DNA of 64,000 nucleotides, from positions 1,012-65,011 of the forward strand of contig JASLZL010000106.1 of the NCBI GenBank assembly GCA_030754885.1. The letters run 5' to 3'. A program made the translations under genes and the position numbers. The notes beneath the pieces were generated by a model. The model was not told where the DNA came from. It worked only from the letters and a program-made list of their open reading frames with translations, and ran no database searches. This stretch comes from Rhodospirillales bacterium. Lineage in GTDB: Bacteria; Pseudomonadota; Alphaproteobacteria; Rhodospirillales; JASLLZ01. Shown in pieces: positions 1 to 64,000 of this stretch. Positions within the stretch are counted from its first letter, which is position 1. Every line of letters starts with the position of its first letter.

Positions 1-203
1 GTAGCGGTAAGAACTGCTCGACATTGCGCATCGAAGCCGACCTCACCTATTGCGAGGAGGACGAACTGGCGCCCAAATACGAAGCCTATTGCTATCGCAC
101 CCTTGGCAACGTCACTTGCTATGACCGGCCCAACCCCTTCAACGGCCGTCAGCAGATCATGGACGAACAAATGGAAAATCCGACCAAGGCAGTGGGACGC
201 TGA
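1..203 (+). CDS. 3' end of a hypothetical Cys-rich protein (5' end lies outside the window)
   Basis: Frame 3 is open from the window edge to TGA at 201-203. Translation: ...SGKNCSTLRIEADLTYCEEDELAPKYEAYCYRTLGNVTCYDRPNPFNGRQQIMDEQMENPTKAVGR*. GC3-rich codons like the neighbours. No family recognised. Confidence 0.35.
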   Translation, partial: SGKNCSTLRIEADLTYCEEDELAPKYEAYCYRTLGNVTCYDRPNPFNGRQQIMDEQMENPTKAVGR

Positions 204-257
204 ACCGCCCGTGATCGCTTTGGGAGTGGTTTCCGCCTGGCCGAACCGCATCCTCCG

Positions 258-959
258 ATGAAACGCTTCTTTGCCCTCATCTTGGCCGCACTCGCGATCC
301 TCGCGGTGTTCCTCTGGAACGGGAAGACAACAGACGATCCGGTCGAGGCCCAGATCCAGCGTTTCCGCGCGCTCGAACCGTTGGCCGAAAAGGGCGATGT
401 GGACGCCCAATACGACCTTGCCGGGCTTTACCAGGCGGGCAGGGGCGTCGAGGAGGATGCCCGGACGGCCGCCCAGTGGTATCTCAAAGCGGCGAATAAG
501 GGGCATGTGGCCGCCCGCCATGCGTTGGGCCGGATGTTCGAGTCCGGCCAGGGGGTTAAACGGAACTTCCAAACAGCCGCCAAGTGGTACAGGTTGGCGG
601 CCGGCATCGGCGATCATGCCGAAGCCCAATATGATCTTGGCACCCTTTATTATCATGGTCGCGGCGTGCCGCATGATTACGTCGCGGCGATCAAATGGTA
701 TCGCAAGGCGGCCCGCCAGGGCCACGCGGTCGCTCAATTTCACATGGGCGCCATGACCGAGGAGGGCTGGGGGCGCGCGGCGGATCCCGTCGAAGCCTAT
801 GCCTGGTACACCCTGGCCATGGGCAAGGCCGAGCAGGCCAAGGCGCGCAACCCTAAGTACGATCCGGGGCCGAGGCGCGACAAGTTGGAGCGCAAGATGA
901 ACCGTTTCCAGATCGGTCAGGCTGAAAAAAAGATCGAGGTCTTGGTAAACAGGCGCTGA
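258..959 (+). CDS. Sel1-repeat (SLR/TPR-like) protein, probably exported or membrane-anchored
   Basis: 233-aa ATG ORF. Hydrophobic N-terminus FFALILAALAILAVFLW. At least 5 Sel1-type repeats (A.YDLG.LY..G.GV..D...A..WY.KAA..GH..A). Confidence 0.85.
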   Translation: MKRFFALILAALAILAVFLWNGKTTDDPVEAQIQRFRALEPLAEKGDVDAQYDLAGLYQAGRGVEEDARTAAQWYLKAANKGHVAARHALGRMFESGQGVKRNFQTAAKWYRLAAGIGDHAEAQYDLGTLYYHGRGVPHDYVAAIKWYRKAARQGHAVAQFHMGAMTEEGWGRAADPVEAYAWYTLAMGKAEQAKARNPKYDPGPRRDKLERKMNRFQIGQAEKKIEVLVNRR

Positions 960-961
960 GC

Positions 962-1591
962 TTAGGCCACTAGGCCGCTGGCGGCGATGCCGTCGAAAAT
1001 GAACTGTACGGCCAGCGCCGCCAGGAGGACGCCGACGACGCGGGTGATCACGTTGCTCCCTGTCACGCCCAGCACTCTTTGTACGCCCCCGGCGATGAGC
1101 AGCAGTAGGAAGGTGAGCGCCAGCACCGCGAGAAGCGCCGCCATTACCACCGCTTGACGCTCCAGATCGCCTTGGCTCTCGGCGCTCAGAAGAACGACGG
1201 CCCCCATGGCCCCCGGTCCGGCGATCATCGGCGTCGCTAGGGGGAAGACCGAGATGTCGGCCTTGTGCCCCGCTTCTTCGGATTCGTCGGCGGTGGCGGA
1301 TGTTCCGCCTGAGTGACGGGCGAACACCATGTCGATGGCGATCAGCAAAAGCAGGATACCGCCCGCCGTGCGCATCGCCGCAAGCGTGATACCCAGGTGC
1401 GCCAGGAGGTCGTTGCCGAACAACATGAACACGATCAGCACGGCGGCCGCGATAAGCGTTCCCTTGATCGCCATGGCGCGTCGTTGGCGGGGCGTTGCGT
1501 TGGGCGTGAGCGCCGCGAACACCGCCGCCGCGTCGACCGGGCCGATAGTGGCGAAAAAAGTGGTAAAGGCAAAAAGGCCGGTTTCCCACAT
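962..1591 (-). CDS. MarC family (UPF0056/NAAT) integral membrane protein
   Basis: ORF 962..1606. The track start at 1606 is TTG, so ATG at 1591 (MWETGLFAFTTFFATIGPVD...) is preferred. Six hydrophobic segments typical of the MarC family. Confidence 0.8.
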   Translation of the reverse strand: MWETGLFAFTTFFATIGPVDAAAVFAALTPNATPRQRRAMAIKGTLIAAAVLIVFMLFGNDLLAHLGITLAAMRTAGGILLLLIAIDMVFARHSGGTSATADESEEAGHKADISVFPLATPMIAGPGAMGAVVLLSAESQGDLERQAVVMAALLAVLALTFLLLLIAGGVQRVLGVTGSNVITRVVGVLLAALAVQFIFDGIAASGLVA

Positions 1592-1743
1592 GGCGTTTCG
1601 TTCCAATGGCTGGGTCCGCTGTAGTTTAAGCCTAGCGGCTTCGCCGTCCGGGCGCCATAGTCCGCACCGTCTGATACTGCGTCTCGACGCCTCGTTCCCG
1701 GCGCGATAGGCTCCGCCACCCGGTTCATACTCCTGGAGACCTC

Positions 1744-2607
1744 ATGGAGCCATCCGTCGCCGCCGTGGTCCTTTTGTCGGCCGCCCTGCATCCTTTGTGG
1801 AACGCGCTAATTAAGCGTGGCGCCGTGCCCGAAGCCTCGTTCATGGGCTTAATGGTGGTGATCGCACTGCTGTCGCTGGCCACCGTGGTCGTCATCGGTG
1901 CCGATTTGATGGCGGCCTGGAAAGTCTGGCATCTCGTCCTCATTTCCGCCTTCGGCCTGGTGCTTTATGGCACCGCCCTGGTCATGACGTTGCGGCGCGG
2001 CGACCTCTCGGCTTATTACCCCATCATCCGGTCCTCGCCGGTTTTCATCGTCATAGTGAGCGTCGTTTTCCTTGGTCAAACCTACGCGGCGCCGGTGCTT
2101 CTCGGCTTTGTCATGGTTATCGTCGGTGCCTTCTTCGTGCAGTATCGGCCGGGTGCACGGCTTTTGGATGATCCGAGGACCCTGACGTACGCCTTGTTGG
2201 GCATGAGCAGCACCGGCATCTATACGATCTCCGATGCCTTCGCCATGCAGGTCGTGGAACCGCCGGTATTCCTGTTTTGGGTGATGGTTATGTTCATTCC
2301 CGCCTACATGGCGGTCATGCGCGCCGTCGCTGGCCCGCGCCTGGGATGGCGCGCTCTTTTTGGCTGGGTCCGCACGCCCTGGCGTTCGGCCGGCACAGGC
2401 TTGATTGCCTATGGCTCCTATTCCCTGATCCTGATCGGCTTTGCCTGGGGCGGCGAGGTGTCAGCGGTATCGTCGCTGCGCCAGGCCTCGATCCCTATTT
2501 CCGTCCTTATCGGCGGCCTGTGGCTCAAGGAGGCGGGGTTGGCGCTCCGCCTGGCGGCGTCCGTCTTGCTTGCCGCCGGCATCGTGGTCGTCGTGCTCAC
2601 CGGGTGA
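1744..2607 (+). CDS. EamA/DMT-superfamily transporter
   Basis: 287-aa ORF with ~10 hydrophobic helices in a two-EamA-repeat layout. The N-terminus LLSAALHPLWNALIKRG is DMT-like. Confidence 0.75.
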   Translation: MEPSVAAVVLLSAALHPLWNALIKRGAVPEASFMGLMVVIALLSLATVVVIGADLMAAWKVWHLVLISAFGLVLYGTALVMTLRRGDLSAYYPIIRSSPVFIVIVSVVFLGQTYAAPVLLGFVMVIVGAFFVQYRPGARLLDDPRTLTYALLGMSSTGIYTISDAFAMQVVEPPVFLFWVMVMFIPAYMAVMRAVAGPRLGWRALFGWVRTPWRSAGTGLIAYGSYSLILIGFAWGGEVSAVSSLRQASIPISVLIGGLWLKEAGLALRLAASVLLAAGIVVVVLTG

Positions 2608-2638
2608 AGAACTTTATGATTGCTCGGTTCCAGCCCAC

Positions 2639-2710
2639 ACCCCCACCCGGCCCCCCACCGCATACAATGGCACTGGGTGGCCGGGTGGGGGGGTGGGCTG
2701 GTGCCGCGCA
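2639..2710. terminator. Long GC-rich hairpin between convergent genes (candidate bidirectional terminator or REP-like element)
   Basis: Left arm ccagcccacacccccacccggccccccacc (2639-2668) pairs with right arm ggtggccgggtgggggggtgggctgg (2685-2710) around a ~16-nt loop. It sits between the stops of the EamA gene (2607) and FAD oxidoreductase 1 (2771). No clean T-run. Confidence 0.45.
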
Positions 2711-2770
2711 TATACAAGAATGGCCGGGTGGGGGAGCGGGCCGGTACTGATTTTATTAACGTGGAAACGC

Positions 2771-4027
2771 TCAGAAACGGTCGGGGCGGAAAGGCGCCAA
2801 GTCGACGCTGGGCGGGCGCCCTCCCGCCAGCTCGCCGATCAGCTTGCCGGTAATCGCCCCAACGGCGATGCCGATGTGGTCGTGGCCGAAGGCGAAGAGA
2901 ACGTTCGGATGGCGCGGCGCCGGGCCGATGACGGGTTTGGAATCGGGCAGCGACGGCCGGGGACCGACCCAGCGCGTAGCACCTTCCGTATTAAGGGTCG
3001 GGAAGAGGGCCTTGGCCTTTCTCTCGATGACATCGGTATGGGCCGGGTTGAGGGGCGCGTCCGGATCGGTGAACTCGGCAATGGAGGAACACCGGAGCCC
3101 GTGCTCCATGGGCGTAACGGCGACGTGGCGGTCGCGCGAATTGATGCACATCCGCAATTGGATTCCGGGTTCGGGGAACATAAGGTTGTAGCCGCGCTCC
3201 GCCGCCAGCGGCAGCTTGCATCCAAGTTGTGCCGCCAGCGGCTTGGACCAAGCGCCTGCGGCAAGAACGATGAGATCGGGCGTGTGGGTGGCACCGTCGG
3301 TGACTACGCGGGGTGGGCCTTCGGCGGCGAATTCGAAGCCTTTGACGGTTTCGGTAAGCAGGGTTCCGCCCTGGCGCACGAAGTTCTCGGCCAGGACCTG
3401 GGCGAGGCGGAGCGGATTCACGGTCACCGCCACGTCGGGCAGGAAAACGGCGCCGACGATACCGGGACCGAGCGCCGGCTCCATCTCGCGCGCCTCGTCG
3501 CCGCTCATCTCCTGGATCCGAATGCCGCGCCGCCGGCGCAAGTCGATGACGTATTTCGATTCGGCCAGGTATTTGGCGTCCTCGAAGATTTGCAAAAGCC
3601 CGTCGCGCCGGATCAACGTCTCGGCGCCGGATTCCGAGAGCAGTGGGTCATAGGCTTCGAACAGTTTGCTCAAAAGGCTATAGCGGGCGTCGGCAATGTC
3701 CTCGACGCGCTGGCGCCGTCCGGCCAGCGCAAAGCGCAGGAACCAAGGTGTCATGCCGAGAAGCTTCGTCCACGGCACCGACAGCGGTTCTTCGGGGTCG
3801 AGCAGCAGCCTCGGTACGCTGGGCAGCATGCCGGGCAGCGAGGCAGGTACGCATGATGCCACGCCAAGGTTGCCGGCGTTGCCTTCGGTCGCGCCCTTGC
3901 CTGGGCCGGTGCGGTCGATAAGCGTTACCCTGAGACCCTCGCGTTGCAAATAAAGGGCCGAGCAGACGCCGACGATGCCGGCGCCGATGACGAGTGCTGT
4001 GCGGTCGGGAGTTTGCGTCTCTGCCAT
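2771..4027 (-). CDS. FAD-dependent oxidoreductase, D-amino-acid-dehydrogenase (DadA/DAO)-like, paralog 1
   Basis: 418 aa. N-terminal dinucleotide fold ALVIGAGIVGVCSALYLQREG. C-terminal FAFGHDHIGIAVGAITGKLIGELAGGR...PFRPDRF shared with the two upstream paralogs. Confidence 0.85.
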   Translation of the reverse strand: MAETQTPDRTALVIGAGIVGVCSALYLQREGLRVTLIDRTGPGKGATEGNAGNLGVASCVPASLPGMLPSVPRLLLDPEEPLSVPWTKLLGMTPWFLRFALAGRRQRVEDIADARYSLLSKLFEAYDPLLSESGAETLIRRDGLLQIFEDAKYLAESKYVIDLRRRRGIRIQEMSGDEAREMEPALGPGIVGAVFLPDVAVTVNPLRLAQVLAENFVRQGGTLLTETVKGFEFAAEGPPRVVTDGATHTPDLIVLAAGAWSKPLAAQLGCKLPLAAERGYNLMFPEPGIQLRMCINSRDRHVAVTPMEHGLRCSSIAEFTDPDAPLNPAHTDVIERKAKALFPTLNTEGATRWVGPRPSLPDSKPVIGPAPRHPNVLFAFGHDHIGIAVGAITGKLIGELAGGRPPSVDLAPFRPDRF

Positions 4028-4029
4028 GA

Positions 4030-5280
4030 CTAAAACCGGTCGGGACGGAAGGGGGTGATGTCGATACTGGTCGGCCGTCCGGCTGCCAGCTCACCGATCA
4101 GCTTGCCTGTGATGGCGCCAAGCGTCAGCCCGATGTGGCCATGGCCAAAGGCAAACAGTACCTTTGGATGTCCGGGTGCGGCCCCGATCACGGGCATGGA
4201 ATCGGGCATCGATGGACGGGCGCCCATGCCGCGCTCAAGCTCGCGCATTTCAAGGCCGGGGATCAAGCCATCCGCCTGACGCAAGATGGCCAGCGCCCGG
4301 TCGTAATCCGGCGGCGAGTCGACGGGGGCGAACTCGGCACCGCTTGAGACCCTGAGCCCGTGTTCCATGGGACAAATGGCAAGAAGTTTGTCATTCCACT
4401 GCACCGGCACCTTCAGCCCCGGGTTGGGCAGCATCATGAAGTAGCCCCGTTCGGCTTGCATCGGCACACGGGTGCCCAGTTGCGCCGCCAGGGCCCTGGA
4501 CCAGGCACCGGCGGCGATGACGACAAGTCCGGCGGTGTGAGTGGCGGTCTCGGTGACGACCTTGGGTGGGCCGTCGGCGCCGGTCTCAAAGCCCTTGACC
4601 TTTTCTCTGAAAAGGGTGCCGCCGCTCCGTACCAGGTGTTCGGCCAGGACTTGCACCATGCGCTTCGGATTGACCACGTGGCCGTTGATGCGTTGGTAGG
4701 CGCCGTGCACGACGTTGGGTCCCAGCTTGGGCTCGACCTCGCGTGTCTGGTCGCCGTCAAGATCCTCAATCACGACACCGCGGCTACGGCGCAGATCGCG
4801 CTCATAACGGTTGTTTTCGAAGGCCTGGCGGCTGGTAAAAACGAAAAGGCGGCCTTGGCGCTGGATCATGTCCTGTGCCCCGGCGGCGCTGACGAGGGGC
4901 TCATAGGCCTCGAAGATATTGGAGACGACGGTTAACAGCGCATCCGTAATTTCATCGACGCGGCGTTGCCGACCGGCAAGCAAGAATCGGATGAACCAGG
5001 GTGTGGCCGGCAGAAAGTTGCTGGGCGGAACGGAGAGCGGATGCAGCCGGTTCATGAGCATGCCGGGCACCTTGCGCCACAGGCCGGGCAGGGAGAACGG
5101 AGCGCAACTTCCGCCGCCAAGGCCGCCGGCGTTGACCGCCGAGCAGGCCTCGCCCGGACCGTCCTTGTCGATCAACGTGACCTTGAATCCCTCGCGTTGC
5201 AGATAAAGAGCGGTGCACACGCCGACAATGCCGGCGCCAATGACCAGCGCTGTCTTTTCCTGGGATTTCATATCGGCCAT
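4030..5280 (-). CDS. FAD-dependent oxidoreductase, DadA/DAO-like, paralog 2
   Basis: 416 aa. ALVIGAGIVGVCTALYLQREG ... FAFGHGHIGLTLGAITGKLIGELAAGR...ITPFRPDRF. Its stop lies 2 nt upstream of the paralog-1 ATG. Confidence 0.85.
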   Translation of the reverse strand: MADMKSQEKTALVIGAGIVGVCTALYLQREGFKVTLIDKDGPGEACSAVNAGGLGGGSCAPFSLPGLWRKVPGMLMNRLHPLSVPPSNFLPATPWFIRFLLAGRQRRVDEITDALLTVVSNIFEAYEPLVSAAGAQDMIQRQGRLFVFTSRQAFENNRYERDLRRSRGVVIEDLDGDQTREVEPKLGPNVVHGAYQRINGHVVNPKRMVQVLAEHLVRSGGTLFREKVKGFETGADGPPKVVTETATHTAGLVVIAAGAWSRALAAQLGTRVPMQAERGYFMMLPNPGLKVPVQWNDKLLAICPMEHGLRVSSGAEFAPVDSPPDYDRALAILRQADGLIPGLEMRELERGMGARPSMPDSMPVIGAAPGHPKVLFAFGHGHIGLTLGAITGKLIGELAAGRPTSIDITPFRPDRF

Positions 5281-5283
5281 GGG

Positions 5284-6528
5284 TTAGAACCTCTCGGGGC
5301 GGAAGGGGGTGATGTCGATGCTTGGTTTACGCCCGGCCGCCAGCTCGCCAACGGTGCGCCCGGTGACGGCGCCCAGGCCGAGGCCGATCATGCAATGGCC
5401 GAAGGCGAAGAGCACCGAGGGATGTCCGGGTGCCGGTCCGATCACCGGCATGGAATCGGGGGTCGAGGGGCGATTTCCCATCCACCGCGTCATGCCGTCG
5501 GATCTGAGGCCGGGCACGAGTGCCTGAGCGTGGCGCACAATAGTATCGGCGCGGGCATAGTTGGGGGGCGCCTTAAGGCCTTCGAAGTCGGCGATGCCGG
5601 TGATGCGCAGCCCGTGTTCCATCTGCGAGATGATGATGTGGCGGTCGGACGACTGCACCGAGACACGGGTCGTCACCCCGGCGTCGGGCAGCATGGCGTG
5701 GTAGCCGCGCTGCGATTCCATGCACACTCGGGTGCCAAGCTGGGCTGCCAACTCCTTGGACCAGGCCCCGGCGGCAACGACGATGAGGTCGGGGTTGTGG
5801 GTGGTGGCGTCGGTCACGACCTTGGGCGGGCCGTCCGCGCCGAGCTCGAAGCCCTTGACCGTCTCGCGCAATACCGTGCCGCCCTTTTTCTGGAAAAGCT
5901 CGGCCAGGGTCTGGGTCAGACGCAAGGGATTGATGGTCTGGCCGGCGGCCGGGATGTAAGCGCCGCGTTTGATGGCCGGTCCGAGCGCCGGCTCGATCTC
6001 GCGTGCCTCGTCCCCGCTCAATGCCCTTACCTCGATACCGCGCCGACGGCGTAGATCGAGGGAGTATTGTCCGCCCGAGAAGGAAGCCTCGCTCTCATAG
6101 ACGTAAAGTTTGCCCTCGCGCCGGACCAGGTCACTGGCGTCGGTCTCGGCGAGCAAGGACTCGTAACATTCGAACAAGTCGGCGAGGGCGGCGCTCAACG
6201 CGTCGGCGATCTCCTCGACGCGCTTGGGCCGGCCAGCTTGGGCGAAGCGGATAAACCACGGCAGCGCCCGCGGTAGGTGAGACCAATGAATTTTAAGCGC
6301 CGAATCGGGATCGAACAGCATGGCCGGCACCTTGCCGAGCGATCCCGGCATGGCAAGGGGAATGAACGATGCGATGCCCAGACCGCCGGCATTGCCCGAC
6401 GAGCAACCTTCGCCGGGACCGTCGCGGTCGATCAGCGTTACGTCGAAGTCTTCGCGTTGAAGATAAAGCGCCGAGCAGGTACCGACGATGCCGGCGCCGA
6501 TAACCAGCGCTCGGCGCCCGTCCGCCAT
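5284..6528 (-). CDS. FAD-dependent oxidoreductase, DadA/DAO-like, paralog 3
   Basis: Track ORF runs to 6615. ATG at 6528 (MADGRRALVIGAGIVGTCSALYLQRED) gives 414 aa, matching the paralog lengths. C-terminus ...ITPFRPERF. Its stop lies 3 nt from the paralog-2 ATG. Confidence 0.8.
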   Translation of the reverse strand: MADGRRALVIGAGIVGTCSALYLQREDFDVTLIDRDGPGEGCSSGNAGGLGIASFIPLAMPGSLGKVPAMLFDPDSALKIHWSHLPRALPWFIRFAQAGRPKRVEEIADALSAALADLFECYESLLAETDASDLVRREGKLYVYESEASFSGGQYSLDLRRRRGIEVRALSGDEAREIEPALGPAIKRGAYIPAAGQTINPLRLTQTLAELFQKKGGTVLRETVKGFELGADGPPKVVTDATTHNPDLIVVAAGAWSKELAAQLGTRVCMESQRGYHAMLPDAGVTTRVSVQSSDRHIIISQMEHGLRITGIADFEGLKAPPNYARADTIVRHAQALVPGLRSDGMTRWMGNRPSTPDSMPVIGPAPGHPSVLFAFGHCMIGLGLGAVTGRTVGELAAGRKPSIDITPFRPERF

Positions 6529-6893
6529 CGGCGCGCCCGAACCCGTTGCCACCACGATTGAATCCCCCCGATCGATGATTGCGGAAAGCTTATCTTGCGG
6601 CCACCGCCGGCGCAAGATAGGGGCGACGGCGGCGAGCGGCCAAGGCGCGGATCATGAGCTGGAGAATTTTAGCGATAGTGCTTTTAACTTACCTAAGTTT
6701 GAAAATTAGTTTGAATATGTCGAATTTTAAAATGGTGGATAGTCAATAAAAGACAACAAAAAACAACAAAAAACAACATTTGCCCAGGATTATTGAAGTT
6801 TCGTTTGGATTTGGATAATAATGTCGTTGAGAGAGTTTCACGTTGCGGCGGGACACTGGCCGCTCACACCCCAAGACCTTGGGAACCTTCGTC
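6529..6893. promoter_or_regulatory. AT-rich divergent control region between the FAD-oxidoreductase operon and the ABC-transporter operon
   Basis: Composition drops sharply to AT-rich sequence at about 6660-6830. Direct repeats acaacaaaaa x2.6 (6753-6778) and tttggat/ttggata (6804-6817). A DeoR regulator is encoded at the end of the rightward operon. Confidence 0.5.
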
Positions 6894-7886
6894 ATGAAGA
6901 GAGGAATGAGAATTATGCACGATCTCGTCAGAAAATTTAGCGTCGCGGCCGTGGTTGCCTGTGTCACGGGTCTCGCTTGGGGGGCCGGAGACGCGCTAGC
7001 CAAGGACCTCGTGCTCTACACCGCCTCCAATCCAAAAATCGAAAAAGACATCATGGCGGCGTTCCGCAAGGCCCATCCGGACATCACCGTAAATGCGGTG
7101 AACATGTCGACCGGCCCGATCACCGAACGCGCCATCGCCGAGAAGGCCAATCCCCAGGCCGACGTAATTTGGATGATTAACAATATCGCCCTTGAGCAGC
7201 TCAAGGCTACGGGCGCCCTTGAGCCGTATGAGCCGAAGGGCACCAAGATCGACGACGCCTTCAAGGAAGAGGACGGATTCTGGAACGGTCACAACGCCAC
7301 AATCATGGCGATGGCCGTCAACACGAAGCTGCTGAAGGAAAAGAAGCTTCCCATGCCGACCGATTGGGTGGACCTGGTCAAGCCTGTCTACAAGGGGCAG
7401 ATCACCATCGCAGCGGCCACCAAGTCGGGCACGGGCCTCAGCATCCTGTCGACCATGCACGATGTTTTTGGCTGGAACTTTCTCGACAATCTTCACCAGA
7501 ACATCTTCCAGTACAATTCGTCGGGCAGCGCGGCGGCGCGTCAGGTGGGCGGCGGTGAGACCATCATCGGTCTCAGCTACGACACCGCCATCTTGCATCA
7601 GGTGCAAGCGGTGCCAGGTGTCGAGATGGTCATAGGCCGTATGTCGCCCAACGTTATCGAGGGCGCGGGCCTGCTTGCCGGGGCGCCTCATCCGGCGGAA
7701 GGAAAAATCTTCCTCGATTGGTTGTTCAGCGAGGGGGGAATGAAGGTATTCGCCCCCCATGTTGGCATCGGTGCCCAGGCCGGTTACGGCAATGTCGATT
7801 TGTCCAAGGTCCATATGTGGAAGCGCCGCCGGCCCTTGGACGCCAACGGATTTAAGCGCCAGTGGGCGTCGAAATTCGAAAAGTAA
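6894..7886 (+). CDS. ABC transporter periplasmic substrate-binding protein (Fe3+/AfuA-PotD-like family 1 SBP)
   Basis: Track ORF starts with TTG at 6843. In-frame ATGs lie at 6894, 6906 and 6915. Signal peptide ...KFSVAAVVACVTGLAWGAGDALA. Mature part DLVLYTASNPKIEKDIMAAFRKAHPDITVNAV... is typical of AfuA/FbpA-type binding proteins. Confidence 0.8.
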   Translation: MKRGMRIMHDLVRKFSVAAVVACVTGLAWGAGDALAKDLVLYTASNPKIEKDIMAAFRKAHPDITVNAVNMSTGPITERAIAEKANPQADVIWMINNIALEQLKATGALEPYEPKGTKIDDAFKEEDGFWNGHNATIMAMAVNTKLLKEKKLPMPTDWVDLVKPVYKGQITIAAATKSGTGLSILSTMHDVFGWNFLDNLHQNIFQYNSSGSAAARQVGGGETIIGLSYDTAILHQVQAVPGVEMVIGRMSPNVIEGAGLLAGAPHPAEGKIFLDWLFSEGGMKVFAPHVGIGAQAGYGNVDLSKVHMWKRRRPLDANGFKRQWASKFEK

Positions 7887-7963
7887 GCATTCGTACCAGC
7901 ACCAAATCCCACGGCACCGCCAAAGTGTAGGCGGGGCCGTGGCCCCTTGTCGGGAGAGGGCCC

Positions 7964-9046
7964 GTGGCGAAGCTGACTTTTCGTGGCGTGACCAAACGCT
8001 TCGGAAACGTGACTGCTGTCGACGACGTTTCCATGGACATCGCCTCGGGCGAGTTCGTGACCCTGGTCGGCGCCAGCGGTTGCGGCAAGACCACGCTGCT
8101 TCGCATCATCGCCGGATTTACCAAACCCGACAGCGGGGAGTTGGCCATCGACGGCCGCCGGGTCGAAGGCCTGCCGCCCAGCAAGCGTGAGGTCGGCTTC
8201 GTCTTTCAGTCCTACGCGCTTTTTCCGACCCAAACGGTGGCCCAGAACATCGGTTTCTCGCTCAGCATCCGGCGGCGCGGAAAGGCGGAAATCGAAAAAA
8301 GGGTGGCGGAGCTTTGCGTCCTGACCCAGCTCGGCGGGCTTGAGGACCGTTACCCGCACGAACTTTCCGGCGGTCAGCAGCAACGTGTCGCTCTGGCCCG
8401 AGCCCTTGCTCCCGATCCCGCCATCTTGCTCCTCGACGAACCTTTATCGGCATTGGACGCCAAAATACGCGCCCACCTGCGCGCCGAAATCCGCGCCGTC
8501 GTGGATCGACTGGGCATCACCACCGTCTACGTCACCCATGATCAAGAAGAGGCGCTGTCCATTTCCGATCGCGTGGCGGTCATGGAAGCAGGCCGGGTCC
8601 TGCAAGTCGGCCGGCCCATGGAAGTGTACCTGGAGCCGGCCAGTCTTTTTGTCGCCGATTTCATCGGCACCAGCAACCACCTGGACGGAAAGCCCAAGGG
8701 CAACGGAACGGTACAAATTGACAGCGGTGTCTTGCCGGCCCGGTTGCCGGGTACCGTCGCCGCTTTGGAACGCTGCGTGGTCTGTATCCGGCCCGAACAT
8801 GTGGATCTCTTTACCGCCGATACCGACGATACTCTAGGTGGCCGGCTGCTCTCCCATTCTTTCCTCGGACCCTCGGTGCGGGCCCGCGTGGCAATCGATG
8901 GGGGCGCCGAGCTGGAGGTCGACATCGCCACCGCCGATTGGCTGGCCAAGGGGCTCAAGGCGGGTGACGAAGTGGGTTGGCGCGTGCGTCCTGGTGGTGC
9001 CGTAGCCTTTCCGGTCGATAACGGCGATGCCACGGACGCGCAATAA
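7964..9046 (+). CDS. ABC transporter ATP-binding protein (PotA/FbpC-like, with C-terminal TOBE-like domain)
   Basis: GTG start. Walker A GASGCGKTT, signature LSGGQQQRVALAR, Walker B LLLDEPLSALD. The stop overlaps the permease ATG (TAATG). Confidence 0.9.
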   Translation: MAKLTFRGVTKRFGNVTAVDDVSMDIASGEFVTLVGASGCGKTTLLRIIAGFTKPDSGELAIDGRRVEGLPPSKREVGFVFQSYALFPTQTVAQNIGFSLSIRRRGKAEIEKRVAELCVLTQLGGLEDRYPHELSGGQQQRVALARALAPDPAILLLDEPLSALDAKIRAHLRAEIRAVVDRLGITTVYVTHDQEEALSISDRVAVMEAGRVLQVGRPMEVYLEPASLFVADFIGTSNHLDGKPKGNGTVQIDSGVLPARLPGTVAALERCVVCIRPEHVDLFTADTDDTLGGRLLSHSFLGPSVRARVAIDGGAELEVDIATADWLAKGLKAGDEVGWRVRPGGAVAFPVDNGDATDAQ

Positions 9047-11118
9047 TGCGCCGCATTCCCGGATACGTCGCCAGCCTGACTGTGGCGTTTTTGCTGTTCG
9101 TCTTCATTGCCTATCCCATCGGTTCCGTTCTTGTCGAAAGTTTCTCCGTCGAAGGACCGATGACCGTCTTCGAGCTGCGCGCATTGACGCAAGACGCCCT
9201 CGACAAGTTGGAGACGGCAACCCGTGAGAAAACGGTCGGGCGGTGGTTAAAGCGGGCCAAGCCGCGCCCGCGCATGGAGGCTGAGGCGGCCGCCCTTGAG
9301 TTGATCGGCGAGACCGTGTCCTGGGATCGCAAGGCACCCTTCGACGAACAAATCGCGGCGGCAAAAACCGCGATTGCGGGTCTCACGGCCGAGAAGCGGG
9401 CCGACTTCGAGGCCCAGTACCCAATTGCCTATGTGATGCTGCATAAGCGCATCCCGCTGGCCTTTAAGATCAAGGATCGGATCTCGCCGGACGAATTCGA
9501 AAGCTTGCGCACGGGTGCCCATGCCGGCTACGGGCTCAAGCACTACCTGGATGTGGTCGTCGAGGACCGCCTTATCAACGCCTTCAAGAACAGCCTCCTT
9601 CTCGCCTTCACCTCGTGCTTCGCGACGACGGCCCTGGCCTTTATCCTGGCCTACGGCGTTAATCGAGGTGGTGTTCGGTGGCCCAACTTTGTGCGCTACG
9701 CGACCTTGGTGCCGCTGGTCTCGCCACCGGTTCTGATCGCCACTGCAGCCATCCTTCTGTTCGGCCGCAACGGCGCCTTCACCCACGGCATCCTTGAAGA
9801 GCAGCTGCACTGGATCGATGCCGGCGTCACCAATTTGTACGGCTTCAGCGGCGTCGTCGTGGCCCAGATCCTGAGCTTTCTTCCGCCGGCCTTTATCATC
9901 ATGGACAACGTGCTTTCCAAGCACGATGGTCGGGTCGAGGAGGCGGCGGCAAGCCAAGGCGCGTCACCGGGGCAGGTATTCACCCGGGTCACACTTCCTC
10001 TCGCCCAGCCGGGCATCATCAAGACCGTGATCCTCAGTTTCATCCTGTCGATGACCGATTTCGGCAACCCATTGGTCATCGGCCGCGACATTCCCGTCCT
10101 TGCCGGCGTTCTCTACGACGAAATTATCGGCTTTCAGAACACCGAGTTGTCGGCGGCGTTGGCCATGTGGATGATCGTCCCGGCGTTGTCGATCTATTTC
10201 CTGCTTGAGGGCATCGGCCGGCGTAAGCGCTTCCATACCGGTAGCGCCACCGGCGGGCCGCCCGAACTGCCGGTGCCGGCTCCGGCACGCGCCCTGATCA
10301 CCACGGTGGCCGGGGCCAACATCGGACTGATCGTCCTTCTTTATGGCGCTATCGTCGCTGGATCGTTTGTCAGGATATGGGGCATCGACAACACCTTCAC
10401 CACGGCCTGGTATACCGCCGAGGAGGTGAGCGCGGCTTTCACGTCCGAATGGATCGGAGTCGAGGTGGTGTGGAAAAGCTTAGTAGTGGCGTTCATCGGC
10501 GGACCCATCGGCGGCTTTCTGGCAATGGTCGTCGCCTACCTGGTGGAGCGGGTGCGCCCGGCGGGCGCCAACCTGATAAGCTTTATTGCGCTGCTGCCCG
10601 CCATCCTGCCCGGCGTCATCTTCGGCATTGGCTACATCGTCGCCTTCAACTTGCCGTTTGGGCAGAAGGAGCTGGCCTTGACGGGCACGCAGTCCATCCT
10701 CGTTCTCAATTTGATGTTCGGCCATATCTATGTCGGCGTACTTGTCGGTCGCGCCGTACTGCAAAGGCTCGATGCCTCGGTCGATGAGGCGGCCGAGATT
10801 CTGGGCGCCACCTTAACCCAACGCTTCACTCGGGTGGTGCTGCCGATGATGCGTCACGCGGCACTCCTCGGCATGCTCTATGTGTTCGTCGAAACCATGA
10901 CCAGTCTCTCGGCCATCGTTTTCTTGGTCAGCCCTGGCAACGAACTCGCCGCCGTGGCGATCTTCGATACGGCGTCGAAGAACCACTACGGAGTCGCCTG
11001 TGCCATGAGCGTCACCATGCTGCTCATTGTCTTCGCCGTCATGGGGAGCATGTGGTGGATGGAGCGCCATGGGCCGGCTTGGGCGCGCCTTGGCGCCAGA
11101 GCGGCGGGCCGCACCTGA
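9046..11118 (+). CDS. ABC transporter permease, fused two-domain (FbpB/ThiP-like) with an enlarged loop after TM1
   Basis: 690 aa. Two BPD-transport-like halves (12+ hydrophobic helices). A ~150-aa hydrophilic insertion lies between TM1 (aa 8-30) and the next helix (aa ~183). Confidence 0.85.
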   Translation: MRRIPGYVASLTVAFLLFVFIAYPIGSVLVESFSVEGPMTVFELRALTQDALDKLETATREKTVGRWLKRAKPRPRMEAEAAALELIGETVSWDRKAPFDEQIAAAKTAIAGLTAEKRADFEAQYPIAYVMLHKRIPLAFKIKDRISPDEFESLRTGAHAGYGLKHYLDVVVEDRLINAFKNSLLLAFTSCFATTALAFILAYGVNRGGVRWPNFVRYATLVPLVSPPVLIATAAILLFGRNGAFTHGILEEQLHWIDAGVTNLYGFSGVVVAQILSFLPPAFIIMDNVLSKHDGRVEEAAASQGASPGQVFTRVTLPLAQPGIIKTVILSFILSMTDFGNPLVIGRDIPVLAGVLYDEIIGFQNTELSAALAMWMIVPALSIYFLLEGIGRRKRFHTGSATGGPPELPVPAPARALITTVAGANIGLIVLLYGAIVAGSFVRIWGIDNTFTTAWYTAEEVSAAFTSEWIGVEVVWKSLVVAFIGGPIGGFLAMVVAYLVERVRPAGANLISFIALLPAILPGVIFGIGYIVAFNLPFGQKELALTGTQSILVLNLMFGHIYVGVLVGRAVLQRLDASVDEAAEILGATLTQRFTRVVLPMMRHAALLGMLYVFVETMTSLSAIVFLVSPGNELAAVAIFDTASKNHYGVACAMSVTMLLIVFAVMGSMWWMERHGPAWARLGARAAGRT

Positions 11119-11142
11119 CAATTTCAATCAATGGAGAACGCG

Positions 11143-12006
11143 ATGACTAAACCACGGGTTTTTACCTGCACCTGGACGTTGCTTCCGGTAATGGACGAAA
11201 TTGAGGCGGCGCGCTTTACCGCCCGCGAGGGATTCGCGGGAATGGAAATCCAATGCAATCCCCTGGGCCTGTGGCCGACCACGGCGTCGCGGTCCACCAT
11301 CGACGAACTGATCGCCATCGGCGATGGCGAGGGAATCGAATACACGTTCTATCCCTCCGGCCTTCTTAATCCGGCGACCGATTTGCCCGAGGAACGCGCC
11401 CGCAACCAAGAGTTCCTCAAGCACTCCATCGACTTGGCCCAGCGGTTAGGCAGCCCCGTGCTTTGCATCCACCCCGGCGTGGCGGAGGAACTGTTCAGCC
11501 TTGAGCGCAAGGGCGTACCTTTTGAAAGCGATCGGTTCGACCGCCAGCGTCTGTTGGCCGACGCGCGCGCCCGCGCCGTCGAGGCGATCGCAGAATGGGC
11601 CGACGCGGCGGCTCAGGCCAATCTCATCATCCCCGTGGAAAACGAAGGCCATGTGCACCACACGGTCGCCCCGACCGCGACCCTGGTACGCGAGATGGTG
11701 GAGGCAACCGGGCGCGACAACGTCAAGGTCAACCTGGACACCGGCCACGCCTTTATCAACGAGGGCCTGAAGGAGGAATTCACCGTACTCCGCGACCGCA
11801 TAGTCCATGTCCACCTCAATGACGGACGAAAGATGGGGGTCAGCGAACACCTGTCCCTAGGCGAGGGCATAGCCGACTTTTCGCCGATGGCCGAATTCAT
11901 GAACACCTTTGGCGGCGCCCTGGTGCTTGAAATTTATGCCCCCGAGCGCCCCGTCGAGGCAATGCTGGAAAGCCGCGACTTCATTCTTGGCGTGGCAGCC
12001 CAATAG
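11143..12006 (+). CDS. Sugar phosphate isomerase/epimerase (xylose-isomerase-like TIM barrel), paralog 1
   Basis: ATG at 11143 (MTKPRVFTCTWTL) follows GGAGA and aligns with the paralog-2 N-terminus. VENEGHVHH...NLDTGHAF...HVHLNDG metal-ligand pattern of the AP_endonuc_2 fold. Confidence 0.8.
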   Translation: MTKPRVFTCTWTLLPVMDEIEAARFTAREGFAGMEIQCNPLGLWPTTASRSTIDELIAIGDGEGIEYTFYPSGLLNPATDLPEERARNQEFLKHSIDLAQRLGSPVLCIHPGVAEELFSLERKGVPFESDRFDRQRLLADARARAVEAIAEWADAAAQANLIIPVENEGHVHHTVAPTATLVREMVEATGRDNVKVNLDTGHAFINEGLKEEFTVLRDRIVHVHLNDGRKMGVSEHLSLGEGIADFSPMAEFMNTFGGALVLEIYAPERPVEAMLESRDFILGVAAQ

Positions 12007-12027
12007 GAAACGGAGCGAGCGCAGACC

Positions 12028-12894
12028 ATGACCGAGCCCCGTATCTTCACTTGCAACTGGACCTTGTTTCCGATCATGGACACGGTGGCGGCAGCGCGCC
12101 TCAGTGCCCGTGAGGGTTTCGCCGGGATCGAGTTGGAGTGCGACCCTCTCGGTTTTTGGCCGACCACCATCGCGGCGGCGACGGTTGCCGAACTGGCCGC
12201 CATCGGCGAGGGGGAGGGTTTGGCCTACACCGTGCATGCACCGGACGACCTCAACCCGGCCACCGCGCTGCCCGACCAACGCACGCGCGATGATGAGATT
12301 TTCAAGAGCCTGGTGGACCTGGCTCAACGTCTCAAAAGTCCGGTTGTCGGTATTCATCCCGGTGTCGTCGAGGGGCTGTTCGGCCTTGAGCGCAAGGGTG
12401 TGCCGTTCGCGACCGAGCGCTTCGACCGCGATGAATTGGCGCGCGACGCCCGCATGCGCGCCGTCGAGACCTATGTCCGCTGGGCCGGTCTGACAGCCGA
12501 GGCGGGGTTGACCCTGACCATCGAGAACGAGGTCCACGTGCACCACAGCGCCGCCCCCACGGCAGAGGTTTTGGCTGACCTGGTCGAGGCGACGGGACGC
12601 GACGACATTAAGGTCAATCTGGACACGGGCCATGCCTTTATCGGCGCCGGCTTGGCAGAGGAGTTCGCGGTACTCCGCGACCGCATCGTCCATATCCACC
12701 TCAACGACGGCCGAGCCAAGGGTGTCAGCGAACACCTGCCCCTGGGTGAGGGCGTGGCGGACTTCGCGCCGCTGGCTTCCTTTATGAACGACTTTGAAGG
12801 CGCGCTCGTGCTTGAGATATACGCGCCCAATCGGCCACTGGAGGCGCTTCTGGAGAGCCGCGACCACCTGAAGGGCATCCTGGCCGCCGCTTGA
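12028..12894 (+). CDS. Sugar phosphate isomerase/epimerase (xylose-isomerase-like TIM barrel), paralog 2
   Basis: 288 aa. MTEPRIFTCNWTL...IENEVHVHH...NLDTGHAF...HIHLNDG. Colinear with paralog 1 over its full length. Confidence 0.8.
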   Translation: MTEPRIFTCNWTLFPIMDTVAAARLSAREGFAGIELECDPLGFWPTTIAAATVAELAAIGEGEGLAYTVHAPDDLNPATALPDQRTRDDEIFKSLVDLAQRLKSPVVGIHPGVVEGLFGLERKGVPFATERFDRDELARDARMRAVETYVRWAGLTAEAGLTLTIENEVHVHHSAAPTAEVLADLVEATGRDDIKVNLDTGHAFIGAGLAEEFAVLRDRIVHIHLNDGRAKGVSEHLPLGEGVADFAPLASFMNDFEGALVLEIYAPNRPLEALLESRDHLKGILAAA

Positions 12895-12947
12895 CGCTTG
12901 ACCAAGCTTTTAGGCACAGTCAAGTCGATGCGACAGAGGGAAGCCCC

Positions 12948-13709
12948 ATGCTGGCCGAACAGCGGCGCAACGTGATTCTGGAGATTGTGGCGGAGCGGGG
13001 CTCGGTCTCGGTGAACGAGCTATTTCGCCGTCTTGCCGTGTCCCATGAAACCATCCGCCGCGATATCACGCGACTGGCCCGCGAAAATCGGTTGCGCAAG
13101 ACCCATGGCGGAGCGCTTTCAGTGAATTCGGTGGAACCCGCCTTCACCGAGCGCATGGGGGTCAATATCGAGGGCAAGCGGGCGATCGGACGGTTGGCCG
13201 CCGGCCTGGTTCCCGACGGTGCCTCGGTGATCATCGATTCTGGCACTTCGACCCTTTGCCTGGCCGAGGCCTTGAAATCCCACCGCCGTTTGACCGTCTA
13301 TACCAACGATATCCACGTTGCCGGGCGTCTGGCGGCGCGCAATGACAACCAGGTATTGCTTCTCGGCGGCGAAATTCAGGGGACCGAGGGAGCGACCATG
13401 GGCCGCGACACAACGGCCATGCTGGACAACTACTTCACCGACTTTTCCTTCATCGGCGTCGGGGCGCTAACGGCGCGGCCGTCGTTGATGGACTATTCCC
13501 GCGAGGCGGCCGAATTGCGCGCTCGCATGATTGTCTCGGCGCGCCAAGGTGTCCTTCTCGCCGAGCACACCAAGTTCAACCGTACAGCCCCCGTGCGTGT
13601 CGCCAACCTGGAAAAGGCCAGTCATTTGGTGGTTGATCGCAAACCCAAAGGCGCCCTTGAAAAAGCGCTTCGGTCCCTGGACGCCGAACTTCTGGTGACC
13701 GACGAGTAA
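12948..13709 (+). CDS. DeoR family transcriptional regulator
   Basis: ATG at 12948 preceded by AGAGGGAAG. HTH region RRNVILEIVAERGSVSVNELFRRLAVSHETIRRDITRL followed by a DeoR-C sensor domain (VIIDSGTSTL...). Confidence 0.85.
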   Translation: MLAEQRRNVILEIVAERGSVSVNELFRRLAVSHETIRRDITRLARENRLRKTHGGALSVNSVEPAFTERMGVNIEGKRAIGRLAAGLVPDGASVIIDSGTSTLCLAEALKSHRRLTVYTNDIHVAGRLAARNDNQVLLLGGEIQGTEGATMGRDTTAMLDNYFTDFSFIGVGALTARPSLMDYSREAAELRARMIVSARQGVLLAEHTKFNRTAPVRVANLEKASHLVVDRKPKGALEKALRSLDAELLVTDE

Positions 13710-13714
13710 TCCCC

Positions 13715-14425
13715 TCAACCGGCGGAAACGACTTGGCCGTTGCGCGTCTCGCCGGGCGACGCCAGGTCAACGAAAACCTGAGCTATATCTTCGGGCGGCT
13801 TGAGGGTCATCGGGTCCTCGCCGGGAAAGGCCTCGGCGCGCATGGCCGTGCGGATGACGCCGGGGTCGACCAGATTGACGCGAACCGCCGTCTTAGCAAC
13901 CTCGGCGGCGTAGATTTTAACCATGACCTCAAGCGCCGCCTTGGTTGTCGCGTAGGCACCCCAATAGGGGACGGCGCCGTGGGCCGCGCCCGAGGTAACG
14001 AAAAGGGCACGCCCGGCTTCGGACTGGCGCAGCAGGGGATCGAAACTGCGAATAAGGCGCCAATTGGCGGTAAGATTCAGCGCCACGGTCTGTTCCCAAA
14101 GTGCCGGATCGGTATGGCCCAGGGGACCGAGTATGCCCAGCATGGCGGCATTGCCGACCAAGATGTCGAGGCGTCCATAACGCTGGAAGACAGCGGCCCC
14201 CATCTCGTCGATCTTGGAATAATCGATGAGGTCGGTAGGAACCAATGTAGCGTGGCCGCCGAGCGCCTGGATCTCGTCGTCCAACTCTTCCAAGGCGCCT
14301 TGGGTGCGAGCGATTAAAATCAGGTGCGCGCCTTCTTCGGCGAAGCGCTTCGCTACGGCGCGCCCGATGCCCCGTGATGCCCCTGTAACAAGTGCTACGC
14401 GCCCATCCAGTTTTCCGCCGGACAT
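13715..14425 (-). CDS. SDR family oxidoreductase
   Basis: Track ORF extends to 14695 into purF. ATG at 14425 (MSGGKLDGRVALVTGASRGIGRAV). TGxxxGxG and YATTK (YxxxK) motifs. The purF stop lies 2 nt upstream. Confidence 0.85.
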   Translation of the reverse strand: MSGGKLDGRVALVTGASRGIGRAVAKRFAEEGAHLILIARTQGALEELDDEIQALGGHATLVPTDLIDYSKIDEMGAAVFQRYGRLDILVGNAAMLGILGPLGHTDPALWEQTVALNLTANWRLIRSFDPLLRQSEAGRALFVTSGAAHGAVPYWGAYATTKAALEVMVKIYAAEVAKTAVRVNLVDPGVIRTAMRAEAFPGEDPMTLKPPEDIAQVFVDLASPGETRNGQVVSAG

Positions 14426-14427
14426 GG

Positions 14428-15882
14428 TTACCCTTGGTCGGCAAGCAGCGAGAGCTGCATACTTTGCGGCCCGCCGTCGCGATCCGTCAGGGGGACCGGA
14501 TACTCGCCGGTGAAACAGGCATCGCAGAACTGTGGTGTCTTTGCGTCCCGCGGTGTCCCGCTGACGGCGCGGTAGAGGCCGTCGGTGGAAATGAAGGCCA
14601 GAGAATCGACGCCGATGTGCCGCGCCATGGCCTCGATATCGTAGCTTGATGCCAAGAGTTCTTTGGTTTCCGGGGTATCGATGCCGTAGAAGCACGAGTG
14701 CGCCGTCGGTGGGCTGGAAATTCGCAGGTGAACCTCACTGGCGCCGGCGCCGCGCACCATTTCGACGATCTTCAAGGACGTGGTGCCGCGGACGATGGAA
14801 TCGTCGACCAGCACAACCCGCTTGTCCTTGAACTTGGCCGCGTTGGCGTTGTGCTTGAGCTTAACGCCAAGGTGGCGGATCTGGTCCGAGGGCTCGATGA
14901 AGGTGCGTCCCACATAGTGGTTGCGGATGATGCCAAGCTCGAACGGCACTCCCGCTTCCTCGGCGAAGCCGAGGCCGGCGGGAACCCCGGAATCGGGCAC
15001 CGGCACAACCATGTCCACGGGCACCGGACTCTCGCGCGCCAACTCGGCACCGATGCGCTTGCGCACGTCGTAGACGTTCTTTCCTTCAACCGTGCTGTCG
15101 GGGCGGGAGAAATAAATGTATTCGAAGATGCAAAAGCGCGCCGGTGTCGGAATGAAGGGCTTGATTGAGTGCAGGCCGTCCGCATTGATGACGACAACCT
15201 CACCCGGTTCCACGTCGCGCTCAAACTCGGCGCCGATGATATCGAGGGCGCAGGATTCCGAGGCCAGGATGAAAGCGTCGCCCAATCGGCCCAAGACCAA
15301 TGGCCTTATGCCAAGCGGATCGCGGACCCCGATCAAGGCCTCTTCGGTCAGGGCAACCACGGCATAGGCGCCTTCGACCTGCTTCAAGGCATCGACCATT
15401 CGGTCGACCACGGTGGAATAGAGGCTGGTGGCGATGAGGTGGATGATAACCTCGGTATCCATGGTGGACTGAAAGATACAGCCCCGCTTGACGAGGTTTT
15501 TGCGCACGCTAAAGGCGTTGGTCAGGTTGCCGTTATGGGCGATCGCCAGACCGCCGAATTCGAACTCGGCGAACAGGGGCTGGACGTTGCGCAAGATGGT
15601 GCCACCGGTCGTCGAATAGCGGTTGTGGCCGATGGCCAGGGCGCCGGGCAGCCAACCAATGACTTGCTCGGAGCCGAAGTTGTCGCCGACCAAGCCGATC
15701 GCCCGGTGATGATGGAATTGTTCACCGTCGAAGGTGACGATGCCCGCGGCTTCCTGGCCTCGGTGTTGCAGGGCGTGCAGGCCGAGTGCCGTGTGGGCGG
15801 CGGCGTCGGGAAGCCCGTGAATGCCGAAGACTCCGCATTCTTCGTGTAGATGGTCGTCGTCGCAGAGATGGGTCGTCTTCAT
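14428..15882 (-). CDS. purF: Amidophosphoribosyltransferase
   Basis: 484 aa. Propeptide then CGVFGI (N-terminal nucleophile Cys). PRTase motif VVLVDDSIVRGTT. C-terminal Fe-S cysteines. Confidence 0.95.
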   Translation of the reverse strand: MKTTHLCDDDHLHEECGVFGIHGLPDAAAHTALGLHALQHRGQEAAGIVTFDGEQFHHHRAIGLVGDNFGSEQVIGWLPGALAIGHNRYSTTGGTILRNVQPLFAEFEFGGLAIAHNGNLTNAFSVRKNLVKRGCIFQSTMDTEVIIHLIATSLYSTVVDRMVDALKQVEGAYAVVALTEEALIGVRDPLGIRPLVLGRLGDAFILASESCALDIIGAEFERDVEPGEVVVINADGLHSIKPFIPTPARFCIFEYIYFSRPDSTVEGKNVYDVRKRIGAELARESPVPVDMVVPVPDSGVPAGLGFAEEAGVPFELGIIRNHYVGRTFIEPSDQIRHLGVKLKHNANAAKFKDKRVVLVDDSIVRGTTSLKIVEMVRGAGASEVHLRISSPPTAHSCFYGIDTPETKELLASSYDIEAMARHIGVDSLAFISTDGLYRAVSGTPRDAKTPQFCDACFTGEYPVPLTDRDGGPQSMQLSLLADQG

Positions 15883-15893
15883 GGATTTCCTTT

Positions 15894-16565
15894 TTACCGG
15901 CTGTTCTGAATCAGACGCTCCATATCCGTGCGTTCCTTGCTGTCGTATCCGGGCGTGCCCTCGGTTTTGCCGCTTTTTGGATCCGGTGTAAGCATGTCGC
16001 GGAGAATCTTCTCGGGATCAAGCGCCTTTAGCGCTTTATCTTCCGCCTCTTTGGCGGATTCGGCGCCGGCCTCGGCGACGTCCCCGGGCACCAGGGCCTC
16101 CAAAAGGTCCGCTCCGGCCTCGACCAACGGCATAACGCGGGCCGTGCGCAGCCATTCGGGCTGTTCCTTGGGTGGTGCCATCCATTCGACGGCGATATAG
16201 GCCAGGCAGACCAGGACGGCACCGCGCAGCACTCCGAACAAAAAGCCGAGTGAGCGGTCCAAAACGTTCAAGGCGCTTTGCTGGACCCGCCTGGAGACGA
16301 ACCCTGTGACAAAAGCAAAGATGGCAAGACTGGCGATAAAGAGGACGACGCCTGACACGAAGTCGGCGGCAAATTCCATGGTAATCAGTTCGCGCATGTA
16401 AGGCTTAAGATACGGGTAGCCATGGATGGTGCCGAAGATGGCGCCGATCCAGCTTGCCACCGCCAGGACCTCGTGGACGAAGCCCCGTCCCCAGGCAATG
16501 AGCGCCGAGATCAAAAGCACCACGCCGACGGCGATATCGACGCCGTTGATTGCCATCTCATCCAT
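15894..16565 (-). CDS. cvpA: CvpA family (colicin V production) membrane protein
   Basis: Track ORF extends into radA. ATG at 16565 (MDEMAINGVDIAVGVVLLISALIAWGRGFVHEVL); an alternative ATG is at 16556. Four TM helices plus a charged C-terminal tail. Classical cvpA-purF pairing. Confidence 0.85.
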   Translation of the reverse strand: MDEMAINGVDIAVGVVLLISALIAWGRGFVHEVLAVASWIGAIFGTIHGYPYLKPYMRELITMEFAADFVSGVVLFIASLAIFAFVTGFVSRRVQQSALNVLDRSLGFLFGVLRGAVLVCLAYIAVEWMAPPKEQPEWLRTARVMPLVEAGADLLEALVPGDVAEAGAESAKEAEDKALKALDPEKILRDMLTPDPKSGKTEGTPGYDSKERTDMERLIQNSR

Positions 16566-17949
16566 GGCGCCGGCCCTGGGCAAGCCGTGGCGGCGGCGGA
16601 AACAGGCGTACCAAATCTGCAAGGTGATCGACGGCCTGGACTTCCAGGCTTTGGCTGCCTCCCCCCTTGGCCCCCCGCTTGGGCATGATGGCGCGGGTGA
16701 AGCCCAGTTTGGATGCCTCCTTGAGGCGGTTATCGGTGTGGGCCACCGCCCTTGCTTCGCCGGACAGGCCGATCTCCCCGAAGACAACGGTTTGCGAAGG
16801 GCAAGGGGTGCCGCTAAACGATGACGCCAGGGCCGCGGCCACCGCCAAGTCCGCTGCCGGCTCGGTGATGCGCAGTCCCCCCGCGACGTTGAGATAGACG
16901 TCATTGCCGGCCAGCGCCAAGCCGCAGCGTGCCTCCAGAACGGCCAAAATCATGGCCAGGCGGGCTGAGTCCCAGCCGACCACGGCGCGCCGCGGCGTCG
17001 CCAGCGCTGACGGTGCCACCAGGGCCTGGATTTCCACCAGCAGCGGTCGGCTGCCCTCGATGCCGGCGAAGACGCAGGCGCCGCTGACCTCGCCCTGGCG
17101 GTCGGACAGAAATAGCGCAGATGGGTTGGCAACTTCTTTTAAGCCGGCGCCGGTCATCTCGAAGACGCCGATTTCATCGGTCGGCCCGAAGCGGTTCTTG
17201 ACGGCGCGCATGATGCGGAACTGGTGGCTGCGCTCGCCCTCGAAGTAGAGCACTGTGTCGACCATGTGCTCAAGCACCCGGGGACCGGCGATCAGACCTT
17301 CCTTGGTCACATGGCCGACCAGCAGCACGGTAAAGCCGCGCCGCTTGGCCAGCCTGATCAGTTCCTGGGCCGAGGCGCGTACCTGAGTCACGGTGCCGGG
17401 TGCCGAATCGAGGCTGTCGACGAACATGGTCTGGATGGAATCGATGATCACGATGTCGGGCGCATCTTTGCCGTCTAGGGAGGCGACGATGTCGCGCACA
17501 TTGGTGACGGCGGCAAGCTTGATCGGCGCTTGGCTCAGTCCCAGGCGCTCGGCGCGCAGCCTTACCTGGTCGATGGCCTCCTCGCCTGAGATGTAGAGGC
17601 ATTGGAAGCGGTCCGCCAGGGCCGCGCAGACCTGCAACAGCACGGTCGATTTTCCGATGCCCGGGTCGCCGCCGACCAAGAGACCAGAGGCCGCCACCAT
17701 GCCGCCGCCGCATACCCGGTCGAACTCCTTTATGCCGCTGATGCGGCGCGCCGGCGTCTCGCTTGATCCCTCAAGGCCGACAAGGGTGATCTTGCGCCCG
17801 CGCTTAGGCCCCAGACCGCGCGGCGCCGTTTCCGCCGGCGCCTCCTCGACAAGCGTGTTCCAGGCACCGCAGGCTTCGCAGCGGCCGACCCATTTCGGGT
17901 GCGCACCGCCGCACTCCTGGCATATGTATGAGGACGTTTTACGGGCCAA
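16558..17949 (-). CDS. radA: DNA repair protein RadA
   Basis: 463 aa. Zinc finger CQECGGAHPKWVGRCEACGAW, Walker A GDPGIGKST, KNRFG motif, Lon-like C-terminal domain. Confidence 0.95.
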   Translation of the reverse strand: MARKTSSYICQECGGAHPKWVGRCEACGAWNTLVEEAPAETAPRGLGPKRGRKITLVGLEGSSETPARRISGIKEFDRVCGGGMVAASGLLVGGDPGIGKSTVLLQVCAALADRFQCLYISGEEAIDQVRLRAERLGLSQAPIKLAAVTNVRDIVASLDGKDAPDIVIIDSIQTMFVDSLDSAPGTVTQVRASAQELIRLAKRRGFTVLLVGHVTKEGLIAGPRVLEHMVDTVLYFEGERSHQFRIMRAVKNRFGPTDEIGVFEMTGAGLKEVANPSALFLSDRQGEVSGACVFAGIEGSRPLLVEIQALVAPSALATPRRAVVGWDSARLAMILAVLEARCGLALAGNDVYLNVAGGLRITEPAADLAVAAALASSFSGTPCPSQTVVFGEIGLSGEARAVAHTDNRLKEASKLGFTRAIMPKRGAKGGGSQSLEVQAVDHLADLVRLFPPPPRLAQGRRHG

Positions 17950-18139
17950 CGAAGGAGACCCTCCGTTACAGGCTCGGCACGATCACGCCCGAACCGCCAT
18001 TTGGATGGGGCCCTCGGCGCGGCCGGGTGCAAAGGGAGAACCCGTGCCCGGTGAAATGTGCCAAACGTCCGGCGGTGGCGAGAAAGACCAGGAAGAAGCG
18101 GCCGATCGGTTGTAGGACTTTCATCGGGCTTCGGCGTCC

Positions 18140-19246
18140 TCAGTCGGCGCTGTCGAGATAGACCCGGTGGTAGCGCGACCCCAGTCCGGTCAGTATTTCG
18201 TAACCGATGGTGCCGGCCTCGGCGGCGACGGTATCGACGGGGTTGTGGGGGCCGATCAGGTCGACAAGGGCCCCCGGACAAGCCGCATCGACGGGTACGT
18301 CGGAAACATCCAGAGTGATAAGGTCCATGGAAACGCGTCCCACAATCGGCACCCGGATGTCTTCTATATAGCCATTGCCGGAATTGCTCAAGGACCGCAA
18401 ATATCCGTCGGCATAACCAACGCCGACAGTGGCGACGCGCCCCCGCCGCACCACGCGGTGGCTCGCACCATAACCAACGGTCTGGGGCCTGTCAACGTCA
18501 CGTACTTGCAGGATTTTCCCTTGTAAACGAACGACTTGGGCCATGGGATTGGTCTCGCCGGGACGCGGTCCGACGCCGTATAGTGCAACCCCCGGGCGGG
18601 CCAAGTCGAAGTGATATTCGGGGCCCAGGAATATCCCTGATGAGTTGGCGAAGGAGGCATGGACATCCTTAAACGGCTGGCGGACACGGAGGAAGTCCGT
18701 CAGTTGTTGGTGGTTAAGGGGATGATCGGCCTCGTCGGCACAGGCCAGGTGGCTCATCAGAAAAGTGAGCTTGATACCGTCGAGGCGCTCGGGCTCGCGG
18801 ATCAGGGTTTCGGTTTCGTCGGGCGGCAGGCCAAGGCGTGCCATGCCGGTATCGATGTGCACGTCGGCGGTCAGAGGTGCGCCATGGGTGCGGGCCAAAT
18901 CACCCCAGGACTCGATATCGCCCAGACTGTTCAAAACCGGGACCAATTGGTGGTCGATCAACGTCTTCCCGCTTCCCGGAACGGGCCCGTTGAGCACATG
19001 GATCGTCGCATTGGGGAGAACCCGTCGCACGGCCACCCCTTCGCCGACATGGGCGACGAAGAAAGTTTTGCATCCAGCCCGGGCCAGAGCCGGCGCCACC
19101 CGGTCGGCGCCAAGACCGTAAGCGTCGGCTTTGACCACCGCGGCGCATTCGGCGCCGGCCAGCATGCCTCTCAATAGCAGCCAATTGGCGACGATGGCAT
19201 TCAAGTCGATGGTAAGGACGGCGCCGGTGTGATCGGACTCGGGCAT
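18140..19246 (-). CDS. alr: Alanine racemase
   Basis: Track ORF extends into dnaB. ATG at 19246 (MPESDHTGAVLTIDL). PLP-lysine motif AVVKADAYGLG. C-terminal YEILTGLG. Confidence 0.9.
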   Translation of the reverse strand: MPESDHTGAVLTIDLNAIVANWLLLRGMLAGAECAAVVKADAYGLGADRVAPALARAGCKTFFVAHVGEGVAVRRVLPNATIHVLNGPVPGSGKTLIDHQLVPVLNSLGDIESWGDLARTHGAPLTADVHIDTGMARLGLPPDETETLIREPERLDGIKLTFLMSHLACADEADHPLNHQQLTDFLRVRQPFKDVHASFANSSGIFLGPEYHFDLARPGVALYGVGPRPGETNPMAQVVRLQGKILQVRDVDRPQTVGYGASHRVVRRGRVATVGVGYADGYLRSLSNSGNGYIEDIRVPIVGRVSMDLITLDVSDVPVDAACPGALVDLIGPHNPVDTVAAEAGTIGYEILTGLGSRYHRVYLDSAD

Positions 19247-19254
19247 GGATGGCT

Positions 19255-20760
19255 TCAGGCCTCGGGGTCGTGCCGGGTATCCAGGTCCCCGAAGCGCGTA
19301 AAGGCGCCCTCGAAGAATAGGGTGACGTTGCCGGTCGGACCGTGGCGTTGCTTCGCGACAAGGACCTCGGCCTTGTTTTTGACGGCATCGCGGCGCAATT
19401 CCCACCGACCATAGCGCTCGTGGAAATAATCTTCCTTCTCATCGATGCGTTGCGATGGTTGATCGCGCTCGAGATAGTATTCCTCGCGGAAAATAAACAT
19501 GACCACATCGGCGTCCTGCTCGATGGTTCCCGAATCGCGTAAGTCGGCCAATTGCGGACGCTTGTTGTCGCGTTGCTCGACGGCGCGCGAAAGCTGTGAC
19601 AGGGCCAGCACGGGAACGTCCAATTCCTTGGCCAGGGTCTTGAGACCACGGGTGATCTCTGAGATCTCCTGGACCCGCCCGTCGTTGCGGCTGCCCGGCC
19701 CCGGGCTCATGAGCTGCAGGTAATCAACCACGATCAGGCCAAGTTTTTCCGTGCGCTTGAGCCGGCGGGCGCGGGTTCGCAACTGGGCCACCGAGAGGGC
19801 TGGCGAATCGTCGATAAAGATGGGGGTGGAGTAAAGTTCCTGGCTGCCGACTGCCAGGCGGTTAAACTCATCGTTGGTAAGCTCGCCCTTGCGCATGCGG
19901 TCGGACGAAATGTTGGTCTGCTCGGAAATGATGCGGCTGGCCAGTTGTTCAGCCGACATTTCCAGCGAGAAAAACCCGACGACGGCTCCGTCGTCGGCCT
20001 TGGTTCTTCGATTGGTGTAGGCGGCGTTGAATGCGATATTTGTGGCCAGGGCGGTCTTGCCCATCGACGGCCGTCCGGCCAGGATTACCAGGTCGGAACG
20101 GTGCAGGCCGCCGAGCAAGGTGTCGAGATCGCGTAAACCCGTGGGGACGCCGCTAAGGCGACCTTCACGCTTGTGGGCCGCCTCGGCCATTTGGATGGCG
20201 TCGAGCAAGGTGTCCTTGAAGGGCCGAAAACCACCTTCGAATTCTCCGGTGGCGGCCAGCTCAAAAAGACGGTGTTCGGTCTTCTCGATCTGCTGGTCGG
20301 CGGTCTCGTCGACTTCGGCACCGAAGGCGTCATTGACGACGTCCTGGCCAAGGGCGATGAGCTGGCGCTTGAGATAGAGATCATGGAGGAGGCGGCCATA
20401 TTCGCCGGCGTTTATGACGGTGGCCGCCGAGGCGGCAAGGTCGGCGAGATAAGCCGCACCGCCGATGTCGAGCAGGCCTTCGTCCTGTTCGAACAGAATT
20501 TTCAAGGTCACCGGGTCGGCGATCTGGCCACGCTCAATGAGGCGTGCGCAAGCCTCGAAGATGCGCCCGTTCTGGGCCACGAAAAAGTGCTGCGACTGCA
20601 GGAAATCGGTAACCTTCTCATACGCCCGGTTGTCGATGAAGATGGCGCCCAGCAAGGCTTTTTCGGCCTCGATGTTGTGGGGTTGAGAGCGGAAAACAGA
20701 ACCGCTGATATCGTCGTTGGATGACGAGACGGTAGGGGTGGAGGTCAATGCGGTTGCCAT
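19255..20760 (-). CDS. dnaB: Replicative DNA helicase
   Basis: 501 aa. PHNIEAEKALLGAIF, Walker A GRPSMGKTA. Full-length DnaB architecture, no intein. Confidence 0.95.
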   Translation of the reverse strand: MATALTSTPTVSSSNDDISGSVFRSQPHNIEAEKALLGAIFIDNRAYEKVTDFLQSQHFFVAQNGRIFEACARLIERGQIADPVTLKILFEQDEGLLDIGGAAYLADLAASAATVINAGEYGRLLHDLYLKRQLIALGQDVVNDAFGAEVDETADQQIEKTEHRLFELAATGEFEGGFRPFKDTLLDAIQMAEAAHKREGRLSGVPTGLRDLDTLLGGLHRSDLVILAGRPSMGKTALATNIAFNAAYTNRRTKADDGAVVGFFSLEMSAEQLASRIISEQTNISSDRMRKGELTNDEFNRLAVGSQELYSTPIFIDDSPALSVAQLRTRARRLKRTEKLGLIVVDYLQLMSPGPGSRNDGRVQEISEITRGLKTLAKELDVPVLALSQLSRAVEQRDNKRPQLADLRDSGTIEQDADVVMFIFREEYYLERDQPSQRIDEKEDYFHERYGRWELRRDAVKNKAEVLVAKQRHGPTGNVTLFFEGAFTRFGDLDTRHDPEA

Positions 20761-20872
20761 CGGCGCAACGTAACGAAGTGCACTTGAGGCGCAAGCCTAA
20801 TTCAATGCACAGCCCTGTGGAACACGGGTGTAAGAAGAAGACACGCCCGATTTTCTGGCCGTCCGTTTCGCC

Positions 20873-21350
20873 TTAGGCCGAGCGCAGGCGGCTTCGGGGA
20901 TGGTTTCCTCCGACGCGGCCGCGATGCCAACCGTTGACGTAATCGCAGGTCAGAGGCACGGCGTCCCGACGCTTGGCCAATTGGATCTGAAAGACGAGGC
21001 TGTCGAGGTGACGGAAAGAGACCTCGCTGACCGCCAGGTAGTACTACCACATGCGACAGAAGCGCTCGTCGTAGAGGGCTTTGGCCTTCCTGCGATTGGC
21101 AAGAAATCGGCGCCGCTAATGGCCAAGCGTCTCGGCGTAGGGCAGACGCAAGACTTCTAAGTCTGTAACCCATAGTATAGCCTTCTCGACGAGTGGAGAT
21201 GCTTCCGAAAGGGCGGGAGTGTAGGCGCTCGGAAAATCGTGTTTGCGAAGCCAGGTAGTGATCGAGCTTGGACCTTTGTACAGGCTAATACCGTGCTATC
21301 GACATATATTTGTTATACCCATCTCCTTGGTTAATGCCGGGACGGCGCCA
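20873..21350 (-). pseudogene. 3' remnant of a cyclopropane-fatty-acyl-phospholipid synthase-type SAM methyltransferase (disrupted)
   Basis: Minus-strand frame reads ...HGISLYKGPSSITTWLRKHDFPSAYTPALSE..LWVTDLEVLRLPYAETLGH*RRRFLANRRKAKALYDERFCRMW*YYLAVSEVSFRHLDSLVFQIQLAKRRDAVPLTCDYV. This is colinear with the CFA-synthase C-terminal region (W..KYIFPGG..P......HYA.TL..W..RF......YDERF.RMW.YYL...E..F......FQ.QL.K). In-frame TAG codons at 21296-98, 21116-18 and 21054-56. The N-terminal ~250 aa are absent. Confidence 0.7.
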
Positions 21351-21361
21351 TCGCTTCATCG

Positions 21362-22228
21362 TCAGATTATGCCCAGTTCGCCAGCGAATTGCACACTTCC
21401 AATAAGCGCGGCCAGCCAGCCGCCGAAGACGCTGACAAAATTCACCTTTTTCTGACGTCTGACGGAAATCTTTAGGAACCGCGAAAGGAACTCCAGATAG
21501 GTGCTCAGCAACAAGGCGCCGAGCCAGATGAGGGTAGGAACAAAGCTGGAAACGGCGATTAAGAATTTTCCAGGAATGCTCTCCGACTGCTGCTCGCCGC
21601 CGACCACCGAGGAATAAGGGTGGAAGGTGTTGTCCCAGGTCATGATGTCGCCCAGTTTGCCGAAGACGGCCAGTAGTTCCTGGTGGACTTGAAACAGGAA
21701 CGCCAAGTTGGTTGTAAACACCACCGCAGCGGCGATCAGCGAGGCGACAGCGGCGTCCTTCAGGATGCCCGCCCACAGCAACAGAAGCGATACGTGGCGT
21801 CCGGCCTCGAAGCGTTCCTTCACGTGCCGCGAAAGTCTGGAGATGATCCGAAGTGTTATCCGCAAGCTGATGTAGTCGCCGAAAATATTCGGCCAAAGCC
21901 AAATTTGTAAGGCGATCACTAGCCCCGACGTCGTGCGGGCGGGAAACATACCTTCCGGCTGATACATGATGGCGGCGGTCGGTAGGATGACCCAATAGGC
22001 CAGCGCGATGACTAAAACCCCCTGGGTGTTCCAACGGCCGCCGCCGAGGATTTTCTTGATAATCCGCAGGGGTCCGTTCAGGAGTTGGAGAATGAAACCG
22101 TTGAGTTGTTTGTTCGCCGTTGGATAGGTCTCTGCCTTCAGGGCACCAAACAGACTGGCCGTCATGGCGATCAGCACGATCAGGCAGATGAGGAACACCA
22201 CCCATTTGATAACAATTCCCAATTCCAT
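21362..22228 (-). CDS. Hypothetical polytopic membrane protein (orphan, no family recognised)
   Basis: Track ORF starts with GTG at 22237; ATG at 22228 follows GGTGAGG. About 6-7 hydrophobic helices (e.g. IVIKWVVFLICLIVLIAMTASLF, VLVIALAYWVILPTAAI, FLIAVSSFVPTLIWLGALLLS). The codon pattern looks coding, whereas the overlapping 306-aa alternate frame is Arg/Pro/Gly-rich shadow. Visibly lower GC than the flanks. Confidence 0.55.
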   Translation of the reverse strand: MELGIVIKWVVFLICLIVLIAMTASLFGALKAETYPTANKQLNGFILQLLNGPLRIIKKILGGGRWNTQGVLVIALAYWVILPTAAIMYQPEGMFPARTTSGLVIALQIWLWPNIFGDYISLRITLRIISRLSRHVKERFEAGRHVSLLLLWAGILKDAAVASLIAAAVVFTTNLAFLFQVHQELLAVFGKLGDIMTWDNTFHPYSSVVGGEQQSESIPGKFLIAVSSFVPTLIWLGALLLSTYLEFLSRFLKISVRRQKKVNFVSVFGGWLAALIGSVQFAGELGII

Positions 22229-22439
22229 GGACCTCACCCTATCCGGCGGAATGCATGGCTTGCCATCCCCATCAACTCGAATTTCCCATTTGGACTCCGC
22301 TCAGTAGCTTGAGGTTGATTCGAAGTCGTCCGACATACAAGGGGCTCCCCTCCCGGGGTCATTAACTTGCCGCTCCCACGCGATGAAGGTCCAATTAGCG
22401 GCAGTGGTGGACGAAACTGATTCTTGGGTCGTTTTCCGG

Positions 22440-22745
22440 ACGCGCAGTCTCGTCGTTGCCGCGCATACCGGGGCCGGCGTCTCGGTCTGAGCCGGTTGAC
22501 GGGGCGCCGGGTATTGGCGATCAATATAATGAAGACCGCGTCCTCGGCTATCTGGAAGGTGACCAGGAGTCCGTAGCAGACAACCTTTGCGCCGATCTTG
22601 ATGAGCCCTTCCTGCAAGGTTGTTGTGGACTCTCGTTCCACTGCATCAGGTGGCGTAAAAAGCGTCCAAGCAAGAACATCGTTCTCCCCTATACGCTCTT
22701 CCTTTCCGTGGTCGCGACCACGGGTTCGCAGCCTAATCGGCGGTC
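22440..22745 (-). mobile_element. Degenerate 3' fragment of a DDE transposase (IS1380-like/IS4-superfamily C-terminus)
   Basis: The minus strand reads CEPVVATTERKSV*GRTMFLLGRFLRHL, then after a frameshift PDAVERESTTTLQEGLIKIGAKVVCYGLLVTFQIAEDAVF...RLRP. This resembles the conserved C-terminus ...SC.RF.AN..RL......YNLGNFLRRL.LP.AV..WSLTTLREKLIKIGAKVV.H.RYV.FQ.AEVAV...F...L..I..LRP. It has one stop and one frameshift, and the catalytic N-terminal part is missing. The family name is from memory. Confidence 0.45.
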
Positions 22746-22807
22746 CTTGGACTCGAGTCTATCAAAAAATAGGGGAGGAGAGTAGTGGGGCAGGCGGTGG
22801 CCGGGCG

Positions 22808-23467
22808 CTATTCGGTCTTTTTCTCTTTCTCGCCCGCTTCTTCGTCGCCGGTGCCTGATTCTTCTTCAGTCTCGGTGGGGGCCCCGTCTTCGGCCTTCTT
22901 GGTCTCTTCTGTCTCCTCGCTCTCCTTGACATCCGTCTTGGCGGGAGCGGCTCGGGTGCTTTCTTCCTCGTCGGCGTGGATGAGGGCCTTGCCGGTCCGG
23001 GCCTGGATCTCGGCTTCTTCTTGGGTGCGGGCGACATTGGTGATGATGTCGACCGAGACTTCCGGATGCAAATCGATGCGTACCGGATGAATACCGATAA
23101 GCTTGATCGGCCGTTGCAGGCGGACCTGCTGACGGGTGACGATACACCCGGCCTCGCACACCGCATCGGCAATGTCGCGGGCATTGGCCGAACCATAAAG
23201 CTGGCCTGCCTCGCCGGCCTGACGTACCAGGACGATCGAAAGGCCTTCGATCTTCTTCGCCACCGCTTCGGCCTCTTTGCGGCCTTCCAGATTGTCGGCC
23301 TCCAACTGGGTCCGTTGTTGTTCGAAGGTGCGGCGGTTTTCCTCCGTCGCCCTGAGCGCCTTGCCTCGAGGCAATAAGTAGTTGCGCGCGAAACCCGGCT
23401 TGACGCTGACCACGTCGCCCATCTGACCCAGGTTTTCGATGCGTTCCAACAGGATGATCTCCATCAC
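22808..23467 (-). CDS. rplI: 50S ribosomal protein L9 with acidic C-terminal extension
   Basis: [36 protein letters not shown] is the canonical L9 N-terminus. 219 aa with an E/D/K/T-rich tail (...[18 protein letters not shown]). Confidence 0.9.
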
Positions 23468-24423
23468 TCGTCCCCTTGTCTCTTGTTCGGCCCGGCAAAT
23501 CTATAACGAAGTCCGACCCATTGTTCGATCATGCCGATGCCGGCGGCGGCGCCGGCTGCCCAATTGGAAAAGATCAGCATGAAATAGATTACCACTAACA
23601 GCGACCCCGAGAACGAAACGCGGCTAACCAACGTGTGCACGACGGCCATTCCCAGGAAGAAAAAGGGCACCGCTGAAATAAGAGCGAGGTTGCGACCCGT
23701 ATACTGCCATTCCCCCAGTCCCAACAGAGCCATTGCCGCCGATGCGACCAGCAGCCACGACATCCAATCGGGTAACACAAGGTCGGCGAGCCTGGGGCTC
23801 GGCCTCAAATTTCGTCCGGCGCGTACCAAGATGCCCTGTGCCAAGGCTCCGTTTACCGCCGTCATCAGAATCCACGACGCGCCGACCATGCCCGGGAACA
23901 GCGGAATCATATGCGCCACCAACTCACCGCGCTTCGCACTTGAGACATGCGGCAGCATGGTCGCCAGGACTTGATCGAGAAATTCGGAGATGGCCGCTAC
24001 AACCCCGCTTCCGGCGCTCCATGCCAGGAAAGCAGCTGCCGTGAACAGGCCGGCGGCCAAGGCGGTAAGCCAGCAGAGCGTGAAGCCGGCCGGGTACCAG
24101 GCCCGGGTCCCGTCGGAAAGGGTACGTTGGGATAACATCGTGCGCACCACCACCAAGGCGGGCACGGCGTTGACCAGGGCGTAGAGGCCGGCTGTCACCA
24201 TGCCGCCCAAGGCAATGGTGGCAAGAAAGCCGGCGCCACCGGCCACGGTGCCGGCAGAAACGCCGAACCCCAGCCCGACCAAGAGCACGGGCAAGGGCGC
24301 CAGATAGGCAAGAAACAGCGCCCCTGGCGTTCCGGTCAGGAAGGCCAGCGCCACGACGGCGCTCAAGCCGCCGCCGAGAAGGGCGATCAGCATATGTTTG
24401 GACAAACCGTTCTCCCGGTCCAT
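23464..24423 (-). CDS. DUF2232-like integral membrane protein (conserved rpsR-rplI intervening gene)
   Basis: Track ORF extends over rpsR. ATG at 24423 ([29 protein letters not shown]). Multi-pass membrane protein. The stop overlaps the rplI ATG (ATGA). The family name is from positional memory, not a search. Confidence 0.65.
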
Positions 24424-24467
24424 ACCCGGAGTCCGCCACGCATCCGCGACGGCGCGCCGGGTGCGCA

Positions 24468-24713
24468 CTATTTCAGCACGTAGGGCATCAGCGCCAAGTA
24501 GCGGGCGCGCTTGATAGCCCGCGCCAATTCGTGTTGCTTCTTGCTCGACACAGCCGTGATGCGGCTGGGCACAATCTTGCCGCGTTCGGACGTGAAGCGT
24601 TGCAGCAACCTTACGTCTTTGTAGTCGATTTTTGGGGCGTCTTTCCCGGAAAACGGACAGGACTTCCGGCGCCGGAAGAACGACCGCTTCGCGCCGCCCT
24701 GTGGGGCTCTCAT
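24468..24713 (-). CDS. rpsR: 30S ribosomal protein S18
   Basis: 81 aa. [12 protein letters not shown]...[24 protein letters not shown]. The ATG overlaps the rpsF stop (ATGA). Confidence 0.95.
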
Positions 24714-25312
24714 GTCTCGCCTCCATCCGTCGTCTTGGTGGTGTCGGTGTCGTCGCCGGTGCTGGTCTTCGCCGGCTCGGCATCTTTGTCTGTATCGGTT
24801 TTTGCCGCTACGGCATCTGTATCGGCTTTTGCCGCTACAGCACCTGAATCGGCTTTTTCCGCTACGGCATCTGTACCGGTATCGGCCTGCGGTGCATCTT
24901 CACGATTGTGTCGACCGTGGCCGCCGTCGCGTCTTGGTCGGTCATCGCGGCCCGGTCGGTTATCGCGTCCCGGCCGATCGTCGCGTCCCGGTCCGCGCTG
25001 CATCATCACCGAGGGGCCTTCCTCGATTTCGTCCACCTTAACGGTCAGGTAGCGTAGCACGTCTTCGTTGAGACGCATGCGGCGCTCCATCTCCAAGATG
25101 GCGGACGATGGACCGTCGATACCGTAGAGGACGTAATGGCCCTTGCGGTTCTTGCGGATCTTGTAGGCCAGGGACCGCAGTCCCCAGTATTCCATCTTGA
25201 CGACCTTGGCGCCTTGTTCTTCGATCAGCTTGGTGAGTTCCTCGGTCAGGGAATCGACCTGCGGCGCGGAGATATCTTGGCGTGCAATGAACACGCTCTC
25301 GTAGAGGGGCAT
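24710..25312 (-). CDS. rpsF: 30S ribosomal protein S6 with a ~95-aa repetitive C-terminal extension
   Basis: ATG at 25312 ([19 protein letters not shown]...[21 protein letters not shown]). The track ORF to 25429 is a 5' over-extension. 200 aa in total. Confidence 0.9.
24781..24892 (-). repeat. Coding tandem repeat (27-bp unit, ~4 copies) inside the rpsF 3' extension
   Basis: Units: catctgtatcggcttttgccgctacag / cacctgaatcggctttttccgctacgg, with flanking degenerate copies. They encode 9-aa repeats TDAVAEKAD / SGAVAAKAD / TDAVAAKTD. Confidence 0.8.
24939..24992 (-). repeat. Coding tandem repeat (18-bp unit x3) inside rpsF
   Basis: Units: cggtcatcgcggcccggt / cggttatcgcgtcccggc / cgatcgtcgcgtcccggt. 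They encode [18 protein letters not shown]. Confidence 0.8.
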
Positions 25313-25519
25313 CTTGGTCTCCCTTAGGCTTTTCTCAACCCGCCGGCACGACCAACCGCTGGTCGCCTCATCGCGGGCATAGCCAGGCATGGCCCGGCAA
25401 GGAGTTATGAGGGGGCGCACTATACACATATAGGATCGTCCCGCAAGCGCGCTTGCCCGGCACGGTTCATGACGTTATCACTTTCAGCTGGCTCGCTAAG
25501 CGGAAGCAAAAGGCGAAAT

Positions 25520-26464
25520 ATGGTTCGAGCATTCGTATTTCCGGGGCAAGGCGCACAGGCAGTGGGCATGGGCAAAGAACTGGCCCAGGCCTTCCGCGAC
25601 GCGCGCGATGTGTTCGAAGAAGTGGACGAGGCGTTGAAACAAAACCTGATGCGCCTGATGTTCGAAGGTCCTGAAGACGAATTGACACTGACCGAGAACG
25701 CCCAGCCGGCTCTCATGGCCATGAGCCTGGCGGTGATGCGTGTCTTGGCGCGCCAGGGCAATGTCGAGGTGGCCGAAGCCTGCCAATTCGTCGCCGGCCA
25801 TTCGCTCGGCGAATATTCGGCTTTGGCCGCCGCCGGCGGACTCGCCGTCGGCGAAGCCGCGGTACTGCTCAAGCGCCGCGGGCTGGCGATGCAGGACGCC
25901 GTGTCCGTGGGCGAGGGGGCCATGGCGGCGCTTTTGGGGTTAGACGTGGACGAAGTCGGTGCCGTCGTCGCGGAGGCCGCCCAAGGCGATGTCTGCGAGA
26001 CCGCCAACGACAATGCGCCGGGACAGGTGGTGGTGAGCGGCAGCCGGACCGCCGTCGAACGGGCCGTTGCCCTGGCCGGAGAGCGAGGTGCCAGGAAATG
26101 TGTCATGTTGCCCGTCAGCGCTCCATTCCATTGCGCCTTGATGGCTCCGGCAGCCGAAGTCATGGAAGATGCCTTATCCGACGCCGCTCTTCAAACACCG
26201 TTGGTGCCCCTAATTTCCAACGTAAGCGCCGAGGCGGTGAGCGATGCGGACGCAATCCGCCGTCTTCTGGTTGAACAGGTGACCGCCATGGTGCGTTGGC
26301 GCGAAAGCGTCCTTTACATGAAGGAAAGCGGTGTCGAGGAATTGGTGGAAATCGGTGTTGGGGCCGTGCTGACGGGGCTGGCACGGCGTATCGACCGCGA
26401 CCTTTCGCGCTTTACCGTTGGAACGCCTGACGGGATCGAATCCTTTCTCGATACTCTTCGATGA
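25520..26464 (+). CDS. fabD: Malonyl-CoA:ACP transacylase
   Basis: ATG at 25520 (MVRAFVFPGQGAQ). Active site GHSLGEYSAL. Confidence 0.95.
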   Translation: MVRAFVFPGQGAQAVGMGKELAQAFRDARDVFEEVDEALKQNLMRLMFEGPEDELTLTENAQPALMAMSLAVMRVLARQGNVEVAEACQFVAGHSLGEYSALAAAGGLAVGEAAVLLKRRGLAMQDAVSVGEGAMAALLGLDVDEVGAVVAEAAQGDVCETANDNAPGQVVVSGSRTAVERAVALAGERGARKCVMLPVSAPFHCALMAPAAEVMEDALSDAALQTPLVPLISNVSAEAVSDADAIRRLLVEQVTAMVRWRESVLYMKESGVEELVEIGVGAVLTGLARRIDRDLSRFTVGTPDGIESFLDTLR

Positions 26465-26500
26465 GACAGTTCGAATCTTTGCAAACTTATGGAGGTCCTC

Positions 26501-27238
26501 ATGTTCGATCTCAGCGGTAAGTCGGCCCTCGTAACCGGCGCATCGGGTGGTATCGGTGGCGCCGCGGCAAGGGCTCTCAAAGCTCGGGGTGCGGCTGTGG
26601 CACTTTCCGACGTTCGGCCCGAGGGGCTCGAACAGCTCGCCCAGGAGTTGGGCGACGGGGCCCACGCGATCCCCTGCGATCTAGGCGATGGCGCCGCGAT
26701 TGAGGCCCTGGCCAAGGACGCCGAGGCTGCCCTCGGCGGAATCGATATTCTGATCAACAATGCCGGGTTGACGCGCGATAATCTGATGCTGCGCATGAAG
26801 GACGAGGAATGGCAACAGATCCTCGACATCAATCTTACGGCTGCCTTCCGCCTCACCCGAGCCTGCCTGCGCCCCATGATGAAGCGGCGCTGGGGTCGGG
26901 TTATCGGCTTGGCCTCGGTCGTCGGAGTCACCGGCAACGCGGGGCAAGCCAATTACGGTGCCTCCAAGGCGGCGCTAATAGGCATGACCAAGTCCCTTGC
27001 CCGCGAGGTTGCGTCGCGGAACATTACCGCCAACTGTGTCGCCCCGGGTTTCATCGCCACGCCCATGACCGACGGCCTCAACGATGACGTCAAGGCGCGC
27101 CTGCTCGCGGATATTCCGGGTGGGCGTCTCGGCACGGCGCAAGAAATCGCCGCCAGCATCGTCTTCCTGGCCAGCGACGAGGCGGCCTATATCACCGGTC
27201 AGACCCTTCACGTAAACGGTGGCATGGCCATGATTTAG
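26501..27238 (+). CDS. fabG: 3-oxoacyl-ACP reductase
   Basis: ATG at 26501 after GGAGG (MFDLSGKSALVTGASGGIGGA). YGASKAAL (YxxxK). Ends ...GQTLHVNGGMAMI. Confidence 0.95.
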   Translation: MFDLSGKSALVTGASGGIGGAAARALKARGAAVALSDVRPEGLEQLAQELGDGAHAIPCDLGDGAAIEALAKDAEAALGGIDILINNAGLTRDNLMLRMKDEEWQQILDINLTAAFRLTRACLRPMMKRRWGRVIGLASVVGVTGNAGQANYGASKAALIGMTKSLAREVASRNITANCVAPGFIATPMTDGLNDDVKARLLADIPGGRLGTAQEIAASIVFLASDEAAYITGQTLHVNGGMAMI

Positions 27239-27408
27239 GGGTTTAGCCTAGCGTTTTATCAATACTTAGATAGGCTGCTAGGCAAGGTCGAAAAAGTGTG
27301 TTACGAAGCGAGTCCTTTGGCGACGTTGCCAGGGGTTGGGGGGGGGCGCGGAAGCGTAATCCCCGGTGTATTGAATTCCATAGGGTAATTGGCCAAGGAA
27401 ATAGACTA

Positions 27409-27645
27409 ATGAGTGATGTCGCCGAGCGCGTAAAAAAAATTGTCGTCGAGCATCTCGGCGTGGAAGAGGCGAAGGTTGTGGAAACCGCTAGCTTCATCGA
27501 CGACCTGGGGGCCGACAGCTTGGATACGGTGGAGCTGGTCATGGCTTTTGAAGAGGAATTTGGCTGCGAAATTCCCGACGACGCGGCCGAGAAGATCTTG
27601 ACCATCAAGGACGCCATCACCTTCATCGATTCCCAAAATTCCTAG
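27409..27645 (+). CDS. acpP: Acyl carrier protein
   Basis: 78 aa. [18 protein letters not shown]...[20 protein letters not shown] (phosphopantetheine Ser in DSLD). Confidence 0.95.
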
Positions 27646-27676
27646 GACTCCCGTCAACAAGCGGCGGAGCGCCCCG

Positions 27677-27702
27677 CCGGCCTGGTAATTAGGCCGGTTT
27701 CT
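27677..27702 (+). terminator. Weak hairpin plus T-run downstream of acpP (possible attenuating terminator before fabF)
   Basis: ccggcc-tggtaatta-ggccgg followed by tttct. Only a 6-bp stem. Confidence 0.3.
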
Positions 27703-27728
27703 CCGCCCACAGTGAATCACGGGATACA

Positions 27729-28991
27729 ATGAGACGTGTGGTCGTTACCGGTATTGGCCTCCTCACGCCACTCGGTTGTGGGGTAAAGAGCAACCACGAG
27801 AGGTTGTTCAACGGCGAGTCTGGAATCGGCGCCATCCAGTCCTTTGACGTTTCCGACTTGCCGTCCAAGATCGCCGGCATGGTGCCGCTGGGCGCCGGTG
27901 ACGACGGCCTGTTCGATGTCGACGCCTGGGTTTCCCCCCGGGACCAGCGGCGCATGGATACCTTTATAATCTACGGCCTGGCGGCCGCAATTCAGGCGGT
28001 AGAGGATTCGGGCTGGAAACCGGACGACGAGGAATCCCTCGAAAGGACGGGAGTGCTAGTCGGCTCGGGTATCGGCGGCCTGCCCGAAATCGCTTCCGGT
28101 GCGTTGAAGGTAGAAGGCGGGAAGGTACGCCGCCTGAGCCCTTTCTTCATCCCGGCCAGCCTCATCAATCTGGTCTCGGGGCACGTTTCCATCCGCTATG
28201 GCTTCAAGGGTCCCAATCTTTCGGTGGTGACGGCATGTTCGACCGGGTCCCATGCCATCGGCGACGCGGCGCGCCTAATTATGTGGGAGGATGCCGACGT
28301 GATGGTCGCCGGCGGTGCCGAGGCGGCGGTCTGTCGTACCGGGGTTGCAGGATTTTCGCAGGCGCGGGCGTTATCGACCCATTTCAACGATACCCCGGAG
28401 AAGGCGTCCCGTCCGTGGGACCGCGACCGCGACGGTTTCGTTATCGGTGAGGGCGCCGGGGTTGTGGTGCTGGAGGAGCGCGAGCACGCCCGCAAGCGAG
28501 GCGCCAAGATCTACGCCGAAGTAGTGGGGTACGGAATGTCGGGTGATGCCCATCATATTACCGCCCCGGCGGAGGATGGCGGTGGCGCATATAGGTGCAT
28601 GCGCGCCGCACTCAACCGGGCAAAAATGAACCCCGAGGACATTGACTATATCAACGCCCACGGCACCTCGACCCCGCTCGGCGATGAAATCGAGCTGGCA
28701 ACGGTGAAGCGTCTGTTTGGGGCGGAATCCTCCAATCTCAGTATGTCATCGACCAAATCGGCAATTGGCCATCTCCTTGGTGCTTCGGGCGCTGTTGAGG
28801 CTATTTACGGCATCCTCGCCATTAACAATGGAATTGTGCCGCCTACACTCAACCTGGATAATCCGTCGGCCGACCACGGCATTGATCTGGTGGCGCACAC
28901 CGCCCGCGAGCGCAAGGTGGAAACGGTGCTTTCTAACTCGTTTGGCTTCGGCGGCACCAATGCCACGTTGATCCTCAAGGCGGCGGCCTGA
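27729..28991 (+). CDS. fabF: 3-oxoacyl-ACP synthase II
   Basis: 420 aa. Active-site Cys in VVTACSTGSHAIGDA. HGTSTPLGD. SNSFGFGGTNATLIL. Confidence 0.95.
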   Translation: MRRVVVTGIGLLTPLGCGVKSNHERLFNGESGIGAIQSFDVSDLPSKIAGMVPLGAGDDGLFDVDAWVSPRDQRRMDTFIIYGLAAAIQAVEDSGWKPDDEESLERTGVLVGSGIGGLPEIASGALKVEGGKVRRLSPFFIPASLINLVSGHVSIRYGFKGPNLSVVTACSTGSHAIGDAARLIMWEDADVMVAGGAEAAVCRTGVAGFSQARALSTHFNDTPEKASRPWDRDRDGFVIGEGAGVVVLEEREHARKRGAKIYAEVVGYGMSGDAHHITAPAEDGGGAYRCMRAALNRAKMNPEDIDYINAHGTSTPLGDEIELATVKRLFGAESSNLSMSSTKSAIGHLLGASGAVEAIYGILAINNGIVPPTLNLDNPSADHGIDLVAHTARERKVETVLSNSFGFGGTNATLILKAAA

Positions 28992-29000
28992 ACGGTCCCC

Positions 29001-29993
29001 ATGGCGCGTCTGGCGCTCCGCATCGTCTATTGTCTTCTCGCCCTCGCTGTTCTTTGCGGCGGGATCCTCACTTGGGGTGTCGCGGAATACGCCCGTCCCG
29101 GTCCGCTGGGTGCCGCGACAACCGTAGTCGTCCCGCGCGGAACGGGCTTAGAGGCCATCGCTTTGGAATTAACGCGGGCCGGCGTTCTTTCCGATCCCCT
29201 GGTCTTTCGGTTGGGGGCACGGATCACCGGCGCCGATAAGCGGTTGCGGGCCGGCGAATACGCTTTTCAGGCCAACATCAGCCCGCGCCAGACGGTGGCG
29301 CTGCTTGAAAGCGGCAAGACCGTGGTCCGCCGTTTAACCGTGGTGGAGGGTTTGACGACAGCCGAAATCATCGCCCAGTTGAGAGCCACAGACGGATTGG
29401 AAGGAAATCTTGGTCTCCTCCCGACGGAAGGGGCGTTGCTGCCAGAGACCTACCACTTTTCCTTTGGCGATACGCGCCAGGCCATCGTTGGGCGTATGGC
29501 CGAGGCGATGCGCATAGCCCTTAGTGATGCGTGGGCGGCGCGTAATCGGGAACTCCCGCTGGAAACACCTGAGAGCGCGCTCATCCTCGCTTCGATCATT
29601 GAAAAGGAAACGGCGGTACCTCAAGAGCGTGCCCGCATCGCCGGCGTCTTCATCAATCGATTGCGAAAGGGGATGAAGCTACAGTCCGACCCGACAGTCG
29701 TCTATGGGCTGACCGGGGGCAAAGGACCCCTGGGTCGACCACTGACCCGTGCCGATCTCAGAGCGCCGTCACCCTATAATACCTATTTGATCGCCGGTCT
29801 GCCGCCGTCTCCCATCAGCAACCCAGGCCTGGCCTCCATTGCCGCCGCGCTCGACCCGGCTCGCACAGATGAGCTCTACTTCGTTGCCGATGGTTCGGGC
29901 GGTCACGTTTTTGCCCGCACCCTAAGCGAGCACAACCGCAACGTCGCCCGCTGGCGCAAGTGGCGGTCGGAGCAACGCCAAGGCAATAAATAG
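29001..29993 (+). CDS. mltG: Endolytic murein transglycosylase MltG (YceG family)
   Basis: 330 aa. N-terminal TM anchor. EGALLPETYHF and ASIIEKET motifs. Conserved position after fabF. Confidence 0.9.
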   Translation: MARLALRIVYCLLALAVLCGGILTWGVAEYARPGPLGAATTVVVPRGTGLEAIALELTRAGVLSDPLVFRLGARITGADKRLRAGEYAFQANISPRQTVALLESGKTVVRRLTVVEGLTTAEIIAQLRATDGLEGNLGLLPTEGALLPETYHFSFGDTRQAIVGRMAEAMRIALSDAWAARNRELPLETPESALILASIIEKETAVPQERARIAGVFINRLRKGMKLQSDPTVVYGLTGGKGPLGRPLTRADLRAPSPYNTYLIAGLPPSPISNPGLASIAAALDPARTDELYFVADGSGGHVFARTLSEHNRNVARWRKWRSEQRQGNK

Positions 29994-30017
29994 ACACGGC
30001 TTCTTGGTATTGACCGT

Positions 30018-30791
30018 TCATTCCTTGCGCGGTGCCCGGACCAGCAGGGGGTCCGTCCACGCCGGGGGCAAGGCACCGAATAACCAAGCCAGGAAGACCA
30101 TCGGCCAGGGAAAAGCAATGCGCGCCTGGTTGCGTGCCAGGCCGCGTTTGACGATTGCAGCGGCGCGCTCTGCAGGCATGATGAGAGGCATGGGAAATTT
30201 GTTGATCGCCGTCATGCGGCTATCGAAAAATCCCGGACAGATCACCGAGACCCGGACACCGTCTTCGGCCAGCCGGCCACGCAGTCCCTCGCCGTAGCTC
30301 TTCACTGCGGCCTTGCTGGCGGCATAGGCCGGTGAGCCGGGCAGGCCGCGAAATGCTGCCACCGAGCTGACGAGCGCGATCTGGCCGTTCCGGCGCGTCT
30401 GCATGCGGGCGACGATGGGATGGACCGTGTTCAAAACGCCCGTCACGTTGACGGTAAAAATGGTTCGCGCCTGGGCTTCTGGATCATCGGTTCCCCCGGT
30501 GCCCGCCGAGATGCCCGCATTGGCGATGACCAGATCGAGGGGCCGGGCGTCATCAGCGGCCTTGATCCACCGGCCCATGGCGCTGGTTTCGGCCACATCA
30601 AGGACGATGGCGGTCGCCTCGGCGCCCAGGGCATGGCAGGCCTTGGCCGCCGCTTCCAGGCGCGGGGCGTCGCGGCCAGAGAGTGCCAAGGTAACGCCGG
30701 GACCGGCATAAGCTTTGGCCAGGGCCTCACCCAGCCCGCTTGAGGCGCCGGTGATGAGGATGGAACGGGGCGGATCGTATCGTCGGGCCAT
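30018..30791 (-). CDS. SDR family oxidoreductase
   Basis: 257 aa. ILITGASSGLGEALA, YAASKAAV (YxxxK). Hydrophobic C-terminal segment. Confidence 0.8.
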   Translation of the reverse strand: MARRYDPPRSILITGASSGLGEALAKAYAGPGVTLALSGRDAPRLEAAAKACHALGAEATAIVLDVAETSAMGRWIKAADDARPLDLVIANAGISAGTGGTDDPEAQARTIFTVNVTGVLNTVHPIVARMQTRRNGQIALVSSVAAFRGLPGSPAYAASKAAVKSYGEGLRGRLAEDGVRVSVICPGFFDSRMTAINKFPMPLIMPAERAAAIVKRGLARNQARIAFPWPMVFLAWLFGALPPAWTDPLLVRAPRKE

Positions 30792-30899
30792 GGGCCCTCT
30801 TATACGCCGCGCCGGCCGTATCTGGAAACAGTCGCGCTTGTTGCAGTGCTCTGCCGGCGATATAAGTGTTCGGTCCGATCCCGACGCCTAGAGGTTAAC

Positions 30900-31790
30900 G
30901 TGCCCATCTCTTCAATGACCGGTTTTGCCCGCTTCCAGGGTCGCGAATCCGAAGCTTCGTGGACCTGGGAGGTCAAGAGCGTCAACGGTCGCGGGTTGGA
31001 TATTCGCTGCCGGGTGCCACAGGGGCTGGAGAGCTTGGACGTGGCAGTCCGAGATCGAGTGGCCAAGCGCCTGCGGCGCGGCAACCTTCAAATCGGCCTT
31101 ACCGTGACTCGTGAGCGGGTGCAAGGCGGCTATCGCGTCAACCGCGAGGTCCTCGACCACCTGCTTTCGCTTGTGCCCGAGGTGAGCCAGCGCCTGCCCG
31201 ACGTGGCACCGCCGCGCGTCGACGGACTCTTGGCCCTGCGCGGCGTCATAGAACAGGTGGAAGCCGAAGAAGACGAAGACATGAGCCGCGCCTTTGAAAC
31301 AGCCATACTGGCCGGATTCGACGCGGCGCTGGCCGAACTGGCCGCCGTGCGCGACGCCGAGGGGGGGCGCTTGGCGGTGGTGCTTGCGGATCAATTGACC
31401 GCGATCGACGGCTTGTGCGAAAAGGCCGCCGCCTTGGCCGCCACACAACCCGATGCCATCCGCGATCGGATGCGCGAACAGGTAGCGGCGCTTCTTGATG
31501 CGGCGCCGGAACTACCCGAAGAGCGATTGGTCCAGGAAGCGGCCTTGTTGGCGGCCAAGGCCGACGTGCGCGAGGAATTGGATCGGCTGTGGGCTCATAT
31601 GGCGGCGGCGCGTGATCTGATGACCCAGGATGGCGCCATTGGCCGCAAGCTCGATTTTCTGTGCCAGGAGTTGAACCGCGAGGTCAACACGCTGTGCTCC
31701 AAATCGTCCGACATGGAGCTGACGAACATCGGCCTCGACCTCAAGACAGCCGTCGAACAAATGCGCGAGCAGGTCCAAAACATTGAGTAA
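30900..31790 (+). CDS. yicC: YicC/YloC family stress-induced protein (endoribonuclease family)
   Basis: GTG at 30900 after AGAGG (VPISSMTGFARF...); an alternative ATG is at 30915. WEVKSVNGRGLDIR. LCQELNREVNTLCSKS. Confidence 0.85.
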   Translation: MPISSMTGFARFQGRESEASWTWEVKSVNGRGLDIRCRVPQGLESLDVAVRDRVAKRLRRGNLQIGLTVTRERVQGGYRVNREVLDHLLSLVPEVSQRLPDVAPPRVDGLLALRGVIEQVEAEEDEDMSRAFETAILAGFDAALAELAAVRDAEGGRLAVVLADQLTAIDGLCEKAAALAATQPDAIRDRMREQVAALLDAAPELPEERLVQEAALLAAKADVREELDRLWAHMAAARDLMTQDGAIGRKLDFLCQELNREVNTLCSKSSDMELTNIGLDLKTAVEQMREQVQNIE

Positions 31791-32451
31791 CGGTGCAGGC
31801 AAAGGGTCACATGTTTCACCGTCCACGATCTCGCGGCGTGGGCTTATGCTGGTCCTGTCCTCGCCTTCGGGAGCGGGCAAGACGACCGTCGCCCGCCGTC
31901 TACTGGATGGCGACGATAATCTCATCATGTCGGTTTCGGTGACCACCCGGCCCGCTAGGAGTGAAGAGAAAGAAGGACGGGACTACAGTTTCACCGATGA
32001 AGAGACCTTCCACCAAATGGTAGCCGAGGGCGCGCTTCTCGAACATGCCCGCGTCTTCGACCACTACTACGGGACGCCCCGGGGGCCCGTTGGAGAGGCG
32101 CTTTCCGCAGGGCGCGACGTGCTCTTTGACATCGATTGGCAGGGCACACAGCAGGTGATGGAGAATGCGCCCGAGGACTTGGTTACGGTCTTTATTCTGC
32201 CGCCGAGCACGGTCGAGTTGGAAAAGCGGCTCAAGGGCCGTGCGCAAGATAGCGACGAGGTGGTCCGAAGACGTATGTCCAAGGCGGCGGACGAGATGAG
32301 CCATTACACCGACTACAATTATATCATCGTCAACCGCGAGATCGACGAGAGCGTTGCTTCGGTGCAGGCGATCCTCGTTGCCGAGCGGCGGCGCCGCGAG
32401 CGTTTGGTCGGCCTTCACGATTTCGTCGAGCGTATGCGCGAGGGGCGCTAA
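31783..32451 (+). CDS. gmk: Guanylate kinase
   Basis: P-loop LSSPSGAGKTT, DIDWQG. The start is uncertain: TTG at 31783 overlaps the yicC stop, and an internal ATG gives MLVLSSPSGAGK. Confidence 0.88.
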   Translation: MSNGAGKGSHVSPSTISRRGLMLVLSSPSGAGKTTVARRLLDGDDNLIMSVSVTTRPARSEEKEGRDYSFTDEETFHQMVAEGALLEHARVFDHYYGTPRGPVGEALSAGRDVLFDIDWQGTQQVMENAPEDLVTVFILPPSTVELEKRLKGRAQDSDEVVRRRMSKAADEMSHYTDYNYIIVNREIDESVASVQAILVAERRRRERLVGLHDFVERMREGR

Positions 32452-33284
32452 CCAGCCACGGCGAGCGCCCGGGCCAGGACGCAGAATTCCTCAACGCTTA
32501 GTTCCTCGGCGCGTGCCGTCGGATCCAAACCCAGCATTTGCGGGTCGAGATCCAGTGATTTCAGGCTTGAACGCAGCATCTTGCGTCTTTGGCCAAAGGC
32601 GGCGGCGGTCACCCGTTCCAGATCCGCCATATTCGCCGCGGCCAGGGGTTGGCGCCTGGGAGTCAGGGTTACCACGCTCGAGGCCACCTTGGGTGGCGGC
32701 GTGAAGGCGCGCCGGTCGACGTTGAATTCCCGGCGCACTTCGCACAGCCACTGGACCATGACCGATAGCCGGCCATAGTCTTTGCTTCCGGGCCGGCCGA
32801 GGAGACGATCGGCAACCTCCTTTTGAAACATCAAGGTCAAGCCCGCGTAGTCCGCCGCCCGGCCAAGCCAGGACAACAGCAGTGGCACACCGATATTGTA
32901 TGGCAAGTTGGCGATGATGCGCCTGGGCGGTGCTGCCAGGTCCACTGGATCGATGGTCTTGGCATCGCCCTCCACGATCCTCAGACGCCCGGGATATATA
33001 GCCGCCAGTTCGGCCAGCGCGGCGATGCATCGCGGGTCCCGTTCAATTGCCACCACCTGAGCGGCGCCGGCGTCCAAGAGGGCGCGGGTCAGTCCGCCAG
33101 GCCCCGGCCCCACTTCGATGACATTGGTTGTTGCGAGATCGCCGGCGGCACGGGCGATGCGGGCCGTCAGGTTGAGGTCGAGGAGGAAATGTTGGCCCAG
33201 CTTGCGCCGCGCCGTCAGGCCGTGCCGTGCAATCACCTGGCGCAGCGGCGGCAGGTCCGATGCCGATCCTTGCTCGCTAGGCAC
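32448..33284 (-). CDS. rsmA: 16S rRNA (adenine1518/1519-N6)-dimethyltransferase
   Basis: 278 aa. LGQHFLLD, VIEVGPGPGGLT, ANLPYNI. Confidence 0.9.
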   Translation of the reverse strand: MPSEQGSASDLPPLRQVIARHGLTARRKLGQHFLLDLNLTARIARAAGDLATTNVIEVGPGPGGLTRALLDAGAAQVVAIERDPRCIAALAELAAIYPGRLRIVEGDAKTIDPVDLAAPPRRIIANLPYNIGVPLLLSWLGRAADYAGLTLMFQKEVADRLLGRPGSKDYGRLSVMVQWLCEVRREFNVDRRAFTPPPKVASSVVTLTPRRQPLAAANMADLERVTAAAFGQRRKMLRSSLKSLDLDPQMLGLDPTARAEELSVEEFCVLARALAVAG

Positions 33285-33294
33285 TCAGCCCTCT

Positions 33295-34329
33295 TCAGCC
33301 GGCCGCTTCGGCGCGTCGCTGAGCCATGTCCGCCGCCATCCTCAAGGCGGCGACGAGACTTGCCTCGTTGGCTTTCCCAGTGCCCGCGATGTCGAGAGCC
33401 GTGCCATGGTCGGGTGACGTGCGCACGAAAGGCAATCCCAGGGTGACGTTGACGGCGCCATCGAAGTCGAGGGTCTTGATGGGGATCAACGCTTGATCGT
33501 GGTACATGCAAAGGACCACGTCGTAGCCCTTGCGGGCGGCGGCATGAAAAAGGGTGTCGGGGGGTAGCGGGCCACGAGCCTCGATTCCCGCCTGGCGCAC
33601 CCTTTCGACCGCCGGCGCGATGATGTCGGCTTCTTCAATGCCCATGGCGCCGCCCTCGCCGGCGTGAGGGTTTAGCCCGGCAATCGCCAGGCGGGGCCGG
33701 GCAATGGCGAAGTCGCGGCGCAGTGCCGCCGCGGTTATCTGGGCTGTCTGGACAATGATATCCGCGTTAAGGTTGGCGATCGCCTGACTTAGGCTTACAT
33801 GGACGGTCACCGGCACGACGCGGAGCAGGGGACTGACCAGCATCATCACCGGCAAGGTGTTGGCCTCTGCCAGATGGGCCAGGAATTCCGTGTGGCCGGG
33901 AAAGCCGAACCCGGCCTGATATAGATATGCCTTGTGGATGGGATTGGTGACGACCGCGCTGGCACGACCGGCGTCAACCAGGGCGACGGCTGTTTCGATG
34001 GCGGCGATGACGGCGGGGCCGTTGGCGGGGTCGGGTTTGCCCGGAACCGGATTGGTAGCCAGAGAATGTGCCAAGACGGGCAAAGCGGTGGGAAAAACCG
34101 CCGCTGCCTGTTCAGGGCCATCGATTGTGACCAAGGGAACAGCAAGTCCGGTGCTTTCGCCAAGTCGCTCAAGCCGTGCCGGATCGTCGATGGCGAAAAA
34201 GACGGGTCCGCTGTCGGTGCGTCGGTGCCAGGCTTTGAGAGTGATCTCGCCACCGATGCCGGCCGGCTCGCCCGGGGTCAAGGCAATGGGGAGCTGTTCG
34301 AAGTCTGTCGTCGCGGTGGCAGAGGTCAT
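33295..34329 (-). CDS. pdxA: 4-hydroxythreonine-4-phosphate dehydrogenase
   Basis: 344 aa. PGHTEFLA, VRTSPDHGTALDIAG. The ATG overlaps the surA stop. Confidence 0.9.
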   Translation of the reverse strand: MTSATATTDFEQLPIALTPGEPAGIGGEITLKAWHRRTDSGPVFFAIDDPARLERLGESTGLAVPLVTIDGPEQAAAVFPTALPVLAHSLATNPVPGKPDPANGPAVIAAIETAVALVDAGRASAVVTNPIHKAYLYQAGFGFPGHTEFLAHLAEANTLPVMMLVSPLLRVVPVTVHVSLSQAIANLNADIIVQTAQITAAALRRDFAIARPRLAIAGLNPHAGEGGAMGIEEADIIAPAVERVRQAGIEARGPLPPDTLFHAAARKGYDVVLCMYHDQALIPIKTLDFDGAVNVTLGLPFVRTSPDHGTALDIAGTGKANEASLVAALRMAADMAQRRAEAAG

Positions 34330-35582
34330 TTTCGGATATCCACGAAGGCATCGCGCCTGAGATCACGGAGATACTGACGGGCCGCCAGTGCCATGCGTTG
34401 GTTCGTCAGCATTCTGCGGACGCTTGTGCGGTCCGCGGTCGGGGCCTTGTCTCCCTCGCGCCCGCAGACCATGAGAACTAAAATGCCGCCGCTGATCGGT
34501 TGCGGAGCACTGGCCTTGCCGATCTCCAATTCGCTGACAACGTCACGCAGTTGTGCCGGCATGCTGCTCAAGCGGACGTTCCCGAGATCACCGGAGAGCG
34601 GGGCCCCCAATTCCTTGGCCAACCTGTCAATCTCTTGGCATGAGGTTGCCGATTCAGCCATCGTTCCGGCCAGCTTCGTCTGTCCCGCCCGTTCTGCGGC
34701 GTCCGCGTTCGAGGGGATGGGCACGAACAGTTGGCGCAGTGCCACGGTTATGTTTTTCTGCGCCATAGTGGCGGCCGTCCGCCTGTCACGCAGATAGAAA
34801 ATCTGATAGCCGCCGATCATGGGTACCGGCGGACTAACTTGTCCCGGCCGCAGTTTGGCCAAAGCGGTATCCAGGGACGGGCTCAGTTGTCCGGGACGCA
34901 GCCACCCCAAATCGCCGCCGACGGCGGCAGTGGCACTCTGCGAGAAATTGCGCGCCAAGGCCTCGAAGCGGGCGCCTGATTTGAGTTGCTGGATTAGACG
35001 TTGGGCGAGGGTGCGAACGTTCGCTTCGGTCTTGCTATCGAAAGTGAGAACGATCTCTGAGACTAAGTGTTCGGGTTTGTCGCGGTTGGCCTCGATCTCG
35101 GCCAAGACTTCTTCAATCTCGTCTTCGCCGATCTTGATGGCTGCACCTTTCTGGCGCCTTACGACCTTGGCCCAGGCGATCTCGGCTTCGATCTGTTCAA
35201 CCATCACTGATCTGTCGATGCCAATGTTCGACAGGAAGTCCTTCAATCCTCCCTTGGGCATTTTGTTCTGTTTCTCAATTGACGCCAACGCCCTTTCGAT
35301 GTCTCGTTCGGTGATTTTTATGCCGACTTTCTTTGCCTCTTGGAGCTTGAGCTGGTCGTCGATCATGCCGCGTAGGACCTGTTGGGCCATTCGCTCGCGG
35401 ATCTCGGGACGGTCTTCCAGTCGCGAGGTGGCCAAAACCAATGATAGGCGGGACTTTAAGTCGTAGACGGAGATAATCTCGTCGTTGACCACGGCCGCGA
35501 TGCCCAACACGTTCTGTGCCCGTGCCGGAGCAACTGCCAAGATCAGCGCCAAAATGGCGATATGTGCCCAGCTTGGTCTCAT
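34326..35582 (-). CDS. surA: Periplasmic chaperone/peptidyl-prolyl isomerase SurA
   Basis: ATG at 35582 gives signal peptide MRPSWAHIAILALILAVAPARA. SurA N-domain plus parvulin-like domain (GGDLGWLRPGQL). Confidence 0.85.
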   Translation of the reverse strand: MRPSWAHIAILALILAVAPARAQNVLGIAAVVNDEIISVYDLKSRLSLVLATSRLEDRPEIRERMAQQVLRGMIDDQLKLQEAKKVGIKITERDIERALASIEKQNKMPKGGLKDFLSNIGIDRSVMVEQIEAEIAWAKVVRRQKGAAIKIGEDEIEEVLAEIEANRDKPEHLVSEIVLTFDSKTEANVRTLAQRLIQQLKSGARFEALARNFSQSATAAVGGDLGWLRPGQLSPSLDTALAKLRPGQVSPPVPMIGGYQIFYLRDRRTAATMAQKNITVALRQLFVPIPSNADAAERAGQTKLAGTMAESATSCQEIDRLAKELGAPLSGDLGNVRLSSMPAQLRDVVSELEIGKASAPQPISGGILVLMVCGREGDKAPTADRTSVRRMLTNQRMALAARQYLRDLRRDAFVDIRK

Positions 35583-35686
35583 TATTGTCCTGCCTGCTGA
35601 CCGCGAGAGCGAATGTGGGCCGCGGTTCTTCATCTATTTTACGTTCACATGGGGTTGTCCGGCAATTCACCCGTCTCTGAAACACC

Positions 35687-37816
35687 TCAACGGACTGAAG
35701 TTGCGACTTCGCCCAAAGTCTTAAACGTAACCCGAAAGATGACGGCGTCGGTGGGTGTTAAGTCGCGATCGCGGAAAAAAGTACGAGTCAGTTCGGACGT
35801 GAAAACCAGGCATTCGTCCTCGTAGGTCAGTCCCATGCCCGCCGAGAGCATAGCTCCGTCGCCTGTCAAATCCCGGATACCCGAAATTTTGGTCCGCCAG
35901 TATCGCGATAGCTGCGCGTCGAGAGCCACGGTGAGTTCTTCACGCGGTGCGAATTCGCTGTTCTCTTGAGCTGAGAAAAATACGTAATCGGCGCTGAGGC
36001 GCAAGGAACTCGTTCCCGCGCTCAAATCGACCTCGTTGCGCCGGGCGGCCAGATTATTTTTGTCCCACCGGGCCCGGTAAACGAGGTCAAGATAATCGGC
36101 CGGACGCACCCGGACTCTGGCGACGATATCCGAGAATTGGTCTTCCAACCCTGAACCACTGACGAATGTATCATCCTTTTTGGCTCTCAAGCTCTGTCCG
36201 ACGAGGACGGTGGTGGCGCCGCCACCGCGACCAAATACGCCCCACTTCAGCCCATAATTGATACGCGGTCCGCCTTCTACACGGTCCAATCCCGTGAACC
36301 GATTGCTGCTGAAAAGGTTGGTGTCGTCGAATTCGAAATCCAGGCTGTCTTCATTGGGAATAGTGTCTGGGTTACCGCCATAAGGGCTGACTACCGCCGA
36401 GACGATGGGCTCAAACAGTTGGTAAACCTTTTCCTCCTTACGCACGAGGGGATAGCGCCAATCGAGGGCCAATTGGGGAAGAAGACGACCGTTGAACCCG
36501 CTGTAGGTTCCGGTCTTGCCCGAACGCGCCAATTCATCGACGTGGTAGAGGTCACCCGTCAACGTCGCCGATAGGGCATAAACATCACCCATGGGGCCGA
36601 CGTAGGGGAGGCGCCAGCCACCCTTGACGGAAAGACGCCGCGTGTCCGTCCCATCGGTGCGGGTCAGTGCCAAGAGATTGACGTCGAGACTGGGGCGGCC
36701 TCCCAACCGGTCCGGCTCGCCGATGTGGTTATAATCGACCATGGGCAGCGCAAACGGTGTTTCGCCCGAATCGTCGCCATCGCGCAAACCTTGGAATGCG
36801 TACCCGTTGAAGGCCATGTAATTGCGCTTGCGGAAGCCTTCGGAGTAAACGCGGGTTGTTAAGGTACTCTTGTTACCGAATCCGTAGCGCCTGAGGTAGG
36901 TATCGTGACTTGCCCCGTTTGCATCGAAGCCCCAGCGCCAGGTGTCGTCCAGGTCGAACCGACCCTTACTCTCAACGTGTCCGCGCACTTCACTCTCAGA
37001 ATCTCGGGTGATGCTGGTCACCAGGTCCAGGCTGCCATTCTGTAAACGATGGCGGTACTCGCTGGCCAGCAGCGGACCTTCCTTGCTCGCATACGACGGT
37101 GACAAGGTCAGGTCGCTGAACGGATCAATGTTCCAGAAGTAAGGGGTTTGCGTCACAATACCAAGGTCCGACGACCCACCGATGCTGGGCGCCAGAAACC
37201 CGCTCCGCCGTTTGACCGTCGGGTCGGGATGGGAGAGGTAGGGCGAGTAAGCGATGGGAAGTCCAGCCAATTCCAACCATACGTCCGAGTACTCGATGGT
37301 CTGGCGCTCTTTGTCATGGAGCACCTTGGCGGCTTTGAGTTGCCACAACGGCGGCCGAGTGGGTTCTTCGGGACAAAGGTTGCACGGTGAATAAACGACG
37401 CGGCTCATCTCCAACTCGTTGCCCCCCGAGCGGCGCGCCCCGTTGGCGGCAAAGCGAGATCGATCGCTAAGAATAACCCGCAAATCCTCAATGATACCGT
37501 CCTTCAGGTTCCCGGTCAGCTCCATGTGCTGGGCGAAAACAACGTCGCCGGTGGGTTCCATCAGAGTGACATTACCCGTCGCGGTTAGAAGGTCGGAACC
37601 CTGGTTGAAGGCCATCTCATCGGCGATAAGTACGCGATCGTCGTGGGAAACTTCGACATTACCGCGCGCGGTAACGATGCCGCGTTCGGAATCGTAACTC
37701 ATCTCGTCGGCTGTGAGCAGAATAGGCGGACCCGACAGGACGGGCACCTCCTGGGCGAACGTCGCCGTCGCCAGGAGGCATAGAACGCCTAGTATGATTG
37801 CCCGAACCCGGTTCAT
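35687..37816 (-). CDS. lptD: LPS-assembly outer-membrane protein LptD
   Basis: 709 aa. Signal peptide, OstA-like N-domain (LTADEMSYDSERGIVTARGNVEV), large beta-barrel region. Conserved lptD-surA-pdxA-rsmA order. Confidence 0.9.
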   Translation of the reverse strand: MNRVRAIILGVLCLLATATFAQEVPVLSGPPILLTADEMSYDSERGIVTARGNVEVSHDDRVLIADEMAFNQGSDLLTATGNVTLMEPTGDVVFAQHMELTGNLKDGIIEDLRVILSDRSRFAANGARRSGGNELEMSRVVYSPCNLCPEEPTRPPLWQLKAAKVLHDKERQTIEYSDVWLELAGLPIAYSPYLSHPDPTVKRRSGFLAPSIGGSSDLGIVTQTPYFWNIDPFSDLTLSPSYASKEGPLLASEYRHRLQNGSLDLVTSITRDSESEVRGHVESKGRFDLDDTWRWGFDANGASHDTYLRRYGFGNKSTLTTRVYSEGFRKRNYMAFNGYAFQGLRDGDDSGETPFALPMVDYNHIGEPDRLGGRPSLDVNLLALTRTDGTDTRRLSVKGGWRLPYVGPMGDVYALSATLTGDLYHVDELARSGKTGTYSGFNGRLLPQLALDWRYPLVRKEEKVYQLFEPIVSAVVSPYGGNPDTIPNEDSLDFEFDDTNLFSSNRFTGLDRVEGGPRINYGLKWGVFGRGGGATTVLVGQSLRAKKDDTFVSGSGLEDQFSDIVARVRVRPADYLDLVYRARWDKNNLAARRNEVDLSAGTSSLRLSADYVFFSAQENSEFAPREELTVALDAQLSRYWRTKISGIRDLTGDGAMLSAGMGLTYEDECLVFTSELTRTFFRDRDLTPTDAVIFRVTFKTLGEVATSVR

Positions 37817-37822
37817 GGCCTG

Positions 37823-38923
37823 TCAGCCGTCCTCCAAATGCAATAACATGGCAAGGCCTAAGAGGGTCGCGACACCCGACGGAGTCCACGCCGCGAGCGT
37901 CACCGGGATACTGTCGGAAAGGCCCAGGGCAAACACGATATCCGAAAAAAAGTACAGGATAAAGCCGGTGAGCACACCACCGGCGATAATGAAGGTGGTA
38001 CCACCACGGCGCGCATGACGCAATGTGAAGGTGGCCGCGATAAGAACCATGGCGCACATCAATAATGGAGTCGCCAAAAGAACATGCCAATGCAGACGAT
38101 GGCGGATAGCGGAGAAACCGGCTTCCTCCAGGGTCTTGATGAACACCGGCAGTGTCCAAAAGGACATGGTTTCAGGCGGTGCGAAGCTTTCGTGAATCTT
38201 GTCGAGAGTGAGGTCCGTCTCTAACCAGTATTCCTTTTCGAATTGGGGCGCGATCTCGGGTGATATCACCCAGGCATTGCGCAGGTGCCAAAAGCCGTCC
38301 TCCAGGAGCGCGTGTTCCGCGTCGATACGACCGATGAATGTGTCCGATCCTTTGTAGAGAAAGACGATCACATCGCGAAGTTCCACGTCGAATCCCTGTT
38401 GCACCATGTATTGGGAATGGACGACGGCTTGCCCGGCTTCGCTCGATTGGCGCAACCACAATCCGTTTTCTGAGAGGGCAAGAAGGCTTTTGCGGCCTTT
38501 AAGCACGGTGGCTTCAAGATTCTCGTAACGCGACAGCATGGCCGATGCCAGAGGATTGGTCACGGTCACCCTGATAACACCAAGGATAAACGCCAAGAGA
38601 AGGACCGGCAAAAGAAACTGCCACGCCGACACGCCGGCTCCTCGGGTAACCACCAGTTCATGACTGCGGGTCAGCCGCCAGAAAACCATCATGGCGCCCA
38701 GGAGTGCCGCGAAGGGAAAGGACTGCTGGCTCATGTAGGGCAGCTTCATGAGCGCCAATTCGATCACCGTGGCGAAGGTGATGTTAGGCCGGGCCGCAGA
38801 CCGGCGCATCAGTTCGACGGTATCGAAGGTCAAGATTAACGTCACCAAAATTAAGAAAATGATGGCGAAACCCACCAGGAACTGGCGTCCTATGTAAACC
38901 GAGAGGGTGGGGGATAGACGCAT
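37823..38923 (-). CDS. lptG: LPS export ABC transporter permease LptG
   Basis: 366 aa. YjgP/YjgQ family topology (6 TM plus a periplasmic beta-jellyroll insert). Confidence 0.9.
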   Translation of the reverse strand: MRLSPTLSVYIGRQFLVGFAIIFLILVTLILTFDTVELMRRSAARPNITFATVIELALMKLPYMSQQSFPFAALLGAMMVFWRLTRSHELVVTRGAGVSAWQFLLPVLLLAFILGVIRVTVTNPLASAMLSRYENLEATVLKGRKSLLALSENGLWLRQSSEAGQAVVHSQYMVQQGFDVELRDVIVFLYKGSDTFIGRIDAEHALLEDGFWHLRNAWVISPEIAPQFEKEYWLETDLTLDKIHESFAPPETMSFWTLPVFIKTLEEAGFSAIRHRLHWHVLLATPLLMCAMVLIAATFTLRHARRGGTTFIIAGGVLTGFILYFFSDIVFALGLSDSIPVTLAAWTPSGVATLLGLAMLLHLEDG

Positions 38924-38940
38924 GTTTTACGGCTTTCTCG

Positions 38941-40077
38941 TTATCTCATGGAATTCTGGGTGGCCAGACCGGTCCTGGCACTGCCCCTGGGTCGCCACGG
39001 CCGGCGCAGCATCACGACGTAGCCCAGGATTAGGGGGAGCGCGGCACCGATATACATTGAGGGAATCAATTCCAGCCTTTTCGCGGAAACATTCTCCAGC
39101 CCCAATGCCAAAGCCTGAAAGACGATGACGATGGCGGCGGCAAGAGCGATGCGCCCGGACTGACCGCGACGGCTGATGCCACCCGAAATTAGGCAGGCAA
39201 GCCCGATGAGTGTGAAACAGGCGGCGAACATGGGCCAGATCAACCGCTTGTGGGCCTCGACGACGAACTTCCCGTAATCCCGTGGGTCCATGAGACTATC
39301 TTTTTTGATGGCAAGCAGCTCCGCCAGAGTCCGCTCGCGGGGCTCGCGGTAACGAACCGCCGTCTGATCCTTAGATCTGTCCAATTCAATCGTATAGCGG
39401 TCGAAATAGAGGATTGAGAATTTGTTAGTTTTCTTGTTCCTCTCCTGACGGTTGCCCTCGAACATGATGACCCGCGACGATCCCTCCGATTCGACCAAGG
39501 CGCCGCGCGAGGCCATGACAGTCGAGGGTTTCTCTCCATCGCGTCCATCGTGCACCAAGATGCCGTGCAATTGTCCATCCTTGGATCGTTCTCGCACATA
39601 TACGGTGACGTCCTTGGAGACGGTGTTGAAAGCCCCTTCTTGTAGCAAGATGTGAGAATAACTGTAGCGGATGTCCCATTGTAGTTCGCGGAACAAGCGA
39701 TAGGACTGGGGCACCAAGAAGATATTCAGCGCATACCCGGCGAAGACCACCAAGAGCGCCGTCATCAGGGCCGGCTTGGCGAGGGCGAACTGGCTCATGC
39801 CCGAGGCGCGCATGACCACCAGTTCGCGGTCGGTAACCAGCTTGCTGTAAGTGAACATGACCACCGTAAACAAGGCCACTGGCAGGATAATGGAGAGGAA
39901 ATTGGGCAGCAGCAACATGGTCAGATAGAGGAACATGCCGCCCGTCACGCCGCGGTTGACGATCATCTCGACAAAGCGCAGGGACTGGCTTAGCCATATG
40001 ATGCCGGTGAGGCCGATGGTGACAAGGACCATCCCCACCAACAATTGGCGCAGCACGTATCGGGTTAATTCGTTCAT
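38941..40077 (-). CDS. lptF: LPS export ABC transporter permease LptF
   Basis: ATG at 40077 (MNELTRYVLRQLLVGMVLVT); the track start at 40137 is a possible alternative. YjgP/YjgQ family. Confidence 0.88.
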   Translation of the reverse strand: MNELTRYVLRQLLVGMVLVTIGLTGIIWLSQSLRFVEMIVNRGVTGGMFLYLTMLLLPNFLSIILPVALFTVVMFTYSKLVTDRELVVMRASGMSQFALAKPALMTALLVVFAGYALNIFLVPQSYRLFRELQWDIRYSYSHILLQEGAFNTVSKDVTVYVRERSKDGQLHGILVHDGRDGEKPSTVMASRGALVESEGSSRVIMFEGNRQERNKKTNKFSILYFDRYTIELDRSKDQTAVRYREPRERTLAELLAIKKDSLMDPRDYGKFVVEAHKRLIWPMFAACFTLIGLACLISGGISRRGQSGRIALAAAIVIVFQALALGLENVSAKRLELIPSMYIGAALPLILGYVVMLRRPWRPRGSARTGLATQNSMR

Positions 40078-40234
40078 GGTGGCGAACCGGCTCGCTTTCG
40101 CTCCCGACAAAATGTGGGAAAAATGCTCGTAAATCAAGGGTTAACCGCGTGATCCAGAGAAGGAAGGTGAGCTTAATTGATAATTCCGGAGCGAAATGCG
40201 CGATGGGTTGTTGTCCCTTTGCCGCCGCCCTTCC

Positions 40235-41650
40235 TTACAGCACCTTGCCGGGGTTCATGATGTTCATGGGGTCCAGCGTTCTTTTCAGGGTCCGCATCAG
40301 ATCCAATTCGACGGCCGATTTGTAGCGTACCAGCTCGTCCCGCTTGAGCGTGCCGATGCCGTGCTCGGCCGAGAAGCTGCCGTCCATTTCGGCAGTCAGG
40401 TCGTGGACGATGTGGTTGAATTCGTCCCAGCGGGCGACAAAGGCGTCGGTGTCGGCGCCCACCGGTTGGCTCAGGTTGTAGTGGATGTTGCCGTCGCCGA
40501 CGTGGCCGAATGCCAGGATGCGGACGCCGGGCAGGGCCGCCTCGACTAATGCACCGGCGCGGCGCACGAACTCGGCAACCCGGGAGACCGGCACAGAGAC
40601 GTCGTGCTTGATGCTGCCGCCCTCGAACTTCTGGCAGTCCGAAAGCACCTCGCGGACACGCCACAGCTCGCCTCTCTGGGCCTCACTGGCGGCGATCACC
40701 GCGTCTTCGGCAATGCCGTCGTCGAGGGCCTGGGCGAGGATCGTCTCCAGCGCCTCTCTCAGTCCCGTACCGCCCTCTGGTCCGGTTAGTTCGATGAGTG
40801 TGTAGAAGGAATGGGCGTCGGCGAAGGGATCGACGACCCCGGTCATGTGCTTGACGGCGAATTCCATCCCTAAGCGGGGGATCAGCTCGAAGGCGGTGAG
40901 CGCATCGCCGCAGGCGTCGCACATGCGCGAAAATAAGGTCAGGGCCTCCTCGGCGCCGCTGACGGCGGCCATCGCGGTCTCGCGCGAGGGCTGTTGGGGA
41001 TAGAGCTTCAAAACGGCGGCGGTGATAACGCCAAGTGTCCCTTCGGCGCCGATGAAGAGGTGCTTGAGGTCGTAACCGGTGTTGTCCTTGCGTAGTCCGC
41101 GCAGGCGCTCCCACACTCGGCCGTCGGGCAGCACGACCTCGAGGCCCAGCACCAGATCGCGGGTGTTTCCATAGCGCAGAACCTGGACGCCGCCGGCATT
41201 GGTTGAGAGATTGCCCCCTATTTGGCAACTGCCCTCGGCGGCCAGGCTGAGGGGGAACAGACAGCCGGCTTCGTCGGCCGCATCCTGGATCGTGGCGAGG
41301 ACGCAGCCGGCCTCGACGGTCATGGTGTGATTAAGGGGATCGACGTCGCGTATGCGGCTCATACGGCCCATGGACAAAATGACGCCGCCGTCGGGAACGG
41401 CGCCGCCTTGCAATCCGGTATTGCCCCCCTGGGGGGTGACGGGAACACCGGCCTTGGCGCAAATTTCAATTACCCGCGCTGTCTCTTCGGTCGAGGCGGG
41501 GCGGATCACGGCGGTGCAGGTGCCGCGCCAGAAACCACGAGCCTCGATCAGGTGCGGTTCCATTTCGCCTTTGTCGTCGATCCAACCCTTGCGGCCGACC
41601 ACGCCTAAGAGCGCTTCGGTCACACCTTCGGGTACAGGCTTCACCGTCAC
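40235..41650 (-). CDS. FAD-binding oxidoreductase, GlcD/D-2-hydroxyacid dehydrogenase-like, copy A
   Basis: 471 aa, GTG start overlapping the copy-B stop (GTGA). FAD_binding_4 region PQGGNTG...GGNLSTNAGG. C-terminal GSFSAEHGIG...MNPGKVL. Confidence 0.85.
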   Translation of the reverse strand: MTVKPVPEGVTEALLGVVGRKGWIDDKGEMEPHLIEARGFWRGTCTAVIRPASTEETARVIEICAKAGVPVTPQGGNTGLQGGAVPDGGVILSMGRMSRIRDVDPLNHTMTVEAGCVLATIQDAADEAGCLFPLSLAAEGSCQIGGNLSTNAGGVQVLRYGNTRDLVLGLEVVLPDGRVWERLRGLRKDNTGYDLKHLFIGAEGTLGVITAAVLKLYPQQPSRETAMAAVSGAEEALTLFSRMCDACGDALTAFELIPRLGMEFAVKHMTGVVDPFADAHSFYTLIELTGPEGGTGLREALETILAQALDDGIAEDAVIAASEAQRGELWRVREVLSDCQKFEGGSIKHDVSVPVSRVAEFVRRAGALVEAALPGVRILAFGHVGDGNIHYNLSQPVGADTDAFVARWDEFNHIVHDLTAEMDGSFSAEHGIGTLKRDELVRYKSAVELDLMRTLKRTLDPMNIMNPGKVL

Positions 41651-43062
41651 AGCACCTTCCCCGGATTCATGATGGACTTTGGATCGAGTGTCCTCTTCAA
41701 CGTTCGCATGAGGTCCATCTCGACTTCGGATTTGTAGCGTTCAAGTAGGTCGCGCTTGTGAAGGCCGATGCCGTGCTCGGCTGAAAAGCTGCCGTCCATC
41801 TCGGCGATCAGATCATGGACTCCGTGCACGACGCGATCGGTCTCGGCTAAGAAGGCATCGGTATCGGCGCCCTCGGGTTGGGTCAGGTTGAAGTGAATGT
41901 TGCCGTCTCCGACGTGACCAAAGGCGACAACGCGCCCGCCCTGCACCGCGCCTTCCAGAATTTTTGTGGCACGGTGCAGGAATTCGGGCACCCGGGAGAC
42001 CGGCACCGAGACATCGTGCTTGATGCTACCGCCCTCGGGTATTTGGGCCTCGTTGATGTCTTCACGGATAGTCCACAATTCCTCGGCCTGGGCCTCGCTG
42101 GTGGCGATCACGGCGTCTTTGGCGACACCATCGTCGAGGGCTCGGGCGAGAGTCGCTTCCAAGGAGTCGCGCAAAGCGCCTCCGGGCCTGGGGCTGGTCA
42201 ATTCGATGAGGGCATAGAATGGATGGGGCGCATCGAACGGGTCGCGCGTACGCTCGACATGCTTGAGGGCAAAGTCGAAGGGCATGCGCGAGATCATCTC
42301 GAAGGCGGTCAGTGCCTCACCGCAGGCAGCGCGGACGCGGATGAAGACGTCGAGCACGGCTTCTGGATCGGGAAGGGCGACCAGCGCCGCCTCGCGGGCA
42401 TGGATGGCGGGATAGAGTTTCAACACGGCGGCGGTGATTACGCCCAGCGTCCCTTCGGCGCCGATAAACAAATGTTTGAGGTCATAGCCGGTGTTGTCCT
42501 TGCGCAGGCCGCGCAGACCCTCCCACACCCTGCCGTCAGGCAGCACGACCTCCAGACCCAGCACCAGGTCGCGGGCATTGCCGTAGCGCAGAACCTGGAT
42601 GCCACCGGCGTTGGTCGACAGGTTGCCGCCGATCTGGCAGCTGCCGTCGGCGGCGGCCAGGCTGAGGGGAAACAGACAGCCGGCTTCGGCCGCCGCCTCT
42701 TGGATGGTGGCGAGAACACAGCCCGCCTCGACGGTCATGGTGTGGTTGAGGGGATCGACGTCGCGGATGCGGCTCATACGGCCCATGGACAAGACGATGC
42801 CGCCGTCGGGAACGCCGCCGCCCATGCCACCCGTATTGCCGCCCTGAGGGGTGATGGGAACCCCGGCCCCGGCGCAAATCTTGATCACCCGCGCAGTCTC
42901 TTCGGTCGAGGCGGGGCGGACCACGGCGGCGCAGGTCCCGCGCCACAGGCCGCGCCGCTCCACTAGGTGGGGTTCCATCCCGCCTTCGTCGTCAATCCAA
43001 CCCTTGCGGCCGACTACGCCCAAGATGGCATCGAGGACGGATTGAGGAACGGCGTTGGGCAT
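41647..43062 (-). CDS. FAD-binding oxidoreductase, GlcD/D-2-hydroxyacid dehydrogenase-like, copy B
   Basis: ATG at 43062 (MPNAVPQSVLDAILGVVGRKGWIDD) gives ~471 aa, colinear with copy A. The track ORF to 43158 is probably over-extended. Confidence 0.85.
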   Translation of the reverse strand: MPNAVPQSVLDAILGVVGRKGWIDDEGGMEPHLVERRGLWRGTCAAVVRPASTEETARVIKICAGAGVPITPQGGNTGGMGGGVPDGGIVLSMGRMSRIRDVDPLNHTMTVEAGCVLATIQEAAAEAGCLFPLSLAAADGSCQIGGNLSTNAGGIQVLRYGNARDLVLGLEVVLPDGRVWEGLRGLRKDNTGYDLKHLFIGAEGTLGVITAAVLKLYPAIHAREAALVALPDPEAVLDVFIRVRAACGEALTAFEMISRMPFDFALKHVERTRDPFDAPHPFYALIELTSPRPGGALRDSLEATLARALDDGVAKDAVIATSEAQAEELWTIREDINEAQIPEGGSIKHDVSVPVSRVPEFLHRATKILEGAVQGGRVVAFGHVGDGNIHFNLTQPEGADTDAFLAETDRVVHGVHDLIAEMDGSFSAEHGIGLHKRDLLERYKSEVEMDLMRTLKRTLDPKSIMNPGKVL

Positions 43063-43214
43063 GGAAGTATGTCTCCGTGATTTAAGAGCGGCCCACAATA
43101 GGCAACGGCCGGCGTGGTGCAAGGCACGATTGGTGGGCGCCCAAACGGCCCGTACCACTTGCCTTTCGTTTGCCTTACAATCGGGCGCGGCGATACGGAG
43201 GAGAGACGCGAGCC

Positions 43215-45212
43215 ATGAAATTAGATTCCATCTTGCTTGAGATCATGAACGCCAAGCTTTCGGCCATTGCCGGTGAGATGGCGGCGCATCTGCAACGTGC
43301 TTCGCGGTCCATGTATGTAAAGGAGGCGGCCGACTTCGGTGTCGGCATCGTCGATGTTGAGGGCCGCATGTTCGCCTATCCCCCGGGCGCTAACATGTTT
43401 TCCATCGACCGTCCTTGCGCGCACACCATCCGCGCCGTTCCCAACGTCGAGGATGGTGACGTCATCGTCACCAACGACCCCTACTCCTCGAACGGGCTGT
43501 CGACCCACCTTCCCGATCTCCACATGCTCAGGCCCATCTTTAACAAAGGCCGCATTGTTTGCTATGGCTGGGCCTTCATCCACTTCACCGACGTCGGCGG
43601 CCGAGTACCGAGCTCGATTTCGCCGTCGAACCATGAGATTTTCCAAGAAGGTATCATTGTCCCACCGATGAAAATCTTGCGCCGGGGTGTCATCAACCAG
43701 GACTTCGTAACGATCTTCACCGCCAACTGCCGCACGCCCGAGATCAACATGGGTGACATCGGGGCACTGTTGGGCGCACTCGAGACCTGTGAGAAGCGTG
43801 TCCTCGACGTGGTCCAGGCCCACGGAGTGGAGACCGTTATCACCGCCGAATCCGATCTTCAGGACTATTCCGAGGCCAAGGCGCGTGCCGTGCTGCGCCG
43901 CATTCCCGACGGCGAGTACGAGTTCTGGGATTATCTTGACGATGACATGGCGAGCCGCATTCCCGTACGCATCCGGGTCAAGATGACGGTGCGCGATGGC
44001 ACCGTGCATCTAGACTTTGCCAGCACCGATCCGCAGGTCTCGGCGTCGTTCAACGTGCCCACCATGAACCGGCTGAGCTACTGGCTTTCGATGCGCCTTA
44101 CCACCTTTATCTGCTCGCACGATAAGTCGATCCCGCTGAACGCCGGGATGTACCGGCCCATCACGTGCACCAACCCGGTAGGCACCATCCTCAACGCCGA
44201 GTTCCCGGACGCCGTCGGCATTCGCTCGGCCGCCGCCATGCGGCTTCAGGACGCGATCACCGGGTGTATCTTAAAGGCGGCGCCCGATCTGATGGCGGGC
44301 CCCACCTGCGGGGCCAACGTTCCTTTGGTCCTGTCCGAGTTCGACGACAGCGGTACAAAGCGCAAGGTTCAGGTGATCCAGCCCATGCGGGGCGGAATGG
44401 CGGCGGCGCAAGGCGTCGAGGGGGTCGATGCCAGGGATGTCACCATCAACAACATGAACAACCATCCTTTGGAGTCGGTCGAGGCCGATGCCGGCGTCAT
44501 CATCCGCAATTACGACATCTGCACCGATTCGGGAGGCGCCGGGGAATGGCGCGGCGGCGTCGGCCAGCAGATCACGGTGGAAATCGTGCGCGATGGCGGC
44601 AAGGTGCTGGCCCGCGGTATGGAACGACAGCGCTTCCGCTCCTGGGGGACTATGGGGGGCAAACCGTCACAGCCTCTGAAGGTGCAGTTCAACAAGGGCC
44701 GATCGGACGAGCGCACCCTGGCCAAGATCGACGAATTGGCGGTGAGTGCGGGCGATACCCTGACCATTTACATGCCGGGGGGCTCGGGCTACGGCGATCC
44801 TTATCGCCGCTCGCCGGAAAAAGTTTGGAGCGACGTGGCGCTCGGCTTCGTAAGCCGTCGGGCGGCGAAGAACGACTATGGCGTCGTCTTGGGCGACGAC
44901 GGAAAAGTGGACGCGGCAGCGACGCGACGAACCCGGGCAGCGCGACTGCGCGATAATGTCCGTGCCGACTTCGACTTCGGGCCAGAACGCGAAGCGTGGG
45001 ACGCCGCCTTCGACGACGACCTCATGGCGGTCTTCAACCGAAAGCTATACGCCCTTCCCAAATCGGTGCGCGGCGAGCGCCGCCGCCGGGTGTTCGAGGC
45101 GGCGCTGCCCGACCTTCCGCCTTCAGGCGATCCCAAGTTCCTTGATGTGGTCAAGGACCCGGACGCAATTCGCGCCCGCTTCGTTGCCGCTATCGACCGC
45201 CTGCTCGATTGA
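43215..45212 (+). CDS. Hydantoinase B/oxoprolinase family protein (HyuB-like), no HyuA partner nearby
   Basis: ATG at 43215 after GGAGGAGAG (MKLDSILLEIMNAKLSAIAGEM). Family motif VTNDPYSSNGLSTHLPD. ~665 aa. Confidence 0.85.
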   Translation: MKLDSILLEIMNAKLSAIAGEMAAHLQRASRSMYVKEAADFGVGIVDVEGRMFAYPPGANMFSIDRPCAHTIRAVPNVEDGDVIVTNDPYSSNGLSTHLPDLHMLRPIFNKGRIVCYGWAFIHFTDVGGRVPSSISPSNHEIFQEGIIVPPMKILRRGVINQDFVTIFTANCRTPEINMGDIGALLGALETCEKRVLDVVQAHGVETVITAESDLQDYSEAKARAVLRRIPDGEYEFWDYLDDDMASRIPVRIRVKMTVRDGTVHLDFASTDPQVSASFNVPTMNRLSYWLSMRLTTFICSHDKSIPLNAGMYRPITCTNPVGTILNAEFPDAVGIRSAAAMRLQDAITGCILKAAPDLMAGPTCGANVPLVLSEFDDSGTKRKVQVIQPMRGGMAAAQGVEGVDARDVTINNMNNHPLESVEADAGVIIRNYDICTDSGGAGEWRGGVGQQITVEIVRDGGKVLARGMERQRFRSWGTMGGKPSQPLKVQFNKGRSDERTLAKIDELAVSAGDTLTIYMPGGSGYGDPYRRSPEKVWSDVALGFVSRRAAKNDYGVVLGDDGKVDAAATRRTRAARLRDNVRADFDFGPEREAWDAAFDDDLMAVFNRKLYALPKSVRGERRRRVFEAALPDLPPSGDPKFLDVVKDPDAIRARFVAAIDRLLD

Positions 45213-45241
45213 GTCGCTACAGCGGCTAGGTAAGGGGTGCG

Positions 45242-45868
45242 TCAGATTCCTTGCGCCAAGATCAGGGTCGTGTCGGTGGCGGTCTTTCGGGCCTCTCGAT
45301 AGGGCTCGTAGTGCGGGTGGTTGTAATGGGCCTCGGTTTTCTCAATGGTGGGCCATTCCACAATTACTGCCTCGTCGGGTGGCTCGCCCAAGCCCTCAAT
45401 TTGCCTGAGTTCGGTATTGCGCACCAGGTACCGTCCGCCATGTTCATGAACCAGGTTCGAAACTTCTTGTCCAAGGGGCGTCCAAGAAGGACTCTTGCGT
45501 TTGATTAGAACCATGGCATAGACAGGCTTCAGTCCCTCTCTTCGTTGTAGATCGGTCGCCGGATGCGCCGAGCGTAGTACGTTAATTCCTTCGACCAAGA
45601 CCAGGGTCGTGTCGGTGGCGGCTTTGCGGGTTTCCCGGTAAGGCTCATAGCGGGGGTCGTTGTAATAGGCCTCGGCTTTTTCGACCGAGGGAAACTCGAC
45701 GAGTACCGCCTCGTCGGGGGGCTCGCCCGAGCCCTCGATTTGCCTGGGCGCGGTGTCACGCACCAGATACCGTCCGCCGTGTTCATGAACCAGGTCCACG
45801 ACTTCTTGTCCGAGGGGCGTCCAAGAGGGCTTCTGTAGCTTAATGAAAGCCATCACATAAACGGACAT
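45242..45868 (-). CDS. Tandem-duplicated DUF1330 domain protein
   Basis: ATG at 45868 after AAGGTGG. Two ~95-aa halves are nearly identical: VYVMAFIKLQKPSWTPLGQEV..LVHEHGGRYLVR...EFPSVEKAEAYYNDPRYEPYRE and VYAMVLIKRKSPSWTPLGQEV..LVHEHGGRYLVR...EWPTIEKTEAHYNHPHYEPYRE. Confidence 0.75.
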   Translation of the reverse strand: MSVYVMAFIKLQKPSWTPLGQEVVDLVHEHGGRYLVRDTAPRQIEGSGEPPDEAVLVEFPSVEKAEAYYNDPRYEPYRETRKAATDTTLVLVEGINVLRSAHPATDLQRREGLKPVYAMVLIKRKSPSWTPLGQEVSNLVHEHGGRYLVRNTELRQIEGLGEPPDEAVIVEWPTIEKTEAHYNHPHYEPYREARKTATDTTLILAQGI

Positions 45869-45903
45869 TGATCCACCTTTCCGTTGTTGAAGGATTATCT
45901 GTG

Positions 45904-46890
45904 TCAATCCGGCGCCGTGGCGGCGCGACGCAGGCGGTCGTTGATGGCGCGCCCGAGGCCAATTTCGGGCACCGCCATGACGGCGATCGCGGTGGCACTG
46001 GCCGCGTCGAGGACATGCATCATGGCGAATAGATTGGCCGCCGCTTCGTCGACGTCGCCGGTCGCACTCAGGTTCAGGACTTCGCCCGGTGCCAGCGTCG
46101 GGGCATCGGGGCCAAAGGCGAGCAGGACCTCACCGAGACGGGGATTTCGGGCGTCGAGTCGAAGTGGCGTTCGCGGGGCGTAATGACATCCGATCATGCC
46201 GGGTGAACGGGCGGGTCCGGCCTCCGATTCGGGTTGGGCGAGGGGGCCGATCTCGGCTTCGATGGCTTCGGCGGCAATGCCGCCGGAGCGCAAGAGGACG
46301 GGCTCGGCGGCGCTTAGATCGATGACTGTCGATTCGATACCGACCCGGCACGGCCCGCCGTCGAGAATGAGAGCGACGCGGCCGCCGAGCGAAGCTGCCA
46401 CGTGGCCGGCGGTGGTTGGGCTGACGGTGCCCGAGCGGTTGGCGCTGGGAGCCGCGATTGGACACCCGGCGATTTCAAGAAGTGCCCGGCCCACCGGGTG
46501 ATCGGGAACGCGGACGGCAAGGGTGTCGAGGCCGCTGCTGGTAAGGAGTGAGATCGGGTTGTCAGGACTGCGCGGCAACACCAAGGTCAAGGCGCCCGGC
46601 CAGAAGGCGCGCGCCAGGGCGTGGGCGCGCTGATCGAAGATGACGGTTCGCGCTACTGCTTGCGTATCGGCGAAGTGTACGATTAGGGGATTGAAATCAG
46701 GTCGGTCCTTGGCCGCGAAGACGGCGGCGACGGCGCTGTCGTTGGTGGCGTCGGCCCCTAGCCCGTAGACGGTTTCGGTCGGGAAGGCAACCAACCCACC
46801 GGCACCGATCACGGCCGCCGCCTCGGCAACGGCTTGGTCCGTGGCGGGGTGGATTTGGGTCACTCGGTCGCTCATCGGGAAACGAGGCAT
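45904..46890 (-). CDS. L-threonylcarbamoyladenylate synthase, Sua5/TsaC2 type (YrdC domain + Sua5 C-domain)
   Basis: 328 aa. FPTETVYGLGADA (YrdC fold), then a ~110-aa Sua5-type C-terminal domain. Two in-frame ATGs (46890, 46875) arise from a 15-bp duplication. Confidence 0.85.
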   Translation of the reverse strand: MPRFPMSDRVTQIHPATDQAVAEAAAVIGAGGLVAFPTETVYGLGADATNDSAVAAVFAAKDRPDFNPLIVHFADTQAVARTVIFDQRAHALARAFWPGALTLVLPRSPDNPISLLTSSGLDTLAVRVPDHPVGRALLEIAGCPIAAPSANRSGTVSPTTAGHVAASLGGRVALILDGGPCRVGIESTVIDLSAAEPVLLRSGGIAAEAIEAEIGPLAQPESEAGPARSPGMIGCHYAPRTPLRLDARNPRLGEVLLAFGPDAPTLAPGEVLNLSATGDVDEAAANLFAMMHVLDAASATAIAVMAVPEIGLGRAINDRLRRAATAPD

Positions 46891-47112
46891 CGGGAAACGA
46901 GGTCCGAAGAAAGAGCCGCCACAAAGTGACGGCCCTTATGTCTCTCATTCTGCTTTTGGCTCGGACCATCCGCGGTCATGACCCGGCACTACAGTCACCG
47001 CAAGGGATTGCGGCGGCTAAGGCGTGACCGGAACCCCGGTCCGCTATGTATCGAGCGCTTTTTTTAGGAGCCTCCAATACAATATTAATTGTGCGCCCGA
47101 AGGGGTCGACAG

Positions 47113-47901
47113 TCAAGTATCTTCGTCATCGAAATCTTGCCCGGTGGCGACGAAATGCGGGTTCTCGAACCCCGACTTACCATAGGCCAGATCTCCGCCT
47201 TTGAGGGTCCTCACATGGCCGCCGGCAAAGTTCAGAACGGCGTGCCCCGCGGCGGTGTCCCATTCCATGGTCCGTCCGAGGCGCGGATAGAGATCGGCCC
47301 TTCCCACCGCCACGTGGCAGAACTTGAGCGAGCTGCCGGCGCTGATCTCATCGGTGATGGTGTAGGCGGTCAGAAACGTGTCCACCTCCGCTGAACGGTG
47401 CGAGCGGCTGACCAGGGCGACCAGGCCGTTGGCCGGCGCCGGCCGGGCGGAAATGGTATGCACTTCGGTCCCGCCGATGGTGGCGAAGGCGCCGTCGTGG
47501 CTGCCCCAGTATGTAGCCTCAAGAACCGGTGCGTGGACGACGCCGACTACGGGGCGGCCGGCCTCGATGAGGGCAATGTTAACGGTGAACTCGCCATTGC
47601 GCTTGATGAATTCCTTGGTGCCGTCAAGGGGATCAACGAGCCAGAAGGGCCCGTCGCCAACGGTCGGCGCCAGGCCGTCGGAAAAGGCCTCCTCGCCGAC
47701 GATCGGGAAAGCGTCCGTCATCGCCGTTATCTCCTTAGTGATCAAAGCCTCGGCTCGCTTGTCGGCCGCCGTGACCGGCGACGCGTCGTTCTTGGTCTCG
47801 ACGTCGAAGTCTGAATTGTAGACCTCCATGATCTCCTTGCCGGCGCGCTCGGCGATGTCGCGCAGTTTGTTGATGTCGCCAAGCCCGAAATTAACCGTCA
47901 C
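47113..47901 (-). CDS. cysQ: 3'(2'),5'-bisphosphate nucleotidase CysQ-like (inositol monophosphatase family)
   Basis: FWLVDPLDGTKEFIKRNGEFTVNIALIE and WDTAAGHAV motifs. The likely GTG start at 47901 overlaps the stop of the upstream gene (GTGA). The track ATG at 47934 would overlap by 37 nt. Confidence 0.8.
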   Translation of the reverse strand: MTVNFGLGDINKLRDIAERAGKEIMEVYNSDFDVETKNDASPVTAADKRAEALITKEITAMTDAFPIVGEEAFSDGLAPTVGDGPFWLVDPLDGTKEFIKRNGEFTVNIALIEAGRPVVGVVHAPVLEATYWGSHDGAFATIGGTEVHTISARPAPANGLVALVSRSHRSAEVDTFLTAYTITDEISAGSSLKFCHVAVGRADLYPRLGRTMEWDTAAGHAVLNFAGGHVRTLKGGDLAYGKSGFENPHFVATGQDFDDEDT

Positions 47902-49352
47902 GGCGTTGTTCCTTTTTGCTGGGCCGCGCTCCACAAGGCGGCGGGATCGTCTAAGTCCGCCGCCGACATCTCCTCGGCGATAAAGCGCGAGGCCTGGAAC
48001 GTTTTGGACCAGTGGTCGGCGGCGAAGCCGGCTTTTAGTTTGAGACGATGAAGGAAGGTCTCGGGTTGGGGCAGGCCCTCCCAGACCGAGGGCAGAAACA
48101 CCGCCCGCTTGCCCTTGTCTTGGATGATCAGCCCGTCGATGCCGGGGCGCAATTGGGCCAGAAGATTGGCTTCGTCGGCGATGGTCATGGCAGAGGGCGG
48201 GCTGAGGACCGAGATCGAAAGTTCCAGCCCCGCCACTTCGGCCTCTTTCAGGCCCTTGAAACGATGGTCGCGGAAGGCGGCGGCAAAACCGTTTGCGGCG
48301 GCATCCATAGCCAGTGCCCGATGGGCGAGGATCGAGCCGATGCAGCCCCGCAAAATGCCGTCGCGCTTTAGCGTGATGAAGCAGGCGCCGTTCTCGCGCA
48401 GCTCCGGGGCATAGGCGGCGGGGTCGACCTTCAGCGGGCCGTTATGGGCAAGGCCGTGTTCGATGGAAGCGGCGGCAATCCCCATCAGTGTTGGGCCGTG
48501 GGTCTTCAATAACGTCCGGGTACTTCGGGCGAAGTCGTTCTTCTCGACCTTTTCATTGGCGCCTTCATCGAATATCCAGGCGCCATAGCCGACGACCCGG
48601 TCACGCGGCCCGGCGGTGTCGCCCGAATTACGCAAGTCCACCGTCGTTACCCCCATGCCACGCCGCTTGGCCAGGGCCAGGAGGCCGCTCATGGGAATGC
48701 GCCCGCAGGCATCCTCGCGGCCGATGCCGGCGCTGTCCATGGCCTCGATGGCGTGACACGTCGCCCGGTCGCGGCGGCACGCTGCTTCGTAGTCCAGATG
48801 GTGGCTCAGGTCCGTTGAGATGACGATCAGGGCTTCCGGTCCGCCCCACAAGTGTTCAAGCACCTCGGCCACTTTTTCGGCGCCGGCCTCGCCGACCACT
48901 ACGGGTACGATTGAGAACGCGCCCAAGATGACTTGCAGGAATGGCAGGTGGACCTCCAGGCTATGTTCCTCGCTGTGGGTGGCGTCGAAGACTTCGACCT
49001 GGGGCAGGGTCAGAATGGCGGCGATTGCTTTTTTGTCCACGGGAACATCGCCAAGCGGGGTTGCGAAGGCGTCGGCGCCGCTGACCGCCAGTCCCCGTAC
49101 TGCGACCCGGTGGCAAGGTCCAAGCAGCACGACGCGCTTGATCACGTCGCGGGCCGGCCGGATTCTGGCATAGGCGGTCGCCGCCACCGGGCCGGAGTAG
49201 ATGTAGCCCGCATGGGGCGCGATCATCGCCTTGGGCACCGGCGCGTCGGTCGGTTCAACCTGGGACAGGTGGTATTGGACCGTGGCGTCCAGTTCCTTCG
49301 GATTACCCGGATAGAATGCGCCGGCGACCGCTGCTGGCCTGACCGATGTCAT
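47898..49352 (-). CDS. AmmeMemoRadiSam system fusion protein: Memo-like N-terminal domain + AMMECR1 C-terminal domain
   Basis: 484 aa. Memo part RPAAVAGAFYPGNP...IAPHAGYIYSGPVAA...SHHLD. AMMECR1 part GACFITLKRDGILRGCIGS...LSISVLSPP...KRAVFLPSVWE. Confidence 0.85.
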   Translation of the reverse strand: MTSVRPAAVAGAFYPGNPKELDATVQYHLSQVEPTDAPVPKAMIAPHAGYIYSGPVAATAYARIRPARDVIKRVVLLGPCHRVAVRGLAVSGADAFATPLGDVPVDKKAIAAILTLPQVEVFDATHSEEHSLEVHLPFLQVILGAFSIVPVVVGEAGAEKVAEVLEHLWGGPEALIVISTDLSHHLDYEAACRRDRATCHAIEAMDSAGIGREDACGRIPMSGLLALAKRRGMGVTTVDLRNSGDTAGPRDRVVGYGAWIFDEGANEKVEKNDFARSTRTLLKTHGPTLMGIAAASIEHGLAHNGPLKVDPAAYAPELRENGACFITLKRDGILRGCIGSILAHRALAMDAAANGFAAAFRDHRFKGLKEAEVAGLELSISVLSPPSAMTIADEANLLAQLRPGIDGLIIQDKGKRAVFLPSVWEGLPQPETFLHRLKLKAGFAADHWSKTFQASRFIAEEMSAADLDDPAALWSAAQQKGTTP

Positions 49353-49506
49353 GGCATTGCCCTTCCCTGGTGCTTACTTAGGACCCTCAGGGCGACCTGT
49401 AAAGGGATGGCTGAGCTTAACGTGAGCACGTTGACTCGCGCCGCCGGGGGGCCCAACTATACGGGGCCGGCGTTGATCGGCGACCCGGCGCATAGGGGAG
49501 ACGGTT

Positions 49507-50655
49507 ATGGAGGCTGCGGCTCCGCCAGAGGACTTCGGCGAGGCCTTCCCCGGGCGCTATTGGCGAACCCTGGACGACGGCCGTGTCCAATGCGACTTGT
49601 GCCCGCGCGAATGCAAGCTTAACGAAGGCCAGCGAGGTCTTTGTTTCGTCCGCGCCCGTCACGATGGGCGCATGGTGCTGACCACCTATGGACGCTCCAG
49701 CGGCTTTTGCGTCGATCCCATCGAGAAGAAGCCTCTCAACCACTTCTTGCCCGGCACGCCGGTGCTGTCGTTCGGCACAGCGGGCTGCAATCTGACGTGC
49801 AAGTTTTGCCAAAACTGGGATATCTCGAAGGCCCGCGACTTCGATCGGCTGGCCGACCGGGCGTCGCCCGAGGCCATTGCCAAAGCTGCCCGGCGCTTAG
49901 GCTGTCGCAGCGTTGCCTTCACCTACAACGACCCGGTGATCTTTCTTGAATACGCCATTGACGTGGCTCAGGCCTGCCATGAGGTCGGTATCAAGACGGT
50001 GGCCGTGACGGCGGGCTACATCTGCGACGAACCGCGCCACGAGTTTTACCGCCACATGGACGCCGCCAACGTCGACCTCAAGGCCTTCAGCGAGGATTTT
50101 TATTGGCGGCTCTGCACGTCGAGCCTCGGGCCCGTGCTGGAGACCCTTAAATACCTCAAGCACGAGACCGACGTGTGGTTCGAGATCACCGACCTCCTGA
50201 TCCCCGGAGAAAACGATTCGGAGGCCGAGATCGAAGAGATGACCCAGTGGCTGATGGAGAATTTGGGCCCGGACGTGCCTTTGCACTTCTCGGCATTCCA
50301 CCCCGATTGGAAGATGCTGGATAAGACCAGAACCCCGACCTCGACACTGACCCGGTCACGCGCCATCGCCATGAAGAACGGGCTTGGCCACGTCTACCTG
50401 GGCAACGTCCACGACTTCGACGGCAGCAGTACTTACTGCCGTTCGTGCGGCGCCCTGCTCATTGGACGCGACTGGTACGAGCTTTCGACATGGACGCTGG
50501 ACGACGAAGGCCATTGCCGGGCCTGCGGCACCCGTTGCGCCGGCGTCTTCGACGGTCCGCCCGGTGCCTGGGGCCGCAAGCGTCAGCCGGTGCGCATGGG
50601 ACGCCCCGTCCCCGTTCGGCGCAGGGTGCATGACAGGTCGCCGCCAACCTGTTAA
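49507..50655 (+). CDS. AmmeMemoRadiSam system radical SAM enzyme (PflA-like activase family)
   Basis: 382 aa. VQCDLCPRECKLNEGQRGLCFVR, VDPIEKKPLNHF, radical-SAM cluster GTAGCNLTCKFCQNWDIS, C-terminal CRSCG...CRACG. Confidence 0.85.
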   Translation: MEAAAPPEDFGEAFPGRYWRTLDDGRVQCDLCPRECKLNEGQRGLCFVRARHDGRMVLTTYGRSSGFCVDPIEKKPLNHFLPGTPVLSFGTAGCNLTCKFCQNWDISKARDFDRLADRASPEAIAKAARRLGCRSVAFTYNDPVIFLEYAIDVAQACHEVGIKTVAVTAGYICDEPRHEFYRHMDAANVDLKAFSEDFYWRLCTSSLGPVLETLKYLKHETDVWFEITDLLIPGENDSEAEIEEMTQWLMENLGPDVPLHFSAFHPDWKMLDKTRTPTSTLTRSRAIAMKNGLGHVYLGNVHDFDGSSTYCRSCGALLIGRDWYELSTWTLDDEGHCRACGTRCAGVFDGPPGAWGRKRQPVRMGRPVPVRRRVHDRSPPTC

Positions 50656-50697
50656 ACGTGTCGCGCCATTTCATGAAGCCACAAGTGCGGCCGAGAT

Positions 50698-51687
50698 ATG
50701 TCAAAAAAACAACTGGCCCTGATTCTGAAATTCGGGGTGTCGGCGGTACTGATTTGGTATCTTCTAAGTTACAAAGTTGATCTCGATGCGGCCAAAGCAC
50801 GTCTGTTGGAAGTCGATTTCAACATGGTGCTCCTGGCCGTCTCCCTCTTGTTGATCCAGGCGGCGATCTGCGTCATGCGTTGGGGCGCCGTGCTTGATGC
50901 TATCCGCGAGCCCCTCGGTTTCATTAAGGCGCTCAAGCTCTTCTTGATGGGGTCGTTCTTTAGTCAGGCCTTGCCATCGTCGGTCGGTGGCGATGCCGTG
51001 CGCGTCTATAAGGCCTATCAAGGCGGGCTAAGTTTGAGCGGCGCCGTCAACGGCGTCATGTTGGAGCGCGCGGCTACCGTCGTCGTTATCGTGCCCCTGG
51101 TCGCCGCTTTGATGCCGATTTTTCTGACCCGTGTCGACGATCAGGCGGGCGCGTGGATACTTTCCACCCTCATTCCTTTCGCTGTAGCGGCGGTCGGCGG
51201 CCTGACCCTACTTATGGTCCTCGACCGTTTGCCGGAAAGGCTCATGCGCTGGCGGGTGATCCGGGGGCTGTCCTATCTTGCCACCGACACGCGCCGTTTG
51301 TTCCTGGCCCCACGGCATGCGGCCAAGGCCCTTGGCTGGGCAGCCATCGGCCATGCCAACATAGCACTGGCAATTCTGGTGCTGGCCCGCGGCCTCGACA
51401 TCGACGTCGCCTGGATCGACTGCCTGGTCCTCATGCCCTTGGTGCTGCTGGTGACCACGTTACCCGTTTCCATCGGCGGCTGGGGTGTGCGCGAAGGTGC
51501 CATGGTGTTCGCCTTCGGCCTGGTCGGCGTCTCCGGGGACAGCGCCGTCGTACTCTCGTTCCTGTTCGGCCTCTTGGTTATCGCCGTCAGCGTACCCGGC
51601 GGACTGATCTGGCTGATGAGCGGCGAGAAGCGGGCCGACGTAATCGCCGAATCCAAGGCGCTGTCGGGCGAGCCTGGCGCTAGCTAA
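50698..51687 (+). CDS. Flippase-like (UPF0104 / lysylphosphatidylglycerol-synthase TM-region type) membrane protein
   Basis: 329 aa, ~8 TM. Pattern ...CVMRWGAVL......FLMGSFFSQALPSSVGGDAVRVYKA... typical of PF03706-type proteins. Lies 42 nt downstream of the radical SAM gene. Confidence 0.7.
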   Translation: MSKKQLALILKFGVSAVLIWYLLSYKVDLDAAKARLLEVDFNMVLLAVSLLLIQAAICVMRWGAVLDAIREPLGFIKALKLFLMGSFFSQALPSSVGGDAVRVYKAYQGGLSLSGAVNGVMLERAATVVVIVPLVAALMPIFLTRVDDQAGAWILSTLIPFAVAAVGGLTLLMVLDRLPERLMRWRVIRGLSYLATDTRRLFLAPRHAAKALGWAAIGHANIALAILVLARGLDIDVAWIDCLVLMPLVLLVTTLPVSIGGWGVREGAMVFAFGLVGVSGDSAVVLSFLFGLLVIAVSVPGGLIWLMSGEKRADVIAESKALSGEPGAS

Positions 51688-51715
51688 GCAGGCGCGAGGG
51701 GGAAGAGTTAGCTCG

Positions 51716-53557
51716 CTATTTGTGAGGCCACGAGCGGACGACGCGCCAGCCGTCGTCGCCGGTCCGTTCCAAAAGATGCGAAGCCCTGGTCGGCAGGTCG
51801 ATGGCCAGGACCTCGCGGACGGCTGCTGTCTGGGAATGCACCAAAATGTGCGTCAATTCGTCGGGGGACTGGACGGCTTGGCGTATGGCATCTGCGCTGC
51901 CATCGTGAAAGGCCGCCAAGTAGCCCCGCAACTCGTCGCGCCGTGCTCCCAGACGGTATTTCGTCATGACGCCCGACTCTCCCGTGCCACGGAGATCGAG
52001 GATCAATATCTTTGATCCCTTTGGTACGACCTCGGCCAAATTCGCGCCGACCATCTGGTAAAGGGGTTTAAGGCCTTCCAGATCGAAGCGAACCTTTTTG
52101 GCAAATGCCAGCGGAGCGACCAGGACCACGATAATCGGCAGCCACACGACAGCGCGCTGGACGGGCCGCCCGCTGAGCGTTTGTTTCCACAGCACGGCCA
52201 AGCCATAGGCGCCAAAGGCAACACTCATCAAACCGAGGTGCATGTTGTAGCGCCAATAAGAAGCGACGCGCAGCGCATCGTATTCGCCAAACTGGGCCAC
52301 GAAAATAAAGTACAAGAAGGCGTTGTAGCCGAGGAACGCACCGCCGACGATGATGGCCAGGCGATCGAAGTTACCGCGAAAGCGAATCAGCCCTTTTACG
52401 CCAATCCCGACGGCCAGAGCCATGATGGCGAAATAGACGCCCTTCTTGCTGGCGACCACCAGCATTTGGAGGAAAATTTGTCCGAGGATGTGAAAATTCC
52501 AGTCCGCAAACGGCCTCAACGTCGCTTCGGTTCCGGGTATTTCGGTCACCACGTGGTATCGCCACAGCCCAAAGATCAGCAGCGGCGGCACCACCATGCG
52601 CGGCAGCATCCGGACCAGATCCTTAAAACGAATCCCGGGATCGCGCAGACCGGCAAGGCCGATGCCGCCAACCAATATGACCACCAAGACAGGGTTGGCC
52701 TGTTTGATGTTGACCAGCACCAGCATGACCAATCCGAACTGCCAGGCCAGGGACCGAGCCCGAATTTGATCGCCCTGGGCCTGGGCTTCCAACATGAACC
52801 ACCCAAGTACGGCGCCCAAGCCTACGGCCACGGCGCTACTCGCGTCGGCATAGGCGGTCAGCGCCACCTTCTGGGCAAAGGTTGGATTAAAGATCGTGCT
52901 GGCCAGAACGGCGGCGGCACTCAGACTCCATCCACGGCTTTGGTTTTCTTCCCGGCCCGCGCCGAGAAGCACAAGGCGGACAACCACCAGACTGAAGGTC
53001 AACAGGAGAAGGGCATTGAGAACGCCGCCGGCGTTCTCGACGTATCCGCCGGCCAAGCGGTTGGCCAGATAGCTGAGCAGGGGCCAGTGATAGGGGTAGG
53101 CGGGAAAGGCACCGCCGGTTGAAGATGTCTCGGCCCAGGGAAAGCCATGGGTCTCCGCCAGGAAGCGGGCTGTGGGAACCCAATGAGAGAACTCGTCCCA
53201 CTCCGATACCCCCTTGGCCGAGGTCAGCAATAAGAGAGGCGCCGCAAGCAACAGCACCTTAGCGACGCCGGGAGAAAACAGGCGCCCCTCGCGACGGTAG
53301 AGGATGACGCCGGCGATTGGCGCCGCGATGAAAAACATCCAAGCAAGAGCTTCGAACGGAGCGACGAAAATGACGCCCAGAGCCGTGAAAACCAGACATA
53401 CGGCGGCCCATCCATAGAGCGTGTCGCCTTCTCTCAAGCGCTCCTGACCGCCGACGAGTCCGCCGACGGATGTCAGTGCTGCCCAGACCGCCAGCGTCGT
53501 CACCAGGGTGACGATCTGACCGCCGTCGGAGAAGAAATAGTCGAGATAAAGGCTCAT
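51716..53557 (-). CDS. Large polytopic membrane protein (~14-16 TM) with C-terminal soluble domain; possible GT-C-type glycosyltransferase (weak)
   Basis: 613 aa. Hydrophobic helices throughout aa 15-490. Loop motif SEWDEFSHWVPTARFLAETHGFP is reminiscent of DE..H loops in ArnT/PMT-like enzymes. ~115-aa hydrophilic C-terminus. Lies 65 nt downstream of the B12-rSAM gene on the same strand. Confidence 0.5.
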   Translation of the reverse strand: MSLYLDYFFSDGGQIVTLVTTLAVWAALTSVGGLVGGQERLREGDTLYGWAAVCLVFTALGVIFVAPFEALAWMFFIAAPIAGVILYRREGRLFSPGVAKVLLLAAPLLLLTSAKGVSEWDEFSHWVPTARFLAETHGFPWAETSSTGGAFPAYPYHWPLLSYLANRLAGGYVENAGGVLNALLLLTFSLVVVRLVLLGAGREENQSRGWSLSAAAVLASTIFNPTFAQKVALTAYADASSAVAVGLGAVLGWFMLEAQAQGDQIRARSLAWQFGLVMLVLVNIKQANPVLVVILVGGIGLAGLRDPGIRFKDLVRMLPRMVVPPLLIFGLWRYHVVTEIPGTEATLRPFADWNFHILGQIFLQMLVVASKKGVYFAIMALAVGIGVKGLIRFRGNFDRLAIIVGGAFLGYNAFLYFIFVAQFGEYDALRVASYWRYNMHLGLMSVAFGAYGLAVLWKQTLSGRPVQRAVVWLPIIVVLVAPLAFAKKVRFDLEGLKPLYQMVGANLAEVVPKGSKILILDLRGTGESGVMTKYRLGARRDELRGYLAAFHDGSADAIRQAVQSPDELTHILVHSQTAAVREVLAIDLPTRASHLLERTGDDGWRVVRSWPHK

Positions 53558-53622
53558 GGGTGTGAAAAACTTTTCATTCCGCTAAACAGGTCGTCTTTCG
53601 GACAATGCAAGGGAGATCGCCT

Positions 53623-55248
53623 TCAGTGCGCCGATTGATGTTCGCCTTGACGGGCCGGTTGTCCTACCACTTCGCTACGCAGCCGGTTGCGGCGAAGCAC
53701 GTTGGCGATGCCCATCTCGGCACGAGACTCCTGCTTGCCCCGGTACAAGTTGTAAAGGATCTTGAACGGCCGCCCCGGTCGGTAGAGCCACGAGGTGCCA
53801 TAAAACAGGCACAGACCGAATATGCGCATGATCTTTAGATTTCGATCGGAGAAGTTTTCACTGTACGACTTGGTCATCGACGCATCGGCATAGGAACGCA
53901 AGCTGTCGTAATAGGCGTTATCTAGCTTGATATTGCCCTGTTGGTAGATTTGGTCGAACAATTCGGAACCCGGATACGGGGAGAACGCCCAGATGCTCAG
54001 ATCATAGGCCCCGGCGAGGGCCATTCGCATGGCAAAGCCGAGCGATTCGCGAACCTCTTTGTAAGTTTCGCCGGGGAAGCCGAGCATGATATTGCATTTG
54101 ACGTTAAGTCCGGCCCGGTAGCTGCTTTTGATCGAAGCCAGAACGGCGTCCGTCGTAATTCTCTTCTTGATGCGCTTAAGCACCGTTGGCGAACCGCTCT
54201 CTGGTGAATAAGACAGATTTCGGCAGCCTGACTCGAAAAGCAACTCCGCCACCTCTTGGTCGATGGCTTCCGATCGGGTTCCGCTTGGTAATTGCCAGGT
54301 AAAGGTCAGGTTGCGTTCCTTGATCTTGCGGCAGAAATCGACGATCCACGACTTCTTCACAATTGCCGTGAGGTCATAGAAATCAAAGTTCTCGGCCCCG
54401 AATTCACGCTGGTAGTATTCAAGCTCGTCCAGCAGCAGGTCCGCATCGCGGGGGATCCACCGCGTCGTCCACATCTGGGGGTTTGAACAAAAGGTGCATT
54501 GATAGGGGCATCCACGGCTGGCCATCACGGGCATGGACCGGCCGCGATTGATGCCGAAACCGTATCCGCGTTCAAGATAAGCCTCGATGGGCAACAAATT
54601 CCACGCTGGCCACGGGATGCCGTCGATGTGACGCGTTCGGGCCCGTCGTTGGTTTGTGACAACGGTGCCGTCCTTGGCTTTGTAGACGACGCCTTCAATG
54701 ACCACCGGGTCGAGTTTGCCCGAAGCGTACATTTGCACGAGCGTCAGAACCGTTTCCTCGCCTTCACCCAGAATCCCGATGTCTAGCTCGCTTTCGCTCA
54801 GGCTTGGTTCGGGCATCGCGGTGATGTGTTCCCCGCCGCCGATCAGCAGGGCATGGGGAAATCGCTCGCGGATAAGGGCGACGAGCTCGCGGCACGGTGG
54901 CCACTCGAACGAGAATCCGGCGGCGACACCGATGATGGTGCAGCCGGGATCAATACGCTCAATGGTCTGCCCGGGCGAAAGGCCATAGAGGAAGCAGTCG
55001 TTGTCATAGGGATGGCGGGTATCAAGGGATTCACCGACGGCATCGATAACATCGACCTCATAGCCGGCGTCCTGCAACGTCCCAGCCACATATGCCAGGC
55101 CGAGCGGCGGCGTGAACATGGTTGTAATGTTATGCCGTGGAACGACAATCGACGGCCGGATCAGGCAGATCTTTGTGGCCTGCCCAGGGGATGGCCCGGT
55201 GGCTTCCGTGCGGCGTGATGCGGTGCTGTCCGCGGTGATTTCGTTCAT
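53623..55248 (-). CDS. B12-binding-domain radical SAM protein (class B)
   Basis: 541 aa. N-terminal cobalamin-binding-like domain (ICLIRPS...PPLGLAYVAGTLQDAGYEVDVID...LIGGGEH). CX3CX2C in ASRGCPYQCTFCS. SPESGS and GFPGET motifs. Confidence 0.85.
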   Translation of the reverse strand: MNEITADSTASRRTEATGPSPGQATKICLIRPSIVVPRHNITTMFTPPLGLAYVAGTLQDAGYEVDVIDAVGESLDTRHPYDNDCFLYGLSPGQTIERIDPGCTIIGVAAGFSFEWPPCRELVALIRERFPHALLIGGGEHITAMPEPSLSESELDIGILGEGEETVLTLVQMYASGKLDPVVIEGVVYKAKDGTVVTNQRRARTRHIDGIPWPAWNLLPIEAYLERGYGFGINRGRSMPVMASRGCPYQCTFCSNPQMWTTRWIPRDADLLLDELEYYQREFGAENFDFYDLTAIVKKSWIVDFCRKIKERNLTFTWQLPSGTRSEAIDQEVAELLFESGCRNLSYSPESGSPTVLKRIKKRITTDAVLASIKSSYRAGLNVKCNIMLGFPGETYKEVRESLGFAMRMALAGAYDLSIWAFSPYPGSELFDQIYQQGNIKLDNAYYDSLRSYADASMTKSYSENFSDRNLKIMRIFGLCLFYGTSWLYRPGRPFKILYNLYRGKQESRAEMGIANVLRRNRLRSEVVGQPARQGEHQSAH

Positions 55249-55418
55249 TCAAGTCTTTCCTATCGATTCGCGGCGCGAAGGTATCAAAAAAACGAAACCG
55301 CGAATACCCGCTATTGAATGGGCGCCGATCAATCCTTTTTCATTTTCGGCGTTACGGGTACTCTCTCCGCCATCGAACACCAAGGCCCGGACGCGGCCAT
55401 CGCCCGAGGGAGGTATCC

Positions 55419-56924
55419 ATGAAGATTGCATTTTCCCAACCTGCTCTGCCCGAGACCGGAGTTCTTGTGGTGACGGCGCTTGAGGGCGCCAAACTGTCCG
55501 ACTCCGCCAAGCAACTTGATAGGCGGATGAAAGAAGGGCTGACCCGGGCCATCAAGGCCAGCCGCTTCAAAGGCGGGAAGTCACAAAGCCTCTCTCTCCT
55601 GGTGCCGGCGGGAACTCGGCTCGACCGGGTCTTGGTGCTCGGCTTGGGTAAGGCGAAAGAGATTGACGCGCCCGGCCTGCAGGCGGCTGGCGGGCGGCTC
55701 TACTCGACGCTTGGGCGTAAGGTCAAGGCCGCGACGGTGGCCGTCGACGCTGTTGACAAGTGTAAGCTGAGCGCGGCCCAGATAGCGGCGGATTTGGCTT
55801 TCGGCGCGCGGCTTAAGTCCTATCGCTTCGACAAGTACCGAACTAAGGAGAAGGCAGAAGAGAAGCCGACCCTGCAGCGTCTCATCTTCGCGTGTTTGGG
55901 CACGACGCGCGCGCGCGCGATTCATCGGGGATTGGACAAGGTGGCCGACGGCATCTTCTTCACCCGTGACCTGGTCTCCGAGCCGCCCAACGTGCTTTAC
56001 CCCGAGACCCTGGCCCGCCACGCCCGAAGCCTGGCCAAACTGGGCGTCAAGGTCGAGGTCCTGGGCATTGCACAGATGAAGAAGCTTGGCATGGGGGCGC
56101 TGCTGGGTGTGGGCCAGGGCAGTGTCCGCGAGTCGCGCCTGGTGGTCATGCGCTGGGACGGTGGAGGGCGACGCGGGCCGGGCCGGGCGTCGGCGCCTAT
56201 CGCCTTTATTGGCAAGGGGGTCACCTTCGACACCGGCGGAATCTCGATCAAGCCGGCAGCCAATATGGGTGATATGAAATGGGACATGGGCGGTTCTGCT
56301 GTCGTCATTGGCCTGATGAAGGCGTTGGCCGGGCGCAAGGCCAAGGTCAACGCCGTCGGCGTGGTCGGCCTGGTTGAAAACATGCCCGATGGCAATGCTC
56401 AGCGGCCCGGAGACATTGTTACTTCCATGTCGGGCCAGACCATTGAGGTGCTCAACACCGATGCCGAGGGGCGCTTGGTCCTGGCCGACGCGCTGTGGTA
56501 TTGCAAGGAGCGTTTCAAGCCAAAGTTCATGATCGATCTGGCGACGCTTACCGGCGCCATCATCATTGCCCTCGGTCACGAGACGGCGGGCATGTTCTCC
56601 AACAACGACGTCCTGGCCGGCCGCCTCGCCGCCGCTGGCAAGGCGGTCCGCGAACCGGTATGGCGCTTGCCCCTTGGCGAGGACTACGACAAGGCTCTCA
56701 AGTCGACAATTGCCGACATGCGCAATATCGGCGGCCGTGCCGCCGGCTCGATCACGGCGGCCCAGTTTCTGCAACGCTTCGTCGGCAAGGTCCCGTGGGT
56801 GCATCTCGACATTGCCGGCGTTGCCTGGTCGGAAAAGGAGGCGCCGACGGCGCCCCGGGGTGGTACCGGCTTTGGAGTGCGTCTCTTGGACCGCCTGGTC
56901 GCCGATCACTATGAGGGACGATAG
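55419..56924 (+). CDS. pepA: Leucyl aminopeptidase
   Basis: ATG at 55419 after GGGAGG (MKIAFSQP...). VGKGVTFDTGGISIKP. NTDAEGRLVLADAL. Confidence 0.95.
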   Translation: MKIAFSQPALPETGVLVVTALEGAKLSDSAKQLDRRMKEGLTRAIKASRFKGGKSQSLSLLVPAGTRLDRVLVLGLGKAKEIDAPGLQAAGGRLYSTLGRKVKAATVAVDAVDKCKLSAAQIAADLAFGARLKSYRFDKYRTKEKAEEKPTLQRLIFACLGTTRARAIHRGLDKVADGIFFTRDLVSEPPNVLYPETLARHARSLAKLGVKVEVLGIAQMKKLGMGALLGVGQGSVRESRLVVMRWDGGGRRGPGRASAPIAFIGKGVTFDTGGISIKPAANMGDMKWDMGGSAVVIGLMKALAGRKAKVNAVGVVGLVENMPDGNAQRPGDIVTSMSGQTIEVLNTDAEGRLVLADALWYCKERFKPKFMIDLATLTGAIIIALGHETAGMFSNNDVLAGRLAAAGKAVREPVWRLPLGEDYDKALKSTIADMRNIGGRAAGSITAAQFLQRFVGKVPWVHLDIAGVAWSEKEAPTAPRGGTGFGVRLLDRLVADHYEGR

Positions 56925-56937
56925 GAGAGAAGGTGGC

Positions 56938-57387
56938 GTGACCGAGGTCGCCTTTTACCACTTGCAACGCTCACCGCTCGATGCGGCTCTGCCCAAGCTT
57001 TTGGAGAAGACCTTGGCAGCGGGCAAGCGGGCGGTCGTCATGGCGGCGTCGACGGAGCGGGTAGAGGCCCTGAACGCGCTTCTGTGGACCTATCAACAAG
57101 ATTCCTGGCTGCCCCACGGAAGCGCCCGCGACGGCAGCCCCGCCGAGCAACCGATCTGGCTAACCACCGACGACGAGAACCCCAACGGGGCGGGGTTCCT
57201 GTTCCTCACCGACGGCGCCACCAGTGCCCGTGTTGCCGATTACGAACGTCTGTTTGAACTCTTCGACGGCAACGATCCAACCGCCGTCGAAGCGGCGCGC
57301 GGCCGCTGGTCGGACTACAAGGACGCCGGCCACGGACTCACCTACTGGCAACAGATCGACGGTGGCGGCTGGCAGGAGAAGAGTTAG
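56938..57387 (+). CDS. holC: DNA polymerase III chi subunit
   Basis: GTG at 56938 (VTEVAFYHLQRSPLDAALPKLLEKTL...). ~149 aa. Conserved pepA-holC pairing. Confidence 0.85.
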   Translation: MTEVAFYHLQRSPLDAALPKLLEKTLAAGKRAVVMAASTERVEALNALLWTYQQDSWLPHGSARDGSPAEQPIWLTTDDENPNGAGFLFLTDGATSARVADYERLFELFDGNDPTAVEAARGRWSDYKDAGHGLTYWQQIDGGGWQEKS

Positions 57388-58031
57388 GGTTCTTCCCGGC
57401 GAAGATAGGCGGGAAGGTCCACCCCTTCGGCCAGTCGCGTGTCGGCAATGGGTTCCCCCAATGTTAGGCGCGTCGGCACGACGCCGGCCCAGACGGGAAG
57501 GGCGTAGTCGGGCTCGTCGTCGACCGGCGGGCCGGTGCGGATCTTGGCCGAGACCTCGTTTAGATCGACGGCCAGCACGGTGGTCGATTTGATCTCTTGC
57601 TCGGTGGTCGGGCGTAACTCGGACCAGCGTCCCGGGGCGATCTTTTCCATGAAGAGTTCCAGGGCGTCCAGCTTCTCCGCCGCGTCCTCGATCAGTTCGG
57701 CGACGCCGTAGACGATCACCGAACGGTAATTGATCGAATGGTGGAATCCCGAGCGCGCCATCACCAGTCCGTCCATCAAGGTGACGGCGATGCAGACTTC
57801 GTTTCCCTTAGCGGCGCGCAGCATGCGGCTGGCCTTCGAGCCGTGGATGTAAAGACGGTTGTCGCAACGCCAATGGGAGGTCGGGATGACGGCGGGCTTG
57901 CCGTCGATGACCGCGCCGATATGGCAAATCAGCGCTTCGTCCAAGATGGCATGGACGGTCTTGTGGTCGTAGTGGCCCCGCTTGGCCGCCCTGACCAATT
58001 TCGTGCGCTTTGTTTTCTCGAACTCTTCCAT
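57384..58031 (-). CDS. Pyridoxamine 5'-phosphate oxidase-family (FMN-binding split-barrel) protein
   Basis: ATG at 58031 (MEEFEKTKRTKLVRAAKRGHYDHKTVHAILDEALICHIG...). Pyridox_ox_2-like pattern. Its stop overlaps the holC stop (convergent). Confidence 0.7.
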   Translation of the reverse strand: MEEFEKTKRTKLVRAAKRGHYDHKTVHAILDEALICHIGAVIDGKPAVIPTSHWRCDNRLYIHGSKASRMLRAAKGNEVCIAVTLMDGLVMARSGFHHSINYRSVIVYGVAELIEDAAEKLDALELFMEKIAPGRWSELRPTTEQEIKSTTVLAVDLNEVSAKIRTGPPVDDEPDYALPVWAGVVPTRLTLGEPIADTRLAEGVDLPAYLRREEP

Positions 58032-58078
58032 GTTTTTACTCCGATTCGTTAAAATTCGTGAAAAGGTTGGCGTTGCCG

Positions 58079-59971
58079 TCAACTGGCTATCTTGGCGTTC
58101 TCCAGGGCTTCGTGGGCTTCGATCCAGACCGTCTCGGCCGCCGCCAGCCCCGCTGACACCTCGGCCAGGCGGACGTGCCGCTTGGTCAGTTCGTCGGCGC
58201 GGCCGGCATAAACCGCGGGATCGGCAAGTTCGGTCTCGATGGCCTCTTTCTGTTTTTGCAGTTTTGCTATGCGGGTCTCGGCGGCAAGGGCTGCGCGGCG
58301 CAACTGGGCCGTCTCGGCACGGGCGGCGGCACGCGCTTGGCGCGCCTGGCGCCGCCCAACCCCGTTGCCAGCGCCGGCGCGCCGTTCGACGCGGCGTTGG
58401 TCGAGGAGGCGCCGGCGATAGTCATCAAGACTGCCGTCGAAGGGCTGGCAGGTCCCTTCGGCGACCAACCACAGACGATCGCATACGAGGTCGATCAGGT
58501 GAGCGTCGTGGCTGACTAAAACCACCGCGCCGGGATAGGCGTTGATGGCCTGTACCAAGGCTTCGCGGGCATCCACGTCCAGGTGGTTGGTGGGTTCGTC
58601 AAGGAGCATCAGATGGGGCGCGCCGACACACATCATGGCAAACAAAAGGCGCGCCTTTTCGCCGCCCGATAGCCCCCTGACGTGCACGTTGGCCCGTTCC
58701 TGGGAAAAGCCGAAACGTCCCAGGTGGGCTCGTACTCGGGCCTCGGGCAGCCCCTCTCGGGTGGTCTCCGCGAATAGCTTGTTGACGTGGGTGAAGGGTG
58801 TTCCCAAGGGCTCTAGCTCTTCGGCCTGATGCTGGGCGAAGTATCCAGAGCTCAGCTTGCGCGACCGTACGACCTTGCCGCCCAGCGGTTGGAGGCGCCC
58901 GGCAATTATCTTGATCAGGGTCGACTTGCCGTTGCCGTTGGCGCCGAGAAGCGCGATGCGGTCGTCCATATCAATTCGTAGATTGAGATCGGTCAGGACC
59001 TCGTCACCGGGGGAATAGCCGGCGGCAACGTCGTCGAGGGCGATCAGGGGCGGAGCCAGGGAATCGGGTTCGGGAAAGTCGAAGGCGACGGTTTTCTTTT
59101 CCACGACCGAGGCGATGGGTTCCATGCGGGCCAGCATTTTAAGCCGGCTTTGCGCTTGGCGCGCTTTCGTGGCCTTGGCCCGGAAACGATCGACGAAGGC
59201 CTCGATGCGCTTGCGCTCGGCCAGTTGTCTCGACTTCATCGCCGATTGGTGGCGCAAGGCCTCGATGCGCGTTCGCTCGAAGCGGTCGTAGCCGCCGCTG
59301 TAAAGAGTGAGCCGGCCGTCGTCGAGGTGGACGATGGATCCCACCGCTTCGTTCAGAAGGGTCCGTTCGTGGCTGATAACGATAACCGTGCCGCGGCTTC
59401 GCGCCAGGTGGGCTTCGAGCCACAGAGTGGCCTCCAAGTCGAGGTGGTTGGTGGGTTCGTCAAGGAGCAACAGGTCGGCCCGGCTGAACAGGGCAGCGGC
59501 CAACGCCACGCGCATGCGCCACCCCCCCGATAACTCGCCGCAGGGCTGTCCCTGGGTTGTTTCGTCGAAGCCCAGGCCGGCCAGGGTGGCGGCGGCCCGG
59601 GCGGGCGCCGAATGGGCCTCGATCCCAGCCAGTCGGTCATGGACCTCGGCCAGGCGCGTCGCGTCATCGGGATTTTCAGCCTCGGCCAACAGGGCGGCGC
59701 GCTCGCCATCCGCCGCCAGGACCGTATCCAACAAGCTTTTGGGGCCGTCCGGCGCCTCCTGGGCGACACACCCGACGCGCGCACCTCGGGTCAGGCCGAT
59801 GGTGCCGGCGTCGGCCTCCACGTCGCCCGTGATAAGCCGGAACAAAGTCGACTTGCCGGCGCCATTGCGGCCTACCAGACCTATTTTATGGCCGCGCGGC
59901 ACAGCCATCGTGGCGCCGTCGAACAGCGTTCGTCCGCCGATACGGTATGTAAGGCCATCGATTCTCAGCAT
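58079..59971 (-). CDS. ABC-F family ATPase (translation-factor type, no TM domain)
   Basis: 630 aa. Two NBDs (GRNGAGKST/LSGGWRMR and GANGNGKST/LSGGEKARL), an inter-domain linker and a C-terminal coiled-coil tail. Confidence 0.9.
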   Translation of the reverse strand: MLRIDGLTYRIGGRTLFDGATMAVPRGHKIGLVGRNGAGKSTLFRLITGDVEADAGTIGLTRGARVGCVAQEAPDGPKSLLDTVLAADGERAALLAEAENPDDATRLAEVHDRLAGIEAHSAPARAAATLAGLGFDETTQGQPCGELSGGWRMRVALAAALFSRADLLLLDEPTNHLDLEATLWLEAHLARSRGTVIVISHERTLLNEAVGSIVHLDDGRLTLYSGGYDRFERTRIEALRHQSAMKSRQLAERKRIEAFVDRFRAKATKARQAQSRLKMLARMEPIASVVEKKTVAFDFPEPDSLAPPLIALDDVAAGYSPGDEVLTDLNLRIDMDDRIALLGANGNGKSTLIKIIAGRLQPLGGKVVRSRKLSSGYFAQHQAEELEPLGTPFTHVNKLFAETTREGLPEARVRAHLGRFGFSQERANVHVRGLSGGEKARLLFAMMCVGAPHLMLLDEPTNHLDVDAREALVQAINAYPGAVVLVSHDAHLIDLVCDRLWLVAEGTCQPFDGSLDDYRRRLLDQRRVERRAGAGNGVGRRQARQARAAARAETAQLRRAALAAETRIAKLQKQKEAIETELADPAVYAGRADELTKRHVRLAEVSAGLAAAETVWIEAHEALENAKIAS

Positions 59972-60159
59972 GGATGGCGTCTTAGCACGGCCGGCGGCAG
60001 CTATTCAAAGGTCTCGTCACCATGTCATGAATCAGTTGCCAGGCGCCTTCGATCTGTTTATAAGGCGGCGCTTCAAGCGAATCTGCACTCAAGAACTTGG
60101 TACGAGTTCCGGCAGGACAATCAAATTAATCATTGATGGCAGTGGGAGGGGCTCACGGC

Positions 60160-60582
60160 ATGGCTGTCGAACGAACCTTGTCGATTATTAAGCCGGATGC
60201 CACGGCGCGTGACATCACGGGTAAAATCAACGCCAAGTTCGAGGGAGTGAGCTTGCGCATTGTCGCTCAAAAACGAATTCGTCTCACCTTGGCCCAAGCG
60301 CAGGCGTTCTACGAAGTGCATGCCGAACGGTCGTTCTATGACGAACTGTGCGAATATATGGTCTCGGGGCCAGTGGTGGTTCAGGTCTTGGAGGGCGAGG
60401 ACGCCATCTCTCACCACCGCGATGTAATGGGTGCCACCAATCCGGCCAACGCTGCCGATGAAACCATCCGCAAGGAATTTGGCGTCACCGTGCAGGAGAA
60501 TTCGGTGCATGGCTCCGACTCGCCGGAAACGGCGGCCCGCGAGATCGCCTTTTTCTTCTCTCAGGTCGAAATCGCCGGGTAA
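60160..60582 (+). CDS. ndk: Nucleoside diphosphate kinase
   Basis: ATG at 60160 after GGGAGGG ([14 protein letters not shown]...). Active-site NSVHGSDS. Confidence 0.95.
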
Positions 60583-60587
60583 AAAAA

Positions 60588-61262
60588 TTATCGCCGGTCG
60601 ATGGGATTGATCAGCGTTTCCTCGGACGAGTGGACGTCGTCGATCAGCACGCGTTCACTCGCCACGCGGACGCGGCCCTCGGCGATCAGGCTGACGACCA
60701 GCGGATAGATGCGGTGCTCGTGGGTCAAGACCCGCGCCGCCAAGGTGTCGGCGTCGTCGTCTGGATGCACCGGCACTGCCGCTTGGACGATGATCGGACC
60801 GTCGTCCATGGCGGGCCGGACGTAGTGAACCGTGCAGCCAGCAATTCGGACCCCCGCTTCCACGGCCCGTTCATGGACGTTGATACCCTTGAATGCGGGC
60901 AGCAGCGACGGATGAATGTTGATGAGCCGGTCATGCCAGCGATTTACGAATGTATCGGTGAGTAAGCGCATGAAACCGGCCAGGCAGACCAGGCCCACTC
61001 CACTTGCGCGCAGGGTTTTGTCCAGTTCCGCCTCGAAACTTTCCCGGTCGTCGAAGTCTTTGTGGTCAATAACCGCCGTCGCGATGTTCGGCTGCCGGCA
61101 CCGCTCCAGCCCCTTGGCATTCGGGACGTTGGAGACGACGAGGGCGATCTCGGCCGGGTAATCGGGGTTGGCTGAAGCGTCGATGAGGGCCTGCAGATTG
61201 CTACCCCGTCCCGAGATCAGGACGCCCAGTTTTAGTTTTGTGCCGCCTTTCCGTTCCGCCAT
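60588..61262 (-). CDS. purN: Phosphoribosylglycinamide formyltransferase
   Basis: 224 aa. [29 protein letters not shown]. The 5' end overlaps the purM 3' end by 31 nt. Confidence 0.9.
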
Positions 61263-62314
61263 GCTTCTTCCATACCCTTGATGGTTATTGCCGGTTCGTC
61301 GGCTTGTCGCGCCGTCACCACGCCCAACGTGGTCACCTCTTCGCCGGCCTTGCGTAGCGCCGCTTCAATCGTGTCGCCTGCATCGGCCTGGGCGATGACC
61401 ACCATACCGATGCCCATGTTGAAGGTGCGCGCCAATTCGGCTGTCGGCACCTCGCCCTTGTGCGCCAGCCAGCGGAAGACCTCTGGTACGGTCCACGCGC
61501 CGGCGTCGATCTCAACCATCAGTTCGGCGGGCAGAACCCTGGGCACGTTTTCCACGAGCCCGCCGCCGGTAATATGGGCCAGGGCCTTGACGCCACCTGT
61601 CGCGATGGCGGCGAGACAGCCCGGTACATAGATACGGGTCGGCTCGAGCAACGCCTCGCCGAGGCTACGCCCGTCATCGAAAGGCGCCGGCGCGGCATAG
61701 TCCAGCCCGGCCTCGGCGACGATGCGCCGGACCAGGGAAAAACCATTGGAATGGAGGCCGCCGGAGGCCAGGCCGAGCACGCGATCGCCGGCCGTCACAG
61801 CCTCACCGGTCAACAGCTTGTCTCGTTCGACAGCACCGACGGCGAAGCCCGCCAAATCAAAATCGCCGCTGGCGTAGAGGCCCGGCATTTCCGCCGTCTC
61901 GCCACCGATCAAAGCGCACCCGGCCTGTCGGCAACCTTCAGCGATGCCACCGATCACCGCGCGTGCCACTTCCAGCTCAAGCTTGGCGCTGGCGAAATAA
62001 TCGAGGAAAAATAGCGGTTCCGCGCCTTGCACCACCAAGTCGTTGACGCACATGGCGACGAGATCGATACCGACGGTATCGTGGCGTCCCGCCTCCACGG
62101 CGATCTTGACCTTGGTGCCCACACCATCGGTACAAGCGACCAAGATGGGGTCGGCGTATCCCGCCGCCTTGAGGTCAAATAGACCCCCAAAACCGCCTAG
62201 TTCCGAGGCAACACCAGGGCGTCTAGTGGTGCGGGCTAACGGCTTGATGGCCTCGACCAACGCCGCGCCGGCCGCAATATCGACGCCGGCATCCTTGTAA
62301 GGGCTGCGAGTAAT
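61232..62314 (-). CDS. purM: Phosphoribosylformylglycinamidine cyclo-ligase (AIR synthetase), apparent ATT start
   Basis: Track ORF starts at TTG 62260 and lacks the conserved N-terminal YKDAGVDI motif. That motif is encoded in-frame just upstream ([24 protein letters not shown]). The only start-like codon after the in-frame TAA is ATT at 62314-62312, 7 nt after GGAGGG. Confidence 0.85.
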
Positions 62315-62408
62315 GTCTTTTCCCTCCGCCGCTACGTGGTAGGTTAAGCGCCCTTAAGGTATGGGGCACTCGATTGAGGCGAAGATACTGTATCCGGGAC
62401 GGTTTTCA

Positions 62409-63551
62409 ATGACCCATCGGCACCGATTTCATTCTGTCCGGCGATGTGTCCAGGCGGGGCTTTTGGCTGCCATCCTCACAGTCTTTACGGCGAAGGCAGC
62501 CGAGGCGCAGGCTCCGGGCGTCTTCGAGGTCAAGGGGGTGGCCGTGGACGTGACGGCGGAAACCGCCGCTCAGGCACGCGGGCGGGCCCTGGCCGAGGGC
62601 GAGGGCGTGGCTTTCCGCAGACTATTGGAACGACTCACCTTGCGCGTCGACCATCCGCGCTTGCCCAGGCCGACCCCGCGTGAGATATCGGTCTACGTTA
62701 GAGACTTCGCGGTGGCCGACGAAAAAACTTCGGCGGTGCGTTATCTGGCGCGCTTAAGTTTTCGTTTTCGGGCTAGTTCGATTCGCCGCCTGTTGAGCGA
62801 TAGCAACGTGGCGTTCGCGGAGACCCCAAGCAAGCCGGTCCTGGTGCTACCCGTCTATCAGGCCGCCGGGGCCCTGCTTTTGTGGGACGACCCGAACCCT
62901 TGGCGTGATGCTTGGAAGGCGGTGCCACCCCTCGATGGCCTGGTTCCTCTGTCCCTGCCCCTGGGTGATTTGGCCGACATTGCGGCAATTGGGGCGGAAC
63001 AGGCGGTGAAGGGAGAAGCCCGGCGTCTGAACGCCATAGCCGCCCGCTACGGCGCCGGCGACGCGATCGTCGCACACGGCACTCTTGGCATCAGCGCCCG
63101 CCTCGGTCGGCCCGAGTTGGAGGTCTTCGTCACCCGTTACGGTACCGCGTTGCAAGAGCAGACCATCGTCAAGTCCTTCTCGGCCACCGAGGGGGAGGAG
63201 ATCGACGGACTGCTCGGACGCGCCGCCTTGGAACTGGCTCGCCAGGTCGAGGATAACTGGAGGAAGGGCAACCTCCTCCAATTCGAGACGAGCGCGGTGG
63301 CAGCGGCAAAGGTTCCCATAGGGCGCCTTAATGACTGGCTTGAGGTGCGCAAGCGGCTCTCGCGTATTGCCGTGGTGGGCCGCGTCGATATGATCTTGAT
63401 TTCCCTCGACGAGGTGCGCATCAACCTTCATTATTTCGGCTCAGAGGAACAACTTGTCGTCGCCCTCGAACAGGCCGATCTGGTAATGTCGGAGGAGGAC
63501 GGCGAATGGGTGCTTGGTTTGGCTTCCTCTTCAGTACCAGGAAAAACGTAG
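62409..63551 (+). CDS. DUF2066-like periplasmic protein
   Basis: ATG at 62409. Signal peptide ...LLAAILTVFTAKAAEAQA. PGVFEVKGVAVDVTAETAAQARGRALAEGEGVAFRRLLERLT resembles DUF2066 N-termini. The family name is from memory. Confidence 0.6.
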   Translation: MTHRHRFHSVRRCVQAGLLAAILTVFTAKAAEAQAPGVFEVKGVAVDVTAETAAQARGRALAEGEGVAFRRLLERLTLRVDHPRLPRPTPREISVYVRDFAVADEKTSAVRYLARLSFRFRASSIRRLLSDSNVAFAETPSKPVLVLPVYQAAGALLLWDDPNPWRDAWKAVPPLDGLVPLSLPLGDLADIAAIGAEQAVKGEARRLNAIAARYGAGDAIVAHGTLGISARLGRPELEVFVTRYGTALQEQTIVKSFSATEGEEIDGLLGRAALELARQVEDNWRKGNLLQFETSAVAAAKVPIGRLNDWLEVRKRLSRIAVVGRVDMILISLDEVRINLHYFGSEEQLVVALEQADLVMSEEDGEWVLGLASSSVPGKT

Positions 63552-63561
63552 TCAGGCGCCC

Positions 63562-64000
63562 GTGAATATTCCTAACCTGATCTCTCTTGGACGTCTGTTG
63601 GCCGCCCCCGTCATGGTGTGGCTAATTCTTGATGCGCGTCTGGCAGAAGCCTTTGTGCTATTCATCGTGGCCGGCGTCAGCGATGCCGTCGACGGTTTCA
63701 TCGCCAAGCGCTTTAACGCCGAAACCGCCTTCGGTAAGTTCCTTGACCCTCTCGCCGACAAGGCGCTCTTGGTCTGCGTATACGTTAGCCTGGCCCAAGC
63801 CGGTCACTTGGCGATCTGGTTGGCGATCATGGTCGTTTTCCGCGACGCCGTCATTGTCGGCGGCGCCATCTTATTTCACACTTTGAGCCATTCCCTATCC
63901 ATGCGCCCGCTACGCATCAGCAAGGTCAATACCGCGGCTCAGATAGTCCTTGCCGCCGCCGTATTGGGGTCTTCGGGTTTTGGGGTCGAGGGCACGCTTT
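63562..64000 (+). CDS. pgsA: CDP-alcohol phosphatidyltransferase (PgsA-like), 5' part, runs off the window
   Basis: GTG at 63562 (VNIPNLISLGRLLAAPVMVWLIL). Motif DAVDGFIAKRFNAETAFGKFLDPLADK (D-x2-DG-x2-AR-x8-G-x3-D-x3-D). Open to the window end, so absent from the ORF track. Confidence 0.8.
   Translation, partial: MNIPNLISLGRLLAAPVMVWLILDARLAEAFVLFIVAGVSDAVDGFIAKRFNAETAFGKFLDPLADKALLVCVYVSLAQAGHLAIWLAIMVVFRDAVIVGGAILFHTLSHSLSMRPLRISKVNTAAQIVLAAAVLGSSGFGVEGTL

Follow-up and report, generated by a model that had tools for sequence, protein, structure and literature searches.

We found that the window, the whole 64-kb stretch of DNA that was analysed, carries three tandem genes, here called A, B and C, that form one operon and encode paralogues of ancient divergence within the glyphosate oxidoreductase (Gox) family of FAD-dependent C-N oxidoreductases. 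On balance, we favour the view that the three proteins are independent enzymes, which share a catalytic core, differ in their substrate pockets and together would accept a wider range of substrates. The locus is thus most likely an ordinary lineage-specific gene-family expansion and no new kind of enzyme complex. The tandem triplet was not found in the literature as a described operon type, which agrees with an earlier note on this DNA that knew of no described case.

Organization of the gene array

The array consists of gene A (5284..6555, 423 aa from a GTG at 6555), gene B (4030..5280, 416 aa) and gene C (2771..4027, 418 aa), colinear on the minus strand. Each product matches PF01266 (E = 3.8e-61, 3e-59 and 7.9e-64 for A, B and C, respectively), as expected from the three colinear tandem DAO-family genes of the earlier note. 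Pairwise identities are 56.6% (A-B), 57.2% (A-C) and 55.0% (B-C); with 55-57% identity and PF01266 E-values of about 1e-60 each, the homology of the three proteins is far beyond chance. The lengths of 414-418 aa first given for the genes hold for B and C. Gene A would measure 414 aa only from an ATG at 6528 (5284..6528); this start is less likely, as it is not kept in the orthologues, where the position of GTG 6555 is conserved instead and reads ATG in L001, L090 and L091. The GTG also gives the 423 aa of the database gene calls, and judging from these comparisons it is more likely the start of A than ATG 6528.

All three proteins share ALVIGAGIVG(T/V)C(S/T)ALYLQRE(D/G) at the N-terminus and FAFGH..IG...GA(I/V)TG...PFRP(D/E)RF at the C-terminus, as previously described, except that C reads GELAGGR where GELAAGR had been claimed. 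Gene conversion was considered as the cause of these alike termini and was ruled out: third-position identity does not rise there above that of the rest of the genes, and no stretch of identical nucleotides exceeds 20 nt. For the same reasons, the conserved termini reflect constraint at the protein level.

The genes are separated by 3 nt (A-B; TAA-CCC-ATG, 5278..5286, minus strand) and 2 nt (B-C; TAG-TC-ATG, 4025..4032, minus strand), exactly the spacers reported before. A 3-nt equivalent of the A-B junction is kept in L003, L001 and L090, and the B-C junction of L003 reads TAG-GTC-ATG. It had also been proposed that each downstream ribosome-binding site lies inside the upstream gene. This is true of B, with a Shine-Dalgarno (SD)-like GAGAGG located within A, 9 nt upstream of the ATG; no obvious SD-like motif precedes C, so that coupling between B and C would have to proceed by termination-reinitiation.

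Upstream of A, a promoter-like element and leader (6556..6615, minus strand) comprise TTGCGC (6615-6610), a 17-nt spacer, TAAGCT (6592-6587) and an SD-like GGGGGGA (6569-6563), 7 nt before GTG 6555. Neither hexamer varies upstream of A among the window, L003, L090 and L091, and both recur unchanged upstream of an extra fourth copy, Z, found in L003; within the array, a conserved TTGCGC-N17-TAAGCT is only present upstream of A. The element was not called in a consensus promoter scan and had no match in Rfam. It is a putative promoter, and calls for internal promoters or terminators within the array did not rise above chance. A, B and C are almost certainly co-transcribed; stoichiometric co-expression, as put forward in the earlier note, would be a further step taken from spacing alone. 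Between the 3' ends of C and of a convergent EamA gene, we detected three copies of GGCCGGGTGGGGG, one inverted and two direct (2640..2734, no strand assigned), against 0.11 expected by chance. This set may represent a REP-like element, or serve as a bidirectional terminator at the end of the operon.

Assignment to the Gox family

The nearest characterised relative of A, B and C, by sequence comparison, is Gox. Identity to Gox ACZ58378.1 is 42.1% for A, 40.1% for B and 39.0% for C over 410-419 aligned residues (E = 1e-105 to 1e-92). A profile of the family gave Gox 457 bits versus 182 bits for E. coli DadA, and family members show a median identity of 41% to Gox versus 25% to DadA. In a neighbour-joining tree rooted on DadA and built without bootstrap, Gox branches within the family to which A, B and C belong. 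All three proteins exceed the similarity threshold for Gox-like proteins set in a recent study of this family (more than 35% similarity to Gox ACZ58378.1, full length; PMC12452685). The dataset of that study was filtered for 420-460 aa, which is no biological criterion; A (423 aa) lies inside this range and B (416) and C (418) slightly below. The eight Gox-like motif regions, M1-M8, which that study lists along with a proline-rich region, all align in A, B and C. With strict regular expressions, 4/8 motifs were scored in A, 4/8 in B and 3/8 in C; the reference Gox itself scores 6/8, because the motifs are consensus patterns of 80% or more. The deviations are single residues, for example SAVNAG in M3 of B, and AFGHCMIGL and AFGHDHIGI in M8 of A and C, respectively.

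Other memberships were tried and rejected. The label "DadA-like" used for these genes in the earlier note is apt for the architecture and fails for the family: identity to DadA is 24-26%, and the 183.2, 168.1 and 170.6 bits of A, B and C with NF001933 compare with a cutoff of 383 (NF009074: 113, 105 and 89 versus 494). The comparisons with SoxB and TIGR03329 proposed in that note likewise ended below the cutoffs, with 27 bits versus 529 for the SoxB model TIGR01373 and 22-23 bits versus 632.8 for TIGR03329. For ThiO, TIGR02352 scores were 115.2, 133.3 and 119.6 bits at partial coverage versus a cutoff of 250.8. Profile scores for PbfC, PbfB and PbfD2 were 38.5, 21.7 and 13.8 bits, respectively, and PbfD1 had no match. 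A confident AF2 model (pLDDT 91.3) predicts a fold that matches glycine oxidase, IdaA and sarcosine oxidase.

Paralogue divergence, copy number and function

1:1 orthologues were found for each of A, B and C, with 88-93% identity versus 50-58% between the paralogues, and none of the three is the nearest relative of another. The orthologues of A are 96, 91, 88 and 85% identical (dN/dS 0.13-0.14), those of B 88-99.5% (dN/dS 0.11-0.12) and that of C, in L003, 93% (dN/dS 0.09); overall, orthologue dN/dS ranges from 0.09 to 0.19 and paralogue dS is about 1. All 44 family-invariant residues and all catalytic motifs are kept in A, B and C. At 90 positions, residues are fixed within the orthologue groups yet differ between groups, and 25 of these 90 differ in all three. 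Several lie near the active site, taken here as sequence adjacency to conserved motifs: GH-C/G/D, RGY-H/F/N, SSG/SAV/TEG-NAG and RPS-T/M/L; one of the positions (H/Q/K) aligns with Gox residue 334. All together, these sequence patterns show old, maintained paralogues and favour diverged substrate pockets.

The copy number is variable. Within +/-10 kb, 77 of 79 genome loci contain a single family member. Among close relatives, L003 has four copies, the window and a JGI contig have three, and L001, L002 and L090 have two (A and B), C being missing after B. In each of the six relatives whose sequence continues downstream of A, the next gene is B, again at a distance of 3 nt. A-B is thus a stable core, to which C and Z were gained or from which they were lost, and the array is confined to one Rhodospirillales clade as a lineage-specific family expansion. 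At least 11 family paralogues are present in the MAG Arabian10_MAG_36. The Gox study gathered 2220 sequences from 843 species and describes a Gox-like family that is commonly multi-copy and rich in Alphaproteobacteria and Rhodospirillales (PMC12452685). It describes no tandem arrays, and the word "tandem" is absent from its text. We prefer to view the triplet as a local tandem array in a commonly multi-copy family.

These data bear directly on the hetero-oligomeric dehydrogenase suggested in the earlier note. In the form considered here, A and B would form one enzyme of paralogous subunits, in which C or Z might take turns as further subunits, with its stoichiometry set by translational coupling. 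The gene spacing is tight enough for such coupling, and the preserved A-B adjacency and 3-nt junction (6/6 relatives) would also fit an A-B heterodimer. However, the single member in 77/79 loci indicates that the fold works without a paralogous partner, and neither L008, the nearest relative of A, nor L038 and L015_9878, the nearest to B, stands in tandem with another family member. In addition, C and Z come and go in close relatives; all copies have full FAD-binding and catalytic motifs and similar dN/dS, so that none resembles a degenerate regulatory subunit; and the known heteromeric DAO-type enzymes use unrelated partner subunits, none of which is encoded here. An obligate A/B/C complex is therefore unlikely, and we give a hetero-oligomer of any such composition little credence. 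That the copies are redundant isozymes, identical in both reaction and substrate and retained for dosage or differential regulation, we consider very improbable. Their fold and catalytic motifs are indeed alike, they are co-transcribed, and copy number varies as it would for dispensable copies. But the paralogues are old (dS saturated), and each has 1:1 orthologues and evolves under purifying selection, a persistence unexpected of redundant genes; the group-fixed differences, several of them beside catalytic motifs, no gene conversion keeping the copies alike, and co-transcription from a single promoter, which speaks against differential regulation, all point the other way.

A joint pathway with the neighbouring divergent operon is a further reading. 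This operon, described for context only from Pfam and NCBIfam scans (6915..13709, plus strand), encodes an SBP (6915-7886), an ABC ATPase (7964-9046), a fused permease (9046-11118), two paralogous xylose-isomerase-like TIM barrels that are 64% identical (11131-12006 and 12028-12894) and a DeoR regulator (ending at 13709). A Phn-like ABC transporter would import an organophosphonate or organophosphate amine, CbiR-like TIM barrels would process it, and A, B and C would perform successive or branch-specific C-N oxidations, for example the stepwise N-dealkylation of a natural glyphosate-like or N-alkyl-aminophosphonate compound. The divergent layout, with a 350-bp shared intergenic region, is kept in the window, L003 and the JGI contig, where the operon is syntenic. 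The transporter best matches PhnS2, PhnT2 and PhnU2, the TIM barrels the phosphodiesterase CbiR, and the downstream EamA protein the phosphonate-associated phn_DUF6 model. Moreover, Gox cleaves a phosphonate-bearing secondary amine (PMC12452685), and the DAO-family enzymes PbfC and PbfD act on N-methyl-AEP (PMC10590968). However, all Phn- and CbiR-like scores are well below the curated cutoffs (177 vs 393; 386 vs 458; 279 vs 593; 46 and 64 vs 105; 98 vs 288), and none of A, B and C is a PbfB, PbfC or PbfD protein. The divergent operon does not adjoin the A-B pair in L001, L002 and L091, L084 and L086 contain its SBP-ATPase-permease-TIM module but no DAO gene, and no SBP homologue was found beside any other family member in the 79 loci. 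Nor were phnW, phnX, phnA, phnY, C-P lyase or other phosphonate genes found among the ORFs scanned with Pfam (1-49 kb of the window). A functional link between the array and the divergent operon is not supported by comparative genomics, and we regard a joint pathway as rather unlikely.

The evidence favours the other suggestion of the earlier note, alternative amine oxidations: A, B and C are most likely independent isozymes on different amine substrates. The single promoter-like element upstream of A would drive the whole array, and B and C would be translated from the mRNA of A across the 3-nt and 2-nt junctions. Each protein would then work alone, oxidizing the C-N bond that neighbours an acidic group of its amine- or amino-acid-type substrate, and the resulting imine would hydrolyse to an oxo-acid (glyoxylate-type) and an amine. 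By analogy to Gox, the one characterised relative at ~40% identity, the substrates may be N-carboxymethyl secondary amines such as iminodiacetate; we infer both this substrate class and the electron acceptor. With different substrate pockets on a shared catalytic core, the array would broaden the substrate range.

Comparison with known flavoenzymes

E. coli DadA (NF001933 / PRK00711), the best-scoring NCBIfam model for A, B and C, has the same full-length collinear architecture, including a ~50-residue insertion after the FAD-binding motif that is missing from glycine oxidases. It differs in being the outgroup to the whole A/B/C family, and no dadX-type racemase partner adjoins the array; the alr gene of the window (18140-19438) sits in a housekeeping radA-alr-dnaB context.

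SoxABDG, the opine oxidase OoxAB, HcnABC, the L-proline dehydrogenase PDH1 and the D-hydroxyproline dehydrogenase LhpBEF pair a DAO subunit with unrelated pyridine-nucleotide-disulfide oxidoreductase or 2Fe-2S-type subunits. In these systems, as in the array, a tight operon contains the gene for a DAO-fold catalytic subunit, and the fold of PDH1 beta (1Y56_B) matches well. In contrast, A, B and C are mutually paralogous, with no non-homologous partner encoded; their neighbours are the EamA transporter and the ABC/TIM/DeoR operon. PbfB, PbfC and PbfD (Zangelmi et al. 2023, PMC10590968) serve in phosphonate catabolism as N-methyl-AEP/AEP oxidoreductases. Like TIGR03329, they are PF01266 flavoenzymes that oxidize an amine C-N bond and are found near Phn-type transporters, and membership in one of the three clades would go with a place in a phnWX, phnWYA or phnX cluster, but the similarity of the Pbf proteins to A, B and C is local and weak only.

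The best matches among solved structures are the glycine oxidase ThiO (4YSH, 1RYI, 1NG3) and the iminodiacetate oxidase IdaA (6PXS), with Foldseek E-values of 1e-28 to 1e-26 and TM-scores of ~0.72-0.76. Their two-domain glycine-oxidase/DAAO fold is the one predicted for the array proteins, and their C-N oxidation of glycine-type substrates would be a shared trait as well, but they are only 17-21% identical, ~45-50 residues shorter and without the helical insertion. ThiO is an H2O2-forming oxidase. Gox, on the other hand, is reported not to release H2O2 (PMC12452685).

The closest likeness is to Gox itself (Ochrobactrum sp. G-1 ACZ58378.1; O. anthropi LBAA) and to the Gox-like family described by Giannakara et al. 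2025 (PMC12452685), with collinear homology over the full length (39-42% identity), a shared length class of ~415-430 aa and all eight motif regions aligning. A, B and C differ from Gox by paralogue-specific deviations in M2, M3, M5, M6, M7 and M8. At only ~40% identity they are not Gox orthologues; Chelativorans sequences stand nearer to Gox, at 53%.

Anatomy of the array and its flanking elements

As the earlier note had proposed, the three PF01266 flavoenzyme genes are colinear and in tandem; they lie on the minus strand: gene A (5284..6528 from an ATG, or 5284..6555 from a conserved GTG), gene B (4030..5280) and gene C (2771..4027). Their products share 56.6% (A-B), 57.2% (A-C) and 55.0% (B-C) identity, and each matched the Pfam DAO domain PF01266 with E ~1e-60. 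Read from the sequence, the junctions are exactly as claimed, TAA-CCC-ATG between A and B and TAG-TC-ATG between B and C. A ribosome-binding site had also been placed inside each upstream gene: an SD-like GAGAGG does precede B, but nothing comparable was seen 5' of C. The start assigned to A, the ATG at 6528, had to be revised, as it is not kept in orthologues, which read SPPADGRR or PRAGGRR there. The start shared with orthologues is GTG 6555, with GGGGGGA ahead of it; this codon is an ATG in three other loci (L001, L090 and L091), and the resulting product of 423 aa has the length of the database gene calls. The shared N- and C-terminal motifs were found, except that C carries GELAGGR. Gene conversion does not account for these conserved termini: synonymous sites there are no more alike than in the rest of the genes, and no stretch of identical nucleotides exceeds 20 nt.

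Upstream of A, a 60-nt element (6556-6615, minus strand) contains TTGCGC-N17-TAAGCT. Neither hexamer varies in front of any A copy or in front of Z, a fourth tandem copy present in L003, a locus of Rhodospirillales bacterium Arabian10_MAG_36. In that locus, copies of the element lie at 8560-8640 and 9905-9967, upstream of Z and of A', indicating that gene and regulatory element were duplicated together. We infer that the element upstream of A is a promoter plus a short leader. The 17-nt spacer is also well conserved, and an operator could overlap it. A strict sigma-70 scan did not call the element, and Rfam searches gave no credible match in the leader, where no riboswitch or other RNA element was found. 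Within the array, internal promoters and terminators were not counted above shuffled expectation.

Two further repeats flank the array. Between the convergent 3' ends of C and an EamA gene, GGCCGGGTGGGGG occurs three times at 2640-2734, once inverted and twice direct (0.11 copies expected by chance, none elsewhere in the window); the cluster resembles a bidirectional terminator or an element of the REP-like kind. On the other side, the AT-rich middle of the intergenic region between gene A and the divergent operon (~6750-6800) holds a direct repeat of TGTTGTTTTT type (TGTTGTTTTTTGTTGTTTTTTGTTGTCTTTTATTG). This region is nearly identical in L003, and the repeat may bind a regulator or form curved DNA that serves the divergent promoters.

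Relationship to glyphosate oxidoreductase

The three proteins had been described as DadA-like. They are collinear with E. coli DadA over their full length, but only 24-26% identical to it (pairwise E ~1e-27), and no curated NCBIfam model reached its cutoff with A, B or C: the top model, DadA NF001933, scored 168-183 bits against a cutoff of 383, and the ThiO, SoxB, SolA and TIGR03329 models all scored far under theirs. Alignment to the reference glyphosate oxidoreductase Gox (ACZ58378.1, taken from the supplementary FASTA of PMC12452685) gave full-length identities of 42, 40 and 39% for A, B and C, with pairwise E values of 1e-105 to 1e-92. A profile of the relatives of A, B and C (hereafter the family) scored Gox at 457 bits and E. 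coli DadA at 182 bits, and family members have a median identity of 41% to Gox and 25% to DadA. In a neighbour-joining tree rooted on DadA and built without bootstrap, Gox was placed within the family beside two Chelativorans sequences. Judged by these scores and by its tree position, Gox is the closest characterised enzyme to A, B and C. Gox uses FAD and splits glyphosate and iminodiacetate at the C-N bond, yielding glyoxylate, reportedly without release of H2O2 (PMC12452685); that 2025 evolutionary study describes its natural substrate and physiological role as unknown. By analogy, we expect that A, B and C would likely cleave C-N bonds oxidatively in N-substituted amines of the glycine type or in related acidic amines.

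Several other relatives were considered and set aside. PbfB, PbfC and PbfD, FAD enzymes of aminoethylphosphonate catabolism (PMC10590968; sequences from the OCR text of its Fig. S2), showed local, weak similarity to the family profile (PbfC 38.5, PbfB 21.7 and PbfD2 13.8 bits), and PbfD1 gave no match to it. Membership in TIGR03329 was rejected, the similarity being local and weak. The presence of family members in Chelativorans loci had raised IdaA (6PXS, 379 aa) as a candidate; it proved distant, with a profile E of 1.8e-22 and 20% identity by Foldseek. The best solved structures by profile were glycine oxidases (E = 6.6e-38), IdaA lying farther. The AlphaFold2 model of A was confident (pLDDT 91.3, pTM 0.91), and its Foldseek matches were glycine oxidase, CmiS2, PDH1 beta, IdaA and sarcosine oxidases at 15-21% identity. 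Among annotated and plasmid records there were no DNA matches; protein matches were at most 44% identical and bore generic names only.

Copy number and divergence of the paralogues

We surveyed 79 family loci, drawn from the best 80 of 402 pattern matches with one genome per species. A single family member within +/-10 kb, as detected by the family profile, was found in 77 of the 79, and both multi-member exceptions come from one MAG, Arabian10_MAG_36. Its locus L003 is a 91% orthologue of the window locus and fully syntenic, with four consecutive copies, Z, A', B' and C'; Z (L003 8505-9899) is 58% identical to A. Three further copies are found at L015/L087 and one each at four more loci (L007, L010, L013 and L004), bringing this MAG to at least 11 family paralogues. 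The L004 copy is interrupted by an in-frame stop, possibly a pseudogene or an assembly error. The family profile detected no further member in the whole 64-kb window. In literature searches we found no account of dadA-like genes in multi-copy or tandem arrays; the earlier note likewise knew of no described case.

Among closer relatives, a JGI metagenome contig (A orthologue 96%) matches the window locus in all three genes, in the 3-nt and 2-nt spacers and in the neighbouring genes. Three relatives at 85-88% (L001, L002 and L090) have A and B only, with transposase or unrelated sequence after B and no ABC operon upstream. A scan of metagenomes for additional close relatives returned two short contigs only. 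Copy number in the clade is thus 2, 3 or 4, and A-B is the constant core of the array within it. In L001 and L002 (ENA metagenome contigs, 88%), A-B has IS1595-type and Transposase_mut genes at its flanks, and the locus lacks both gene C and the ABC/TIM operon; purF and an SDR gene are still close by, which indicates recent rearrangement by mobile elements.

Several Arabian10_MAG_36 paralogues adjoin DHDPS-family and CoA-transferase genes, suggesting that these other copies work in other pathways, perhaps ones of a cyclic imino-acid kind. A D-hydroxyproline-type pathway (DAO plus DHDPS) was considered for A, B and C themselves and rejected: DHDPS genes instead flank other paralogues in the clade (L007, L013, L015/L087 and L089), and none was found in the window or flanking A, B or C.

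One-to-one orthologues are 91 and 88% (A), 89 and 88% (B) and 93% (C) identical, and paralogues 50-58%. A, B and C are not mutually nearest relatives: in a neighbour-joining tree without bootstrap, A pairs with Z, and B and C pair with other Arabian10_MAG_36 paralogues. dN/dS among orthologues is 0.09-0.19 and paralogue dS ~1; from their sequences, A, B and C are old duplicates, each under purifying selection. All 44 family-invariant residues are kept in A, B and C. Among 7 (A), 8 (B) and 4 (C) orthologues, 90 positions are fixed within each group yet different between groups, 25 of them differing in all three. Several group-specific residues stand directly beside catalytic motifs (GH-C/G/D, RGY-H/F/N, SSG/SAV/TEG-NAG and RPS-T/M/L), an adjacency that would place them near the active site. 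At the position aligned with Gox His334 (residue 342 of A in 423-aa numbering), A has H, B has Q and C has K, each fixed within its orthologue group. Substitutions at Gox 334 presumably alter glyphosate affinity in the engineered GOXv247. The EFSA text says of GOXv247 no more than that it carries three substitutions improving its kinetics.

The divergent operon and possible roles of the array

A divergent plus-strand operon beside gene A encodes a solute-binding protein (SBP), an ABC ATPase, a fused permease, a pair of paralogous xylose-isomerase-like TIM barrels that are 64% identical, and a DeoR regulator. It contains a rare four-part module (6915-12894) of SBP, TOBE-domain ABC ATPase, ~690-aa fused permease and TIM barrel, the last duplicated here. 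The NCBIfam models PhnS2, PhnT2 and PhnU2 describe putative AEP transporters, and CbiR is a phosphodiesterase. The best matches were PhnS2 for the SBP (177 bits, cutoff 393), PhnT2 for the ATPase (386, cutoff 458), PhnU2 for the permease (279, cutoff 593) and CbiR for the TIM barrels (46 and 64, cutoff 105). The EamA transporter gene convergent with C (1744-2607, plus strand), syntenic in L003 and the JGI contig, best matched phn_DUF6 TIGR03340, a [quoted passage not shown] model (98 bits, cutoff 288); all five Phn/CbiR-type matches are below cutoff. The TIM-barrel family is small, with 96 database matches. The module may take up and hydrolyse an organophosphate or phosphonate. Elsewhere in the window up to ~49 kb, a Pfam scan showed chromosomal housekeeping genes (purF, cvpA, radA, alr, dnaB, fab genes, pdxA, surA and lptDFG) and no phosphonate genes. 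The stretch 40235-43242 (minus strand) and 43086-45212 (plus strand) holds a second tandem paralogue pair, two adjacent FAD_binding_4/FAD-oxidase_C (GlcD/D-lactate-dehydrogenase-like) genes, beside a Hydantoinase_B/oxoprolinase gene.

We think it probable that one promoter drives the array as an operon, and that A, B and C are independent Gox-family isozymes whose substrate pockets have diverged in the course of a lineage-specific expansion. The earlier note had raised a hetero-oligomer; an obligate complex of A, B and C is unlikely, given that copy number varies and that a single copy is the norm in the family (77 of 79 loci, from the best 80 of 402). A heterodimer restricted to A and B is likewise improbable. 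Simple redundancy of the three genes is also unlikely, because the copies are old and under selection.

That the array and the divergent operon form one shared pathway is suggested by the action of Gox on a phosphonate and by the Phn-like top matches of the neighbours. Comparative genomics gives this link no support, and we consider it doubtful: A-B occurs without the module, and the module stands alone, without a DAO gene, in two loci (L084 and L086). Among the 79 loci (best 80 of 402), no SBP homologue lies beside another family member and de novo clustering found no conserved neighbour; the commonest were an ABC ATPase (13 loci) and hydantoinase-like genes (9 loci). A bolder and quite unlikely extension would put three or four Gox-like enzymes, each with its own pocket, under common regulation with a rare Phn-like ABC importer and a pair of CbiR-like TIM barrels, possibly phosphodiesterases, for the catabolism of natural N-substituted aminophosph(on)ates, possibly with A-B as a paralogous heterodimer and C and Z as alternative specificity subunits. 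If this were true, the array might hint at what the Gox family does in nature; should the weak link to the Phn-like transporter hold, the locus would supply the family with a first physiological context. Without that link, the array would be an ordinary instance of a catabolic enzyme family growing through tandem paralogues.

Glyphosate-tolerant crops have made use of Gox since the 1990s (PMC12452685). With their group-specific substitutions beside catalytic motifs, the three or four naturally diverged and presumably co-expressed members at this locus would offer a ready-made panel for mapping specificity determinants. All eight motif regions reported for Gox-like proteins (PMC12452685) align in A, B and C; as strict patterns, 4, 4 and 3 of the eight match in A, B and C, and 6 in the reference Gox itself.

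Follow-up and report, generated by a model that had tools for sequence, protein, structure and literature searches.

A canonical AmmeMemoRadiSam module of a Rhodospirillales-like alphaproteobacterium and its CysQ and PF03706 neighbours, probably placed by inherited gene order

The AmmeMemoRadiSam system is a known orphan system with three signatures (TIGR04335, TIGR04336 and TIGR04337). Human MEMO1 and AMMECR1 are separate proteins, and in eukaryotes there is no radical SAM (rSAM) partner. MEMO1 is reported to bind phosphopeptides, copper or iron, functions that have not been established for its bacterial counterparts. Fusions of Memo and AMMECR1 were already reported in 2007, and the RAGNYA fold of AMMECR1 together with archaeo-eukaryotic conservation was taken to argue for RNA base modification (PMC2034487). 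Stand-alone membrane proteins of the PF03706 family are near-ubiquitous across prokaryotes (bioRxiv 10.1101/2022.03.11.483950).

Here we describe such a module in a window of 64,000 nucleotides, the whole stretch of DNA analysed, from a Rhodospirillales bacterium (contig JASLZL010000106.1). A sequence-only reading of the window had claimed four genes with unusual wiring, in which a Memo-AMMECR1 fusion is coupled to a CysQ-type phosphatase and the rSAM partner is followed by a flippase-like protein. All four ORFs are present and every gene call was correct. The features of the region are as follows.

45242..45907, minus strand: tandem DUF1330 protein, PF07045 in two stretches, its start overlapping the Sua5 stop
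45904..46890, minus strand: Sua5/TsaC L-threonylcarbamoyladenylate synthase (TIGR00057, 188 bits; PF01300 and PF03481), a backbone gene downstream of cysQ
47113..47901 (or 47934), minus strand: CysQ, 3'(2'),5'-bisphosphate nucleotidase (TIGR01331, PF00459), with a GTGA overlap with the fusion
47898..49352, minus strand: Memo-AMMECR1 fusion (AmmeMemoRadiSam proteins B and A), 484 aa (TIGR04336 and TIGR04335; PF01875 and PF01871)
49353..49506, no strand: divergent intergenic region between the module halves, 154 bp
49507..50655, plus strand: AmmeMemoRadiSam radical SAM enzyme, 382 aa (TIGR04337)
50698..51687, plus strand: stand-alone PF03706 (PplT/YbhN-like, flippase-like) membrane protein, 329 aa
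51716..53557, minus strand: membrane protein with a predicted GT-C glycosyltransferase fold, 613 aa, in no Pfam or NCBIfam family
53623..55248, minus strand: B12-binding radical SAM enzyme, partner of the GT-C-like protein, 541 aa (PF02310 and PF04055)
55314..56924, plus strand: PepA leucyl aminopeptidase, a backbone gene that directly follows PF03706 in relatives (the true start is probably some 34 codons downstream of the ORF start at 55314)

The module is a textbook copy of the AmmeMemoRadiSam system, with all three signatures above cut-off. The models TIGR04335, TIGR04336, TIGR04337, PF03706 and PF00459 each matched the expected gene, and the family assignments of the four ORFs are strong, far beyond chance. 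The fusion is indeed a single polypeptide. It is matched by TIGR04336 at residues 5-261 (261.1 bits, cut-off 26) and by TIGR04335 at residues 289-461 (176.3 bits, cut-off 99), and Pfam places a Memo and an AMMECR1 domain on it. The N-terminal half aligns to residues 5-190 of human MEMO1 (PDB 3bcz, 7kq8; E 7e-27) and conserves APHAGY, GPCH, EHSLEVHLP and DLSH, including the His-containing motifs. The C-terminal half aligns to the archaeal AMMECR1 structures PH0010, MM0484 and ST0229 (1vaj, 1zq7, 1wsc; E 1e-8 to 3e-11), and the LRGCIG motif can be read in it directly.

The rSAM gene is divergent from the fusion across the 154-bp gap, as the sequence-only reading had it. Its product covers the full TIGR04337 model (658.2 bits, cut-off 220) and is 62-77% identical to homologues across many phyla. 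The motif CNLTCKFCQNW supplies CX3CX2C, and the invariant cysteines are C29, C32, C36 and C46 in the N-terminal part and C311, C314, C337 and C340 in the C-terminal part. The only related solved structure is the distant PflA-AE (3c8f, E 8.5e-6). The core is distantly similar to the pyruvate formate-lyase activating enzyme and other glycyl-radical activases (TIGR02493, 55 bits), but the protein is far under every activase cut-off, has extra Cys-rich N- and C-terminal extensions and has no glycyl-radical enzyme nearby. The intergenic region holds a single weak inverted repeat and gave no match in an Rfam search. In relatives 1-8 kb of unrelated cargo lies between the module halves (MacB permease, chromate transporter, TauD, RND pump, TRAP transporter), and the rSAM-PF03706 pair is kept together where cargo splits them, a point against the view taken below that PF03706 is a neighbour by gene order.

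With its adjacent divergent genes and rSAM Cys clusters, the module shows no essential difference from the described system. Proteins A and B are fused, as they are in 14 of the 80 loci of our rSAM-anchored survey, gammaproteobacteria among them, and in 30 of 33 loci of a PF03706-anchored set. Since such fusions were published in 2007 and recur, the wiring is not unusual, and the window adds a member to a known orphan system.

How the module works can be proposed with low certainty. The fusion is transcribed divergently from its PflA-like partner, which may cleave SAM to a 5'-deoxyadenosyl radical and take a hydrogen from a substrate that is soluble and universally available. The AMMECR1 domain, with its RAGNYA fold and conserved LRGCIG cysteine, would hold this substrate, and the His/His/Asp-His metal site of Memo might then carry out follow-up redox or ring chemistry. 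The fusion would fix a 1:1 stoichiometry of partners that many genomes encode as adjacent separate genes.

Neighbourhoods were surveyed as individual loci, counted where the flank was long enough. The 80 rSAM-anchored loci come from at least 10 phyla (Alpha- and Gammaproteobacteria, Gemmatimonadota, Nitrospirota, Acidobacteriota, Planctomycetota, Chloroflexota, Myxococcota, Verrucomicrobiota and Zixibacteria in the sample). In the Rhodospirillales-like loci, a lineage that the shared flanks themselves partly served to define, CysQ is near the module in 9 of 10 with enough flank and PF03706 follows rSAM in 6 of 13. Outside this lineage profile HMMs (E<0.01) found CysQ/IMPase near the module in 0 of 32 loci and PF03706 in 0 of 56, and no other recurring neighbour family was found in the rSAM-anchored survey. 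When PF03706 is the anchor, CysQ is present in 25/26 loci and rSAM is upstream of PF03706 in 56/71, with PepA downstream in essentially all of these 56. The expectation that the phosphatase and the flippase-like protein would recur was therefore borne out in one alphaproteobacterial lineage and failed elsewhere.

We consider it probable (about 0.72) that AmmeMemoRadiSam is here a canonical, self-contained module in a conserved housekeeping backbone, and that CysQ and PF03706 are its neighbours by inherited gene order. The backbone of this marine Rhodospirillales-like alphaproteobacterium reads HolC-PepA-[PF03706-rSAM<>Memo/AMMECR1]-CysQ-Sua5-...-FAD oxidase. Its adjacencies are well conserved in Rhodospirillales sensu lato despite order-level divergence (about 66% identity for PepA, 57% for CysQ and 49% for PF03706), which counts against placement by gene order. 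The recurrence fails to support a functional link because synteny extends over the entire block, unrelated housekeeping genes (Sua5/TsaC, PepA and HolC) included. CysQ and PF03706 are also separable from the module both ways. Within the lineage the module occurs without CysQ in two loci, and another retains an M17 peptidase...CysQ-Sua5...FAD oxidase string without the module. Seven loci of the lineage have rSAM without PF03706, Magnetospirillum among them, and two retain PF03706-PepA without rSAM. The branching of the rSAM tree is too star-like to prove that the CysQ linkage arose only once. Because CysQ and PF03706 stand beside the module in one alphaproteobacterial group only, they are at best a weak clue to the role of the system and no strong functional lead.

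The overlap of the fusion stop with the start of a CysQ/IMPase-family gene is real. At 47898-47901 (GTGA) the TGA of the fusion overlaps the GTG of cysQ, AAAGGA lies about 8-13 nt upstream, and the nearest CysQ homologues are 262 aa long, in agreement with a start at 47901. CysQ scores 283.2 bits with TIGR01331 (cut-off 228.8) and is also matched by PF00459. Like E. coli CysQ it has the DPLDGT and WDxAAG motifs, but it falls short of the enterobacterial model NF008182 (217 against a cut-off of 379), and in this lineage cysQ belongs to one string of genes with Memo/AMMECR1 and Sua5. The gene is probably co-transcribed with the fusion; its product would be a housekeeping bystander, the ordinary pAp phosphatase of the cell on a shared transcript. 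CysQ usually lies closer to Sua5 (at most 20 nt in 25/37 loci) than to AMMECR1 (median 75 nt), and across the loci compared the -4 overlap is confined to the window. An arrangement in Magnetospirillum counts against the bystander view: Memo-AMMECR1-CysQ stays together there, with overlaps of 4 nt, in surroundings that otherwise differ and lack Sua5, PF03706 and PepA, as would be expected of a functional operon.

The PF03706 gene follows rSAM after 42 nt, and both gap and family were confirmed (154 bits, cut-off 33.4; TIGR00374 gives 39.2 bits, under its cut-off of 43.2). No terminator-like site was found in the gap and the gene is probably co-transcribed with rSAM; on sequence grounds, co-transcription is likely at both this junction and fusion-cysQ. 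The protein resembles the PplT proteins (E. coli YbhN, P. aeruginosa GpgF, HpnL) in being a single-domain, full-length PF03706 protein. It has no aminoacyl-PG synthase domain and so is not MprF, gives no HpnL match, and does not have the kind of GT4/deacetylase partners found in gpgSDF. PepA is downstream of PF03706 in 53/80 metagenome loci (phmmer), and Peptidase_M17 is annotated in four. We judge the protein functionally independent of rSAM; in an NJ tree, PF03706 members unlinked to rSAM are interspersed among linked ones.

What the PF03706 protein does is a separate matter. It appears to be a PplT/YbhN-type, lipid- or glycolipid-translocator-like protein with a role in envelope glycoconjugates. 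Tentatively, it may translocate a polyprenyl-phosphate sugar or glycolipid for a periplasm-facing GT-C enzyme such as the 613-aa protein, unrelated to the upstream rSAM. Characterised relatives (GpgF, the MprF flippase domain) act on glyco- or aminoacyl-lipids, and orthologues of 45-50% identity close sugar-nucleotide or polysaccharide clusters (GDP-sugar, GT2, epimerase) with start/stop overlaps. Among the 15 PF03706-anchored loci with enough flank that lack rSAM, several have PF03706 at the 3' end of clusters with GDP-mannose dehydratase, epimerase, GT2 or Asn-synthase-like genes. A homologue of the 613-aa protein is found two genes away from PF03706 in one locus and inside a polysaccharide cluster in another. 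However, the GT-C/B12-rSAM pair adjoins PF03706 only in the closest relatives of the window, most rSAM-PF03706-PepA loci have no glycosyltransferase adjoining PF03706, and flippase activity is itself unproven for the stand-alone members of PF03706.

The Balaji-Aravind hypothesis would make the module an RNA or nucleotide-base modification system, for which the operon partner of interest is Sua5/TsaC (t6A synthesis), not CysQ. Sua5 does share the gene string with CysQ in 33-37 loci. Its linkage is as lineage-restricted as that of CysQ, with 0 cases outside, and in the window cysQ and sua5 lie 222 nt apart, with a promoter-like site between them. We regard this reading as unlikely.

Less probable still, and not supported here, is the proposal of the sequence-only reading, in which both are functional partners of the system, CysQ trimming and the flippase-like protein translocating a phosphorylated, membrane-anchored (lipid or polyprenyl) substrate. 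Memo contexts have reportedly been linked to lipid or isoprenoid modification by Burroughs et al. in 2019, and the tight junctions, the adjacencies kept across many Rhodospirillales-like genomes and the Magnetospirillum arrangement lean the same way; against them stand the zero counts outside the lineage, the unbiased survey, where PF03706 comes after only 6 of 13 rSAM genes within it, exceptions in all four directions, block-wide synteny that by equal logic would tie the system to t6A tRNA modification or PepA, and a CysQ that is an equivalog-level pAp phosphatase tighter to Sua5, whereas rSAM chemistry yields 5'-deoxyadenosine, not pAp. The second rSAM/membrane-protein operon cited in its favour is unrelated to the module.

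That operon is a separate B12-rSAM/GT-C pair, which other genomes carry away from the module, either close to groESL or within a polysaccharide cluster. The pairing of the two families recurs in three further loci, and every equivalog model is far under cut-off for the 541-aa enzyme. The AF2 model of the 613-aa protein (pLDDT 85, pTM 0.86) is predicted to share the fold of GT-C enzymes: the best nine Foldseek matches in the PDB are all GT-C (AftA, STT3, ArnT, PglB, Pmt4; probability 1.0, TM about 0.4). Unlike ArnT, AftA, PglB/STT3 and PMT it is matched by no Pfam or NCBIfam family, and a B12-radical SAM enzyme is not a known GT-C partner. The pair is a more novel item of the window than the module, and S118-W120-D121-E122-F123, an acidic WDEF loop motif, is invariant in the 613-aa family.

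AmmeMemoRadiSam is an orphan system found conserved in every domain of life, and its human relatives MEMO1 and AMMECR1 are linked to disease. A solid contextual lead to its role would be valuable, and this locus supplies none. The adjacency of a cysQ gene and a PF03706 gene to the module is specific to one lineage. It is truly conserved there, and is adequately explained by an inherited string of housekeeping genes, in which the extra neighbours are lineage-specific passengers. The genes concerned are the following.

Genes of the module and its surroundings in the window
45242-45907, minus strand: tandem DUF1330 protein (two repeats, 221 aa), with a 4-nt overlap between its start and the stop of Sua5
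45904-46890, minus strand: Sua5/TsaC, next to cysQ
47113-47901, minus strand: CysQ (TIGR01331, PF00459)
47898-49352, minus strand: Memo-AMMECR1 fusion, 484 aa in one reading frame (TIGR04336 and TIGR04335)
49507-50655, plus strand: AmmeMemoRadiSam radical SAM enzyme (rSAM; TIGR04337)
50698-51687, plus strand: stand-alone PF03706 protein, 329 aa
51716-53557, minus strand: 613-aa membrane protein with a predicted GT-C fold
53623-55248, minus strand: B12-binding rSAM (PF02310 and PF04055)
55314-56924, plus strand: PepA; the longest ORF starts at TTG

All three components of the system are encoded together, with the fusion gene and the rSAM gene diverging across 154 bp. The rSAM matches TIGR04337 with 658.2 bits (cut-off 220) over positions 2-349 of the 349 in the model. 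Its CX3CX2C motif reads CNLTCKFCQNW, and C94, C98 and C101 are invariant in an alignment with 23 homologues, as are two more cysteine clusters (C29/C32/C36/C46 and C311/C314/C337/C340). The N-terminal half of the fusion is Memo, or protein B (TIGR04336, 261.1 bits, cut-off 26, residues 5-261; PF01875, 177.8 bits). The C-terminal half is AMMECR1, or protein A (TIGR04335, 176.3 bits, cut-off 99, residues 289-461; PF01871, 134.3 bits), and keeps the conserved-cysteine motif of that family as GILRGCIGS. The metal-site residues of MEMO1 are His, His, Asp/His and Cys. The APHAGY, GPCH and DLSH segments of the fusion align with MEMO1, in an alignment that ends at residue 185, short of the position of the C-terminal Cys ligand. 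The fusion also aligns to three archaeal AMMECR1 structures, and the sole solved relative of the rSAM is the distant PflA-AE. On every point of membership that sequence can test, the locus reads as an ordinary AmmeMemoRadiSam system. The four genes called in an earlier, sequence-only reading match the ORF table exactly, and TIGR04335, TIGR04336, TIGR04337, PF03706 and PF00459 are all assigned above cut-off. Assignment of the rSAM as a glycyl-radical activase of the PflA family was rejected (TIGR02493, 55.1 bits versus 231.75; other activase models far under cut-off), and the ORF table of the window holds no glycyl-radical enzyme gene in the neighbourhood.

The sequence-only reading described the wiring of the module as unusual. 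The Memo-AMMECR1 fusion was already described in 2007 (PMC2034487), and it recurs in 14 of the 80 loci surveyed here, 4 of them gammaproteobacterial or unclassified Pseudomonadota. RNA-base modification by the system was proposed in the same article (PMC2034487). In the searchable literature no characterised activity, substrate or functional study of AmmeMemoRadiSam was found; the name occurs only in annotation lists.

The survey was built from the alignment of 23 rSAM homologues and gave 80 loci (L001-L080) in species-representative genomes, with flanks of up to 10 kb. The set is limited to the 80 hits closest to the window, with no archaea, Firmicutes or eukaryotes; they come from Alpha- and Gammaproteobacteria, Gemmatimonadota, Nitrospirota, Acidobacteriota, Planctomycetota, Chloroflexota, Myxococcota, Verrucomicrobiota and Zixibacteria. 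Six-frame ORFs of the loci, with approximate starts, were searched with the window proteins and with profile HMMs from orthologues. The rSAM has an adjacent Memo gene in 54 loci and an adjacent AMMECR1 gene in 38. When loci are assigned to the Rhodospirillales-like lineage, partly by organism label and partly by the shared flanks themselves, CysQ lies near the module in 9 of 10 lineage loci with a flank of more than 1.5 kb versus 0 of 32 elsewhere, and a PF03706 gene follows the rSAM in 6 of 13 versus 0 of 56. The CysQ-linked loci are labelled Rhodospirillales, Rhodospirillaceae, Magnetovibrio, Thalassospira or Defluviicoccus, or are unclassified alphaproteobacteria with the same flanks. The module occurs with neither neighbour in other alphaproteobacteria (among them loci with Rhizobiaceae, Beijerinckiaceae, Xanthobacteraceae and Benzoatithermus labels, and L001). 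The orthologue-built profile HMMs detected no divergent CysQ or PF03706 neighbours outside the lineage in the 80 loci. Likewise, de novo clustering of all neighbour ORFs in these loci gave no universal fourth partner beyond the lineage backbone, and the top clusters (CysQ, PepA, Sua5, putative HolC and PF03706) are all lineage-only. The proposed recurrence of the two neighbours thus stands within one alphaproteobacterial lineage and fails beyond it. A neighbour-joining (NJ) tree of the rSAM is star-like. The PF03706-linked loci form one subclade in it and the CysQ-linked loci are unresolved, so that the tree cannot tell whether the CysQ linkage had a single origin.

In this sample, which is biased to the closest homologues, identity to the window inside and outside the lineage is 62-77% for the rSAM, over at least 10 phyla, and far lower for the co-encoded Memo (46-71%) and AMMECR1 (35-61%). 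Either very strong constraint or horizontal spread could account for the conservation of the rSAM. In about 25 of the 80 loci neither Memo nor AMMECR1 is encoded within 10 kb, though the rSAM there is about 70% identical to that of the window (L005, L008-L010, L013-L015, L022-L024, L027, L029, L042-L044, L047, L050, L067, L069-L072, L075, L077 and L080). They belong mainly to Gemmatimonadota, Thermoanaerobaculia and Nitrospirota, with some Gammaproteobacteria. A further 16 loci have Memo and no adjacent AMMECR1.

The lack of an accessory family across phyla, together with the strong conservation of the rSAM, suggests a self-contained system with a common cytosolic (soluble) substrate, not a lineage-specific envelope lipid. 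In such a system the rSAM would use radical chemistry to abstract hydrogen from a substrate that AMMECR1 presents, and the metal site of Memo may carry out follow-up chemistry. The fusion of Memo to AMMECR1 would merely fix their stoichiometry.

The PF03706 protein matches its family with 154 bits (gathering 33.4) over residues 9-297, its only domain, and scores 39.2 bits against TIGR00374, under the cut-off of 43.2. In MprF an aminoacyl-PG synthase domain is fused to a PF03706 flippase domain, whereas the window protein is PF03706 alone. It was rejected as MprF, being a one-domain protein of 329 aa with no C-terminal synthase domain, and as HpnL (hopanoid context), to which it gave no hit. 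The 42-nt gap from the rSAM gene holds no terminator-like site, in a promoter and terminator scan whose sites were no more frequent than in shuffled controls.

A second survey used seven aligned PF03706 orthologues to search metagenome contigs and gave 80 loci, including that of the window (L081). In these counts, which are conditioned on the presence of PF03706, the rSAM lies directly upstream in 56 of 80 loci, with PepA downstream in almost all of them. It is absent from 15 loci with an upstream flank of more than 1.5 kb, and 9 more were left unscored. Several of the rSAM-less orthologues are the 3'-terminal genes of clusters for sugar nucleotides or polysaccharides, with genes for GDP-mannose 4,6-dehydratase, an epimerase, a GT2-methyltransferase and an asparagine-synthase-like protein. 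The start of these orthologues often overlaps the stop of the gene before. Their identity of 45-50% is common to many linked orthologues, and unlinked members are interspersed among linked ones in an NJ tree. Two loci (L084 and L087) keep PF03706-PepA with an epimerase or other genes upstream in place of the rSAM. Exceptions of the opposite kind are also found: in L046 the rSAM is followed directly by PepA, and L033 (Thalassospira), L007, L020, L054, L065 and L161 (Magnetospirillum) have no PF03706 gene downstream of the rSAM. In L165 a histidine kinase gene separates the two.

CysQ scores 283.2 bits against TIGR01331 (trusted cut-off 228.8) and 177 bits against PF00459. Its GTG start, preceded by AAAGGA, overlaps the TGA of the fusion (GTGA, 47898-47901) and is consistent with the 262 aa of the nearest homologues. 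Of the PF03706-anchored loci with enough flank, 25 of 26 have CysQ on the far side of Memo/AMMECR1. Two loci (L002 and L126) combine the fusion, rSAM, PF03706 and PepA with FliG or EamA/ferredoxin genes at the position of CysQ. L166 has a CysQ of 61% identity together with an M17 peptidase, an FAD oxidase and what remains of a Sua5 gene, but lacks the module. This persistence indirectly supports a housekeeping cysQ over a paralogue specific to the module. Where insertions break the string, CysQ remains with Sua5 in L003/L136, L054, L124, L138 and L160, and with AMMECR1 in L020 and L033. By extrapolated, approximate starts, the median distance between the end of AMMECR1 and the beginning of CysQ is 75 nt, the 4-nt overlap is found only in the window among loci with gap estimates, and the CysQ-Sua5 gap is 20 nt or less in 25 of 37 loci. 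CysQ removes pAp, a product of PAPS-dependent reactions and of phosphopantetheinyl transfer. Radical SAM enzymes release 5'-deoxyadenosine, so there is no obvious metabolic link between CysQ and the module.

On the cysQ side of the window follow Sua5/TsaC, the tandem-DUF1330 gene and, further out, a GlcD-like FAD oxidase. The 4-nt overlap of Sua5 and the DUF1330 gene means that the string of fusion, cysQ and sua5 runs on into another unrelated gene. Beyond PF03706 lie the 613-aa protein and the B12-binding rSAM on the opposite strand, then PepA and an overlapping ORF, the putative HolC. Annotated relatives (L162, L163, L167, L168 and L170) share the order HolC-PepA-PF03706-rSAM, then divergently Memo/AMMECR1-CysQ-Sua5 and, further on, the FAD oxidase; in L162 the string continues with LptF-LptG-LptD. 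PepA-HolC is a well-known conserved but functionally unrelated pair, and E. coli pepA-holC is divergent from lptFG. Given this precedent, conserved adjacency here is not in itself evidence of function. The longest PepA ORF begins with about 34 poorly conserved codons, and the true start is probably an internal ATG (MKIAFS...). The PepA query thus probably started about 100 nt too far upstream, and the PF03706-PepA gaps, which this would underestimate, were set aside.

The junction between Memo/AMMECR1 and the rSAM (49353-49506 in the window) carries 1-8 kb of mixed cargo in 18 loci, encoding a MacB-type permease, a chromate transporter, an FAD monooxygenase, TauD, an RND pump and a TRAP transporter. 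The variety of the cargo implies that unrelated genes settle freely there. The module tolerates having its halves separated, and the junction behaves like an insertion hot spot. The cargo-bearing loci include L003, L004, L011, L041, L096, L101, L103, L115, L123, L135, L140 and L141. In two separately sampled relatives (L163/L164 and L165) a small GNAT acetyltransferase gene lies directly 5' of the rSAM, on the same strand, between rSAM and Memo; L163/L164 also have an Aminotran_5 gene there. The divergent region of the window holds a single weak inverted repeat. Rfam gave no match in the whole window at gathering or in 46800-51000 at E up to 1, which argues against a riboswitch in this region, and the 64-kb window has no tRNA or tmRNA genes.

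A rival explanation is that the module, elsewhere free-standing, was recruited in Rhodospirillales sensu lato to a lineage-specific pathway that depends on the probably co-transcribed CysQ-type phosphatase, joined in the Magnetovibrio/Thalassospira-like subclade by the translocator-like PF03706 protein. Its product or substrate might, for example, be a sulfated or phosphorylated envelope lipid. The rSAM and PF03706 are kept together across cargo insertions, which may be a functional signal. The strongest counter-observation to the bystander view comes from Magnetospirillum sp. WYHS-4 (L161), which keeps Memo, AMMECR1 and CysQ, overlapping by 4 nt each, in a different neighbourhood with no Sua5, PF03706 or PepA around. 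We nevertheless consider recruitment improbable. The phosphorylated, membrane-associated substrate that was first deduced from the neighbours does not follow from an adjacency that is lineage-restricted and has exceptions both ways. It is a plausible but weak hypothesis, not worth pursuing on these data alone, and inheritance of a housekeeping string is the preferred reading.

The pair formed by the 613-aa protein and the B12-binding rSAM had been taken as a second rSAM/membrane-protein operon in the context of the module. This does not hold, as the pair lies elsewhere in other genomes and its two proteins have counterparts in 0 of the 80 rSAM loci. Between PF03706 and PepA it is found only in the window and its nearest relatives (L081-L083). 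In three other genomes (L169, L172 and L173) homologues of the 613-aa protein are paired with a B12-binding rSAM next to groES/groEL, and in L173 the pair is near a GT2-DedA-PMT_2 set. Another homologue is inside a polysaccharide cluster (L171), and one is beyond HolC on the common backbone (L170). From these varied contexts and the restricted PF03706-PepA site, the pair appears to be an independent, predicted envelope-glycan unit of recent arrival. If anything, it goes with PF03706, not with the module. In L170 (1-6700) the GT-C-like gene adjoins an IS/transposase cluster (DDE_Tnp_1, rve), which fits mobility of the gene within the region.

The 613-aa protein has no sequence-family match in Pfam or NCBIfam, and none of its 211 homologues, nearly all from Rhodospirillales, has a Pfam domain. 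An AlphaFold (AF2) model from 25 sequences reached pLDDT 85 and pTM 0.86. The nine PDB entries that match it best are all GT-C proteins (AftA, STT3, ArnT, PglB and Pmt4) with probability 1.0, at a TM of only about 0.4. The multi-span GT-C fold comes with an acidic motif on an early periplasmic loop; the 613-aa family has an invariant WDEF (W120-D121-E122-F123), a candidate for this motif. The B12-binding rSAM is a class-level member only. Its best equivalog scores (164.6 bits versus 575, 135 versus 481 and 123.8 versus 577.6) are all far under cut-off, and the named equivalogs (Sden_1168 P-methyltransferase, BchE and others) were rejected, as was HpnJ (hopanoid context), the last of these scores. 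The side finding is therefore a Pfam-less family, modelled with a GT-C fold, that appears recurrently paired with a B12-binding rSAM in Rhodospirillales. We know of no described system with this pairing. In L102, L104 and L106, loci rich in sugar-nucleotide genes, a distant PF03706 paralogue (E 1e-37) lies directly 3' of another B12-binding rSAM (about 1661-4239 in L102). This, too, hints at a co-occurrence of PF03706 proteins with B12-binding rSAMs in envelope glycan clusters.
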